A stretch of DNA of 62,353 nucleotides, filler included, from Nemertoderma westbladi (GCA_032718475.1; 4 parts of 4 records of this genome joined end to end with filler, not necessarily neighbours in it); one strand, 5' to 3'; counted from the whole stretch's first letter, positions 1 through 62,353 are shown. Numbers and translations are program-made. Notes: a model not told the origin generated them from the sequence alone.

Positions 1-2322
1 GAGTGTATGTTTGCCCGTACTTTTGTAGAATGCTTTACCAATTATACCACAATCCATTTGCCACGTATGAGGTGAGTGTATGTTTGCCCGTACTTGTGTA
101 GAAGAATGCTTTGCCAATTATACCACAATCCATTTGCCACGTATGAGGTGAGTGTATGTTTGCCCGTACTTGTGTAGAAGAATGCTTTGCTAATTCATAC
201 CACAATCTATTTTGCTCCACTTACTTTCATATTTTGCCAAGTATGAGGTGAGTGTATGTTTGCCCATACTTGTGTAGAAGAATGCTTTGCTAATTCATAC
301 CACAATCAATTTTGCTCCACTTTCATATTTTGCCATGTATGAGGTGAGTGTATGTTTGCCCGGACTTGTGTAGAAGAATGCTTTGCCAATTCATACCACA
401 ATCCATTTTGCTCCACTTTCATATTTTGTCATGTATGAGGTGAGTGTATGTTTGCCCGTACTTGTGTAGAAGAATGCTTTGCCAATTCATACCACAATCA
501 ATTTGGCTCCACTTTCATATTTTGCCAAGGATGAGGTGAGTGTATGTTTGCCCGTACTTGTGTAGAATGCTTTACCAATTCTTACCACAATCCATTTTGC
601 TCCACTTTCATATTTTGCCATGAATGAGGTGAGTGTATGTTTGGCCGTACTTGTGTAGAAGAATGCTTTGCCAATTCATACCACAATCTATTTTGCTCCA
701 CTTTCATATTTTGCCATTTATGAGGTGAGTGTATGTTTGCCCTTACTTGTGTAGAATGCTTTACCAATTCTTACCACAATCCATTTTGCTCCACTTTCAT
801 ATTTTGCCATGTATGAGGTGAGTGTATGTTTGCCCGTACTTGTGTAGAAGAATGCTTTGCCAATTCATACCACAATCCATTTTGCTCCACTTTCATATTT
901 TGCCAAGGATGAGGTGAGTGTATGTTTGCCCGTACTTGTGAAGAATGCTTTACCAATTCTTACCACAATCCATTTTGCTCCACTTTCATATTTTGCCATG
1001 TATGAGGTGAGTGTATGTTTGCCCGTACTTGTGTAGAAGAATGCTTTGCCAATTCATACCACAATCTATTTTGCTCCACTTTCATATTTTGCCATGTATG
1101 AGGTGAGTGTATGTTTGCCAGTACTTGTGTAGAAGAATGCTTTGCCAATTCATACCACAATCTATTTTGCTCCACTTTCATATTTTGCCATGTATGAGGT
1201 GAGTGTATGTTTGCCCGTACTTGTGTAGAAGAATGCTTTGCCAATTCATACCACAATCCATTTTGCTCCACTTTCATATTTTGCCAAGGATGAGGTGAGT
1301 GTATGTTTGCCCGTACTTGTGAAGAATGCTTTACCAATTCTTACCACAATCCATTTTGCTCCACTTTCATATTTTGCCATGTATGAGGTGAGTGTATGTT
1401 TGCCCGTACTTGTGTAGAAGAATGCTTTGCCAATTCATACCACAATCCATTTTGCTCCACTTTCATATTTTGCCATGTATGAGGTGAGTGTATGTTTGGC
1501 CGTACTTGTGTAGAAGAATGCTTTGCCAATTCTTACCACAATCCATTTTGCTCCACTTTCATATTTTGCCATGTATGAGGTGAGTGTATGTTTGCCTGTA
1601 CTTGTGTAGAATGCTTTACCAATTATACCACAATCCATTTTGCTCCACTTTCATATTTTGCCATGTATGAGGTGAGTGTATGTTTGGCCGTACTTGTGTA
1701 GAAGAATGCTTTGCCAATTCATACCACAATCCATTTTGCTCCACTTTCATATTTTGCCATGTATGAGGTGAGTGTATGTTTGGCCGTACTTGTGTAGAAG
1801 AATGCTTTGCCAATTCATACCACAATCCATTTTGCTCCACTTTCATATTTTGCCATGTATGAGGTGAGTGTATGTTTGGCCGTACTTGTGTAGAAGAATG
1901 CTTTCCCAATTCTTACCACAATCCATTTTGCTCCACTTTCATATTTTGCCATGTATGAGGTGAGTGTATGTTTGCCCGTACTTGTGTAGAAGAATGCTTT
2001 GCCAATTCTTACCACAATCCATTTTGCTCCACTTTCATATTTTGCCATGTATGAGGTGAGTGTATGTTTGCCCTTAATTGTGTAGAAGAATGCTTTGCCA
2101 ATTCATACCACAATCCATTTTGCTCCACTTTCATATTTTGCCATGTATGAGGTGAGTGTATGTTTGGCCGTACTTGTGTAGAAGAATGCTTTGCCAATTC
2201 ATACCACAATCCATTTTGCTCCACTTTCATATTTTGCCATGTATGAGGTGAGTGTATGTTTGCCCGTACTTGTGTAGAAGAATGCTTTGCCAAATCATAC
2301 CACAATACATTTGCTCCACTTT
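1..2322. repeat. Tandem satellite, 96-bp unit (93-bp variants), about 24 copies, runs off the window start
   Basis: Unit gtatgaggtgagtgtatgtttgcccgtacttgtgtagaagaatgctttgccaattcataccacaatccattttgctccactttcatattttgccat; 32-aa periodicity in the ORF track. Confidence 0.97.
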
Positions 2323-3609
2323 AAAGTTTTGCCCTAGTTCATTCATATAATTACTAATTTAATTCTATTAACTATATTAAATAAACACATTATCCATTAT
2401 TCAATTATTATATATCTTAATAGTTATAGCATCTTTGTCATACATTATTACGAAATATATAACTATATATAATACATAATTACATTAAATCTTTTATATA
2501 TATTATAATTAATTTTTATAAATAATTTTAAGGAAAAAAGAAGATACCAAAAATAAAGTCATTTGCATCTTACTACTAGTACAATATGGCAATGATGATT
2601 GATATCTGGTAATGACAATAATGGAAACAATAATGTCACAATTATCTTCATATGAAAATAGTCTCTTACTATCACTGTCATCTATTACGGTCATATGAAG
2701 ATTATTTATTCTGAGCCATATTGATTACTAACTATTTACACATTAAATTTCTTAATGTAGTTATAAATTATTTTTAAGCGCAATATCAATGTGTTGGTAC
2801 AACTTCCTGTTATTTTGCAATTCAATTACCATATATGCAGTATTCCTGTTGACGTTTCTTATGTGTTATATTTCCATACTCGCATTGGCCCAATGTTTCA
2901 TAATACTTCCAATACAACCATGATCATTTGTAGTCCTACTACTTGTCAGTATGTAATTTGTGATGTAATTATTGTTCAATTTATGCGTATATGATATATT
3001 AATTATCCTAGTAAAAATATTAAAAATTCAAAAAAATACATATAATAAATAATATTAAAAATATTAAAATAATTACATTTCAAAATAAATTAATTAGTAT
3101 TAAGCATAGATATATTATTAGGTTTACAGCGTTATGATAGTATTTCTATTTATTTCACCACATTTCATAAACATACCTATTATAGAAAATATATTTTACT
3201 TATTACAATAATATACTTATTAAATTACTATTATAATTTTTGAATATAAAATTAACCGAATCATAATAATTTTTCTGTATAAATCGTGTATCCTAATTAA
3301 AATAAAAAATAATGAATACGTATAATGTAGATTGCATGGATTGCATGGAAATTAAAAACATACATATGTATAATTTTCCATTTATTTTTTAATTTTATGA
3401 TACATATGACCATGACCGACCACCTCAAAGTGTTCTGTAATCACATATGGTATTACACTTTCATATAATGACGTCATATTTCTTGGAATCAGTATATCAC
3501 TGTATGCTTTCCCATTGGGGTAACGGCAATATTTTTTACGTTTTTGTAATGAACATTATTGTAAATTCTACTTTATGCTGCCTCTTTTTATGTGGCAAAA
3601 TATTATATT

Positions 3610-4890
3610 AAAAATCAGTAATATATCATTCATAACTACTTTATAGATTGCTTATTTCTAGTTCTTGACTAAATCAGTACACTAACTAATCATCCTTTTT
3701 AATATAGTAATTAACTTAATTATAGCTCTATGATATTATAAATGATTGGAAATATTTTTGTTATATACATATTATATATACTGCCTATATTAACCACCTG
3801 TATTAAATAAAGATAACTTTATTATATCTATTATAGCGCAGCTCTTTATATCAATAACGATTTGTAATTTATATTTTCATCACATTAATTCAGATACCCT
3901 TTTCAAGCAAGAACTCTAAAATGATAATGTAATTTCAGATTTTAGTGAAACTACAATTGCTATGGCCGAATATAAAATTACCCATTTATATTTCATGTTA
4001 TGCTATATAAATAGCAAAAAATATTCAAATTTATACTTTACGGTGTTGATCACATACATGACCGTATGCTGTTTAATTAAATATATTATCAGTTGTATTC
4101 ACATTATAATATGTGGAATGTATTATTATAAAAAAAAAACAAGGAAAGTATTATATTATAATATTGGGGTGCACCTATTGGTGGTCAGGATGCACTTTGC
4201 AATATGCAGGGTTTTCATTGGGGTGCATTGTTGTTGTAACATTCATTTCATTTCATTTCTTGTTACTGGTGGTTGGGGGGTGGGGTGGTTGATGGGGTGG
4301 CAATGCACCTAGCAATGTTAACCTTGTCAGATCGTGGCAAGTCATATTATATGTCAAAATATACGACATACTGGATGCTCTATGTTATTAAACATAGAGC
4401 TTTTACTCAAAATCCATTTCTGATAGGGCCTTCCTTTCTAGATACTGGATTAAAATAATGGCTTTGTAATATTAACTTGAATTACACATTTAAATGTCTC
4501 GATTTGCAAATTATTCAGATATAGCAATATAATATATAATTTCCCTGAAATGTGAAATTATATTCATTATTTTATAGTTCTTGCTTGAAACGGGTATCGG
4601 AATTGGTATGATAAATATATGAATGACAAATAGTATTATTGATATATTTAGCTGCACTACAATAGTTATAATAAATTATCTTTATTTTCCACAGTTGGTT
4701 ATTATAGCCGATAATTATAATATGTGTATAACTAAAAGATTATCAGTCATTAAAATATCATATCACTATATTTCAGTTAATTGTTATATTAATAATTTCG
4801 ATTATTAGTTTTACTACTGTTGGCTAATTTAGTTAAGAACTCGAAATAAGGTATCTCTGAAATAGTTATTAATGATATATAAATGTTTAT
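3610..4890. repeat. Diverged long inverted repeat (arms ~3610-3975 and ~4505-4890); old foldback/MITE-like
   Basis: gatacccttttcaagcaagaact (~3893) matches the reverse complement of agttcttgcttgaaacgggtatc (~4576); cttatttctagttcttgactaaat (~3651) matches the reverse complement of atttagttaagaactcgaaataag (~4827). Confidence 0.65.
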
Positions 4891-5625
4891 TAATATAATG
4901 TCTTATAACTTATTCAAAAGTTCCACTTTAATTTTCTGCTATGTCAGCTTTGTATATGACTAATTTTTTTGCCAGTCTGAAATAAACATTGTAAACAGAT
5001 TGTGCAATGGGGTACCTTACCTCTCAGGTTTGTTCAGCTGTATCACCCGGGCATGAGGTCACGCTACGCAGTTTACCTGGGCACGGAGTCACGCTGTTCA
5101 CCTGTCTCACCCGGACGCCGGGTCACGCTGTTCACCTGTCTCACCCGGGGGCGGGGTCACGATTATTATTAGGATTCACGATCTAGTCACGATATAGGAC
5201 AAATTATAATAAAAAACAAATAAATAGATAAATTAAAATAAACAAAACATAATAGAAAACAAAGTAAAAAACACTAATAATAAAACCAACATGTGATTTG
5301 TATGCCGGTTCGTCACGTTGTAAAAGTAATACAAACTGCGGTTTGTGTCCGGCCAATTAATGATATATCCTCTTCTAGCATGCTGCACCACGATACACAA
5401 ATCATAATTTATCATGATAAATTTCACCACTTATCTTTTCAAATTTTGTTCTGTAAGTTTAATATTTTTATACTGTTAATTAATATTTAGGACTACTTAT
5501 ATAAATATAAATATTCGAATTACTTTATCAATTATCAATATTTATGTATATAAATAAATATCATTGAAATATAAAAAAAATAATTAATAAACATTAACAA
5601 AAAAGAGAAAAAAAGTAAATATACC

Positions 5626-7254
5626 CAAGTATGAGTTCAGTGTATGTTTGTCCGTACTTGTGTAGAATGCTTTGCTAATTCATACCACAATCCATTTTGC
5701 TCCACTTTCATATTTTGCCATGTATGAGGTGAGTGTATGTTTGTCCGTACTTGTGTAGAATGCTTTGCTAATTCATACCACAATCCATATTAAATTTTTG
5801 CCCAAGTATGAGGTGAGTGTATGTTTGCCCGTACTTGTGTAGAATGCTTTGCTAATTCATACCACAATCCATTTTGGTCCATATTAATATTTTGCCCAAG
5901 TATGAGGTGAGTGTATGTTTGCCCGTACTTGTGTAAAATGCTTTGCTAATTCATACCACAATCCATTTTGATCCATATTAATATTTTGCCCAAGTATGAG
6001 GTGAGTGTATGTTTGCCCGTACTTGTGTAAAATGCTTTGCTAATTCATACCACAATCCATTTTGATCCATATTAATATTTTGCCAAGTATGAGGTGAGTG
6101 TATGTTTGCCCGTACTTGTGTAAAATGCTTTGCTAATTCATACCACAATCCATTTTGATCCACTAAATATTTTGCCAAGTATGAGGTGAGTGTATGTTTG
6201 CCCGTACTTGTGTAAAATGCTTTGCTAATTCATACCACAATCCATTTTGATCCATATTAATATTTTGTCCAAGTATGAGGTGAGTGTATGTTTGCCCGTA
6301 CTTGTGTAAAATGCTTTGCTAATTCATACCACAATCCATTTTGATCCACTAAATATTTTGCCATGTATGAGGTGAGTGTATGTTTGCCCGTACTTGTGTA
6401 AAATGCTTTGCTAATTCATACCACAATCCATTTTGATCCATATTAATATTTTGCCCAAGTATGAGGTGAGTGTATGTTTGCCCGTACTTGTGTAAAATGC
6501 TTTGCTAATTCATACCACAATCCATTTTGATCCATATTAATATTTTGCCCAAGTATGAGGTGAGTGTATGTTTGCCCGTACTTGTGTAAAATGCTTTGCT
6601 AATTCATACCACAATCCATTTTGATCCATATTAATATTTTGCCCAAGTATGAGGTGAGTGTATGTTTGCCCGTACTTGTGTAAAATGCTTTGCTAATTCA
6701 TACCACAATTCATTTTGATCCAATTAATATTTTGTCCAAGTATGAGGTGAGTGTATGTTTGTCCGTACTTGTGTAGAATGCTTTGCTAATTCATACCACA
6801 ATCCATTTTGATCCAATTAATATTTTGTCCAAGTATGAGGTGAGTGTATGTTTGCCCGTACTTGTGTACAATGCTTTGCTAATTCATACCACAATTCATT
6901 TTGATCCAATTAATATTTTGTCCAAGTATGAGGTGAGTGTATGTTTGCCCGTACTTGTGTAAAATGCTTTGCTAATTCATACCACAATCCATTTTGATCC
7001 ATATTAATATTTTGCCCAAGTATGAGGTGAGTGTATGTTTGCCCGTACTTGTGTAAAATGCTTTGCTAATTCATACCACAATCCATTTTGATCCATATTA
7101 ATATTTTGTCCAAGTATGAGGTGAGTGTATGTTTGCCCGTACTTGTGTAAAATGCTTTGCTAATTCATACCACAATCCATTTTGATCCACTAAATATTTT
7201 GCCAAGTATGAGGTGAGTGTATGTTTGCCCGTACTTGTGTAAAATGCTTTGCTA
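5626..7254. repeat. Second array of the same satellite family, ~92-93 bp variant unit, about 17 copies
   Basis: Shares the gtatgaggtgagtgtatgtttgcccgtacttgtgta core; diagnostic segment gatccatattaatatttt replaces gctccactttcatatttt. Confidence 0.97.
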
Positions 7255-8331
7255 AGAAAGTTTCAGACAAATTGCTCAAAAATTATAGAAGTAGTATGGT
7301 TGACGTTGACGTTGGTTTTGAAGTTGACAATTTCATAAAAAAAATATTTGGAGATAATCGACCTTTCATTATACATAGTAATAGTAATTTCAATAGGTCT
7401 CCCTATATGGAAATTGTTATAACTTGAAAACTATAAGAGCTATTAAATAGCGGTTTTCAGATTAGGAAACACCATTTAATCGTGCATTATAATAGACCAT
7501 AAAAAAAAATTTGACATATTTTTAACCAAAATGGTGTACCCCCCCCCCCCCCCCCCCCTTAATAATAAAGAAAGTTAGTTGAGATTATCGATTACGTATA
7601 CGTGTTCTCCAAAATATAAACATCAGGCAATAATATCACCAAATAAACAATGAAACAGTACAAAACAATACAATTCTGGCGGTGACAGCAATAATGCGGT
7701 GCAGTTAATCAGGAGTCAGGTGTATTTTGGTGTATACAAGGGTGAGTTATTTAATGGTGCAATAAGTGTTTGCAGTTGAGTGCAATTACGTAACTTTACA
7801 GTGGTCGATAATTTATGCCACTGTTGTTTCTGGGCCAGCACCATCAGACTGTCTAAACTTAGGCTGCACTAATACTGTACTAAAAGATCAACAAAAAGGT
7901 GAGTCATAGAATTCTCCGAATCCCATTGAAAACTCCAATCACGAGTCAGTAATCCATGCCAGCTGCCCGTAACCCATGGATGCAGTTCCCTATGTAATGG
8001 AACTCTATGGGGAAGGAAAGTGAAAATTGCCCTGATTGGTCGTTTGGATATAACAGGGGCTACTGAGACAAAGAAACCAGGGTTCTGTTAAAGGCATTTG
8101 TGGCGATTCAGAGTCCTATACCTAAACCAAACGAAGCACGGTGTAAGTTTATATGTTCTCAACAACCTTGAGATATTGCTGCGTCTAGAATAGTTCGTGC
8201 ATTGCACAAAAAGATATATTTTTGCCGCAAAATTTTTTACACCGCTCCCAGAAAGTGGGACTTAAGTTTATAAGATATACTAAAGTTACGCTTTCTAATT
8301 AGGAGCCCGCTCAAAGAGCAGTGGTAGTAGT

Positions 8332-8701
<370 letters not shown>

Positions 8702-9013
8702 CGAGCGCAAGAACTAAGGCACAATCCGGGCATACATTCCTTCGTTATAAGAAACAAGTAAAGCAAATAAAACGGTACAGCAGTAGTAGTGTATATTAGG
8801 TTAAATAATACAGTCCTTCATTATATAGTTACACTCACGGTAAACAGCAGTAAAGCAGTAAAGGTCTATGGTAAATGAATCTAAGTCGGCCTGAAGTACC
8901 ACCATCACCAAAGACTAAAGCCACCAGGCAAATATACAGTATATCACCAGAGTATATTAGAACTACAGTATGGCGCAGTCTTACTTTCATTTCTGTTCTT
9001 TGAGTCCTTCAAC

Positions 9014-12000
9014 TTATTTAAGATCATAATCTTGATCACCACGCCACTTCGCCTGAGTCCAACCTGGACACCAGGGATCCAAAGTATCATCAGGCAGGTC
9101 CTGTGAAATGCGATCCTCTTCAGCAGTAGCCACACCAAGTCGATCTGGAGGTCTCCTACGACATGATTGCCGACGGGGAGGTTGATTGGATGGTGGATGA
9201 CCATTCGCAATAGAAGGGAGTTCATCTTTGGGAGAATGACTCGACTTTTCAGATATAGGTTGAATAGCTTCATCTGGGGACTCATCGTCATCTTCAGAGG
9301 AAAGCTGTTGATGAAAATCCCAATCTAGAGATTGATTGGAGCTGAAAATCCTTTCTAATGGGACCTCATATTTGCGAAATCCAAAAGAATTCCCATTGAG
9401 CTTTTGGAGTGTAGCAAGACCTTGAAGAATATCCATCACTATGTAACGATCTCGAGCATGAGTTTTGGAACCTTCAGACTTGATGTAAACTAAATGACCT
9501 TTCTTTACTGAAGCTGCCTCTGCTGGGGGGGCTCCATGGGCCTTGGATCTGGTGCTGTAACTATGATTGTTGGCCTTTTTGAGATCGAGATTGGATGCTA
9601 AAGAGGGATCATCAAAGGAGAAACGCTCTCCAGAGATCTGGTCTCTGCCGAATCCCGAATAAGATTTCTTTGGCCGAAAGACCATTATGGCGTATGCGGG
9701 AATTGAGAGACTCTACTCCGAGGGCAAGTGATAGAGTAGATACAGGACCACCAGATGGATCGAATCGCAATAGTTCACCCTCTAATTCCTGATTGGCTTT
9801 CTCGGCAATTGGATTTTTATTAATATTTTTCACTCTACCAAACTCCAGGAGAATACCATGATCGTTTAATGTAGGGTCATTTTCAAGGGATCTTAAGGAA
9901 GGGGAACCATCTACACGTACAATAGTAGATTTAAATTTAACTGGAATAGAACATGTGATTAAAGCATCACGAAGATCGGAAGCACATTCACTGGGAATAA
10001 CAGCAGCAACAGTGAAAGCCGACAATACATCTCTCATAACAAGAATCTTCTGTTTACTGCGACAGATAACATCTGCAGCAAGGCATTGACCAACAATCTC
10101 TGGGGAGGGAGAGGATGTTTCCTCAAATAGTTCACGAGGATCTTTCTTTAAGGAATTGCAGATCTCACAACTATCGTTGATGGTGTTGATAGTATTGGCT
10201 GAGCCAATTGCATGAAAGTAGCGATTGAAAAGCTTAGATGTTTGTGATTTGGAGGGGTGAAGGAAAAGAGTATGCATGGCTGTTAGTAGACCACATGAAA
10301 TGTCTTTGGGACCAACAATGACTTCCCGGGTAACTAAGAATGGATCCTGACGATGGACAACAACTAAATCGGTGGAATCATTTATTGTTGCTACCCTGAG
10401 ATATTCTTTCAAGTCCCGACCACCTTTATCCTTTTTGTTAGGACGAGAACCATTTTTCAAATGGCCATAGGCCTTCCTGAGAATGGGGCATGCCTGCTGG
10501 GCTGATCGCCATGATGATTTATTATAATAAGGCATACGAATTTTACCATGAAGGACATCTCCAATAGATATGGATCTAATAACAGAATCAGCAATATCAG
10601 AAACAAAACTACAAACTTGACATCCTGCGTACCCACATGAAACAGGGTGTCGAGAGTGATAATCACTAATTGTATTGTCAGACCCTTTGATATGAACAAG
10701 ACTTACAATGAGAGAGCTCAAGATTGTGAGGAAAGTGGATGGATACACGGGCAGATGAAGAAAATTCTCCACGGCATAGTTTCTTCCAAGCATCTACACA
10801 TGGTTGATTATCAGTCAGGATCTGTGTTGTGTGAATACTTTCACGAATAAATTGGCTCCAGTGATGAATGGCTGATCCAATTGCCAGGGCCTCAAATTCA
10901 CAAGGCAACCACTTGACATGATGATCGCACAGTTTGAAGCTGTAAAAGCCACCCAACAGTTTACTTGTGCCACGGGTTATAAAAAGTGTTGCACCTAAAG
11001 CTTTGTGCTCAATTGAGCAAGCAGCATCGACTGAAATGGCTAAGCGATCATTTGGTGTTGGAATTGTGATAGTATTTGGAGAACGCAAAGCATTTTGAAT
11101 TTTCTGAAAGGCAGAATGTAATTCAGGTGTCCAGGAAATATGTGCCTGTCCTGTTAGACCTTTAATACTGTCCTCCAGAGGAGACAACAATGAAGAATAA
11201 CCCTTGATACACCGTGCGATGTCTTGGACAGCTCCAAGAAAAGACTTCATAGCTGTACATGTAGTTGGTGGTGAAACAGCAAAGAGGGGAGAAATTTTGT
11301 GACTACCAATAGATATTGATCCACCTTTCCTAATCCAACCCAATATCGTAGTGGACTTTGGCACTATAACAGTTTTAGGACCTGAAAGTCGAAGATTGTT
11401 ACGGTCGAGTTTATCAAGAAGAAGATCCCAATGAATTAAGAGATCATGAATTGTGTCGCCACCTGTATAACGATCATCAGCTAATTTAATGACAAAGCCG
11501 GCTTGGAGAAAAATCTCCAATAACACGGGAAATTAGTTCGTCCAACCACTCAGATGACCCGGGCATTCCCATGGCTGCCCGGGCATATAAGTGAATGCCC
11601 TTATAAGGAGTGGCTGTACCAAGATAATGCATTGAAGATGGTGCAACTCTTATCTGGAAAAAACTCTTTGTGAGATCACTCTTTATCAGAAACTTAAAGC
11701 ATGCAAGATGGCGTAAGATATCATCACACTTAGTGATAGTTGAAGGAATCAACCTTGTGTATTGTGTAATATTATTAAATGCTGTCACAAACCGTTTTCC
11801 ACCATCGGGTTTGTTAACTAGGAAGCTGGGAGACACACATTGAGGAATTATTCCAACATTCTCTGGTTTGACTAGGACCCCCAGCGCTTCGAGCTTATCG
11901 GCTTCCTCTTGAAGGAGAGATAAATTAGATGAATTGTAAAATGAGATGCGACCTTTGGTGGGGGGAGGTAATACTGGTCCCATATTGATATCAGCCCTAA

Positions 12001-12100
12001 TCCGCCCACTGTAGTCATTGTAGGCACCAATAGATGGATTAAATATATGGTCATATTTAGAAAGAAGAGACTCAACCTGTTTCTTTTGAGAAGAACTGAA
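9014..12100 (-). pseudogene. Gypsy pol (RT, RNase H, integrase), frameshifted
   Basis: RT: SPSFLVNKPDGGKRFV, SDLTKSFFQI, AMGMPGS, LADD; RNase H: SVDAA, CEFEALAI, ILTDNQP; integrase: H..H/C..C zinc finger, AADVI, VRVDG, NPIAEKANQE; split over four ORFs. Confidence 0.92.
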
Positions 12101-12142
12101 GCGCTATGTGAATTCGAACGCCAACTGAGGAGAGATCCGTTT

Positions 12143-12159
12143 TCCCACCCCAGCCACCA
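12143..12159 (-). promoter_or_regulatory. Primer-binding site, tRNA-Leu-like
   Basis: Minus strand TGGTGGCTGGGGTGGGA directly after the 5' LTR; 15/17 to the tRNA-Leu PBS TGGTGGCAGCGGTGGGA as I recall it. Confidence 0.7.
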
Positions 12160-12430
12160 CGCAAGAACTAAGACACAATCCGGGCATACAGTCCTTCGTT
12201 ATAAGAAACAAGTAAAGCAAATAAAACGGTACAGCAGTAGTAGTGTAGGTTAAATAATACAGTCCTTCATTATATAGTTACACTCACGGTACACAGCAGT
12301 AAAGCAGTACAGGTCTATGGTAAATGAATATAAGTCGGCCTGAAATACCACCATCACCAAAGACTAAAGCCACCAGGCAAATATACAGTATATCACCAGA
12401 GTATATTAGAACTACAGTATAGCGTAGTAG

Positions 12431-15400
12431 TGATACGATTATCAAGAATCACTGGAGGTTGGCTAGGGTAGTGGAAACCTACCCCGGCGAAGACGGAAGA
12501 ATTAGATCCGTGGAAGTGAGGATCGGAGGCAAGATAGGGGCCAAAGATAGGAAGACCTACAGGAGGGCGGTAGGAAAGTGCTGCCTTTTGGAAGGGTCAC
12601 CCTAACGTTGAGTCGTCCAATATATTGGACTGAGGGGGGTAGGAATGAGGGCGAGATGCCCTTCCCATACACTAAATAAAATAAAAATAAATAAAATAAA
12701 ATAAGTAATAAAACACTAGTACCACGGTACGCTGTAGGTAGGCATTATGTATGTCTGATGGGTATAGACATACCAACGTACATAATACACAAGTGTAGGT
12801 AGTTACAATTATGTATGTCGGACGGGTACAATAATGTACCAACGTACCTAATTTACATACGCACGTGAGGGCGCCACGTGAGGAGTTGAAGGGGGGTATG
12901 TAGGCATACCATAGTTGAGGGGTACACAGTACCGTAAACTTGTGGGCACTGAGGGTGCCACATGAGGAGTTAGGGGGGGGGGGGGGTATGTACGCATACC
13001 GTAGTTGAGGGGTACACAGTACCGTAAACTTGTGGGCACTGAGGGCGCTACGTGAGGAGTTGAGGGGTGGTATGTAGGCATACCGTAGTTGAGGGGTACA
13101 CAGTACCGTAAACTTGTGGGCACTGAGGGTGCCACATGATGAGTTGAGGGGGGGGGGGGGTATTTACGCATACCGTAGTTGAGGGGTACACAGTACCGTA
13201 AACTTGTGGGCACTGAGGGCGCCATGTAAGGAGTTGAGGGGGGGTATGTACGCATACCGTAGCAGAAGGGTACATAGTACCATAAACTTGTGGGCACTGA
13301 GGGCGCCACGTGAAGAGTTGAGGGGGGTATGTACGCATACCGTAGTTGAGGGGTACACAGTACCGTAAACTTGTGGGCACTGAGGGCGCCAAGTGAGGAG
13401 TTGAGGCGGGGTATGTACGCATACCGTAGTTGAAGGGTACATAGTACCGTAAACTTGTGGGCATTGAGGGCGCCATGTGAGGATATAGACTGTGTAGGCC
13501 GCACGAACTAGACTACTGTAGCGCATAGCCCATAGTACAGAGTTAGAACATTGCTACAGAGCCAGAAGATTATCTGGTAGGAAGCTACTACAAGAGTAAG
13601 AAATTGTAGCTAGTCTTCTCTGTAGACAAGTAGTGATGAATTACTTACATAGTAAATGACTAGTAGATATAATAATAGCACGTTAGATGAGGTTGGGGAC
13701 TAAACACAGCACTAATGAATCAGGGGTAAATTGGCACATAGAGGGGAACACTCGTACGAAACACAGGCAGAACAGATAGGAGGTAGGTCATCACTGATTT
13801 AAACTAATTAAGACCATACTTAGTTATCTGTTGCCCTGCTGAGCCTTTCTAAGGCACCACCAGTCTGGTGAGAGAGGAGAATCGTGATGGCGGAGAAGCT
13901 ATGAAGGAATTTATCGTATTCTGTGGAGGGGGGCGGATATATGGTCCCGGATGACATGGAAACAGTAGAGGATGGCGGTGGGACAAGAAAGGGGTCAGGA
14001 GGGTCGAGTAGAACTATATTGCTGTATTTAGTAGCGGTAAACGGAGATATTTTTCTGTTTGACCTAGCGACCTATGGTAGTAAGAAGACTGGGCCAAAGT
14101 TGAACCTCCTGTCGGATGCGATGCAGAAGCTGGTAAGGTCAAAGACTACGATCGAGATTGGATATCACTTCCGAAAGAGAAGATATCACTTCCGAAAGGG
14201 GGGGGGGGGGGGGGTTAAGACACGTCGTGTAGACGAATATATAATATATAATATACGTACTATAGTCAGATACAACCTTTTCCAATTAGCTACTGGGACT
14301 GGGGACTAATTGACTGGAACAGGAGAACGGGACAATGGCGGATCTCACTGACATGGTGCACACATGCTTGGGACCCGATAAGAGTGAGGAGAGTGACAGC
14401 GAAAACGGATTGAGTATGGGAGGAGTATGGGGAGGACGTGTTAGGGTATGGGGGAGTAAAATGGGCGCGAGATTCAAGTGTGGGGAGCGAGCATAGAGGG
14501 GGATGAGTCCCAAGGGACTGGAGAGAGAGGAAGGGACAACAAAGTCCGAGAGGTAAAATTGTGTGAGGAGTGAGGGCGATCGTCTAAAACAGAGACGCCA
14601 GATGCCTTGGTACATACAGCTTAGCTCGCAGGTGTACCAAGGATGGGTAGTGATAACAGACCCATGGGGGCCGGCCTGGAAAGCCGACCCCGAGAAGGAT
14701 ATTCCACCCCACATCCAATATTAGATTGGATTCCAGCGGAATTGAAGCGCACTTAAGGTTGATGCTATCTTCTCACCGGGAAGATAGCATGGGGGGGAGT
14801 GTAAGCGGATTCAATTCCCTGCACTACCCACCGAAAATGGGACTAGTGGCATTTTACCAATTATAGCTGGCGAGGTGACATTACCTATAATAATGTCACC
14901 TCACAACCAACTAAGGCGATACACGCCGCAAGCCACAGGGAGAGTTGAGAGGTCAAACCATCTCAGAGGGACAAACAGGCTAGCCAGAGGGACAAACAGG
15001 CTAGCAAGGCTAGTACGTGGGGATAGTGGCAACAGGGAGTGGCGAGGTGACAATTAATCAGGTTAAGCCAATGGTGGGTGGGAGAGCACATTGGGAGTGA
15101 TTAGAGCGCATCTATTTGACACTCAGGCCACTCGGTAGTGTAGAGCTGATTTAGTATGTGTTAATAATAATATAACTGTTGCAGTTATTGATTCTGATTC
15201 AGTTGGTTTTCCTATACAGTTGTGAGACCGGAACAGTTTTTAACCGTCGTCACTAACCGTGCTATTATATTCAGACTGTGCTATTATTACGTTCTGTGAT
15301 TATAAAGACTGACAGTAAAACCTCAGTTATTTGAACGGCCTTCGGCCTATTACATATCCAGATTACAGCTTTAGCAGCCTACGGACGCGGCGACGCGTAT

Positions 15401-15452
15401 AACACACACCGGTCGGGATTCATTACTGCCAACTCCGGTGGATCCCGTCACA
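12431..15452 (+). mobile_element. 3' portion of a BEL/Pao LTR retrotransposon: integrase C-terminus, ~2.2 kb 3' region, PPT, 3' LTR 14800-15452
   Basis: KNHWRLARVVETYPGEDGRIRSVEV..TYRRAVGKCCLLE* (DUF5641-type tail, stop 12603-12605); hairpin+PPT gaagatagcatgggggggag, then TGTAAGCGGATTCAATTCC...GATCCCGTCACA, the same termini as the element at 18276-22808. Confidence 0.85.
12855..13480. repeat. ~84-bp tandem minisatellite (about 7 copies) inside the BEL 3' region
   Basis: Unit gcataccgtagttgaggggtacacagtaccgtaaacttgtgggcactgagggcgccacgtgaggagttgaggggggtatgtac; 28-aa periodic ORFs. Confidence 0.95.
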
Positions 15453-15506
15453 CCCCCCCCCCCCCCCCCTCGAAAAAAATTAAGAAATTTGTTTTTTATT
15501 GCATCT

Positions 15507-16625
15507 ACTATTACTAAGTCGAAAGAACTCGGACAGTGGAAATGAGATCCTTCCAGGCTTCCCGATTCTCCATAGTTGTCGCAATTTCGATTCTCCCAAG
15601 TTCAGTATCCCTTTCAAGTTGATCTATATATGTTGTGGCCGGTCGTCCACGACTACGCTTTCCATGAGTTGGTTGCCAGAAAAGTAGATCTGGTGGTACG
15701 ACCTCGTCTTTACTTCGCCAGCAGTGCCCACTGAATCTTAATCTGCGTTCACGGAGGGTGGTTGATACAGGTGGTATTGTACCATAAAGCTCGGCATTTG
15801 TCATGTGTTGTCTCCAGCTGATGTTTAGGGTTGCCCTTAGTAGTCTTGTGTAGCAACCATCAATTCGTTGTTCAAGTGATTTAGTCAGTGTCCAGGTCTC
15901 ACCCCCGTATAAAAATACACTTTCCACTGTGGCTCGGTGGGAACTGGGGAGGGTGCCTGGGGAGATCTGATTTCCAGATGGTATCCATTTTGGATAGAGC
16001 TACCCAAGCCTTTGCTTTCCTAACTTATATGTCATTTTTGCTACTCTCTATCCATGATCCAAGGTACTGGAAGTCGTCGACCTTCCTTAGTTGATTATTA
16101 TCAATGGTTGTCAAGTTTCCATCAACATTAAAGGTCATGAATTCGGTCTTGGTAACATTTATGTGCAATCCAACCTCCTTAGCAGTCCTCTCCACTTTAT
16201 TTAGTAGAAGCTGTGCATCTGCTAGCGTATTAGAGAGCAGGGCGATGTTATCCGAGAAGTCGGTGTCTGTGACTGTAGTTGCCGGATATCTACTACTTCT
16301 GCGTTCTTAAAGTGTGAATCCCAGATCTTCACCCTTTGTGGCTGTCCTCATTGCGTAATCCAGCACAATTACAAATAGTAATGGTGCTAATGTGTCACCT
16401 TGCAGTACCCCAGCCAGGATTGAGAAAAACTCAGCTTCACCATCTGGTGAGAGTACCTGTGCTTCTGTGTCACAATATAACAATCCAATGCCAGCAACGA
16501 TTATTTCTGGTATTCCATAAGCTCTTAGGATTTCAAGCATTTTACCTCTATGGATGGAGTCGAATGCCTTCTTGAAGTCCACAAAAGTCATGACTGCGGG
16601 GAGATTCTTTGATCGTGATGTGATG
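15507..16625 (-). mobile_element. 5'-truncated RTE-clade LINE (RT C-terminal half, degenerate)
   Basis: FVDFKKAFDSIHR, GVLQGDTLAP, LYGGETWTLT, RRLRFSGHCWR; tag-like tail; 9-bp TSD attgcatct at 15498-15506 and 16626-16634. Confidence 0.9.
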
Positions 16626-16789
16626 ATTGCATCTGGAGCAGAATTTAATGGGGATTTCAAATCTGAAAACCGCTTAGAGAGATCTCTTTTAGTTCTTTAG
16701 TTCTCGGGTTATCGTGGAATAGCTGTCTGCCAACCTGTCTGTCATAATGTAAGACAGACAACTGACAGGCGGACATACTACATTCTACC

Positions 16790-17496
16790 AAATATTAAAA
16801 CTGACATCGGAAATGAAATCAGTGACCCCGAAAACCCCCGTAAATATAATATTAGCTCGGTGGTTTGCTTCCTTCATGTCAGACACTATTAACCAACCAG
16901 ACCCCATACAGGTACAGTACAGTAACTGTACTGTAGTTTTGTGCAGGAAGGTTTGAACTTTGAAGGCGATTATCTCAGAATGACATTTTTTCGCACGAAA
17001 AATACTAATCCTCCACCATTTCTTAACCGTTTTTCGCTATTTTTGCTTTATATGAAAGATAATTTCACAGGCTTCAATGAATTTCACACACTTTTCTTAA
17101 TTTAATAATATTATCCCCATTTTTTTAATGAAAATTTACAAAAAAACATGGGATTTTTTAAATTTTTAAAAAATTGTGATTTTTTTTAGAAAATGGCCAA
17201 TTATCGGAAATAGAAAACGGAAAAAAAATTACGTGAAAATAAATATGCTGGTTCTAAAAAATGTGCTATCGAAAAATAATAATGGAAAATGACGGAGGAG
17301 TAGTATTTTTAGTTAAATTTTTAAAATCTGACGCAGGCCGCTAGGGGGCGCAAAAAATTTCATTTTTCAAATTTTTTATGTACTTTTGATGATTCTCTTT
17401 TCGATGGTATATCGTTTTCTATGAATTTTCAACCACATTGAAGACATAAAAAAAACTGTAGGGGGGGGGGGGGGGGGGGGGGCTACACACTCTTAA
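16790..17496 (-). mobile_element. Non-autonomous DNA transposon ending at TTAA (Kolobok-like); related copy at 44207-44740
   Basis: gacatcggaaatgaaatcagtgaccccgaaaacccccgtaaatataat (16802) is the reverse complement of ~44671-44718; both copies abut TTAA near a poly-G run. Confidence 0.45.
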
Positions 17497-17829
17497 ATAG
17501 GAAAGACTACTCTTTCTGTAAACGACTTATTTATACTGTAAAAAGTATACGAGCAGTAAGGGCAAGGAGAATATGAAATTATTTCTTAAGGCGTAAATAA
17601 ATAAGGCGTACATTAAAAATAAAGACAAATAAATGGTTGTCACACAGCTGCCCCCATAAATAATGAGTTTTTTAGTCCATAGATATTTACTGGATCTGGG
17701 AGGTGGTCGTCGGTAGAGTTTCCTGTTTACCATAGTTACCGGATAACTCTCTGTCTCTTTCAAGCAGACACAGACGACCAATTGGGCGATTGAGTTGTTG
17801 AGTTTCGAAGACTATTCCTTTCTTCTTAT

Positions 17830-18275
17830 GGTTACGCCTCATAACTACGAGTTCTACTGATCGTACTAAACCAAGGACTTCACTAAACCATCATCAGATA
17901 TATGGGTCTCGATGATACAACCTATCTGCCACCTCTTGTGTGGAAGATCCGAATCAACTATCAGTACCATGTCTCCAGCGCTGACATTTTCTTGCAGCGC
18001 AAACCATTTAGTTCTGAGTTGCAGGATTGGGAGATAGTGAAACGGATAGCGAAGCGACTGGACAATAATTGCATCAGTTGCCATATCTGTTTACATTATT
18101 CGTCCCTGTCGTGGATTTCAGACACGGGAAGCATGGCTACCGGCTTCTTGAGCAGAAAATGCGCGGGTGTCAACGCTTCTAGGGAATCTGGGTTCGGGGA
18201 GACTGGCATAAGAGGTCTTTCATTAAGATAGGCGGCGATTTCTTCCATTAGCGTCCATAGGAGTTCGTCAATGAG
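17830..18275 (-). pseudogene. BEL/Pao integrase C-terminal half (host element, downstream of the nested insertion)
   Basis: LIDELLWTLMEEIAAYLNERPL..ALTPAHFLL, then RTKW..AGDMVLIVDSDLPHKRWQIGCIIETHISDDGLVKS; joins in frame to 22814+ once the insert is removed. Confidence 0.85.
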
Positions 18276-21200
18276 TGTGACGGGATCAGTGGATCCCGAC
18301 CGGTTTTGTTTCGTTACGCGTCACCGCGTTGTTGTGAAAAGGATAATAGTTAGTTGTTCTGATATTGTTCGAGTAAATGAGTAAAACTAACGCAGATATA
18401 ATACAATAGCACGGTTGAAGAAGGCTGACAAGAGATAAATGTTGTACCGGTAGTGGCGGTGATGGTACGAAATGTCACCGTACTGCACCTGATGACTGAG
18501 TAAACTGAATAGGATACAAGCACTAACCGGTAATATATAATGATTATCTACTCTACTTGTGGCCTTAATACTTAGCGGATGCACTTTCCTTGTCCCCCAT
18601 TGGCCAATAACCTAATTCTCGGCTCCCACCTCTGTGGGAGTGTCCCCCCCCCCCCCCGCTGCTGTCACTTTCCCTCTCCAAGAGGTTTGACCTATAACCT
18701 CTTTTGTGTGGCTCTTTGGGGCCGTCTGTTGTCCCCGTTATTGGGGGTGATACGAGGTTGATTGTAATCAACCTCGTACTCCCCAATATTGCTTAAAGGC
18801 GCCACTTCCCAACTTTATGGGGTTATGTGAGGCGGAATTGAATCCGCTCACACTCCCCCCATGCTATCTTCCCGGTGAGAAGATAACATCAACCTCTAAG
18901 TGCGCTTCAATTCCGCTGGAAACCCGATCTACTATCGGGTGTGGGGTGGAGTTCTCTTACTTTGGAGTCGGCTTCCCAGGCCGCTCCCTCTGGGTATGAT
19001 GTTACTACCCTCTCTTGGTGCAACCGCAACCTATGTTGCACCAAGACATCTGGCGTCTCGGTTTGAGACAATTGTGGATTTCTCTCACACACTTTTAAAA
19101 AGCGCTCTCGCTCAAACTCTAACTTCTCACTCTAACTCTCCTCTAACTCCACTCTAACTCCACTCTAACTCCGCTCTGTTCTCTCCCCACACCTGAATCG
19201 CACTTGTCTGCACTCTCCACCACTCCCAAAGGCGCTAATCTTATTCTACTACACTGTGCTATCATTCTATCTACTTACCACTTACTTGCTACTTACTATC
19301 TAACTCTCTTACTACTTACTTACTTACTACTTACTATCTAACTCTCTTACTACTTACTTACTTACTCTCTAATTCTAATAACTCTCTAACTCTAACTAGA
19401 ACTCTCTAACTCTACCAACTCTTCTAACTACATGGCGCTTTCGGTGCCCACAACCACTCTGTTACTACCTCCATCTATGTGGTGCTTTCGGTGCCCACAA
19501 CCACTCTACTACTACTTTCTACGTGGCGCTTACAGTGCCCACAACCCCTCTACTACCCTCGGGTATGTCAATATACCACACTCCCTTTACCCGCCGACTT
19601 CTAACTTATCTAACTCCTAACTTTCTTACTAACTTCTATCTAACTATCTACTAACTATCTGACTACTAACTTCTTACTATCTTCTACTAACTTTCATACT
19701 TCTAACTTTCTATCTTTAATTATTTTATTGTTTTTACTTATTTTTAATTATTTTTGTGTGGGAAGGGCGTCTCGCCCTCATTCCCACCCCCCTCAGTCCA
19801 AAATATTGGACGACTAAACTTCTACTAACTTCATCTAAACTTCGAGGGCGATTCTTCCAACAGGCACTCTCCCACTGTTCCCCTTGTAGGTCCTGTAGGA
19901 TTCGCCACACTCTCCTCGCCAATTCCAACTCACCAGGAATTGGCGCGCATTGGAATTGGAAGTGGCGTCAATGTCGCGTTTTGCCAACTCCTGACGCAAG
20001 TGGTTGAGAACGTCGATGGCGGGTTCAGTGTCGTCCGAGCCCTGTTTGGAGGGAGTTCTGTGGTCGGCCATCAGTTCGCTTCTGCGTTACTCGGGGTTTG
20101 GGGTTATGCAGACAGGAGTACCGGTAGGTCCGTAGGTTTAGGAATGCGTGGTGGTTTCAGTTCACCAACACAAACACAACTGCGCCATGTATGGAGGTCA
20201 CAACTAACTGTGGAGCCGGAATAATGTCGGGCGTATAATATACAGGTAGTGACCGCACAAGTACAAACAACAACAATGCCGTGCTGGGCCGTCTGTCTGG
20301 CAGTGCGCCCTAAGGCTGGAGACCTAACTACTACAGCAGTACTGTACCACTGGACTAGCTAACTGCTGTCTATCGGTCGGTGGTATCCTGAGTCTGTGTC
20401 AGGGCGTAGTCTCTGAATCCTGGTGAGTCATCACTACAGTACCGCAGTCCCTGAGTATCTGCTGGCATATGGGGCGAGCCATGTAGTGTGGCGAGTTTGT
20501 ATCACTACAGTAACATGCACCCTGATGTCTCCGTCACCCTGGATGGAATCTTGGTTTTAACTGGGCCGCTAAGCGTCCATCCGAATGGTGTGAGGATTGC
20601 CGTCGGATCCCGCTGTCTGTCTTCGCCGAAGACCGTCTGCATTCTCTCGTGGGCCGTCGGGCAGTCCATTCCTAATATAATGGATACCATCCTAACGTCC
20701 ACCTCTGGTGTTGAGAAATCGATACTGTCCAGGAATCTATATTGTTCGACCTCAATGTTGGTTGGTCGCCTGGCGTTGATATTTATCGATTCTATCACCT
20801 GGATGGGGTCGATCGTCGACCCATAATTGCATCCCGGTGCAATCGCTGATATCTTGCACCGTCCCGTCCTCATCTCCAGGACCTCATCTTTACTTGAGAC
20901 GGTAGTTACCGCCATCCTATTCGGCCTCGTCTTTAGCCCTATCTCTTCGGCCACCCAATTCTCCACCAGCGTGAAGGCTGCTCCGCTGTCGACCAGCATT
21001 AATATTGTGACTGATCGGCTGCCTCGTCCTGTTATCTTCACTGGTACTACCCCGAGTAGTACTTTTCTCTTCCTTCTTACTCCTGTCGTGCTTGTAGCCA
21101 TTGTTTGGCCTCCAGTGTTCTACCACACAACGATGACATAGTCCGTTTGCGTCTGTGTAGGCTACACGATCTTGTTTGGGCAATGCTTGCCAGTGCTTCC

Positions 21201-22808
21201 AACTCATGGTCTTATGGGTTCCGTCCCTATGCAACTGACATTCAAATCCTGGATTGTAGCGTTCCCTGTATAGTCCCTCACGTATCGCACGTAGGTTTAT
21301 ATCTACTGATTTAGTGTTTTGGTTATCTGGACTCGGCCTACTAGGTGTGTTGGGATTATGTATATTTGTGTTGTTATTTTCTTTCTGTCTCTGCCACGGT
21401 GTGGCCCTACTCCCAGCTAACTGTGGGCTTGTAGCCCCCTGTGTGGCCGCGTGTGGTAGCGACTGTCTTACTCTCGGGAATCTTGTGTTCGGGCTTAGGC
21501 CTGTTGTATTCGGTCTTCGGTGCCTTCCCCAAACTATCCTCACTATAGACTGGGTCTGTAATCAACTCGGCTTCGTAGTTGAGGAAGTTTGACATTTCCT
21601 CTAGCCCTGGCTCCGCACCTTTCTTCTCCCGAGTGGAGAAGGCAATCTTCCTCCACTTACTCCGCAGCCAGATCGGCAGTGCCTGCGCTATCGTGGTGAT
21701 GTTATTAGATGCATTGAGTTAGTATGGCGCGTCTAGTGTCTTCAGCACGATTAACGCCTTCTCGACTTTGTTCGCAAACGTCTTTATCCTGACGGGGTTA
21801 TCCTGTAGGCCACCCGATGTTATACCCCTCAGGGTTTGCCGGATGATCTTGGCTGGGTGTCCGTATTCCCTGTCTAGGGCCCGCCATGCAGTCGTGAAGC
21901 CGCCCTCGATGCCCGGATACTGCCTCACGATGTCGTATGCTGGGCCTCCTGTATATACCTGTAAATATTTTAGGCACTCCGCCTGCGTCAAGTTCTTACT
22001 TAATATCTCGTTGCTGTACATGCGCCGAAAATTGCAGGTATTCTTCCGGCCTACTTCCGTCGAATTTAAATGGCTCGACTGGTGGTAACTCGATCCTGGT
22101 CTTTAATGCATCGATTAGTGTCGCCATTCCCATTGCCTGTGCTTCCAATGGGTTAGAGGGATGCTGTACAGATTCTCCTGTTGGGTGCGGTCCACCCGTT
22201 GGGCCTGTTGACTCTCTCTGTCTCGGATATATCATTGGGGGTAGCGGCCCCCTCCATATTGTTTTGTTTCGTTACGCATCACCGCGTTGTTGTGAAAAGG
22301 ATAATAGTTAGTTGTTGTTCTGATATTGTTCGAGTAAATGAGTAAAACTAACGCAGATATAATACAATAGCACGGTTGAAGAAGGCTGACAAGAGATAAA
22401 TGTTGTACCGGTAGTGGTGGTGACGGTACGAAATGTCACCGTACTGCACCTGATGACTGAGTAAACTGAATAGGATACAAGCACTAACCGGTAATATATA
22501 TTGATTATCTACTCTACTTGTGGCCTTATTACTTAGCGGATGCACCTTCCTTGTCCCCCATTGGCCAATAACCTAATTCTCGGCTCCCACCTCTGTGGGA
22601 GTGTTTCCCCCCCGCTGCTGTCACTTTCCCTCTCCAAGAGGTTTGACCTATAACCTCTTTTGTGTGGGTCTTTGGGGCCGTGTGTTGTCCCCGTTATTGG
22701 GGGTAATACGAGGTTGATTGTAATCAACCTCGTACTCCCCAATATTGCTTAAAGGCGCCACTTCCCAACTTTATGGGGTTATGTGAGGCGGAATTGAATC
22801 CGCTCACA
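18276..22808 (-). mobile_element. BEL/Pao LTR retrotransposon, non-autonomous deletion derivative, nested in another BEL integrase
   Basis: Near-identical LTRs 18276-18852 and 22261-22808 (5' LTR lacks its last ~27 bp); TG..CA ends; 5-bp TSD ATGAG at 18271-18275 and 22809-22813; PPT 18853-18860; no RT/RNase H motifs seen. Confidence 0.93.
20505..22235 (-). pseudogene. BEL/Pao gag (DUF1759-type, degenerate Cys/His knuckles) and aspartic protease, frameshifted
   Basis: ELPPVEPFKFDGS, AWRALDREYGHP, LCHRC, LLGVVPVKI..MLVDSGA, IILGMD, AILTPFGWTLSGP. Confidence 0.88.
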
Positions 22809-22813
22809 ATGAG

Positions 22814-23800
22814 ATACGCACGGCATGGCACAACAAAGTGGAACGCAGTCTTAATACTGCGTATAAGTCTCTCCCAACTTCCCTCCCCACCAAGGAGCAT
22901 CTGCAGCATTGAATGTCCAGCTGGATGCTGTCACTTTCAGCTAATCGTCTACCTGCCTTTGGTTCCAGTCGTTGACGTAAGCTTTAAACTTGTTATTGGC
23001 TCCGATTTGTACCTTTATCGGATCGCATAGTGTTGCTAGTTCCGAAACGGGCCATTTGAAACTGTTCATAGATAGATCATTCACCATATCCAGATGAATC
23101 GCTCTACAAGTCATACAAACAAACTACAACGCACCATCGTTTGGCTATGGGTCCTAGCGCGATACACTTCTATGGGGCCAAATAAATCCACACCAGTATT
23201 GGGTAAAGGGTGGTTCTTAACATCAAATATCATGCTAGAGAAAGAATCCTTTAAGCGCATCTGTGGATTTCTGAAAAACAGGAAATACTTCTCAGGATTC
23301 TCATAATATTGTAGATGTCTTAGTATCTCCTGTATTGGTATCATCATGCTCCCGGTAATCGATCTTATTAGCGAGAAACTATTAGTCGCCGATAAGTGGG
23401 GAGGTCTTTCACAGTATTGACCTTTTCGATGACACCAGATGACACCTGGGCCTTCCACTAAACATTTGTACGTGTACTAAATGCCTCAAATTCCTCGGAG
23501 ACCACCCGCCAGTAAAAAGAATGTTCATTCGGCCATCGAAAGTCATGAAGGCGAGTAAAATTAGTTTTTTTATCTGATGTATAGAGAGATGAAGCTACTG
23601 CTAGACTTGGTGTTGGAGGGGCCGGTTATTCTTTAAGAACCATGAAGCTAGTGTTATTCTCCTGCCTAAACCAGCGGGACTCCTATCTGAATCTCCGAAT
23701 TGCCGAAGACATATCCAGATATCGACCCTTTTGGAGGGATCTCAAGAAAGACGATATGCGTGGCCACCTTAACAGTGTTCGCTTCTTAGATTTAATAGAC
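22814..23800 (-). pseudogene. BEL/Pao pol/integrase N-terminal part (host element), decayed
   Basis: PLPNTGVDLFGPIEV, GSWERLIRSIK; continues past the nested element into 17830-18275. Confidence 0.75.
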
Positions 23801-24009
23801 AAAGATTATTGATACCTACATAATAGATATGCTGAGATACATTAATATTACGACTTCAATATAATGAGGAACTGATATTATTTAGGGAATTTTTATTAAC
23901 TGCGATAATTATTGATATGTAATAGAGTATGGTTACTACTTAACTACACCATGTCCTGGAATATACTTTCTACTCTACTATGTGTTTGATGCGGAATTAA
24001 GAGATTCAT

Positions 24010-24109
24010 NNNNNNNNNNNNNNNNNNNNNNNNNNNNNNNNNNNNNNNNNNNNTTAATTAATTAANNNNNNNNNNNNNNNNNNNNNNNNNNNNNNNNNNN
24101 NNNNNNNNN
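24010..24109. other. Artificial contig-joining spacer
   Basis: N44-TTAATTAATTAA-N44 (stops in all six frames), identical at three sites. Confidence 0.97.
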
Positions 24110-24674
24110 TGTAAATCAAAAATAGAGATGTTACAATTCATATTTAATGAAATGTAATTTTCAAAAAACGTCTCAAAAAAAGTACCAAAAGTAGGGTTAA
24201 AAAATGGTGCTATAACTCGAAACCTACCCAATATTTTTGAAAACGGTTTGCACTACTAGGAAGACAATCGATTTTTAGGAAAAGTCGTAAAATTTCAGAT
24301 TTCCAACTGCGTTTGTTTCAGAATTATAATAAAAAAACCACGGGGGGGGGGTCATATTGACCCCCCCCCCCCCCCCCCTCCCCCCGGGTTTAACCCTCTC
24401 AGTCCCGGCATGTTTTCCTACCCCATTAGTCCCCCGGGGGGGGGGGGGGGGGGGGGGGGTTCATATGAACCCCCCCTCCAAATTCATAAAGCAGTATGAA
24501 ATTTACATAAAATACATCAGACCCGACGTTTTCGCATATGCTGAGAATAATGGTGCAAATAATAATTTCACTGGACCATTTCTTGTGTCATTTTTGGGAG
24601 CACGAAAAGTGCTAGTAAATTTTTATTTGAAAATATTAAATACCAGGTTTTGCGATTAGAATCTTCTTTATTTA

Positions 24675-26100
24675 GGTTTTCGCATATGCTGAGTTCAATG
24701 GTGACAATCCTAAACTCGTTGCATTGTGTCTAGCACCTGATGTTTGGGTGCGGTGCGGCACGAAAATTACAAGTAGCAGAAATTTTGGAATTTATTTGAT
24801 CACGGATCTGTGGGTTAGAAATGTATATAACAGGGTTTTCGCATATGCTGAGTTCATTGGTGACAATCCTAAAGTCGTTGCATTGTGTCTAGCACCTGAT
24901 GTTTGGGTGCGGTGCGGCACGAAAATTACAAGTAGCAGAAATTTTGGAATTTATTTGATCACGGATCTGTGGGTTAGAAATGTATATAACAGGGTTTTCG
25001 CATATGCTGAGTTCATTGGTGACAATCCTAAAGTCGTTGCATTGTGTCTAGCTCCTGATGTTTGGGTGCGGTGCGGCACGAAAATTACAAGTAGCAGAAA
25101 TTTTGGAATTTATTTGGTCACGGATCTGTGGGTTAGAAAGGTATATAACAGGGTTTTCGCATATGCTGAGTTCATTGGTGACAATCCGAAACTCGTTGCA
25201 TTGAGTCTAGCACCTGATGTTTGGGTGCGGTGCGGCACGAAAATTACAAGTAGCAGAAATTTTGGAATTTATTTGATCACGGATCTGTGGGTTAGAAATG
25301 TATATAACAGGGTTTTCGCATATGCTGAGTTCATTGGTGACAATCCTAAAGTCGTTGCATTGTGTCTAGCTCCTGATTTTTGGTTGCGGTGAGGCACGAA
25401 AATTACAAGTAGCACAAATTTTGGAATTTATTTGGTCACGGATCTGTGGGTTAGAAAGGTATATAACAGGGTTTTCGCATATGCTGAGTTCATTGGTGAC
25501 AATCCTAAACTCGTTGCATTGAGTCTAGCACCTGATGTTTGGGTGCGGTGCGGCACGAAAATTACAAGTAGCAGAAATTTTGGAATTTATTTGATCACGG
25601 ATCTGTGGGTTAGAAATGTATATAACAGGGTTTTCGCATATGCTGAGTTCATTGGTGACAATCCTAAAGTCGTTGCATTGTGTCTAGCTCCTGATTTTTG
25701 GTTGCGGTGAGGCACGAAAATTACAAGTAGCACAAATTTTGGAATTTATTTGGTCACGGATCTGTGGGTTAGAAAGGTATATAACAGGGTTTTCGCATAT
25801 GCTGAGTTCATTGGTGACAATCCTAAAGTCGTTGCATTGTGTCTAGCTCCTGATGTTTGGTTGCGGTGAGGCACGAAAATTACAAGTAGCACAAATTTTG
25901 GAATTTATTTGGTCACGGATCTGTGGGTTAGAAAGGTATATAACAGGGTTTTCGCATATGCTGAGTTCATTGGTGACAATCCTAAACTCGTTGCATTGAG
26001 TCTAGCACCTGATTTTTGGCTGCGGTACAGCACAAAATTTACAAGTAGAACAAATATTGGAATTTATTTGATCACGGATCTGTGGGTTAGAAATATATTT
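24675..26100. repeat. 159-bp tandem repeat, about 9 copies, subterminal in the piggyBac
   Basis: 53-aa periodicity in ORF 24724-25392; core ggttttcgcatatgctgagttcattggtgacaatcc. Confidence 0.96.
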
Positions 26101-26202
26101 AACTCAGTTGTATTATTGATGTATTATAATAGCATATTTCATATTTACCAGTATATATATGTGTAAAATACAAGCCGGCATAAAATACAAACAAAATATT
26201 AA

Positions 26203-28288
26203 TCAATCCGATTTGCAACAGTCATTGCAAATGACAACGCAGTGATTTAGGCAAACAGGTTTGACACAGACTCGGCAAGTCTTTCTCACTTTAGAAAGTT
26301 TATCTTTCGGAGTTTTATAACCTGGTCCAGTTATATTACTTAGGCAGATGTGGCACCTGTGTGGTTTGGAACTGCCTGGACAGCCGGGTTGATGCAGGAG
26401 GCTCAGTCTCAAAGCTGGAGGGAGAACCAAAGGTTGTACGGTAGGCCCGATGTTGAGGCTGTTGGGCCATATGAGGATGACTATGTGTAAGGGACCGCAG
26501 TACACGCGCCATAATATCAATGGTAGCCTTAGAAAGGCCCCTTGGATTATCAGACCGTCGCTGTATGTATATGGGGGACCACCAGTGCAGCTGCGAGGTC
26601 CCACCCAATGTTGAATGAATTTGATTGTCGTGGATTACCACTGGAAGCTATAGAATTTAAAGTTTGAGAATTTATTCTGGCTGTGTCCAGAATATAAGCG
26701 AAGCAAACCATTGTCCAACGATATGACTTAGTCTTTATTGAGTAGCCTACCATTCGTTGGTCGACAATGTCTGTTCCTCCCTTAGAGAAATCGTAGAGTT
26801 TTATCAATGCAGGTTTACCCTTGCCAGTGCACTTCATCATGGGCTTGGTTGATGTCAGCATCAATACATTCCTAAGAAAATAAATATACTTACGTGCAAA
26901 TCGTGCATGTAATATATTTATTATATTTTATATTAATTTGCTCCTGGACAATTTAGTGCAGGCATATTGGAAATTGCAGACAATCTGAATAAACTTTCCA
27001 GGACTTTTATTTTATTTGTATACGAAACTGCCTTATACCTTTACAAACTTTACCTGTACATAACTTTGTAAACTTTACCAATGTAAATGTTTGAACGCTA
27101 ATAACTCAGTCATTCCTTGATGAAATTAAACCAAACTTGGTACACATGTAGTCTATCAAAAGGTTCGAAATTCTACATACAGACAGGCCTCTATAGTTCC
27201 TCTGTCTGCCGCTAGGGGGCGAATAACTAGCTCAACAATTGTACTGCTGCGCGAAGTCCACACGTACGTGTTTATTTACTTTACCTTTTCCCAGAACTCT
27301 TTGTCTTCTGTACATATGACACTAGAACAGCTGGACCACCCTTACTAGTTGACCCCGACCGCCCTGGTCCTGTATCTCCACCTTGCTCATATAGGATTTG
27401 GACACTCTTCTCTTCACGTCCAGCAAAACTCGCAAACTCCTTTGGGACTCCAATTCTCGATGATTGGATAGTCCCAACGAGGGTTATGTTTTTGAGGATT
27501 TTTCTAAGTAGAAGGATTGATGTGTACTGGCGGTCAGTCGATATATTCCGACCACCTAGTTGCTGGAACTTCTCCAGGAACTCCACAAGGTGCACGACAA
27601 TATTGTCGAACCCTTGTACGTGAAACGGGGGTGGTGGTTCCATCACGACAGGTTTGGTAACTTGCACATATGCACAGTAAGTATACGGAAATGTTACGTC
27701 GTTCAGTGAACAGAAATTTATTCCAGTTTCTGTTGAACAGTTCCAAAACTGTTCTGAATGCTGCAAATTTATCCTCACTCCAACGCTCTTCTCTTGTCTC
27801 ATCATCATCAAAAGTTATGATTGAATGTAAGAATTGATGCCGGGATCGCCCCATAATGGCACTAAATATAGGGTGGCCTTTCAGGTCCTGAAACAGAATA
27901 TCTAAATCGTGCATGGACACACCCATCAGACCCCTAAAATAATTGAAGCCAATGAAAGCTTTTAGATCAATTATATCAATAACGTCCCAAGAGCTGCCGA
28001 GTTTGGACCTCTGATCTGCTGTTAGGGTGGGTAGAATTTTCTTGTGGACTTCTTCAATTCTTTTATTACTGCACTGTAAAATATGATTGAGCATATCTTC
28101 AGAAATAATCAAATTCCATGCCTCTTCGATATTTGTGAGTTCTCTTCCCTGGGAAATTGATCCTGGGATTCCTTGTATAACATCCCTGGTGGCTTGTCGA
28201 CCCTTTTTAGAGGGAGCTTTACTAGTCCAGCGTATCAGGGATTTATCTTGCAGTTGCTTTGTATATTGATGGTCAACCGCATCAACTA
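26203..28288 (-). pseudogene. piggyBac transposase, two visible exons (28288-27285 and 26871-26203), frameshifted
   Basis: FDDDETREERWSEDKFAAFR, RNISTDRQYTS, TLVGTI, KPALIKLYDFSKGGTDIVDQ, ILDTARINS, C-terminal Cys-rich RCHIC..CRVCVKPVCLNH; GT-AG intron 27284-26872 restores KSSGKR-NVLMLTST. Confidence 0.9.
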
Positions 28289-28722
28289 CACTGAAAAAAG
28301 TAAGTGGTGGTTAAAGTAAGTAAGTTGTTAAAAAACTGCCGGTTTGCAAGAACTACCTGGGGTTGTTTTGCAACGAAAACCACCGCAAGTTGTTTTTACA
28401 AACCGGCGGTAAATAAATGTCGTCTAAAACTGGCAGTTGTGCAAACCGGGGGTTAATTATTTCTGTAGGGTGTGAGATCAAGTTGTTTTAGTACAAAATA
28501 TTTTTTGGTACTAAAACAACTTGATCTCACACCCTACAGTCATATCCCTAACTTTCTTTACTTAATTTAAACTTATATTAATTTTTGTTTTTAAATTTTA
28601 TTTTTATTAATTTATTTATAAAATATTATTATACTAAAACAACTTGATCTCACACCCTACAGTCATATTCCCTAACTTTCTTTACTTAATTTAAACTTAT
28701 ATTAATTTTTGACTGTGGATGA

Positions 28723-31694
28723 ATGGCGATTGTACCAAGAATTTTGTTCCTACAATTAATAAATTTAGGCTCGCAACTAATTTTGGGTCAACTTCAAAGA
28801 GAATTTCTTGAAAATTGCAAGAAGCACAACGTAATACCGAAGGGTTTGAGGATTTGCTTAAACCTTAATTTACCTGGTAATTCTATTCATTTTGAACAGG
28901 TTCGCATTAAAGCTAAAAATAATATTTTTAAAGCCGAATTAAATATTTTGGAAGTTGTTTCTCTTCATGCCGAGACGAGGCGAAGACATTTTCTTAGTCT
29001 TTTTATGAGAGCTAAATCATCTGCTATCACCTATGATAATTCGAATTCAATCTTGTCCCGCGTTTATGATCACATGAAAAACACTTCTCGTACAGTGAGA
29101 CAGCGTCTGATAAAAAAGTGGAACAATTTAATGAATGAAACCCGCTCTGCTTCAAGCCCTAACAATGTTTTATACGATAATTTGTTGTCTCATAAAAGAC
29201 ATAAACCTGGACCTCAGGGATCCGCACAACGTAGACTTAATTACTTAAACAGACGCAAAAAAATCGAAAATAGATTAGTTGATTCAATGTCAATGAACAA
29301 ATGCGACCCTACTGTATTTGATCCTGTTGTCTATGAAGACATAGAAATCGATGACACAGCAATTTTATTGCTCAAGAAAGGACCTTCGTTTTGCCCAATT
29401 CCTCCACATGCTGATTTGTATCAGGCGAACATAGACTTTATAAAATTTGCTTCATCTATAAGAATAAAATTTGATAATTACATGCAAGAAAAGAAGACAA
29501 ATTTAGGGGTTACAGTAGTTCACAGAGAAGACGATCAGGCCGTTGAAAGTGAAACAGCACCTAATTTTCATCCACGAAAAAAACCGTGGCCCGGTAAATC
29601 TCGTTTTTCATTGAACTCTAACAATCCGATTCTAGAACAATTTTTGAATGAGGTTAGAACTGATTTATTTGATGTATCTAAACGAATTAAAACAAAAGAT
29701 AATTTAAGTAAAAGTGAGAGAATTGCTTTAACTAAATTAAAGAAAACATGTGGCACCATAGGGAGCGAAAGTGTTATTAGGATTCAAGATAAAGGTTCAC
29801 AACGATTTGTTGTTCTGAAAAATTCAACATATTGTAGTAGTGTTGAACGACACTTAGAAGATAAATCTTGCTTTAAACAGCACGATTTGGATCCTTCTGT
29901 AGATTATTTAGTTAAAGTGACTCAATTTGTTTTAAAATGGAAAAATTTGAAAACAATCATTGAATGCAAGGATTGGCTCATCAGCCAGGACCCACAACCA
30001 GGTACAGTATTTGGAAATGTGAAAACACACAAGGAAAATCATCCATTGAGGTATATTCAATCTGCCTGTGGATCAGTTACTGAGCGTTTGGGCAAGTTTG
30101 TTGAATATTATTTACACGAGTTTGGTAGCAAACATGATGCTTTTCTAAAAAATACATTTGACGTTTTGATTTGGATACGAGATATCAATGAACGTCTAGC
30201 TCCCCTTCCGCCAAACTCTAGCTTTTTGTGCCTTGATGTATCAAATTTCTTCCCTTCAGTTGATAACTGCATGGGTTTAGCGGCAGTTGAGGAAACTCTG
30301 GAACAATACAGAACAATTGTTGCAGAAGGTGACCCACCTAATGAATGCATATTAGAAGCTCTTAAAATTTGCCTTGGAAGCAGTAATTGTGCTTTCAATG
30401 GCAAACACTTCACCCAGTCTGGGGGTTCAGCTATGGGACCTTCTTATTCTTGTACCTACACCGATATATGGGGAGCCAAATTCATTGACACGGCAGTGTC
30501 TTCCTTTAATAACAGTCCACAAGAATACAAAAGATACCGAGACGACATTATTTCCTTTGGAATTAATTTTTCGGAAAATATTGTTACAAATTTAGTCACA
30601 CATTTAAATGAGACAGTACTTCCCGGAAAGATTTCTTTAAGTTAGAACAATTTGGTACAAAAGTAAATTTTCTGGATTTAACTATTTTTATTGATGACAG
30701 TGGATACATCCAAACTAAAAATTATCACAAGCCTATGGACGTACATCAGTATTTGTGTCCTTCAAGCGCACATCCACGTTCACAGATTCAAAACATCCCT
30801 TATGGTGTAGCTTTACGCTTGCGCAGGAATTGTAGTTTAGATTCAGATCTTTTTTCTAGTCTCATTGAGTATGGTTCTGCATTTGTCGCGAGAGGCTGGG
30901 ATGAGAAAATTGTTGCTCAACAATTTGCTTCTGCAGCAGTCAGTACGCAGTTTCAAGCCCTTAAAGTAAAAAAAGACAAGCCTAGAAAGAATAAAAAGAA
31001 ACAACTTTTCTATGTACACAATAAGGACCCTCTATTACCTAACCCCAAGGTGATTATTTCAAAACATTCCACAATTCTAGATGAACATTCAATGACAAAA
31101 TCTTTTTGGAATAGTCATAAATTGTAAGTTGTAACTCGCCGCGCACCAACCTTAAAGAATATCCTTGCGCCATCCACACTGAGGTGTACAAGGGAACTTT
31201 CACCTTGTGATTTTCTAGGAGTTCATAAATGTAACAGAGCGGCATGTGTCCCCTGTAAAGTATTATTACCTTTATAATATGTCAGCTCAACAACTAACAA
31301 AAGCCACAGGGTTTATATAAAGAATGATTTATCTTGCAATGCTAAAAATGTTATTTATGTGGTGACTTGCATTAAATGTAACTTATTTGGTATCAGTTCA
31401 ACAGAGGACTTAAAGCCTAGGATAGCCAACTACAAGACAAAGATAATTAATGACAAACCATCGACTGCCATCGACAGACATTTTACTACCTCGGGTCATT
31501 CTTACAATGCACACTTCAGAATTACACCATTTGATTGTCTACCGATCTCAGCAAACAAAAAACTGAACCGACAAAAACTCAGAATTAAAGTGGGAGAATG
31601 GCAGTGCCGGTTGGAAACTTTACAACCAATGGGTTTGAATGTTCTCAACGAGGCGGTGATCAATAACTTTGGACTTGATGTTTTCAATCCTTAA
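28723..31694 (+). pseudogene. Penelope-like polyprotein (RT, Cys-rich linker, GIY-YIG endonuclease), at least two frameshifts
   Basis: LLKKGPSFCP, DNLSKSER.AL, IQDKGS, KTHKENHPLR, CLDVSNFFPS, GSAMG, RYRDDI, HQYLCPSSAHP..NIPYG, NVIYVVTCIKC, LETLQPMGLN. Confidence 0.92.
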
Positions 31695-31787
31695 GAATTA
31701 TAAAGATTAAAGATTCACAGATTTAACAAACTCATTAGTTGCTAGGGAAGTATTATTATTTGTAGTGCATTAATTCTAGAATATCGT

Positions 31788-31827
31788 TTATTTGAAAAAG
31801 ATAGAGAGAGCTATCGAAAGCTAATAA
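31788..31827 (+). ncRNA. Minimal type I hammerhead-like motif in the Penelope 3' pseudo-LTR
   Basis: ttat-TTGAAAA-a-gatag(agagag)ctatc-GAAA-gc-TA-ataa: U3-A8 covariant core, 5-bp stem II, palindromic AGCT stem III. Confidence 0.55.
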
Positions 31828-31984
31828 TAAAAAAATAAATTTTTAGTGATTGATCATATAAGTTGTAACTTTTTGAAATCTTAAAATATTATTATAAAAA
31901 AAATATATATATATAATTAATTAAACTTCAGGTATTTTTAACCGCCAGTTGAGGCCGGTTTTGTAACCGCAGGTTCTGGTTGAA

Positions 31985-32598
31985 CCCAAATCCCCGGTCG
32001 GATATTGAATTCGACTTTAGTAACCTATGGTTTAGTGCTGGTAACTTGCGGTTCAACCATGCCCTCCATTGGTTTTTTACCAGAAATCCCCGGTCGGATA
32101 TTGAATTCGAATTTAGTAACCTATGGTTTACTGCTGGTAACTTGCGGTTCAACCATGCCCTACCATTGGTTTTTTACCGGAAATCCCCGGTCGGATATTG
32201 AATTCGAAATTTAGTAACCTATGGTTTACTGCTGGTAACTTGCGGTTCAACCATGCCCTGCCATTGGTTTTTTACCAGAAATCCCCGGTCGGATATTGAA
32301 TCGACTTTAGTAACCTATGGTTTAGTGCTGGTAACTTGCGGTTCAACCATGCCCTACCATTGGTTTTTTACCAGAAATCCCCGGTCGGATATTGAATTCG
32401 ACTTTAGTAACCTATGGTTTAGTGCTGGTAACTTGCGGTTCAACCATGTCCTACCATTGGTTTTTTACCAGAAATCCCCGGTCGGATATTGAATTTGACT
32501 TTAGTAACCTATGGTTTAGTGCTGGTAACTTGCGGTTCAACCATGCCCTACCATTGGTTTTTTTTAGCAGAAATCCCCGGTAGGATATTGAATTCGAT
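31985..32598. repeat. ~97-bp tandem repeat, about 6.5 copies, subterminal region of the CACTA-type element
   Basis: Unit aaatccccggtcggatattgaattcgactttagtaacctatggtttagtgctggtaacttgcggttcaaccatgccctaccattggttttttaccag. Confidence 0.96.
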
Positions 32599-33132
32599 TG
32601 GGCTGGTAACATAAACACACGTAGAATTATATTGTAATCTAATTATATTCAAATAACAAAATTGAATTAAAGTAAATCAAATTATGAAAACACAGCGCAT
32701 CAATCATTACAATTATAAAATACATACAGCGCATGGGGTGAGTATGTAAAATGGCACCACTGAACTATTATAACTATAAAATCAATCTATTTAAAAAATA
32801 TACAAGATCCAAACGTTTTTATCTTAACATTGATTCGCTGCGGTGGAGACTATATTGCATGCCAAAGCATGTGTATATAGAAAATATGTGTACTCTGGCA
32901 AACAACAAATCAAATTATAAAAACACATCGTATTGAGTTAGTGTATATTTAAACTACTAAACTATATTATAGGTAAAAAACACTAAACCACTAAAACTGC
33001 TATAGGTAAAAATAAATCAATTTAAAAAAGGTATTTTTATATTCATTTTTGTAAAACAATATCAATAGGTTTTGCAGTGCAATGCAAAATATATGCATAC
33101 TGCGGGAAAAGGTGTCTGTAAAAAAACCCAGC

Positions 33133-36100
33133 TATTGAAGTTCCTCAAAGGTAAATTTGAAATTGACAAAATAATGGTTCTTGTACGATAAGCACTGCAA
33201 TTCCGTAGGCAACCTCGGATAAAAATATGACAGCCATAGTTTATGTATTGATGGTGCATCATTGGGATTTAAATATATTTCATAAGCTGAAATGTGTGAA
33301 TTATAGCACAGCGTTTCTAACTTTTGAACAGTAAATAGTGCATCGCTTTCATCTTTAAGTACTTCTAACTTTTAGCACTTTTTAGCACTTTTTTTAGCAC
33401 TTTAATAAATCACTTTCTTTATTCCGGTAATTATAACAGATTATTCTGCACATTCGTCGACTTTCAAAAGGCCTTCGATTTAGTTAACCGATCAGCTCTC
33501 TGGCATAAACTTTTCAATCTTGGATTTTCTGGTCGAATTCTACAAGTTATTAAGAGTATGTATGCCGAAGTTAAATCTTGTGTCCGTTGGGGTGGAGTCT
33601 ACAGTGAGAGTTTCCCTTGTCTAGTTGGTGTTAGACAGGGTGAGTCATTGTCCCCATTGCTTTTTTCTTTATTTATCAATGACCTTGAGCTGGAGTTGAT
33701 CCGTGGAGGTGCTCCTGGGATTGATCTTGGGACTTTTAAATTATTTCTTCTTCTTTATGCTGATGATATCGTGTTGCTAAGCGACACAGCTGTTGGTCTC
33801 CAGAAGGCTCTGGACATTCTGGGTAACTATAGTTCATTCTGGGGAATGAAAGTTAATCTAAGTAAATCCAAGGTTATGGTCTTTCGTAAAGGCGGGCCTC
33901 TCCTTCGAAACGAACACTGGTTGTATAAGTGTAGCCCCCTGGCAGTAGTTTCTTCCTACTCTTACCTTGGTATTGTATTCACCCCATCTGGTTGCTTCAC
34001 TCTTGCCCAGCAATCTCTTGCAGACAAAGCCAATAAAGCGTATTTCACTCTCCTTAAGTATCTCAGACAGTACCCCAATTTATCATTTAAACTTAAGCTG
34101 CATCTGTTTAATTCTCTTATCCGTCCTATATTAATGTACTCCTGCGAAGTTTGGGGTTTTCATAATTCGGATGCTATTAATCGGATCGTTCTAAAATTTC
34201 TTAAATTTATACTCGGTGTCAAGACTTCGACACCCGATTTTATGGTGTATGGTGAAACTGGTTATTTTCCGCTCTCAATTTCCAGAAAACTTAGTATTAT
34301 TAAGTATTGGATTCGTATTTTGAATCTCCCTAACTACCGTCTCGTTAAGAAGGCCTATCTTCTCCAACTTCATGACTGCTTGGTTTTTAATTCAGTTAAC
34401 TGGGCCTCCAATGTTCGGGACCTTCTAGGATCATTAGGCTTCCGGGGAATTTGGGACAACCAGTACGTAGAACACCAAACCCTATTCTTAGCAGAGCTCA
34501 GGACACGACTCCAAGATAATTATATCCAACAGTGGTGGTCACTAGTGAGTTCTTCTCCCAAATCGCTGCTCTACGTTAAGTATTTATTCCAGGAGGAATC
34601 CTACCTGAATGTTCTACACAGGTACCCCAGACTCTGTCGGTCGCTTGCGAGATTCCGTACATCATCTCACACCCTAATGATCGAGCAAGGTAGATGGAAT
34701 AGCACACCCCGTAATGAACGTTATTGCCCTGTCTGAATGTTTGCGGTTATTGAGGATGAATATCACTTTTTGCTAAAATGCCCAGTCTATCAGGATCTCA
34801 GAGTAATTCATTTGTCTACTCGTTTACCACGGAAACCCCACATTAAATAAATATAAAGACTTAGTAGGCTCAAACTCTAACGAAAAAATCAAATGTCTGG
34901 CAATTTTTTTGGCAAAGGCGTCCCAACGGCGCGATAAAATTTTACAACCACATTAGAACGCGGTTTCGGGTAACTTTTTCAGTTGTTTTATAGTTATGTG
35001 TTCATGTTCTATGTAAATTACTATATAAATTACAATACGTGCATATCTTTACCGTACTGCTGACACTGCTTTACCGGTCTTACATTCTTTAGTATTTTCT
35101 TCAGTTTGTTTACTTGTAAAATCTAACAATAATGGCTCCATTTGAGCATGTTGTAGTAATAAACAGAAATTGAATTGAATCTATTTTATTTACAAGTCCA
35201 AAACAAGGCATTCCAAATGCATTATAATCAGAGGTAAATATAATACTCTTTCCAGTTGTATAAATATTACCAAGGTAAGCTATCTTTCTAAAACAATGCA
35301 TTTGGGTTGATTCACAATTATTTACACCATTTATTCCCCTCACACTTTCATAAAGAAATCCGGACCCGTTGCTTGTTAATTGATAACACAATTGCTCTTG
35401 TAAACGACTACTTAGGAATTTTGGTAAATTTTTATAACATTGTTGGGACTTAGTCCAACGTTTAAGAACTGAATGTTTCGCTTCAAAACGCATCGCCCAA
35501 TGCGTGCACGGTGGGCCAAAATTTATGATATCATCAACCAAGTGTAACATGTAATGCAACTTAGGAAAATATTTCTTATAACACTTAAAATAAAAGCATT
35601 ACCATGCTCTTCCACAAGTGCTTCGAGAAGACAAATGTCATCTGGAGATATAAAATAAGACATAACAATTTGTACAATCCTATATAGAAACATTAGACAT
35701 TGCCATTTCGCATTACTTTCCTTAAAATACTCACCAACAGCTACTGGTAAAACATTTAAAAGGACATATGTCTGAATGGCAGACTGGCGTAGGGTGTACG
35801 TACAACCCTTCAGAGGTTAATTGTTTATATTGTATCTTTGCGGGAATATCTGTACATTGTCTATTTGAATAGTTATATTGACTGATTTTGTTGTTAAGTT
35901 CATCAATCGACAATATATGTCTGGTTACAATCAAATCTTGAAGTATTAGTTTAATTTCAACAATAACCACGCCTTCAAAGAAATCATGATGAAAATCATG
36001 TATTAAACAAGTTGTTAATGAAAAGTTCGGAATATCTGACAATGAACTGGGACCATTAACACCAAACATAACTGAGTTGGCTTTCCGTGTGGAAATTCGA

Positions 36101-37291
36101 TTGTCACTGTCCATAACCAATTTCAGTTGACTTGTATAAAGCTCTTCTGTTCTCAATTCTAACTCTGAACTTTTTATTTTAATTGGTATTTCGATATTTT
36201 GCAATGATATCATGCAACTGCGGCAAAAACACTGTGCCGAAGCACTTTGTTTAAATCCGCCAATTAAGGCTGATGCAGGGTTATCGGCGACCAAACACAA
36301 TAAAGTTCCATAACACTTTAAATTATTAAATGTGTAACCTTCACCTAAAATTTTCATAGCTCTTATGAAATCAGACAAAATTTCATTCATATACAAGGAA
36401 ACGTCAACACTAAAACAAACAGATTGCAAAAAAATACAGTTTAATTTCGATCGAAATTGTGGACGGATATTTGCGAGTGACCAATAAAATAAACCGAGTT
36501 TATGCTTTTTTACATAAGACCCTAATGGATTACAAAATTCAACATCGTCATAATAGAGAATGAACTGTAACAATGTTGCTAGGTTATTTGAGTTTTTAGC
36601 CAATGGATGGTTCTTAAAAAAAAGCCCCATCTGATATATCGCAAAAATAATTTTCCAAATCAGGTTCCAAGTTACGTTTTTGTTCTATTTCATTCAATAT
36701 TTCTGGGTTTGTTAACAATTGTGCAAGTTGTTCAAGTACGGGGACAAAACAAAACGAGGAACTATTGGGAAGTTGTACTGACCTGGGGTCAATTAACCCA
36801 CATTCGGAAACATAAAAACTATGTCTAAGAAATGGCGTAGAAAGTTTTTGGAATGCTGACTCCTGATTTTGAGGGATAGGATTATGGATGAGGTCTGGAA
36901 TAGTTTTCACTACAATATTTCCAGCATTTTCCGTCATATTTCCATTATGCTTGCAGTTTAAAATAAATTTTGCCATTTCCATGCACTCTGAATCCATTTT
37001 ATTGCAAAATATCGGCAAAGGTAAATATTTCTTAGAGTACTCAGGTTCTGAGGTAAAATTCGGGGGAAGGGTTAGGGTACTAGTACCAGGTTCTTCCACT
37101 CTAAGTCTAGCAGGTGCAAAGCAGTTTTTTGGAATATCGTTTGCTAAAATACTGTGTTTTCGAAACATATGGGATCTTAAACCAGAGTATGTACAAAACT
37201 TACTTCCACATACTGAATCTACTCTATCAGTTACGTTGCACACAACATTGAATGAATTCGAATATTTGTAGGCCCGTAGGTAATTTTCCAT
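33133..37291 (-). pseudogene. EnSpm/CACTA-type transposase with N-terminal C2H2-like finger; frameshifted and split by a LINE
   Basis: CGSKFCTYSGLRSHMFRKH; DISDG; LYYDDVEFCNPLGS..KHKLGLFYWSLANI; ADNPAS..GGF..FCRSC; HDFHHDFFEGV; PKLHYMLH..FGP..WAMRFEAKH; probable C-terminal piece LETLCYNSHISAYEI at 33133-33357. Confidence 0.82.
33452..35030 (+). mobile_element. 5'-truncated non-LTR retrotransposon, RTE-X-like (RT plus C-terminal CCHC-type knuckle)
   Basis: VDFQKAFD, GVRQGESLSPLLF, LLYADD, YSCEVWG, RFRTSSHTLMIEQGRW..RYCPV..EDEYHFLLKCP; the clade call is from motif recall. Confidence 0.85.
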
Positions 37292-37399
37292 TCTCTGATT
37301 TATAAAATGTGCAATCTATCCAGATAATTTATGCCTTCCAGGAACTGATCGGAGAGGAATGGAATGGAGATTCTGTTAGGATAAAATAATAAGAAAATA

Positions 37400-38220
37400 C
37401 CATCATATATATAACTAAAATATAAGATAGAAGTCCCATAGCATAATTTGGAAACAACATCCACATCATGTAAGTATCACTCACTTGTAATGCTAAAGTT
37501 TATGATTGATATTGATCATTATCTATTGGTTTAAAACTATATATATATGAAAAAGACGAGTTTCTGAAGTCAGCGATACCATCATGGTCGCAGTGTCCGA
37601 GTGGATACGGCGCCTGAACTGCTTACACAATAGTGTTTGGTGGCGCAGGTTCGAATCTGACTAAAGGCTGTAGAAATTTCGCACTGTTGTGTCCCTAGGC
37701 AAGACACTTGAGACATTAGTGCCTACGTCAACCCAGCGGTATAATGGGAACCTGGCTTTGCTGGGGTAATGATAATAAAAGCGCTTTGAGCATGCTGAGC
37801 GTAGAAAAGCGCTATATAAATAACCAATATTATTATTATTATTATCATTTCATATAAGCATAAAATATAAGATAGAAGTCCCATAGCATAATTTGGTTTG
37901 TGAGAAACAACATCCACATCATGTAAGTATCACTCACTTGTACGTATATAATGCTAAAGTTTATGATTGATATTGATCATTTTCTATTGGTTTAAAACTA
38001 TATATATATGAAAAAGACGAGTTTCTGAAGTCAGCGATACCATCATTTCATATAAGCATAAAATATAAGATAGAAGTCCCATAGCATAATTTGGTTTGCG
38101 AGAAACAACATCCACATCATGTAAGTATCACTCACTTGTACGTATATAATGCAAAGTTTATGATTGATATTGATCATTTTCTATTGATTTAAAACTATAT
38201 GAATATGCCGAATTTCTGAA
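37400..38220. repeat. ~198-bp tandem repeat, 3 copies, with a SINE inserted between the first two
   Basis: taaaatataagatagaagtcccatagcataatttgg recurs at ~37415, ~37861 and ~38059. Confidence 0.9.
37586..37843 (+). mobile_element. tRNA-derived SINE with CORE-like centre and L2-like (ATT)n tail
   Basis: A box TGTCCGAGTGG, B box GGTTCGAATC, gttgtgtccctaggcaagacactt, tail aagcgctttgag..gcgctatataaa..(tat)n; TSD atcat, with the empty site visible in the next repeat unit (~38042). Confidence 0.88.
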
Positions 38221-38221
38221 T

Positions 38222-39430
38222 TTATTTTTCGATGGCCTCAGCTAGTGCTCGGGCAAAACATTTGCCAGATTTCTTGGCCGCATACAAATTGAAATTATCG
38301 CCAGAATACGGTTCTATATATATATCTCTGACCCATGAAAAGTTATGGGTTCCATAAAAGTATACCCAGTAGTAAGACCCCTCCTTTTGAGGAGCGTAAT
38401 TGCTCAGCATTGGTTTATCAATTAGGCCTGGCCACATAGTATCCTTTACCCGTAGACGGGCCCACACCTGATCGTGGAATGTGAATCGATTCCCTGATGG
38501 AAACTGCCACACCTTATCATACTCGATGTCTGAGGATGACTGCGGATCCTTGTCGACAGCAGCATTAGTCTCATTAACATGGTCGTTATCTGACTCTGGC
38601 TCGGGAGTGGAATCATTGGACTCATCAGACAATGAAACCGTATCGTCAGTTTCGCCTTGTTCAGAAGGAGGCCCATGAAAACCACTGTCATCCTTACGGG
38701 GGTTATCTTTACCACTCTCGGAGGCCTTTCCAAGACATTCAGAACTATTACTATTTTTAGTGGAGTTATATCTTTTTTTGTTGTGGCACCTCTCTGCAAA
38801 TCTGCCCCGAAATACGACTTTACGGTCTCTCAGCCTCTTATGTTTAATTAGGAATTCCGGATACACATTACAAACAGAATCTGCAATGGACTCTAAATAA
38901 AAAATATGCCGTTTCTCATAATCATCAACAAGGAGACGTACAGCACTCCTAAATTTCGGGGACAGTGCAGACAATGGGCCAGACACTTCAACCTTTAACA
39001 CTGGGACGAGTTTTACATTTCTTTCTGTGGGAGAAGGCTGGGGTAGGTAGTAATCACAACCGTCTATGGTTGTCTTAGCTAAATTTTGACGTCGAAGATC
39101 AGCCTCCTCTCAATTAAATGATTGACTGTTTGGGATCGAACCCAGATCACAACTGGATGTTGAAGAGGCAGAATTGGGTACATTCAAATCTGATTCGTGT
39201 GATACCTTCTGCCTCTTACTTGTCGGAGTAACTACATTGCCAGTGTATATTTCATTTTCTTTGAAGCAACCTGGGCATATACGCCAGTGTGGCTTCATAA
39301 TGAAAGAGCAACATTTTATTTCTTTCTTGGCATATAATGGTATGCCACATGACGGACATATTTTCATGCGCAAATCAAGTTCTTCCCCACAGTCACAAAT
39401 TGGTTTATGTAAAGATTGTAAACTTGGCAT
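38222..39430 (-). pseudogene. Double zinc-ribbon + PWWP domain protein (~400 aa) with one in-frame TGA at 39110-39112
   Basis: ORFs 39110-39514 and 38222-39001 share one frame with no other stop; N-term CDCGE..CPSCG..KCC..CPGC; C-term FTFHDQVWARL..MWPG..YWVYFYGTHNFSWV..IEPY..FARALAEA. Confidence 0.8.
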
Positions 39431-39888
39431 TGCTATACTAAGTAATGGTATGAAAATAAATTCCGCAGTGTGCTGTGCTAGGTCTATGAAACCAGTATCA
39501 AACCAACCTGTCAATTACTGGTAGGATTATACAGTCTGGGCAGTATACTGGTATGTCAGTGTCAGTAGGCTACTGACAGACTGATGTTTTATGAATGAAT
39601 ACACTAATTCAGCAATCTAATGAGCAAGAGTACAGGAGTAGGCCTACCTTCAAATTCAATACCCGTATTAACTTATTAATCTACATAGGCCTATGGCAGT
39701 GGCAGTATAGTACCGGTATACAGTACTGCAGTATAGTAAGACCAGTACTGCAGTAGGGACTTACAGACTTATCAAAACCGATGTGTACCAGTGTACCTAA
39801 TGCCAGAGCCAGAATGCGTCTGGCTACATTCAGTCATTACCGGTACGGGCCCACTAACTGACTCTTATCACTGAATCTGATAAACAAC

Positions 39889-39988
39889 NNNNNNNNNNNN
39901 NNNNNNNNNNNNNNNNNNNNNNNNNNNNNNNNTTAATTAATTAANNNNNNNNNNNNNNNNNNNNNNNNNNNNNNNNNNNNNNNNNNNN
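39889..39988. other. Artificial contig-joining spacer
   Basis: N44-TTAATTAATTAA-N44. Confidence 0.97.
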
Positions 39989-40994
39989 CCAGAGAGGAAT
40001 TGTACTGTAATAGGCAACCAGTATTGCTATTCCAGCCCAGACATCATTCTTGAAATCCAACATCCCAACATCCTTCCTGTATTGACTCTACTATAAGTGT
40101 TGTATTGCTATCTCAGGTAAATGACAGATGTAATAACATAAATACAATCCATGGCATGGCTGTTGTGTAGGCTTCTGAAATAGTTTATTCCACAATGTAT
40201 ATATGTCTGGTTATTTTTTAATTGAATTTTTGCAAAGTAGTAAAATTAATGTTCTTAAAAATAATATTATTATTTTATATGTAACCTAGGAAATTAGCTA
40301 CATTTTTTCGCTGCAGCTTTAAGAGTGTACATTGATTTAATATTATTTCAATACCCATATTACTACATCGGCATAAGATGCGTTGGCGTTGTATCACACA
40401 TCTCCACATATCACACATCTCCACATAGATGTATCAACAGTTACTCGCACAGTTTCGAAACTTCGCATAGTTATAACTGTATAAAGATCGTCAGTCTGCG
40501 TTTAGGAAAAATATTTTATGACAAAACAGGACAAGCGACGAGCGCAACGAGGCATATAATGAAGACGAGTACTGCGTTGACTAAATTGTTATATAAACCA
40601 CCTGGCTTCACATATTGATCGCATCCCTAGTTATTATTATTATAAAGAACGTCCTAGCCTGCGTTTAAGAAATATATTTAAATACAAAACAGGACGAACG
40701 CAAAGAGGCTTATAATGAAAACGAGTACTGCGTTTATTATATTCCTATAAACCACCTGGCTTTGCATATTTAACGTGCGATTGGAAATAAGTTCGTGCTA
40801 CCCTTCCGTGGGTGGTAGATGTCGCGGTTATGTATTGGTGGGTGGGGGGAGGGGGGGGGGGGGGGGGGTGTGCAGATTAAAAGGGGTGAACACGTACTGT
40901 CCCCCTTTCTTTGATTAATTGGTAGTGTGGGTTAATATCTCATAACCTGATTTTGTGATACAGTCGCACAATTTAAATTTGTATCTCATAACTG

Positions 40995-41420
40995 GGCCTC
41001 GTGCTGCGCGAAGGCCCCACGAACGTGTTATTTACACCAGTCGCAGGAACATCAGATGGGGTCTGTTGCCATGAAGCAGAAGTCTTCATAAAACACCTGG
41101 TGGAGACTCTTGTTGGGAGACGGGAGCGCAGTCTAGCGGCGGTATTCGGAGACATTAGAAGGGGGCTGCTATTCGCCCTCCTAAGGTCATCATCCCTTTG
41201 CCTTAGGGGTCGCCGTCGTTCTTGGCGTGATCTGGGGTTCGGTGGCGGAGCAGGCCTATGGGGTCAAGACCTCACCAACCAGTACTAAGCAGACAATAAG
41301 TATTGCATTATAAATATTATGGTGGTTGGGTTTACCCTTATTATGTTTGATTTGATTCCGGTGCTGATTAAAATTGTGGTTAGATTATATAGTACAATTT
41401 AAGTAATAATATAAAAAAAA
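40995..41420 (+). mobile_element. 3' fragment of a CRE-type (restriction-like endonuclease) non-LTR retrotransposon
   Basis: FTPVAGTSDG..EAEVFIKHL..IRRGLLFALLRSSSLCLRG resembles the C-terminus of CRE-clade elements. Confidence 0.65.
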
Positions 41421-41435
41421 TTTATATTTTAACAG

Positions 41436-41602
41436 GACATTGGAAATGAAAAAAACGATTCGAATGAAGGATTTAAGAAAATTTACATCGACCGATATGA
41501 GAGAGTCAGTGTCCTGTATGCCGATATTGTCAACTTTACTCAAATGTCTTCCAAACTGACAGCAGCCGAATTGGTAGTAACCTTAAATCAGTTGTTTGCC
41601 AG
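41436..41602 (+). CDS. ADCY3: Transmembrane adenylyl cyclase, ADCY3-like, C1a exon (first visible)
   Basis: ttttaacag|...|gttagg; FKKIYIDRYERVSVLYADIVNFTQMSSKLTAAELVVTLNQLFA; phase compatible with the next exon. Confidence 0.9.
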
Positions 41603-43075
41603 GTTAGGCACCTGTTAATTTAATATACTTTGTTTATGTTTTGTTTATGTTGAAATTTGAATTTCACAAATAGTTGTTTTCCCAGCTGGTGGTTATAAAC
41701 TCGGAGATTGGAACACCCAAATTTTCGTTAAGCTGTTAACTAATTCTAAGGAAATAGCTTCAGCTCACCCAGCTGCCATGCGAGCCTGACATTACTGGGA
41801 GAGTGCGTATATAGTGGTTGGACAGTTAGTTAGCTTAATCGACCCTGTGAGTTAGTTAGTTATCTTGGTACCCTTCCAAAAGAGAGGAGCCTCCTGGTTG
41901 CCTCTACAGTAGTGTTTCCTGTTTCACATTCACCAATCACTTTTATAATGCATTCAGTAAAAAGTAATATTTTTCTTTCTTCGTTTAGCAAGGGATTACG
42001 CAGTGCAGTCCCCCCAGAACTATACTCCCCAGAGGAAACTCCAGTACTCATTTAGCTACCACTTAAGCATGCAAGGCAGATCCATGACTGGTAGTTTCAA
42101 CTCATTCGCGCCAAAACGAAACTGCGCTGGCCCATGCGAGGGTCAATTAGTTGTAACAGTTTTTTTTTTTTTTACAATTAGTTAAGCTATATTTTGGAAA
42201 TTTTTAAGTGTTGTGTAGAAATCCTTGTAAATTTTCTTAATGATAGAATCGGAAGGTTCTCTAATCTACAAACTAAACTAAACAACTAAGCTCTCATCTG
42301 AGCTGTGGTAATTGGATTCGAAGCGAGGTCATTTTTTCAGTATGAGTGGCTCTCTGGAAGGTAATTAGTGTGTGTTAACTGCATGGATCATCAATGGGTA
42401 AAATCTTTCCCGCACAACCTGCGACCTTATCACCTTGTTTACATCTAATGTCATTTGAGCTAATTAAATTGCAAAATTATTATGTGCCGAATGTAACAAA
42501 ATATTAAAATCCGTGTTATTACTTGCTGTATTCTTGATATTTATTAATTTTGAACTATTTATTACTGTAACTATTAATAAAACAATGGCGAAAAAGACAA
42601 AACAGGCAAGAGTTAACGCTATTTGTTATTGTTACATTATTGCAGAAAATTGACTTTTTACCTCCTGGCATTAGGGTCAAATACTAGTCAAATGCTACTT
42701 ATTTATTATTATACATATAGTAGGTGTATACTGTATAGCACCATTAGAATTCTTGAAGAACGTCGTCCACCATAGGAAAATAAGTCGACATTGTTTCACT
42801 TCCAGTATTTGTATTTATTTTATTGAATAAATTAATTTGCTATATTTTGTCACCTAAACATTAACTAAAATGTTTAATTTAGCATTCAGAACACCGTTTT
42901 ACTTACATAATTGGATGAAATGCCAACGCTATTCAGTGTTAAAAACACTCGTTAATTTATGCTGATCTCCTTCGCTTTGCACGCTTGGAGCATAAATATA
43001 CACAGGTAACACTCAACTCAGACAAGTGAAGTAGTGCTACGTTTCACACCATGATGTAAACAGATAGTAATTAAG

Positions 43076-44201
43076 GGATGTAGGACAATTCGGTCCCGGA
43101 CAATTCGGTCCGGACAATTCGGTCCCGGACAATTCGGTCCCGGACAATTCGGTCCCAAAACAGTAACTAAATGGGACCAAATTGTCCGGGACCGAATTGT
43201 CCTAGGTCCGAATTGTCCGGGACCGAATTGTCCGGTTCTGATGCAGCTTTTTAGTGCTTTTTTGATATTGGTGAATGTTTTAGAACATTAGTAGAGATAT
43301 TTTTTTATGGTAGCTAGTGTTATTTACAAGCTATAATTTTTTGAAATTATAAAAATACTATATACTTTTTTTTATTTTTGTTATTGGTAAGTGTTCTAAA
43401 ACATTATTATATATTATTTATTAAGTGTAGCTAGTGTTTATTTTACTGGCTAGCATTTCCTTGAAATTATAAAAAAACTTGTGAAAACATTGATATTTCA
43501 GAATTAGGCCTAAACTGTTGCTGATTATATTAATTACCAAAAATATTGATGATATTATAACAGTCCCTGAATGAGATCCAGCTATTATCTAAGATAATAA
43601 TTTAGGCTTGTTAACCAACCAACAAAACATGCAGCATACATACGCAATATATAAAAAAAATCAGTTTTAAACATTTTAAATACATACTATTACTAGCTAG
43701 TAAATAATTCACAAGCTCCATAAAAACACCATAGCTACCATAACTAATAATGTTAACAAAAAAAAGTAAAATTTTTTTATTTACAAAAAAAATACTAGCT
43801 AGTAAAAAAGACACTAGCTACCATATAATAATATCTTTAAGGTTCTAGAACATTCACCATTATATAGTGCAATAGTACCAATTAAATTTGGTCCCGGACA
43901 ATTCGATCCCGGACAATTCGGTCCCGGACAATTCGGTCCCGGACAATTCGGTCCCGGACAATTCGGTCCCGGACAATTCGGTCCCGGACAATTTGGTCCC
44001 GGACAATTCGGTCCCGGACAATTCGGTCCCATTAATATGCATGTTTTGGGACCGAATTGTCCTAGTCAGTATCCGGACAATTCGGTCCCGGACAATTCGG
44101 TCCCGGGCAATTCGGTCCCAAGACACAAAAAACATGGGACCGAATTGTCCGGGACCGAATTGTCCGGACCGAATTGTCCGGGACCGAATTGTCCTGCTTC
44201 C
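43076..44201. mobile_element. Mutator-superfamily (Rehavkus/foldback-type) MITE with 15-bp tandem repeats in both arms
   Basis: 9-bp TSD GTAATTAAG (43067-43075, 44202-44210); TIR ggatgtaggacaattcggtccc/gggaccgaattgtcctgcttcc; repeat ggacaattcggtccc in both orientations. Confidence 0.85.
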
Positions 44202-44206
44202 GTAAT

Positions 44207-44740
44207 TAAGGGGGGGGGGGGGGGGGGTAAACCCCCTGGTGTTTTTTTTTATTTTTTTTATATCACTAAAAAGTCTACTCCTCTGTTATTTTCTTTTTTA
44301 TCTTTTAATACCACATTTTTTGGAACCAGCATGTTCATTTTAATCCTATTTTTCGGCCACTATTTATATTTTATATTTCTTATAATTGGCAATTTTTTAA
44401 AAAAATTAAAAATTATTAAAAAATTTAAAAACACATGTTGTTTTCAAATTTATTTCAATAAAAAAGGGAGAAATATTATCAAATCAAGAAAACCAATGAA
44501 ATTATCTTTCATATACATCTAAAATTGCAAAAACGGTTAAGAAATGACGGAGGAGTAGTATTTTTCTTGTGAGAATATGTCATTCAGAGATTATTGATTT
44601 ACCTTCCCGCGCAAAAATGCCTGGTTGGTTATTACTGTCTGACAGGAAGGAAGCACACCACCGTGCTAAAATTATATTTACGGGGGTTTTCGGGGTCACT
44701 GATTTCATTTCCGATGTCACCGATTAAAACAGAAATTACA
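44207..44740 (+). mobile_element. Non-autonomous TTAA-flanked DNA transposon fragment (same family as 16790-17496)
   Basis: Reverse-complement similarity to 16800-17350; starts at TTAA followed by poly-G. Confidence 0.45.
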
Positions 44741-46163
44741 TTAAGGCAACAGCTCTGCACACAACAGTACCTACTACTGTAGTACTGCTACCACCGGTAC
44801 CGGTGACAGACTAGATAATACCTGAGTGTTTAAAGCTCATCTATCCCATCATAGTAGACATGTACCGTACAACAAGAGTCCCACAAGAAATGAAAACAAA
44901 TAAGTTGGTGCCAGTTCCCAAGAAGGGCAACCTAACACTCTATGGTTCTTTTCGGGGAATCTCATTGATCTCGATTGCTGCAAAACTATACAATAGAATT
45001 CTATTAAATCGCATCAGGGATCCCATTGAGAGACTGCTACGTGGAAATCAGAATGGGTTCCGTAAAGGTCGTGGGACCATGGAGCCCATTTTGGCACTTA
45101 GAAGGATAATTGAAGAGTTATCAAAAAAGAAAGACAGGCATCTGGCTGTTATCTTTGTTGACTTCTTCAAGGCCTTTGATTCAGTCTCTCGCTCACGTAT
45201 GTTCAGCATACTTTCATTGTATGGGATTCCTGATGAAATTATTGCAGCAATCAGATCAGTATACGATGGTTCGACAACATTTGTGTCTACTGTTGACGGT
45301 GACACAGAACCATTTGAAGTGTTATGGGGCGTCCTCCAAGGAGACACACTTGCACCATTCTTGTTCATTATTGTGGTTGACTATGTTCTACGCATGTCCT
45401 TAGATCATCATAATGATGATGGGGTGATGATAACTCCACCTACTGGCTCCAGAAGTCGAGGAAATCCTGCCAAGTACCTAACTGATCTAGACTTTGCTGA
45501 TGACTTAGGAGTACTCTCAGAATCATTAGAGGGAGCCCAGCGGCTCCTCAGCTCATTAGAACATGCTGCTTCTAGTGTTGGTCTTTTTATTAACTCCAGA
45601 AAGACCAAAATTCTGACAGTTAACTTTGAAAGTCCTCAGCAAGTCTCTGATCGGATGAGCATAAGCTCAAAGGATGGTATGCTTGAGCATGTGGACGACT
45701 TCTGTTACCTGGGATCATGGATCCGGAAGTCAGGTGAGGACCTTCGAATACGTAAGGGAAAGGCATGGGCAGCCTTGAATAGGCTTTCCAGGATTTGGAA
45801 GTCACCTAGAATTAATCGGAAACTTAAGGTCCGATTATTTAGAGCAGCAGTAGTTCCAGTACTCCTCTACGGGAGTCCATGCTGGGCTCTAACTGCTGAG
45901 GACACCAAATCTCTGGATTATTGATAGTAACAATGTGTTGGCAAGCTGTATTTTTCGAGGTGTTTGTTATTATACATTTTATTATAAGAAGGGATCTAGG
46001 GGTCTTAACCTCGAATGATAAGTTTATTTTACCGAAAATAACTTATCTTTTATTGGCGCAATTGTAGGACTAATCCCATCACAAGCGTACTTTTTAACCG
46101 GGTAGTGTACAAATTTAGGAATCGCGTAATTTTTCTTGAAATTAATATCTCATATCTCTCCAA

Positions 46164-46206
46164 ACCACGTACGCGTTTCGACCTTACTGGGTCTCATCAG
46201 CGTGGT
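46164..46206 (-). ncRNA. Type I hammerhead ribozyme (copy 1)
   Basis: Minus strand accacg-CTGATGA-gacc(cagtaa)ggtc-GAAA-cgc-GTA-cgtggt: complete core, 6-bp stem I, 4-bp stem II, palindromic ACGCGT stem III. Confidence 0.9.
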
Positions 46207-46207
46207 G

Positions 46208-46264
46208 TCGGATTCGAACCTGGGACCTCGAGGCGGAAGCCGAGACTACAACCACTAGGCCACA
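46208..46264 (-). promoter_or_regulatory. tRNA-like Pol III internal promoter (A and B boxes); repeated at 46620-46676
   Basis: TGGCCTAGTGG ... GGTTCGAATCC with an anticodon-like arm ctcgg-cttccgcc-tcgag between. Confidence 0.8.
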
Positions 46265-46575
46265 GGTTCTTGAGATATGGAGTATTAATTTCAAAGACAG
46301 CTGCCATTTTATTAGCCCCTGATTTTTTATTATTGATAGTAACAATGTGTTGGCAAGCTGTATTTTTCGAGGTGTTTGTTATTATACATTTTATTATAAG
46401 AAGGGATCTAGGGGTCTTAACCTCGAATGATAAGTTTATTTTACCGAAAATAACTTATCTTTTATTGGCGCAATTGTAGGACTAATCCCATCACAAGCGT
46501 ACTTTTTAACCGGGTAGTGTACAAATTTAGGAATCGCGTAATTTTTCTTGAAATTAATATCTCATATCTCTCCAA

Positions 46576-46618
46576 ACCACGTACGCGTTTCGACCTTACT
46601 GGGTCTCATCAGCGTGGT
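46576..46618 (-). ncRNA. Type I hammerhead ribozyme (copy 2)
   Basis: Identical to copy 1, 412 bp away. Confidence 0.9.
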
Positions 46619-48106
46619 GTCGGATTCGAACCTGGGACCTCGAGGCGGAAGCCGAGACTACAACCACTAGGCCACAGGTTCTTGAGATATGGAGTATTAA
46701 TTTCAAAGACAGCTGCCATTTTATTAGCCCCTGATTTTTTATTATTGATAGTAACAATGTGTTGGCAAGCTGTATTTTTCGAGGTGTTTGTTATTATACA
46801 TTTTATTATAAGAAGGGATCTAGGGGTCTTAACCTCGAATGATAAGTTTATTTTACCGAAAATAACTTATCTTTTATTGGCGCAATTGTAGGACTAATCC
46901 CATCACAAGCGTACTTTTTAACCCTTCCCTTCTTTTTCTCCCTCCCTTCTTCTTCTCTCTCTCTTTTTTTTTTTCCCTTCTTATAATAAAATCTCTGGAT
47001 GGCACATTCACAAGAATGCTACGCCGGGTACATTGTGTCAAGTACAATGCACACATCTCCAACCAGACACTATATAACATTGGAGGTGTCTCATTGGTTC
47101 CCCCAAGCTTGACACTAGAACAAAATCGCCTCCGCTTTGCAGGACATTGCTTTCGCCGTGAGGACCAGCCAGTGCACAATCTTGTACTTTGGCAGCCTCA
47201 TGGAGTGAATAAGCATGGTGGACAGCCCATGACTTTCTTGAGACGCATCTTAAAGGACACTGGCCTTAAAGATGCGGATGATCTAGCAAATGTCATGGGT
47301 GATAGGGAGTTGTGGCGGTGCAATTTTGTTGACAAGCCGGCACAGCATTCTTAAAAATGCAGCTGCAATGCAGCATGCCGATCCTAGTAGTACCGGTACC
47401 GGTGACAGACTAGACTAACTAATGGGGCACTTTAATAATAATAATAGTTTTATTGACGAAATAGCTGACACAGAATTACAAGTAACACCAGTAAACAATT
47501 AACAACTTCACATTCACAAATTCATATAACAAAATCAATACGAATAATAGAACCCATCGTCCAAATAATATCACTAACAAAAAATCAGACCAAAATCTTG
47601 TATGTATGTAATTGATCCTATAATACAGTAGCACAAACTGTATAATTACATACATACTGTATAATTAACTCTATCACTAAACTCACCACTCTACTACTCT
47701 ACATGTTATAACGCTCCAATTATTATAAGAATATTGGCTATAATTGCACTCATATACTGTAGGTTTTTTTAATTTAGCAGATCCCTTATGTTTAAGCGTG
47801 GTGCGGTTGTGTCGTGTTGTGCTATAAGTTCGTTAGATTTCTCACCAACCGGTCTCAAACGAGTCAGCGTTCTGTGTGTTAAGTGTACAGCTTTCTGTAG
47901 TTGTCGACAACAGTGAAAAATGATGCACATTTGTTTTTTTATTTACTTTGATATAGCAGATGTTTAAAAAATGCTTCTTTGAAAATGAATTTTGTATGAT
48001 TAATATATATTAATTAACTTGTGTCTAAAATTTTAGCACTGGTATAAATTAATCTTCTAGTGATCCATACAATATCCGAGCAACAATTCCATTCTGTATT
48101 TTTCAG

Positions 48107-48257
48107 TTTTGACAAGTTGGCCGATAAATACCATCAGTTGAGGATAAAGATTCTCGGAGATTGTTATTATTGTGTATGCGGCGTTCCAGAGTTCCGGAAA
48201 GATCATGCCATATGCGCTGTTAACATGGGACTGAGTGTTTGCAAAGCAATAATAAAG
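48107..48257 (+). CDS. ADCY3: Adenylyl cyclase ADCY3-like, C1a exon
   Basis: tttttcag|...|gtaata; [34 protein letters not shown] (KYHQLRIK is characteristic of AC3). Confidence 0.93.
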
Positions 48258-49513
48258 GTAATATTTAATTTAGGTATCATTATTTCTTATGTAGTGTTGA
48301 GACAGCCAGACTGTAACGGATTACAAAACTTTGTTGATTAGATTTGTATTTTTGAAGGATAGCTCAAAGAAAATGATTGATTACTAATGTTATAACGTTG
48401 ATTAGAATTTTATCAGAGATCACCATATCTTGAGTAATTCTGATTGACGACTTGGTTTTATTATTTGTACCTTTTGTTAAGGTTGCTAATTTCCACATGG
48501 TTCATATAATATTAAGAATCGTTTTTTGGAGAAATTTATTCAGTGGAACATTGAACTACGTCCAATTACTTTTCTTAGTTAAAATATAACTGATCCATGT
48601 CAATAAAATATATATGTATAAGTAAGTAAGTAATAAAATATATAAGTATGCAGGTTAATAATAAATTGCAGGAACATGTTGTTTATACCATGTTTTTTTA
48701 CTTTTCTTCTAAACATTAATTTGCTATGTTTTCTGTATTGGTATTGGATTTGTTTCAATGTTGTCGACGTCCTTGTTTCTGCGTACTTTCTGTTGTTGTT
48801 CAGTTCATTCGGTATCACGTGTGTGTTGTTTTAGTAGGTAGAGGTTGATGCTGCCCAGTATTTCAGTAACCATTGTATTGTATTAGGCGTTCTCCCATTG
48901 AGTTGCTCGGGAGGATCCAGATAGGTAGGTAGTTTATTTGCATTTCGATGAGTTTATTTGCGGAAAGATAGAATGAATAAAGTAGCAGCTATGAATGCAA
49001 ATTTCATGTTATCCATCAATCAATTTCTCTCGCACTTTCTGTTAGCTTATGTGGTGAAGTATTACTGTAACCGAACCCATTATCCCTTATGATCTTGTGA
49101 TATATTATATATCTAATTCATCATGATCTTTTTTCGCAATAAAATCATATTAATGGGTATTTACCGGCCACATAAAAGCTCAATGCCGGGCTTTATTTAT
49201 TTCTCATACTGTAAAGAGGAGCCTTTCCTTAGAACATAAGCCATTTAGGGAAAATCATTATTTAGGGGAGAATTTATTTTTAGCGGATTTGTATTGTTTT
49301 CTACTGGTGAATTAATTATTTAGTGTAAATCTCATTATTTTTATGGAAAATTTAATATTTTTGGAGAATCCAAAAATATTAGCAGTAGACTGATCATTGG
49401 GTCCATGACTGCCCTGGACCTATAGCCTAAACGCTACTTATATTACTTCTTAGGTGATGGCACTGGTGACTTTAATTTATTATTTAAATAATTATAATTA
49501 ATAATATTTCCAG

Positions 49514-49771
49514 GTACGAGAGAAGACAAACACTGGCGTGGATATGAGAGTTGGTATTCATTCAGGTGCAGTTCTTGGCGGCATTATGGGCCAGAAACAG
49601 TGGCAGTTCGACATCTGGTCAAAGGATTCCACCCTCGCCAACCGGATGGAATCGGGTGGAATTCCTGGAAGGGTACACATCTCGGAGAAGACGCTTCGGT
49701 CGCTGAAGGGGAAGTTCGAGGTAGAACCAGGCTATGGAGGAGATCGTGATGAGTACCTTAAAGCCAATCAG
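49514..49771 (+). CDS. ADCY3: Adenylyl cyclase ADCY3-like, C1a exon (gene runs off the contig)
   Basis: ttccag|...|gtaatt; [47 protein letters not shown]. Confidence 0.93.
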
Positions 49772-50003
49772 GTAATTAGTATTTAATATTTATTACATTT
49801 TGTTAATCTGCCATATATAATTTAGATTTTTTAATTTCATTTATATGAATTTTTTTATTATATCAAGCTATATCTTAATTTGTATCACTAATTAATTGCA
49901 GTTATTACAACAATGTTACGGTATAGGAAATAATGACAATAATATATACTAAATAATTAAATTTATAAGTAATACAAATATTTTGCAATTAAATTGAAAC
50001 ACA

Positions 50004-50103
50004 NNNNNNNNNNNNNNNNNNNNNNNNNNNNNNNNNNNNNNNNNNNNTTAATTAATTAANNNNNNNNNNNNNNNNNNNNNNNNNNNNNNNNNNNNNNNNN
50101 NNN
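50004..50103. other. Artificial contig-joining spacer
   Basis: N44-TTAATTAATTAA-N44. Confidence 0.97.
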
Positions 50104-50588
50104 GATATAAATAAATAGCGAATTACTTTATCAAGGTAGGTAAACTACGGTACCATATCGCTTATGTATGACACAATATCGTAACTTACGTGTCATATGG
50201 CCCTAAGTTGTCGGATTTTACTTTTGTTATACAATTCCACACTTTAAGACATGTTCTATCAGCTGGTGAAGTTAATTGAACACCAATGGGAACTGATGAT
50301 TATTGCGTAGTAATGTGAAGCCCTATAAATCCCAGCGGACAATATTTTACTGCAGAAACGCCCAATATCTCTGCATATCTTTTATAGGCTCTCCTTAACA
50401 ATTGAAATTTTTGACTTAAGGCCTTATGACACTTAAGCTACGATATAATATATCAAATTCTTTGACTTTTCCCTGATTTGTCCTTTTTTTATAAGATTTC
50501 GCTGACATTCCACAAGATAAAATTGAATTCCCTTACTATTCCAAGTGTTTGGCAACCCAAACACTCTACACCTTAATAATAAACTCAC

Positions 50589-50716
50589 CAACGGCTATTC
50601 GGCACCTCACCAGTCCGTCTGGACCGATACGCAGACAGGACCCGAAGTCAGCCAATCGAATGTGTCCGTCCGCGTCTATGAGAACATTGTCCGGCTTTAT
50701 ATCCCGGTGCACATAG
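50589..50716 (-). CDS. MRCK: MRCK/CDC42-binding kinase, coding exon 2 (catalytic loop and DFG)
   Basis: ccttatag|...|gtgagt; [42 protein letters not shown]; phase matches exon 1; absent from the ORF track. Confidence 0.92.
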
Positions 50717-52108
50717 CTATAAGGGGAAATAAAGTCGTTGCGCAATATTCTATCGAATTTATTACCGAAAATAATACAATTTGGTATTTAAAAAACTATA
50801 CTTGTGGAGAGGATAGACACCTAATATGTTTAAGAAATAAGAACCTCTGAAAATCCTACCTAATTCGTTTCAGAAAACAATTATTAGTAAATACAAATGT
50901 CAAAAATAATTTTCCAATTTAGCAACTGTACATCACAGGGTAACAATGAGTGAGAAGATGTGATTAACAATTTTATTACTTCCAAATTGCCAATCAAATT
51001 ATAAATTTCGTTCAATTTTATAATTGGCAAAATATATCAAATTACGGCGGTATATTTATTAAAAAAATCCATCGACCCACACCCACACCCACCCACCCCC
51101 ACATACTAAATAAAAGCTTTACTTGTTGTAAGTCACTGTTTTTGTCAAATTCGTTAACAAGTTTGACAAAAAATAACAATTTTTTGTCAACAAAAAAAGT
51201 AATGTTGTATTAAAATTCCAAGTAATTTCCACGACATGTATTTTTTATAACTAGCTATATAGTTTTTGTAAATGTTATAGAACACGTGATAGCTATCAAT
51301 TTTGATAAATATTTCTAAAATAATAGACGATTTATCTGCCCCTCCCCCCCCCCCCCCCAGATGTGAATTAAAGGCAAAGCATTAAACCATTACAGCATTA
51401 CGCCAAAGGAAAAATAAATATGGGACCAGTTCGTGGTGGGTGTCGGGGTCAATTAAACAACAACATCAACCCCCGACCCCCTTCTGCCCTTCCCCCCTGT
51501 CTCTGTGAAATAATAAGCTGCTAGAAACTTACATCTATAATATTAATTTATATAAAAAAAAATAAATATATAGGCCTATAATTACCGTACAAAACAAAAT
51601 ATAAATTAAAATAATTTAAAATGTTAATTTTTTTTAGTTTTAAAATTATTAAAATTTAAATTAAAATAACTGTTATGAAAATTTAAAAAAATAAAATTTA
51701 GTTGTAAATTCTGAAACCACTAGTTCTTTGTTACTGCGGATTGCGCACTAGTGAACATTCCTGTGCAGTTCCTCAACAGCTGAGTGTACACCGGTACAAT
51801 ATAGGCCTACTTTTTGTTAACTACATTCAGACATTTTGTGGGAATAGCTTTGCGGGACACCGATGCTCAAATCCACTAGGCCTATCATTGTATTTATCCT
51901 TTTCATAAATATGTTTCATATTTATCTATATTTATGTTTTGTCTTATATATTTTATGAATTGAAAGTAAATATCTTTAATCTATCAATCAAGAATGTTGT
52001 CGTGACTCGTGAGTGGGGATGTAGAGTGGGAGACATCTAACATGCAACCAACTGTTGCCTGTATATATATAAAATAAATGTAAGAGAACAACCAACTACA
52101 GAACTAAC

Positions 52109-52707
52109 CCAAGTTGATGCAACGAGGTGATCGCCAGCACCATCTCAGCTATATAGAACCGAGTCCAATCCTCTGATAAGCGATCATCGTATTTCGATAG
52201 CAGAGTCAGCAAATCGCCTCCGTTGTAATAATCCATAATTAAATAAAGATTATCAGAGTCCTGAAAAGCGAAATGGAGCGTTGTAATCCATTTATTATCA
52301 CCGAAAACTAGAACATCTCGTTCCTCGCGGAAACAAGCTGTTTCCGCGCGCTTCAACATTTCCCATTTATTTAAAACTTTCATCGCGTAAACTTTCCCAG
52401 AGGCTCTCATTCTAACCACCGAAACCTCCCCAAAAGCGCCACGACCGATAACATTTAGGGTCTCGAAATCGTCTCGTTTGAGCAACAAACTCCGTAATTC
52501 TGTAACGAAAGGGGTCGCCCAGGCGACAAACTCTTTGATGTGTTTCAAGTTGCGTAAAGCCGGGCTCCGCGTGAATTCCTCGTGCAGCGCGATTAAAATG
52601 TCCAGTAATGTTTCCACCCCGACGGAATACTCTGCATCCTGCTGCCCCCCCGGGGTGAACAATCGGGACATCTTGGATAGACGGACGTCCGGCGGGGCGA
52701 GCTCCAT
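52109..52707 (-). CDS. MRCK: MRCK/CDC42BP (DMPK family) Ser/Thr kinase, first coding exon
   Basis: [65 protein letters not shown]; donor gg|gttagt. Confidence 0.95.
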
Positions 52708-53084
52708 AGCGCCGGAATTGGGAGGGAAGGGGATAAATAACTGTGCAAGTACCGGTATACCTGGCTGCCTGGCAATAAATATGTATGTAAATAGTCAAAT
52801 AGTGAAAGTAGGTACCGGCAGACCGGTATTGATTGCTACCGGCAACCGGTATGATTACTGGATTAGGTTAGCTTGTTGGTTGATCAGTTTGCAGTTGATG
52901 GGCGAATGTCTGAATGTGATAAAATTTACAACAAATTAACGTACTACTGCCATGGTACTGCCGTATGTTTCAATATCGGCCTAACTGCTGAACTGCCTAA
53001 GTTAATCTATTAGGTTAGGACTACCTACCGGCTACCAGTACCAATACCGGCCAGGTTGGAATTTATGTAGAGTTTGCTCAACAT

Positions 53085-53216
53085 GTGTGGCGCGGATTAA
53101 GGATCCTGGCGCGTAGTGACAGGGGCGTGTGGCGCGGATTAAGGATCCTGGCGCGTAGTGACAGGGGCGTGTGGCGCGCATTGAGGATCCTGGCGCCGCT
53201 GGCGGTCCTGGCGCGA
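53085..53216. repeat. 43-bp GC-rich tandem repeat (about 2.5 copies), probably part of a MITE upstream of MRCK
   Basis: gtgtggcgcggattaaggatcctggcgcgtagtgacaggggc repeated. Confidence 0.75.
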
Positions 53217-54994
53217 ATATGGATGTAGGGCTGTAGGGTTAGGTTAGGAGTGTAGGACAGTCTGACAGTAGGAGGTTGCGTTGCAATTGCAGTGCACTAG
53301 CAAAACATACCACTCTACAGCTCTATTTGAAATTATTCCATACAGCCATAGTTTTAAAAAGATTGAAAAATGTCCGCTCGTCGCTCGCGTTTATACTGTA
53401 AGCCTACTCTTAGCACTGTCTGGCTGTGGACAAATGGAAACAGACAGATTGAGCATGACCATTAAAAACATGACTTGTTTCAAAAGTTTTTCAATTGTCA
53501 GATTCTTCAAACCAATAAAACCATGACAGCCTGCATGATTCAGCAGAATTTCCGTGCTCACTACGCTCGCCAGCTCGCAATTTAATGACATCTGCATTTC
53601 TGCATTTGACAGTTTGAAAACAGTCGGTTTGCCTACTTTAAATGCTGAAATGTTAAAATTTTCGTGCTCGCTACGCTCGCATCTTGATCGCATCTGCATT
53701 TAAAAACAGTCAGTTGACGTTGACCTACTACTAGGCCTACAGCTACTGCACTATCTGACCATTGCTGTCAGACTGTATTTATGTTTAACATAATCTGATA
53801 GTTGGAAAATTTCCTTGCTCGTTACGCTCGCATTTTAATGTAAAATAATGTAGGGCTGCAGCATTATAAACTGATAAATTATTAAAATTAAGCAATTACT
53901 GCAAAATTTCATAGTCAATTGTTGGCTTGGCGCGCATTAGATATCATGGCTGGCGCGATTTTCGTTTAACCAGAACGCGTGTGGCGCGCTTTTTGTCAGT
54001 CTTCCATATAGGAATACCGGTACACGTAACACGACAGATGGTGCCTCGATACCGGTACCTACTCTGTCACACTGTCAGAGTGTCAGTACAGCAGTATCAG
54101 TACTTTCACGGGGGAGTTTCACACTTTACTTTTAACTGTCTGCCTGTATACCCTACTGGTATACATACAGGTACCGGTATACGACAGTACAACTACCAGA
54201 CTACCAGACAAGCAGACAAGGCCTACCTGCCTACCGCAGCAGTCTGGCAGTTGGGTATTCTCAGCGAGATTTCGCTGCACGTGCAACCAAATCCTGAAAT
54301 CTCGCTGCACAAATTCAAAATATCACTAACAAATCCCTTTCAAAATTTAAAATAAAAATACTGAAATATGCATATGATACAAAACTCATGCAGTACAAAA
54401 ATTACTGAAGTACCGGTATACCAACAGAAAGCTCGTACAAAACTACCGTACGTTATTTGTATGTTGTGACACATTAAGTTGAGATTTCTTAAACATTCAT
54501 TAAATTACTCTCAATATCTATAATATGATAACGGTCTTTATTTTAATGGAATCAATTAAACTATATTATGAGACATCTGTTGTTATCAATCCTTATTGCT
54601 TAATTAGTTACTGTTAATATTGTACCGGTGAAGTATGTATTCAATAGCACTTATTTTACAGTAGGGGCCTACCGTATGTCGAATAACTTTAAGCTGTAAC
54701 TAATGCAAGCTAATTTATTTGTTTTGGGTAATTTGATTCAGTTGATACATAGTTCAATTAGGTGAAATCATTTTTAAGACCCTTCCAATATAATCAAGAG
54801 AACTCAGTGTTTACGGTGTGTGCAATTAATTTCAATTTTCTATTCAGGTTCTGTGTTTAAATGCTTTATTAAATAATTTTAATGTTGATTCGTAAATAAT
54901 ATTAAATGTCAGAGATTTAATTGCAAGAAAACGTATTTTAAATTATTCTTATTTACAAATTCTTAAGACACAATAATTATTCACTACATAAAAA

Positions 54995-56380
54995 ATGGTG
55001 CCTGGACCCGGATCTAATCAACCACTATTAAGACTACACTTCAAAAATCAAAGAGCGTTAAAGAGCGTTATAACAAGAATATTCAAGGATGTCAATGATT
55101 GGCTACTGACAACATCTATACCCGAATTAAGAGCACGTTTAGTGTCCATTGAGAAAACTTACGCGAAGTTTCAAAATGTTAGTGAAGAATTACTACCAGA
55201 AATCAATGAAACTGATACTGACAGACATTTTTACGATAATTCTGAATATGAATCACAATGTGAATTTATTATTGAGTATTTAAAACACAGAATCAAAGAA
55301 TTGGAGCCTCCGGATCTCCCTTCTACACCTTCGGCTCCCCTTACTTCTAATCTTACTGTTTCGTCACACATTAAATTAGAAAAACTTACAATAGCTGATC
55401 CGTTTGAATATAAATGGAAATCCTTTGAATATACCAATCATTTTGGGACAGATTTGAAGCTAGATATTATTTAAATCCTAATTTGTCAGACATAGATAGG
55501 TTCGATTATCTTCTTCCATCTTTAACTGGCACTGCAAAGAGTGCCATTTCCGGATTGAAACCCACACAATAACACTCATGCTATTGCTATAATCTATAAA
55601 CTATACGTCTGATAAAACGCATCCGCAAGAGAGATCCTATTACCCCTACACTGAAGGGATTACATTGGCTGCCAGTAGAGAGAAGGATCGAGTATAAGAT
55701 TGCACTACTAACATATAAGTGCGTTAATCATTTGGCTCCAAGTTACTTGGCCGAATTATTGGATCGATATGAACCATATCGTACCTTAAGAACAAGTGGT
55801 GCTGGACTGTTACGCATTCCAACGTGTAGACTTACCTATTATGGTAGACGGTCGTTCTCCTTTGCAGCTCCAACGGTGTGGAACTCACTACCCTCGAAAA
55901 TCAGAGACTCTCCCACTCTTGATTCGTTTAAGGCTCAGCTAAAAACCCATCTCTTCATAAAGCAATACGGGAATTAAGTTTCTCAGCGTGTTTTTAAACT
56001 TTTAAATTCATTAATGACCGATCTCTTTGTAAAGCAATACTTTTTAATGTTTTTAAAAATTTTAAATCGTTAAATTTTGTGCAGTGCAGCGCCTTTGATC
56101 ATCACGTTAAAAGGCGCTATATAAATTTTTATTATTATTATTATTATAATACACAGGCGATTCGGAAAACGAATACCAAGAATAAACGCACATGTTATGG
56201 CTTTATTAGATCTTCCAAAAGGAGGACAAACCTCCTCTCCGAAGCGCTTAGGAATATGACGGATGTAATGGTAACAAATATCCGCAGTCTTCGAGCTATG
56301 GATGTGCTTACATCATCTAATGCTGAGATGTCAGCCGTCTTAGGGCCAATACTATTTTCAAGGTTGCCTGGAAATACTGT
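54995..56380 (+). pseudogene. Decayed BEL/Pao gag with tRNA-His-like PBS, split by an L2 fragment
   Basis: TGGTGCCTGGACCCGGAT at 54996; HIKLEKLTI, SDIDRFDYL..LTGTAKSAISGL; after the L2: RRFG..AHVMALLDLP, LRNMTD..IRSLRAM..ILFSRLP. Confidence 0.7.
55610..56149 (+). mobile_element. 3' fragment of an L2-clade LINE
   Basis: ITPTLKGLHWLPVERRIEYKI..APSYL..GRRSFSFAAPTVWNSLP..FKAQLKTHLF*; tail gcgctatataaa..(att)n. Confidence 0.9.
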
Positions 56381-56418
56381 ATGTGCGAAAAGTGGTACAT
56401 AACACATGCAGATGACGA

Positions 56419-56672
56419 TGAAAAACATTTATCACCCGGGTGAAAAACATTTATCACCCAGGTGAAAAACATTTATCACCCGGGTGAAAAACATTTATCA
56501 CCCGGGTGAAAAACATTTATCACCCGGGTGAAAAACATTTATCACCCGGGTGAAAAACATTTATCACCCGGGTGAAAAACATTTATCACCCGGGTGAAAA
56601 ACATTTATCACCCGGGAGAAAAACATTTATCACCCGGGTGAAAAACATTTATCACCCGGGTGAAAAACATTT
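56419..56672. repeat. 22-bp tandem repeat, about 11.5 copies
   Basis: tgaaaaacatttatcacccggg, creating a tcacccgggtga palindrome at each junction. Confidence 0.97.
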
Positions 56673-56800
56673 AAATGCTTAAAATCATTTGCATCTTTTG
56701 TTGTAAATCAATAAACTATTTTTTTTTTTAATGTTTTTACATTGTACAGTAATGTTCCTGTCTAGCATCTTAGTGTAGGTGTTTAGTACTAGACATTTTT

Positions 56801-58190
56801 ATGGATTTGGACATTCACTCTGTCATAAAACACTTTTTCTGGGATGGCTTCACATATAAATAGATCACACGATTGCTGTTTGAAAAGTACAGTATAATAC
56901 GATCTCAGAGAACTATTCGGTGATATGTACACTACTACTAGGATCGGCATGCTGCATTGCAGCTGCATTTTTAAGAATGCTGTGCCGGCTTATCGACAAA
57001 ATTGCACCGCCATAACTCCCTATCACCCATGACATTTGCTAGATCATCCGCATCTTCAAGGCCAGTGTCCTTCAAGATGCGTCTCAAGAAAGTCATGGGC
57101 TGTCCACCATGCTTATTCACTCCATGAGGCTGCCAAAGTACAAGATTATGCACTGGCTGGTCCTCACGGCGAAAGCAATGTCCTGCAAAGCGGAGGCGAT
57201 TTTGTTCTAGTGTCAAGCTTGGGGGAACCAATGAGACACCTCCAATGTTATATAGTGTCTGGTTGGAGATGTGTGCATTGAACTTGACACAATGAACCCG
57301 GCGTAGCATTCTTGTGAATGTGCCATCCAGAGATTTGGTGTCCTCAGTAGTTAGAGCCCAGCATGGACTCCCATAGAGGAGTACTGGAACTACTGCTGCT
57401 CTAAATAACCGGACCTTAAGTTTCCGATTAATTCTCGGTGACTTCCAAATCCTGGAAAGCCTATTCAAGGCTGCCCATGCCTTTCCCTTACGTATTCGAA
57501 GGTCCTCACCTGACTTCCGGATCCATGATCCCAGGTAACAGAAGTCATCCACATATGTACACAACCTTGGTCTATCACGACGTCTATATGTTAAACAATT
57601 CGAACAAACACTTTCAATTATAGAGGAGGAAGCCAATAGTCGTCCTACATGTGGATACAGACAACTCCAGCAAATATTAATCAATGAACATAAATTATTC
57701 GTAAATTATTCATAAAAAAAAGTATTCAAAAACTCATCGCTAGTTTATTGGAGATTTTCAATCCTGAAGCTTTACAGACTAGAATTTCTAGGAAACTAGT
57801 TCGCAGGACTTACCAGGCGAAGGGTCCTAACTTTCTCATGCACGTTGATGGATGGGACAAATTAAAACCATTTGGATTTGCTGTTCAAGGAGCAATCGAC
57901 GGTTACAGTAGACGTACATTATGGCTTAAGTGTTCGAGTACTAATAACGACCCCTTTGTAGTGGCCTTTGTAGTTACTTCCTAGAAACAATAAAAGATAT
58001 TGGCGGCGTCCCACATATAGAACGTACAGATCGTGGCACAGAGAATGTCAACATATAAATCATTCAGAAGTTCTGCAGGATAAGAAGTACTGCAGGATGC
58101 GCATATATCCAGGGGAAGAGTTCGAGGAATCAAAGAATTGAGGCCTGGTTGTCCAAATTCCCAGTTTTGGGTATGTCGGAATGGTTAACA
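56801..58190 (+). pseudogene. IS3EU-type DDE transposase (Clr5-like HTH + integrase core), split by RTE and CR1; resumes at 62327
   Basis: IKHFFWDGFTY..RSQRTIR..|LGLSRR; CGYRQL; LVRRTYQAKGPNFLMHVDGWDKLKPFGFAVQGAIDGYSRR; RTDRGTEN; GKSSRNQRIEAW. Confidence 0.8.
56933..57552 (-). mobile_element. 5'-truncated RTE LINE, same family as 44816-47391
   Basis: Nearly identical protein and 3' UTR; (tag) tail; 10-bp TSD atatgtacac (56923-56932, 57553-57562). Confidence 0.93.
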
Positions 58191-58330
58191 TTTCGGAAAC
58201 ATTTCGGTTGTTTCTCTCTATAGATTACTGTTACAAGAAGACACCTAAATTTGGCAGTATCTAGTACCTACTGCAACTGATATACTGCACTACTGTCTGA
58301 CTCTATTTATTTGGTGTTAATTATTATGAA

Positions 58331-59233
58331 ATGGGTTTCTCAGGGTCGCTCGATGACCTGCTGAAGCTCGCAGCCACCGATGCGAATGCCAAGTGCGGCC
58401 AAGCAACCAAGCCAGAGCTGCAACAATTGCTAAAAGAGGCCGTCTCTCGCCTCTCCAACGCCACCCCCCTCCCGTCCCTCTCCGCAATCTCCAAGGCCGT
58501 CGCCAAGGAGGTGGAACCCCTCAAGAAGGCCGTAGACACCTGCCTCATCGAGATCACGAGGCCTCGCTCTGGAGGCATTCGTGGGCAATTGTACCGACCT
58601 CCCCCGACGCAACCTGCCCAGTCGCCGCCCCGCACCACGAGACTGGGACCCAGCCGGCCTCCAACATTCGCCGACGCCGTTCGGTCACCCCGCAACGTAT
58701 CACCGGCCCTTTGGGTTACCCGCTCGGCAGCACCCAGTCTGGCTGCTCCCACGGTTAGTGCACCGCCTCCCGGCCCTCCACCCGTCTCCTGCCGCCACCC
58801 CCGTCGCGTGGCAGCCAGGGGTTCCCGAGTGAACGCCACAATTGCCGCCGCTCCCTCTCCGCCCCGTCTGGCATTTATTCATATAGGCCGGGTCGACCCA
58901 AAGGACTCCGTGGAGAAGGTTAAATCGTTTCTCCAGGCGGAGAACATCGAATTCAGGGACGTGTCTTGCCTACCTCAACGTGGTGAAAACTCGCCCTATG
59001 CGTCTTTCCTGATCACGTGTTTGCAGTCATCCCGGGATCAGGTGATGGACCCTTCCCTTTGGGGACAAGGGATTACAATTCGGAATTACCGACCATCCAT
59101 TGAACAGCGCGCTAAGTTCGTCCTTCGACCGAGGCCAACCGATCGTTTCCAGCAGAGACGACCGCAAACGCCTCCGCCGCCAGCTACACCAGTCACCGAC
59201 TCCATCGCCTCGGACACTGAGCGGGTAGAATGA
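58331..59233 (+). CDS. CR1 ORF1 protein (helical N-terminus, Pro-rich linker, RRM-like domain)
   Basis: Position upstream of ORF2; FIHIGRV..VKSFL..YASFLI..DPSLWGQGITIRNY. Confidence 0.8.
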   Translation: MGFSGSLDDLLKLAATDANAKCGQATKPELQQLLKEAVSRLSNATPLPSLSAISKAVAKEVEPLKKAVDTCLIEITRPRSGGIRGQLYRPPPTQPAQSPPRTTRLGPSRPPTFADAVRSPRNVSPALWVTRSAAPSLAAPTVSAPPPGPPPVSCRHPRRVAARGSRVNATIAAAPSPPRLAFIHIGRVDPKDSVEKVKSFLQAENIEFRDVSCLPQRGENSPYASFLITCLQSSRDQVMDPSLWGQGITIRNYRPSIEQRAKFVLRPRPTDRFQQRRPQTPPPPATPVTDSIASDTERVE

Positions 59234-62158
59234 CTACCTGCTGTCGCCCAGTGCCTGCCGCAGTCCGCTTCTCCACATTCGTTATGCTCAGTCCTTATAT
59301 TTAATGTACGGAGCATTCTTGATCGTAAGCGCCGGATCTGTTTCGCCAACGCCATCGCTGCGTCTAGCTACGACATACTCTGCATTACCAAGACGTGGCT
59401 AACGAGCAACGTCCCGGACGGTGGTCTCCATTTACCCGGCTACAACATCATCCGGGCGGAACGTCCCCCCAAGTCCTCAGGCTCTTCGGCACACGGCGGC
59501 TGCCTCATTGGTATTCGGTCGAATATCCCCTATATTGAAGTAAAAGTTCCAGCCAGCCTAACTACCTCAGCTATAGTAACTATAATTGGCACAGGGAACT
59601 CCAAATTAATGCTAATAAACATATACAACCCCCCCGAAGTCAGCCCCTATCGCTGGCCCACCAGCCTCTTCGATCAGTTAATCAGCATCATTCCGCAACA
59701 CAAACTCAATTTTGCATGTTGCAGGTGCTACCTTGTTGGCGACCTAAACCTGCCGCTAGCTAACTGGCCCACTATGTTTTCTTCCAACATCTATGAGAAC
59801 AACATTCTTCTTGCTTTGGACACCATAAACCTGAAGCAACTAGTTGATTTCCTCACCACCCGCACCTCCACCCTGGACATCGCCCTCACCGACTGCGAGT
59901 CCACGGTCAGCGTCGAACCCGATCCTGTTTTCAACTCTTTGTTCTCTCTCGATGGCCGCTGTCTCTCCGACCACAAGCCAGTTCGGCTAGTATTTGAATC
60001 ACAAATCCCAGATTCCAAAGTCCCGTCAAAGAAGATAGTATATTCCTTCTGCCGCGCCGACTACAAGGGCATGCGTAAGGAAATTAAGGACTCACCTTTT
60101 TCTCCTCGAGATTCGGCTCCCAACGCTGTTCTCAATGAATGGTACTCGTGGGTTGCAGGGTTGATATCTCGGTTCGTACCGAGACGAACCAAGCATCGTC
60201 AAACCCTCCCCCCATGGGCTTCCTCATCATTGTCTAACCTGCAAAAGAGATTAAACATACTGCGCAATAAACTCGCCAAACGGGTCTCTCCCAATCCTAC
60301 ACTATCCGCTAAAATAACTGCCAAAGAATCTGATCTCAACCTCCAACTACACCAGGAGCAGTCTGAATATGAAAAATTAACCTTCGAAAACTCTCGCTTC
60401 GATATGATTTTCAAGTATTTGAAATCAATAAGAAAAACCAACAACATCCCGCCAATTGTTAAATGGGGCAACGAAACTGCTTCCACCGAACCCGAAAAGG
60501 CGGACCTGTTTAACAGGTACTTCCAGTCCGTCTTCAACCCACCAAGCGAACCCACACACCTCGACCACTCAAGCTTCCCCGGTTGCGTAGACGACTACAA
60601 TGTCTCCTGTGAGTCCATCTCTGAGGTTCTCGCGAAATTAAAGACCAACAAATCTCGCGGACTCGACGATATTCCACCAGCTTTCCTCAAGTCTCTCGGG
60701 CCCGACATCGCCCCATCCTTGAACGTTCTTTTCAGCATCCTAAAAGCCACAAACACATTCCCGGACTTTTGGAAGTGCGCTCTACTCTCTCCCCTCCATA
60801 AAAAACTAAGTAAAATGTACACAGACAACCACAGACCAGTGTCCCTCCTCTGCATTATCTCCAAGGTCTTCGAATCCCTCGTGTTTCGTCCACTTTACCG
60901 GCATCTAGCCCCTCGCCTGCACTGCTCCCAGTACGGTTTTCTCCAACGAAAATCTACTACTGTACAACTGCTCCAATTCTTAGATGCAGTCTACAAAGGT
61001 ACAGAAAGCAACTTAGAAACCATTGAGACAATCTATTTAGATTTTTCTAAGGCTTTCGATAAAGTGGATCATAACATCACACTTCAAAAACTGTCGGACA
61101 TTGGTGTTAGAGGAAATATGCTCCTAATTATTAAGTCCTACCTTTCGAATCGCCAACAGATGACGAGGATCGGAAACTCCACCTCTAGTCCGCTTCTGGT
61201 CGGCAGTGGCGTTCCTCAGGGTGCCCTGCTCGCCGTCCTCATCTTCCTCAACCACAACGACACTCCAACATGCATCGTACACTCAATCCCTTTTCTCTTC
61301 GCTGACGATATGAAGGCCCTTTCAATGGTTTCCGACCAAACTGCTCTCCAAGCGGACCTCGACCGTCTCTCCGACTGGGCCATGTCCTTCTCCAAGGACA
61401 AGTGCCGCCATCTCGTCTTCCACGGCAGCCCGCCCGACCGAACCGTCTCTGGGTTCACAATCGCCCAAGCCACCTCCGAGAAGGACCTCGGACTAATTGT
61501 GTCGACCGACCTCTCCTGGTCGGCGCACATCTCCGAGCGGGTTGCCAAGGCGACGCGGGCCTTGTTCCAGCTGAAGCGCTGCACGTCGCCGCTTCTGCCG
61601 GAGTCCGCTCGCCTCGCCGCCTACAAAGGCCTCGTGGTACCGATTGCCGCCTACGCGTCCCAGTGCTGGTTTGCCAACCGCGGCGACATGAAACTCATCG
61701 AGCAGCTACAGCACCGGGCCACGCGCTGGGTGACGTCGTCTGACCACCCCTATAAAGACAGACTCCTCCAACTTAAACTTCTTCCCCTCAACCTTTACCT
61801 GGAACTGCACGATCTCCTCCTGCTTGCTGCCATCATCAATAATCGGTTCGATTTTGAATGGCGTCCATTCGTCAAGTTTCATATGCCACCTGCTAACCGC
61901 CCAACCAGATCCAACAGACTTTTCGACCTCCCGCGGATAACCAAGGCTAGCTCGCGCCGGAACTTCTGGTTCCGCTCGCAGTGGCTGGCCAACAGACTTT
62001 CACCATCCGCGGATCTATATCTATCAGCAGGTGTCAAGCAGCGGCTCGCAGCGATCTACTGGGAGCATTTCGTGCACAGGTATAATGATGATAACCTGTG
62101 CACATGGCACCTGGCATGTTCCTGCGGCCTCTGTATTAACATATATAGCCACTACTGA
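59234..62158 (+). CDS. CR1 ORF2: apurinic endonuclease + reverse transcriptase; open from the ORF1 stop with no AUG for 125 codons
   Basis: FNVRS, DILCITKTWL (E-to-K at the usual ITETWL Glu), HGGC, IYNPP, VGDLN, LD, SDH; RT RPVSLL, QYGF, YLDFSKAFD, GVPQG, FADD, EKDLG. Confidence 0.9.
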   Translation, partial: LPAVAQCLPQSASPHSLCSVLIFNVRSILDRKRRICFANAIAASSYDILCITKTWLTSNVPDGGLHLPGYNIIRAERPPKSSGSSAHGGCLIGIRSNIPYIEVKVPASLTTSAIVTIIGTGNSKLMLINIYNPPEVSPYRWPTSLFDQLISIIPQHKLNFACCRCYLVGDLNLPLANWPTMFSSNIYENNILLALDTINLKQLVDFLTTRTSTLDIALTDCESTVSVEPDPVFNSLFSLDGRCLSDHKPVRLVFESQIPDSKVPSKKIVYSFCRADYKGMRKEIKDSPFSPRDSAPNAVLNEWYSWVAGLISRFVPRRTKHRQTLPPWASSSLSNLQKRLNILRNKLAKRVSPNPTLSAKITAKESDLNLQLHQEQSEYEKLTFENSRFDMIFKYLKSIRKTNNIPPIVKWGNETASTEPEKADLFNRYFQSVFNPPSEPTHLDHSSFPGCVDDYNVSCESISEVLAKLKTNKSRGLDDIPPAFLKSLGPDIAPSLNVLFSILKATNTFPDFWKCALLSPLHKKLSKMYTDNHRPVSLLCIISKVFESLVFRPLYRHLAPRLHCSQYGFLQRKSTTVQLLQFLDAVYKGTESNLETIETIYLDFSKAFDKVDHNITLQKLSDIGVRGNMLLIIKSYLSNRQQMTRIGNSTSSPLLVGSGVPQGALLAVLIFLNHNDTPTCIVHSIPFLFADDMKALSMVSDQTALQADLDRLSDWAMSFSKDKCRHLVFHGSPPDRTVSGFTIAQATSEKDLGLIVSTDLSWSAHISERVAKATRALFQLKRCTSPLLPESARLAAYKGLVVPIAAYASQCWFANRGDMKLIEQLQHRATRWVTSSDHPYKDRLLQLKLLPLNLYLELHDLLLLAAIINNRFDFEWRPFVKFHMPPANRPTRSNRLFDLPRITKASSRRNFWFRSQWLANRLSPSADLYLSAGVKQRLAAIYWEHFVHRYNDDNLCTWHLACSCGLCINIYSHY

Positions 62159-62353
62159 GCTATGCTGAGCCTAGCTGAGCTGAGGTGTATTGTATTACTA
62201 TATTTCTCGTGCACATTTTTCGTTATTTATTCGTGCTACTGTCTCTTAATCTAGGGTTCACACCCTTCAGCACCCGGCTCGACCGTGGAGCTGTAAATCC
62301 CTTTATTATTATTATTATTATTAACACACTTTAACGAGTTAGCAATAAACGGT

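What the first reader, a model, noticed from the sequence alone, without database searches (positions are those of the whole stretch)
45919..46988. tRNA-headed hammerhead retrozyme: a 412-nt self-cleaving unit, recently retrotransposed into a LINE inside an adenylyl cyclase intron
Seen: ~2.4 apparently identical 412-bp units flanked by a 12-bp TSD, with the empty target visible in the sister RTE near 57330. On the minus strand each full unit has Pol III A/B boxes fused directly to a complete type I hammerhead (CUGAUGA/GAAA/GUA, palindromic ACGCGU stem III). The 5' end has a purine tract and a short inverted copy of unit sequence (tattataagaaggg). Known: metazoan non-LTR retrozymes, Schistosoma Sm-alpha and newt satellite 2 are tandem hammerhead repeats, and palindromic stem III permits dimeric cleavage. 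Inference: multimeric transcripts cleave at 46170/46169 and 46582/46581 to release a 412-nt monomer that may circularise and be copied by a Penelope-type RT. The ribozyme is antisense to ADCY, so it would not cut the host pre-mRNA. The family is probably unannotated; the ORF track misreads it as two 124-aa proteins.
Basis: partly seen in the sequence, partly recalled or inferred. Interest (0 to 1): 0.85.

Follow-up and report, generated by a model that had tools for sequence, protein, structure and literature searches.

The report
Promoter-carrying hammerhead retrozyme, freshly inserted
This is one young insertion of an abundant 412-base non-coding repeat in an animal, in which each unit pairs tRNA-type promoter motifs with a predicted self-cutting hammerhead RNA, a design already known from blood flukes, and its two ends suggest that a Penelope-type transposon enzyme likely copied it, probably from a small RNA circle.

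Summary
There are 2.44 identical 412-bp units (45917-46923) between 12-bp target duplications, splitting a young RTE-like LINE in an adenylyl cyclase intron, antisense. Each full unit has Pol III A/B boxes beside a type I hammerhead with a palindromic stem III (0 of 5000 shuffles give either). The family is abundant and dispersed in three laid runs of one organism.

The design is known: Schistosoma Sm-alpha is a promoter followed by a hammerhead in tandem, and animal non-LTR retrozymes are described. This scan has already reported what appears to be the same family four times in this genome.

Added here: both ends start inside the unit at A-rich sites with 2-4 nt of microhomology, one as an inverted copy (Penelope-like, twin-priming layout). 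An allele in at most 0.14% of family depth sits in all three copies, pointing to one template. A Penelope element in the window ends in a 12-mer identical to one priming site.

Corrections: the tRNA fold is lost, the promoter lies at the 3' end of the cut monomer, and a T4 run lies between the ribozymes. Cleavage, expression, circles and the partner enzyme are untested. New member of a known kind.

The parts
45907..45918 (+). Left target-site duplication (12 bp); its last 2 nt are shared with the unit (microhomology)
45919..46923 (-). Tandem array, 2.44 identical 412-bp units; RNA sense is the minus strand
46170..46581 (-). Predicted 412-nt monomer between the two cleavage sites; highly self-paired (z -4.86 linear, -4.98 circular)
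46576..46618 (-). Type I hammerhead 1; predicted cut between 46582 and 46581; palindromic stem III
46164..46206 (-). Type I hammerhead 2; predicted cut between 46170 and 46169
46622..46674 (-). Pol III type-2-like promoter 1: A box 46674-46664, B box 46632-46622, starts 42 nt apart; no tRNA cloverleaf
46210..46262 (-). Pol III type-2-like promoter 2: A box 46262-46252, B box 46220-46210
46447..46450 (-). The only run of four T per unit on the RNA-sense strand; possible weak Pol III terminator between the two ribozymes
46924..46973 (-). Purine-rich filler, not part of the unit, joining the long copy to the inverted copy; by eye made of repeated pieces resembling the end of the inverted copy
46974..46988 (+). 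Inverted 5'-truncated copy of unit positions 45980-45994; the match runs 4 nt on into the right duplication (microhomology)
46989..47000 (+). Right target-site duplication (12 bp)
44815..47354 (+). Host RTE-like LINE: reverse transcriptase frame, open for 485 codons across the empty site
41603..48106 (+). GT-AG intron of an adenylyl cyclase type 3-like gene that holds the LINE and the insert
28723..31834 (+). Frameshifted Penelope-like element on another assembled piece, with its own U3-A8 minimal hammerhead (31788-31827) followed by a 12-mer identical to the unit's priming site; candidate partner family, not part of the insert

Best explanation
This is a young insertion of a high-copy, protein-free tandem element that likely transcribes itself with RNA polymerase III, is predicted to cut its RNA in pairs of hammerheads into 412-nt units that would close into circles, and was likely pasted in by a Penelope-type enzyme. 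Shown: array, target duplication, motifs, junction anatomy, many dispersed copies. Inferred steps: (1) Pol III starts just upstream of the A box at 46674 and reads through the T4 at 46450; (2) the two hammerheads pair through their palindromic stem III and cut after 46582 and 46170, so a lone circle would be protected from cutting itself; (3) a host ligase closes the monomer; (4) an endonuclease nicks both target strands 12 bp apart, the first 3' end primes inside the RNA near 45918 and reverse transcription runs 2.44 times round, the second primes near 45980 and copies 15 nt, and the two copies are joined through the purine filler. Because the ribozyme is antisense to the cyclase, it would not cut the host pre-mRNA.
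For: Motifs absent from 5000 of 5000 shuffles. Monomer strongly self-paired, 0 of 100 linear and 0 of 60 circular shuffles as stable. In two-unit RNA the double hammerhead is the minimum-energy fold, -171.7 against -170.9 kcal/mol for the local fold; closing stem III in a single hammerhead costs about 5 kcal/mol. 27,974 contigs laid in X1, 7,358 in X3, 221 in X6 on LINE plus unit; loose ends with unlike flanks and the 412-bp wrap joint in X1, X3, X4. The window's allele at 46084 is in at most 0.14% of X1 depth and 0.05% of X3 depth, yet all three array copies carry it. Inverted 5'-truncated copy next to a partial tandem is typical of Penelope insertions (PMC8557442 passages); a purified Penelope protein cuts and extends both strands at AT-rich sites and starts inside the RNA (PMC11167929 parts 1-2). 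The window's Penelope ends in the same 12-mer as the first priming site; 4 of 819 AT-rich 40-mers do so.
Against: No cleavage, RNA or circle was observed. The double-hammerhead fold holds only 4-11% of the predicted ensemble. Eight of nine Xenopus retrozyme dimers did not cleave in vitro (bioRxiv 10.64898/2026.07.22.740005), and uncut RNA was the main template of the purified Penelope protein, which also started at a site not homologous to the target. A T4 lies between the ribozymes and T-run depletion is not beyond chance, P about 0.49. The shared 12-mer is a post hoc match in AT-rich DNA (BLAST E 0.2). A homogeneous donor array would also give identical copies. Twin priming is a LINE-1 term (recalled), and LINEs are abundant here.
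Confidence: 0.58

Rival explanations
1. Same element and Penelope-type partner, but the template is an uncut linear multimer read through a homogeneous donor array; the hammerhead is slow or dispensable and circles play no part.
For: Uncut RNA was the dominant substrate of the purified Penelope protein; 8 of 9 tested Xenopus dimers did not cleave; Rfam score is below gathering; the active fold is 4-11% of the ensemble.
Against: The core is intact, and no variant reaching 5% falls in the hammerhead or the boxes in X1 or X3 (weak, only about 7 such sites in the unit). A rare allele in all three copies still needs a homogeneous source. Coral, mussel and axolotl retrozymes of this layout make circles (PMC7229834).
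Confidence: 0.2
2. A LINE enzyme (RTE, L1 or CR1 type), not a Penelope enzyme, copies the RNA by twin priming.
For: The target is a young RTE-like LINE with an open frame and about three times the unit's summed depth; 12-bp duplications fit LINEs (recalled).
Against: No similarity between the unit and the LINE's 3' end; no poly-A or short-repeat tail; both ends start inside the unit; type I hammerheads and tandems are shared with Penelope elements.
Confidence: 0.12
3. The unit is only the terminal repeat of a coding Penelope with a tRNA-derived promoter, and this array is its debris.
For: Most of the examined Xenopus retrozymes group with Penelope terminal repeats; two unchecked notes from other genomes reached this reading for similar units.
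Against: Units join head to tail with no coding sequence. The hammerhead is of the canonical 6-bp/4-bp type, not the minimal type described for Penelope repeats. The Penelope in the window has a different ribozyme and shares at most 12 nt with the unit. The one long high-depth contig with the hammerhead region (X6 record 26, 1831 nt) has changes in three core positions.
Confidence: 0.08
4. A locally amplified satellite or an assembly artefact with chance motifs.
For: The assembly is fragmented, with 10-24 kb pieces; copy number within the array could be mis-assembled.
Against: Clean target duplication with an empty sister site; motifs beyond chance; many unlike flanks in separate studies.
Confidence: 0.02

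Closest known systems
Schistosoma Sm-alpha / Sj-alpha SINE-like hammerhead retroposons (PMC6765202 passages; PMC2770079 passages; the 1998 and 2000 primary papers not read)
   Same: Pol III promoter followed by a hammerhead, in tandem; the promoter ends up at the 3' end of the cut monomer, so two units are needed; more than 10,000 copies.
   Different: Host not shown to be a fluke and sequence homology not tested; Sm-alpha copies are still read as tRNA-Gln, this one is not read as any tRNA; stem III here predicts dimer-only cleavage; this insertion shows an inverted, doubly primed end.
Metazoan non-LTR retrozymes (PMC7229834 parts 2-4 of 6; PMC7761336 passages; bioRxiv 10.64898/2026.07.22.740005 parts 1-3 of 5)
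   Same: Tandem units of 150-450 bp, type I hammerhead in each, low GC, long target duplication, self-paired monomer; palindromic weak stem III as in axolotl HHR_Amex1; Penelope elements in the same genome.
   Different: The 2020 review says metazoan retrozymes seem to lack promoters and any motif pointing to their partner; this one has A/B boxes and a candidate shared priming motif. Circles are shown there, not here.
EN+ Penelope-like elements (PMC8557442 passages; PMC11167929 parts 1-2 of 4; PMC4209133 section 5 and passages)
   Same: Partial tandem plus adjacent inverted 5'-truncated copy, internal start of reverse transcription, AT-rich target, type I hammerhead.
   Different: No reverse transcriptase or GIY-YIG frame; canonical rather than minimal hammerhead; short microhomology at both starts.

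Membership tests
Metazoan non-LTR retrozyme | Type I hammerhead in at least two consecutive tandem units | tested here: met
   (motif level; Rfam score below gathering)
Metazoan non-LTR retrozyme | Unit of about 150-450 bp, GC below 50% | tested here: met
   412 bp, 38.8% GC
Metazoan non-LTR retrozyme | No protein-coding region and no LTR layout | tested here: met
   pure head-to-tail repeat; the 124-aa ORFs are antisense and their frame has no Pfam match
Metazoan non-LTR retrozyme | Target duplication longer than 4 bp; dispersed copies | tested here: met
   12 bp; many unlike flanks in X1, X3, X6
Metazoan non-LTR retrozyme | Highly self-paired monomer | tested here: met
   z -4.86 and -4.98
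Metazoan non-LTR retrozyme | Self-cleavage and accumulation of circular RNA | not testable with these tools
   no RNA holder listed among 12 runs; all laid runs are contigs
Sm-alpha-type SINE-like retroposon | Pol III promoter followed by a hammerhead, tandem, promoter at the 3' end of the cut monomer | tested here: met
   boxes at 46262-46210 inside monomer 46581-46170; description
Sm-alpha-type SINE-like retroposon | Recognisably tRNA-derived promoter region | tested here: inconclusive
   boxes at tRNA-like spacing, but ARAGORN and Rfam find no tRNA and the region folds as a long hairpin
Sm-alpha-type SINE-like retroposon | Sequence homology to Sm-alpha; transcription by Pol III | not tested
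   no Sm-alpha sequence was at hand; no RNA data
Autonomous Penelope-like element | Reverse transcriptase plus GIY-YIG frame between terminal repeats | tested here: not met
   none within the insert; a coding parent elsewhere in the genome was not searchable
Penelope-mobilised insertion | Inverted 5'-truncated copy beside a partial tandem; internal start | tested here: met
   criteria
Penelope-mobilised insertion | Two fixed start sites giving an optional tail across the family | tested here: inconclusive
   loose-end clusters at 45917 and 45978 are no larger than a clipping cluster at 45871 in the LINE
Classical LINE-dependent SINE | tRNA head at the 5' end of the insertion and a LINE-like or poly-A 3' tail | tested here: not met
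   insertion starts and ends mid-unit; no match to the LINE 3' end

The most novel reading that the evidence does not exclude
A self-sufficient Pol III RNA circle that mimics the 12-nt A-rich end of a resident Neptune/Nematis-type Penelope, so that the Penelope enzyme primes on it from both target strands and copies it round and round: a named partner and a priming signal for animal retrozymes, which the literature read here still lists as open.
Probability: 0.3. Interest if true: 0.68.

Novelty: new member of a known kind. Interest (0 to 1): 0.4.

Why it matters
How animal retrozymes are transcribed and which enzyme moves them is still inferred from co-occurrence. This family offers an internal promoter, a two-ribozyme minimal unit, a clean empty site and a candidate partner in the same genome, so each step can be tested in vitro. 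It is not a new kind of element, and the host gene is probably a bystander.

Tried and rejected
No whole genome is held, so copy number and a coding parent could not be searched directly. No RNA holder listed. X4 (RNA is a guess, another organism label) holds the unit as one 441-nt contig that wraps round: tandem DNA gives the same shape, so it is no evidence of a circle. Family-wide priming hot spots: I first read the loose-end clusters at 45917 (28, 21, 4 contigs) and 45978 (20, 21) this way, then dropped it, because their consensus begins with the unit's own next letters and a cluster of 17 and 20 sits at 45871 in the LINE beside a majority variant; only 20 of 1405 loose-end rows were shown. 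The depth profile along the unit was not used. T-run depletion is not significant. The energy printed for an enforced local stem equalled the unconstrained value and was discarded; one search replaces it. A B-box-plus-hammerhead pattern gave 7 metagenome and 1 viral locus; none resembles the unit, 5 of 8 lie among tRNA genes. Rfam did not recognise the Penelope's minimal hammerhead. Host phylum unresolved: best cyclase hits are 74% identical or less. Paper searches for retrozyme with polymerase III (2 papers), hammerhead with SINE, B box and retroposon, and twin priming with Penelope (2 unrelated listings) found no description of such a family outside Schistosoma; the library lacks most subscription papers and Repbase was not searched. 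PMC5785218 is not held. Supplements of PMC7229834 and of the 2026 preprint were not seen and may list such a family. Left open: single-copy depth baseline, longer relatives in low-coverage runs, and whether other individuals carry this insertion.

Full report
Observation. Tandem Repeats Finder and an exact comparison give a 412-bp period from 45917 to 46923, 2.44 copies with no mismatch. A 12-bp duplication flanks the insert (45907-45918, 46989-47000). The same 12-mer lies unbroken in a sister LINE copy, 97.9% identical over 622 bp. It sits in a GT-AG intron, 41603-48106, between exons that match consecutive parts of the cyclase domain PF00211; the best homologues are adenylyl cyclase type 3 at 74% identity or less, so the host is an animal without close kin in that search. 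The window is a chain of contigs joined by 100-bp spacers; the insert's piece is 39989-50003.

Ribozyme. On the minus strand each full unit has a complete type I core with stem I of 6 bp, stem II of 4 bp and cleavage after 46582 and 46170. These are the only canonical hits in the window; 0 of 5000 shuffles of the unit give one. Rfam agrees weakly (HH9, 26.6 bits, E 4.5e-4, gathering 52) and finds nothing at gathering. Stem III is a six-base palindrome. Closing it within one ribozyme costs about 5 kcal/mol, and two palindromes pair at -7.5. In two-unit RNA the double hammerhead is the minimum-energy fold, 0.8 kcal/mol below the local fold, but holds only 4-11% of the ensemble in three constructs. 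This matches the dimer-dependent type described for axolotl and most animal hammerheads. The monomer is strongly self-paired.

Promoter. A and B boxes lie 42 nt apart, ten bases upstream of the core. The tRNA shape is gone: ARAGORN and Rfam find none, and the region folds as a side hairpin inside an extended stem I. In the cut monomer the boxes are at the 3' end. The upstream promoter at 46674 would read both ribozymes, so this insert is the smallest that could release one monomer. One T4 run, 46450-46447, lies between them; Pol III stops at runs of four or more T, context-dependently (recalled), so read-through is required. Depletion of T runs is not beyond chance.

Family. Seven of 12 listed runs hold the unit, six with half its words or more, in five studies; none is on record as RNA. 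I laid 4 of the 12 on 45500-46330. X1, X3 and X6 gave 27,974, 7,358 and 221 contigs on LINE plus unit. Summed depth on the unit in X1 is 3.9-8.2 x 10^5 (edge bin excluded) against 21-54 for its eight listed long pieces, which suggests thousands to tens of thousands of units; the tool warns that this sum is no copy number. Loose ends have unlike flanks (agreement 0.41-0.54), and the 412-bp wrap joint recurs in X1, X3 and X4. The window copy differs from the majority at four sites (45987, 46084, 46234, 46297). Its allele at 46084 is in at most 0.14% of X1 depth and 0.05% of X3 depth, yet the three copies of that position in the array agree. They come from one monomer or from an already homogeneous donor. 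A cut linear monomer could give only about 250 nt from the first priming site, so the template was a circle or an uncut multimer.

Ends. The left end starts inside the unit at an A-rich site with 2 nt shared with the target. The right end is an inverted copy that starts at a second A-rich site with 4 nt shared and runs 15 nt, then a purine filler joins it to the long copy. This is the layout expected if both target strands primed on the same RNA. An inverted 5'-truncated copy beside a partial tandem is typical of Penelope insertions, and a purified Penelope protein cuts and extends both strands at AT-rich sites and starts inside its RNA. One opposite-strand joint at 45994, where this inverted piece ends, appears in one contig each of X1 and X3, a weak hint of recurrence. 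Family-wide hot spots are not shown: the loose-end clusters can be explained by clipping.

Candidate partner. Another piece of the window holds a frameshifted Penelope-like element, 28723-31834, with reverse transcriptase and GIY-YIG-like segments read by eye (Pfam gave no match; the Atlas gave eukaryotic RT-like clusters at 0.96) and a CX4CxxC linker, the mark of Neptune and Nematis. Its 3' end has a minimal hammerhead with the U3-A8 core described for Penelope repeats; 0 of 40 block-shuffled windows give such a hit. The 12 nt from its cleavage position match the unit's first priming site exactly and the second at 11 of 12; 4 of 819 AT-rich 40-mers have a 12-nt match anywhere in the unit. This is post hoc and may reflect only a shared need to pair with T-rich targets.

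Comparison. Schistosome Sm-alpha is a Pol III promoter followed by a hammerhead in tandem, with the promoter at the 3' end of the cut RNA, tRNA-derived and above 10,000 copies. Animal non-LTR retrozymes make circles and are thought to use Penelope enzymes; a 2026 preprint ties them to Penelope terminal repeats but saw cleavage in 1 of 9 dimers. A 2020 review says they seem to lack promoters. So the kind is known; this family meets every sequence criterion I could test. Earlier notes of this scan describe 411-412-bp units of the same design at four other places in this genome; they are unchecked, and a search by sequence returned none of them, so identity with this unit is by description only.

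Verdict. Real, young, and a new member of a known kind. Best reading 0.58; uncut multimer 0.20; LINE partner 0.12; Penelope terminal repeat 0.08; artefact 0.02. Interest 0.4.

Noticed in passing
window 28723-31834 (+): Frameshifted Penelope-like element with a CX4CxxC linker and a U3-A8 minimal hammerhead at 31788-31827; Rfam misses the ribozyme.
   Followed up: partly
window 24010-24109, 39889-39988, 50004-50103: 100-bp spacers with the same 12-nt all-frame stop linker: the window joins unrelated contigs, so neighbours across them are not linked.
   Followed up: yes
window 45926-46051, run X6 record 24: A 600-nt contig at depth 512 matches the unit with 12 differences, nine of them A to G on the plus strand beyond the family's majority allele; a divergent subfamily or an edited antisense copy.
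   Followed up: no
window 46137-46245, run X6 record 26: An 1831-nt contig at depth 401 carries the hammerhead region with three core changes: probably a decayed copy nested in another repeat.
   Followed up: partly
L002, L003, L004, L006, L007: Prokaryotic or phage tRNA genes followed closely by hammerhead-like cores; L002 and L003 lie in clusters of 10 and 11 tRNA genes.
   Followed up: no
window 58301-62158 (+): LINE with a 310-aa frame and a 974-aa endonuclease plus reverse transcriptase frame, both without stops.
   Followed up: no
window 52099-52794 (-) and about 50530-50700 (-): Protein kinase segments on the piece after the last spacer.
   Followed up: no
window 1-2333, 5624-7255, 24675-26103, 31988-32597, 43083-44194: Several young tandem arrays (periods 96, 94, 159, 97, 15); the hammerhead scans found nothing in them.
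   Followed up: partly
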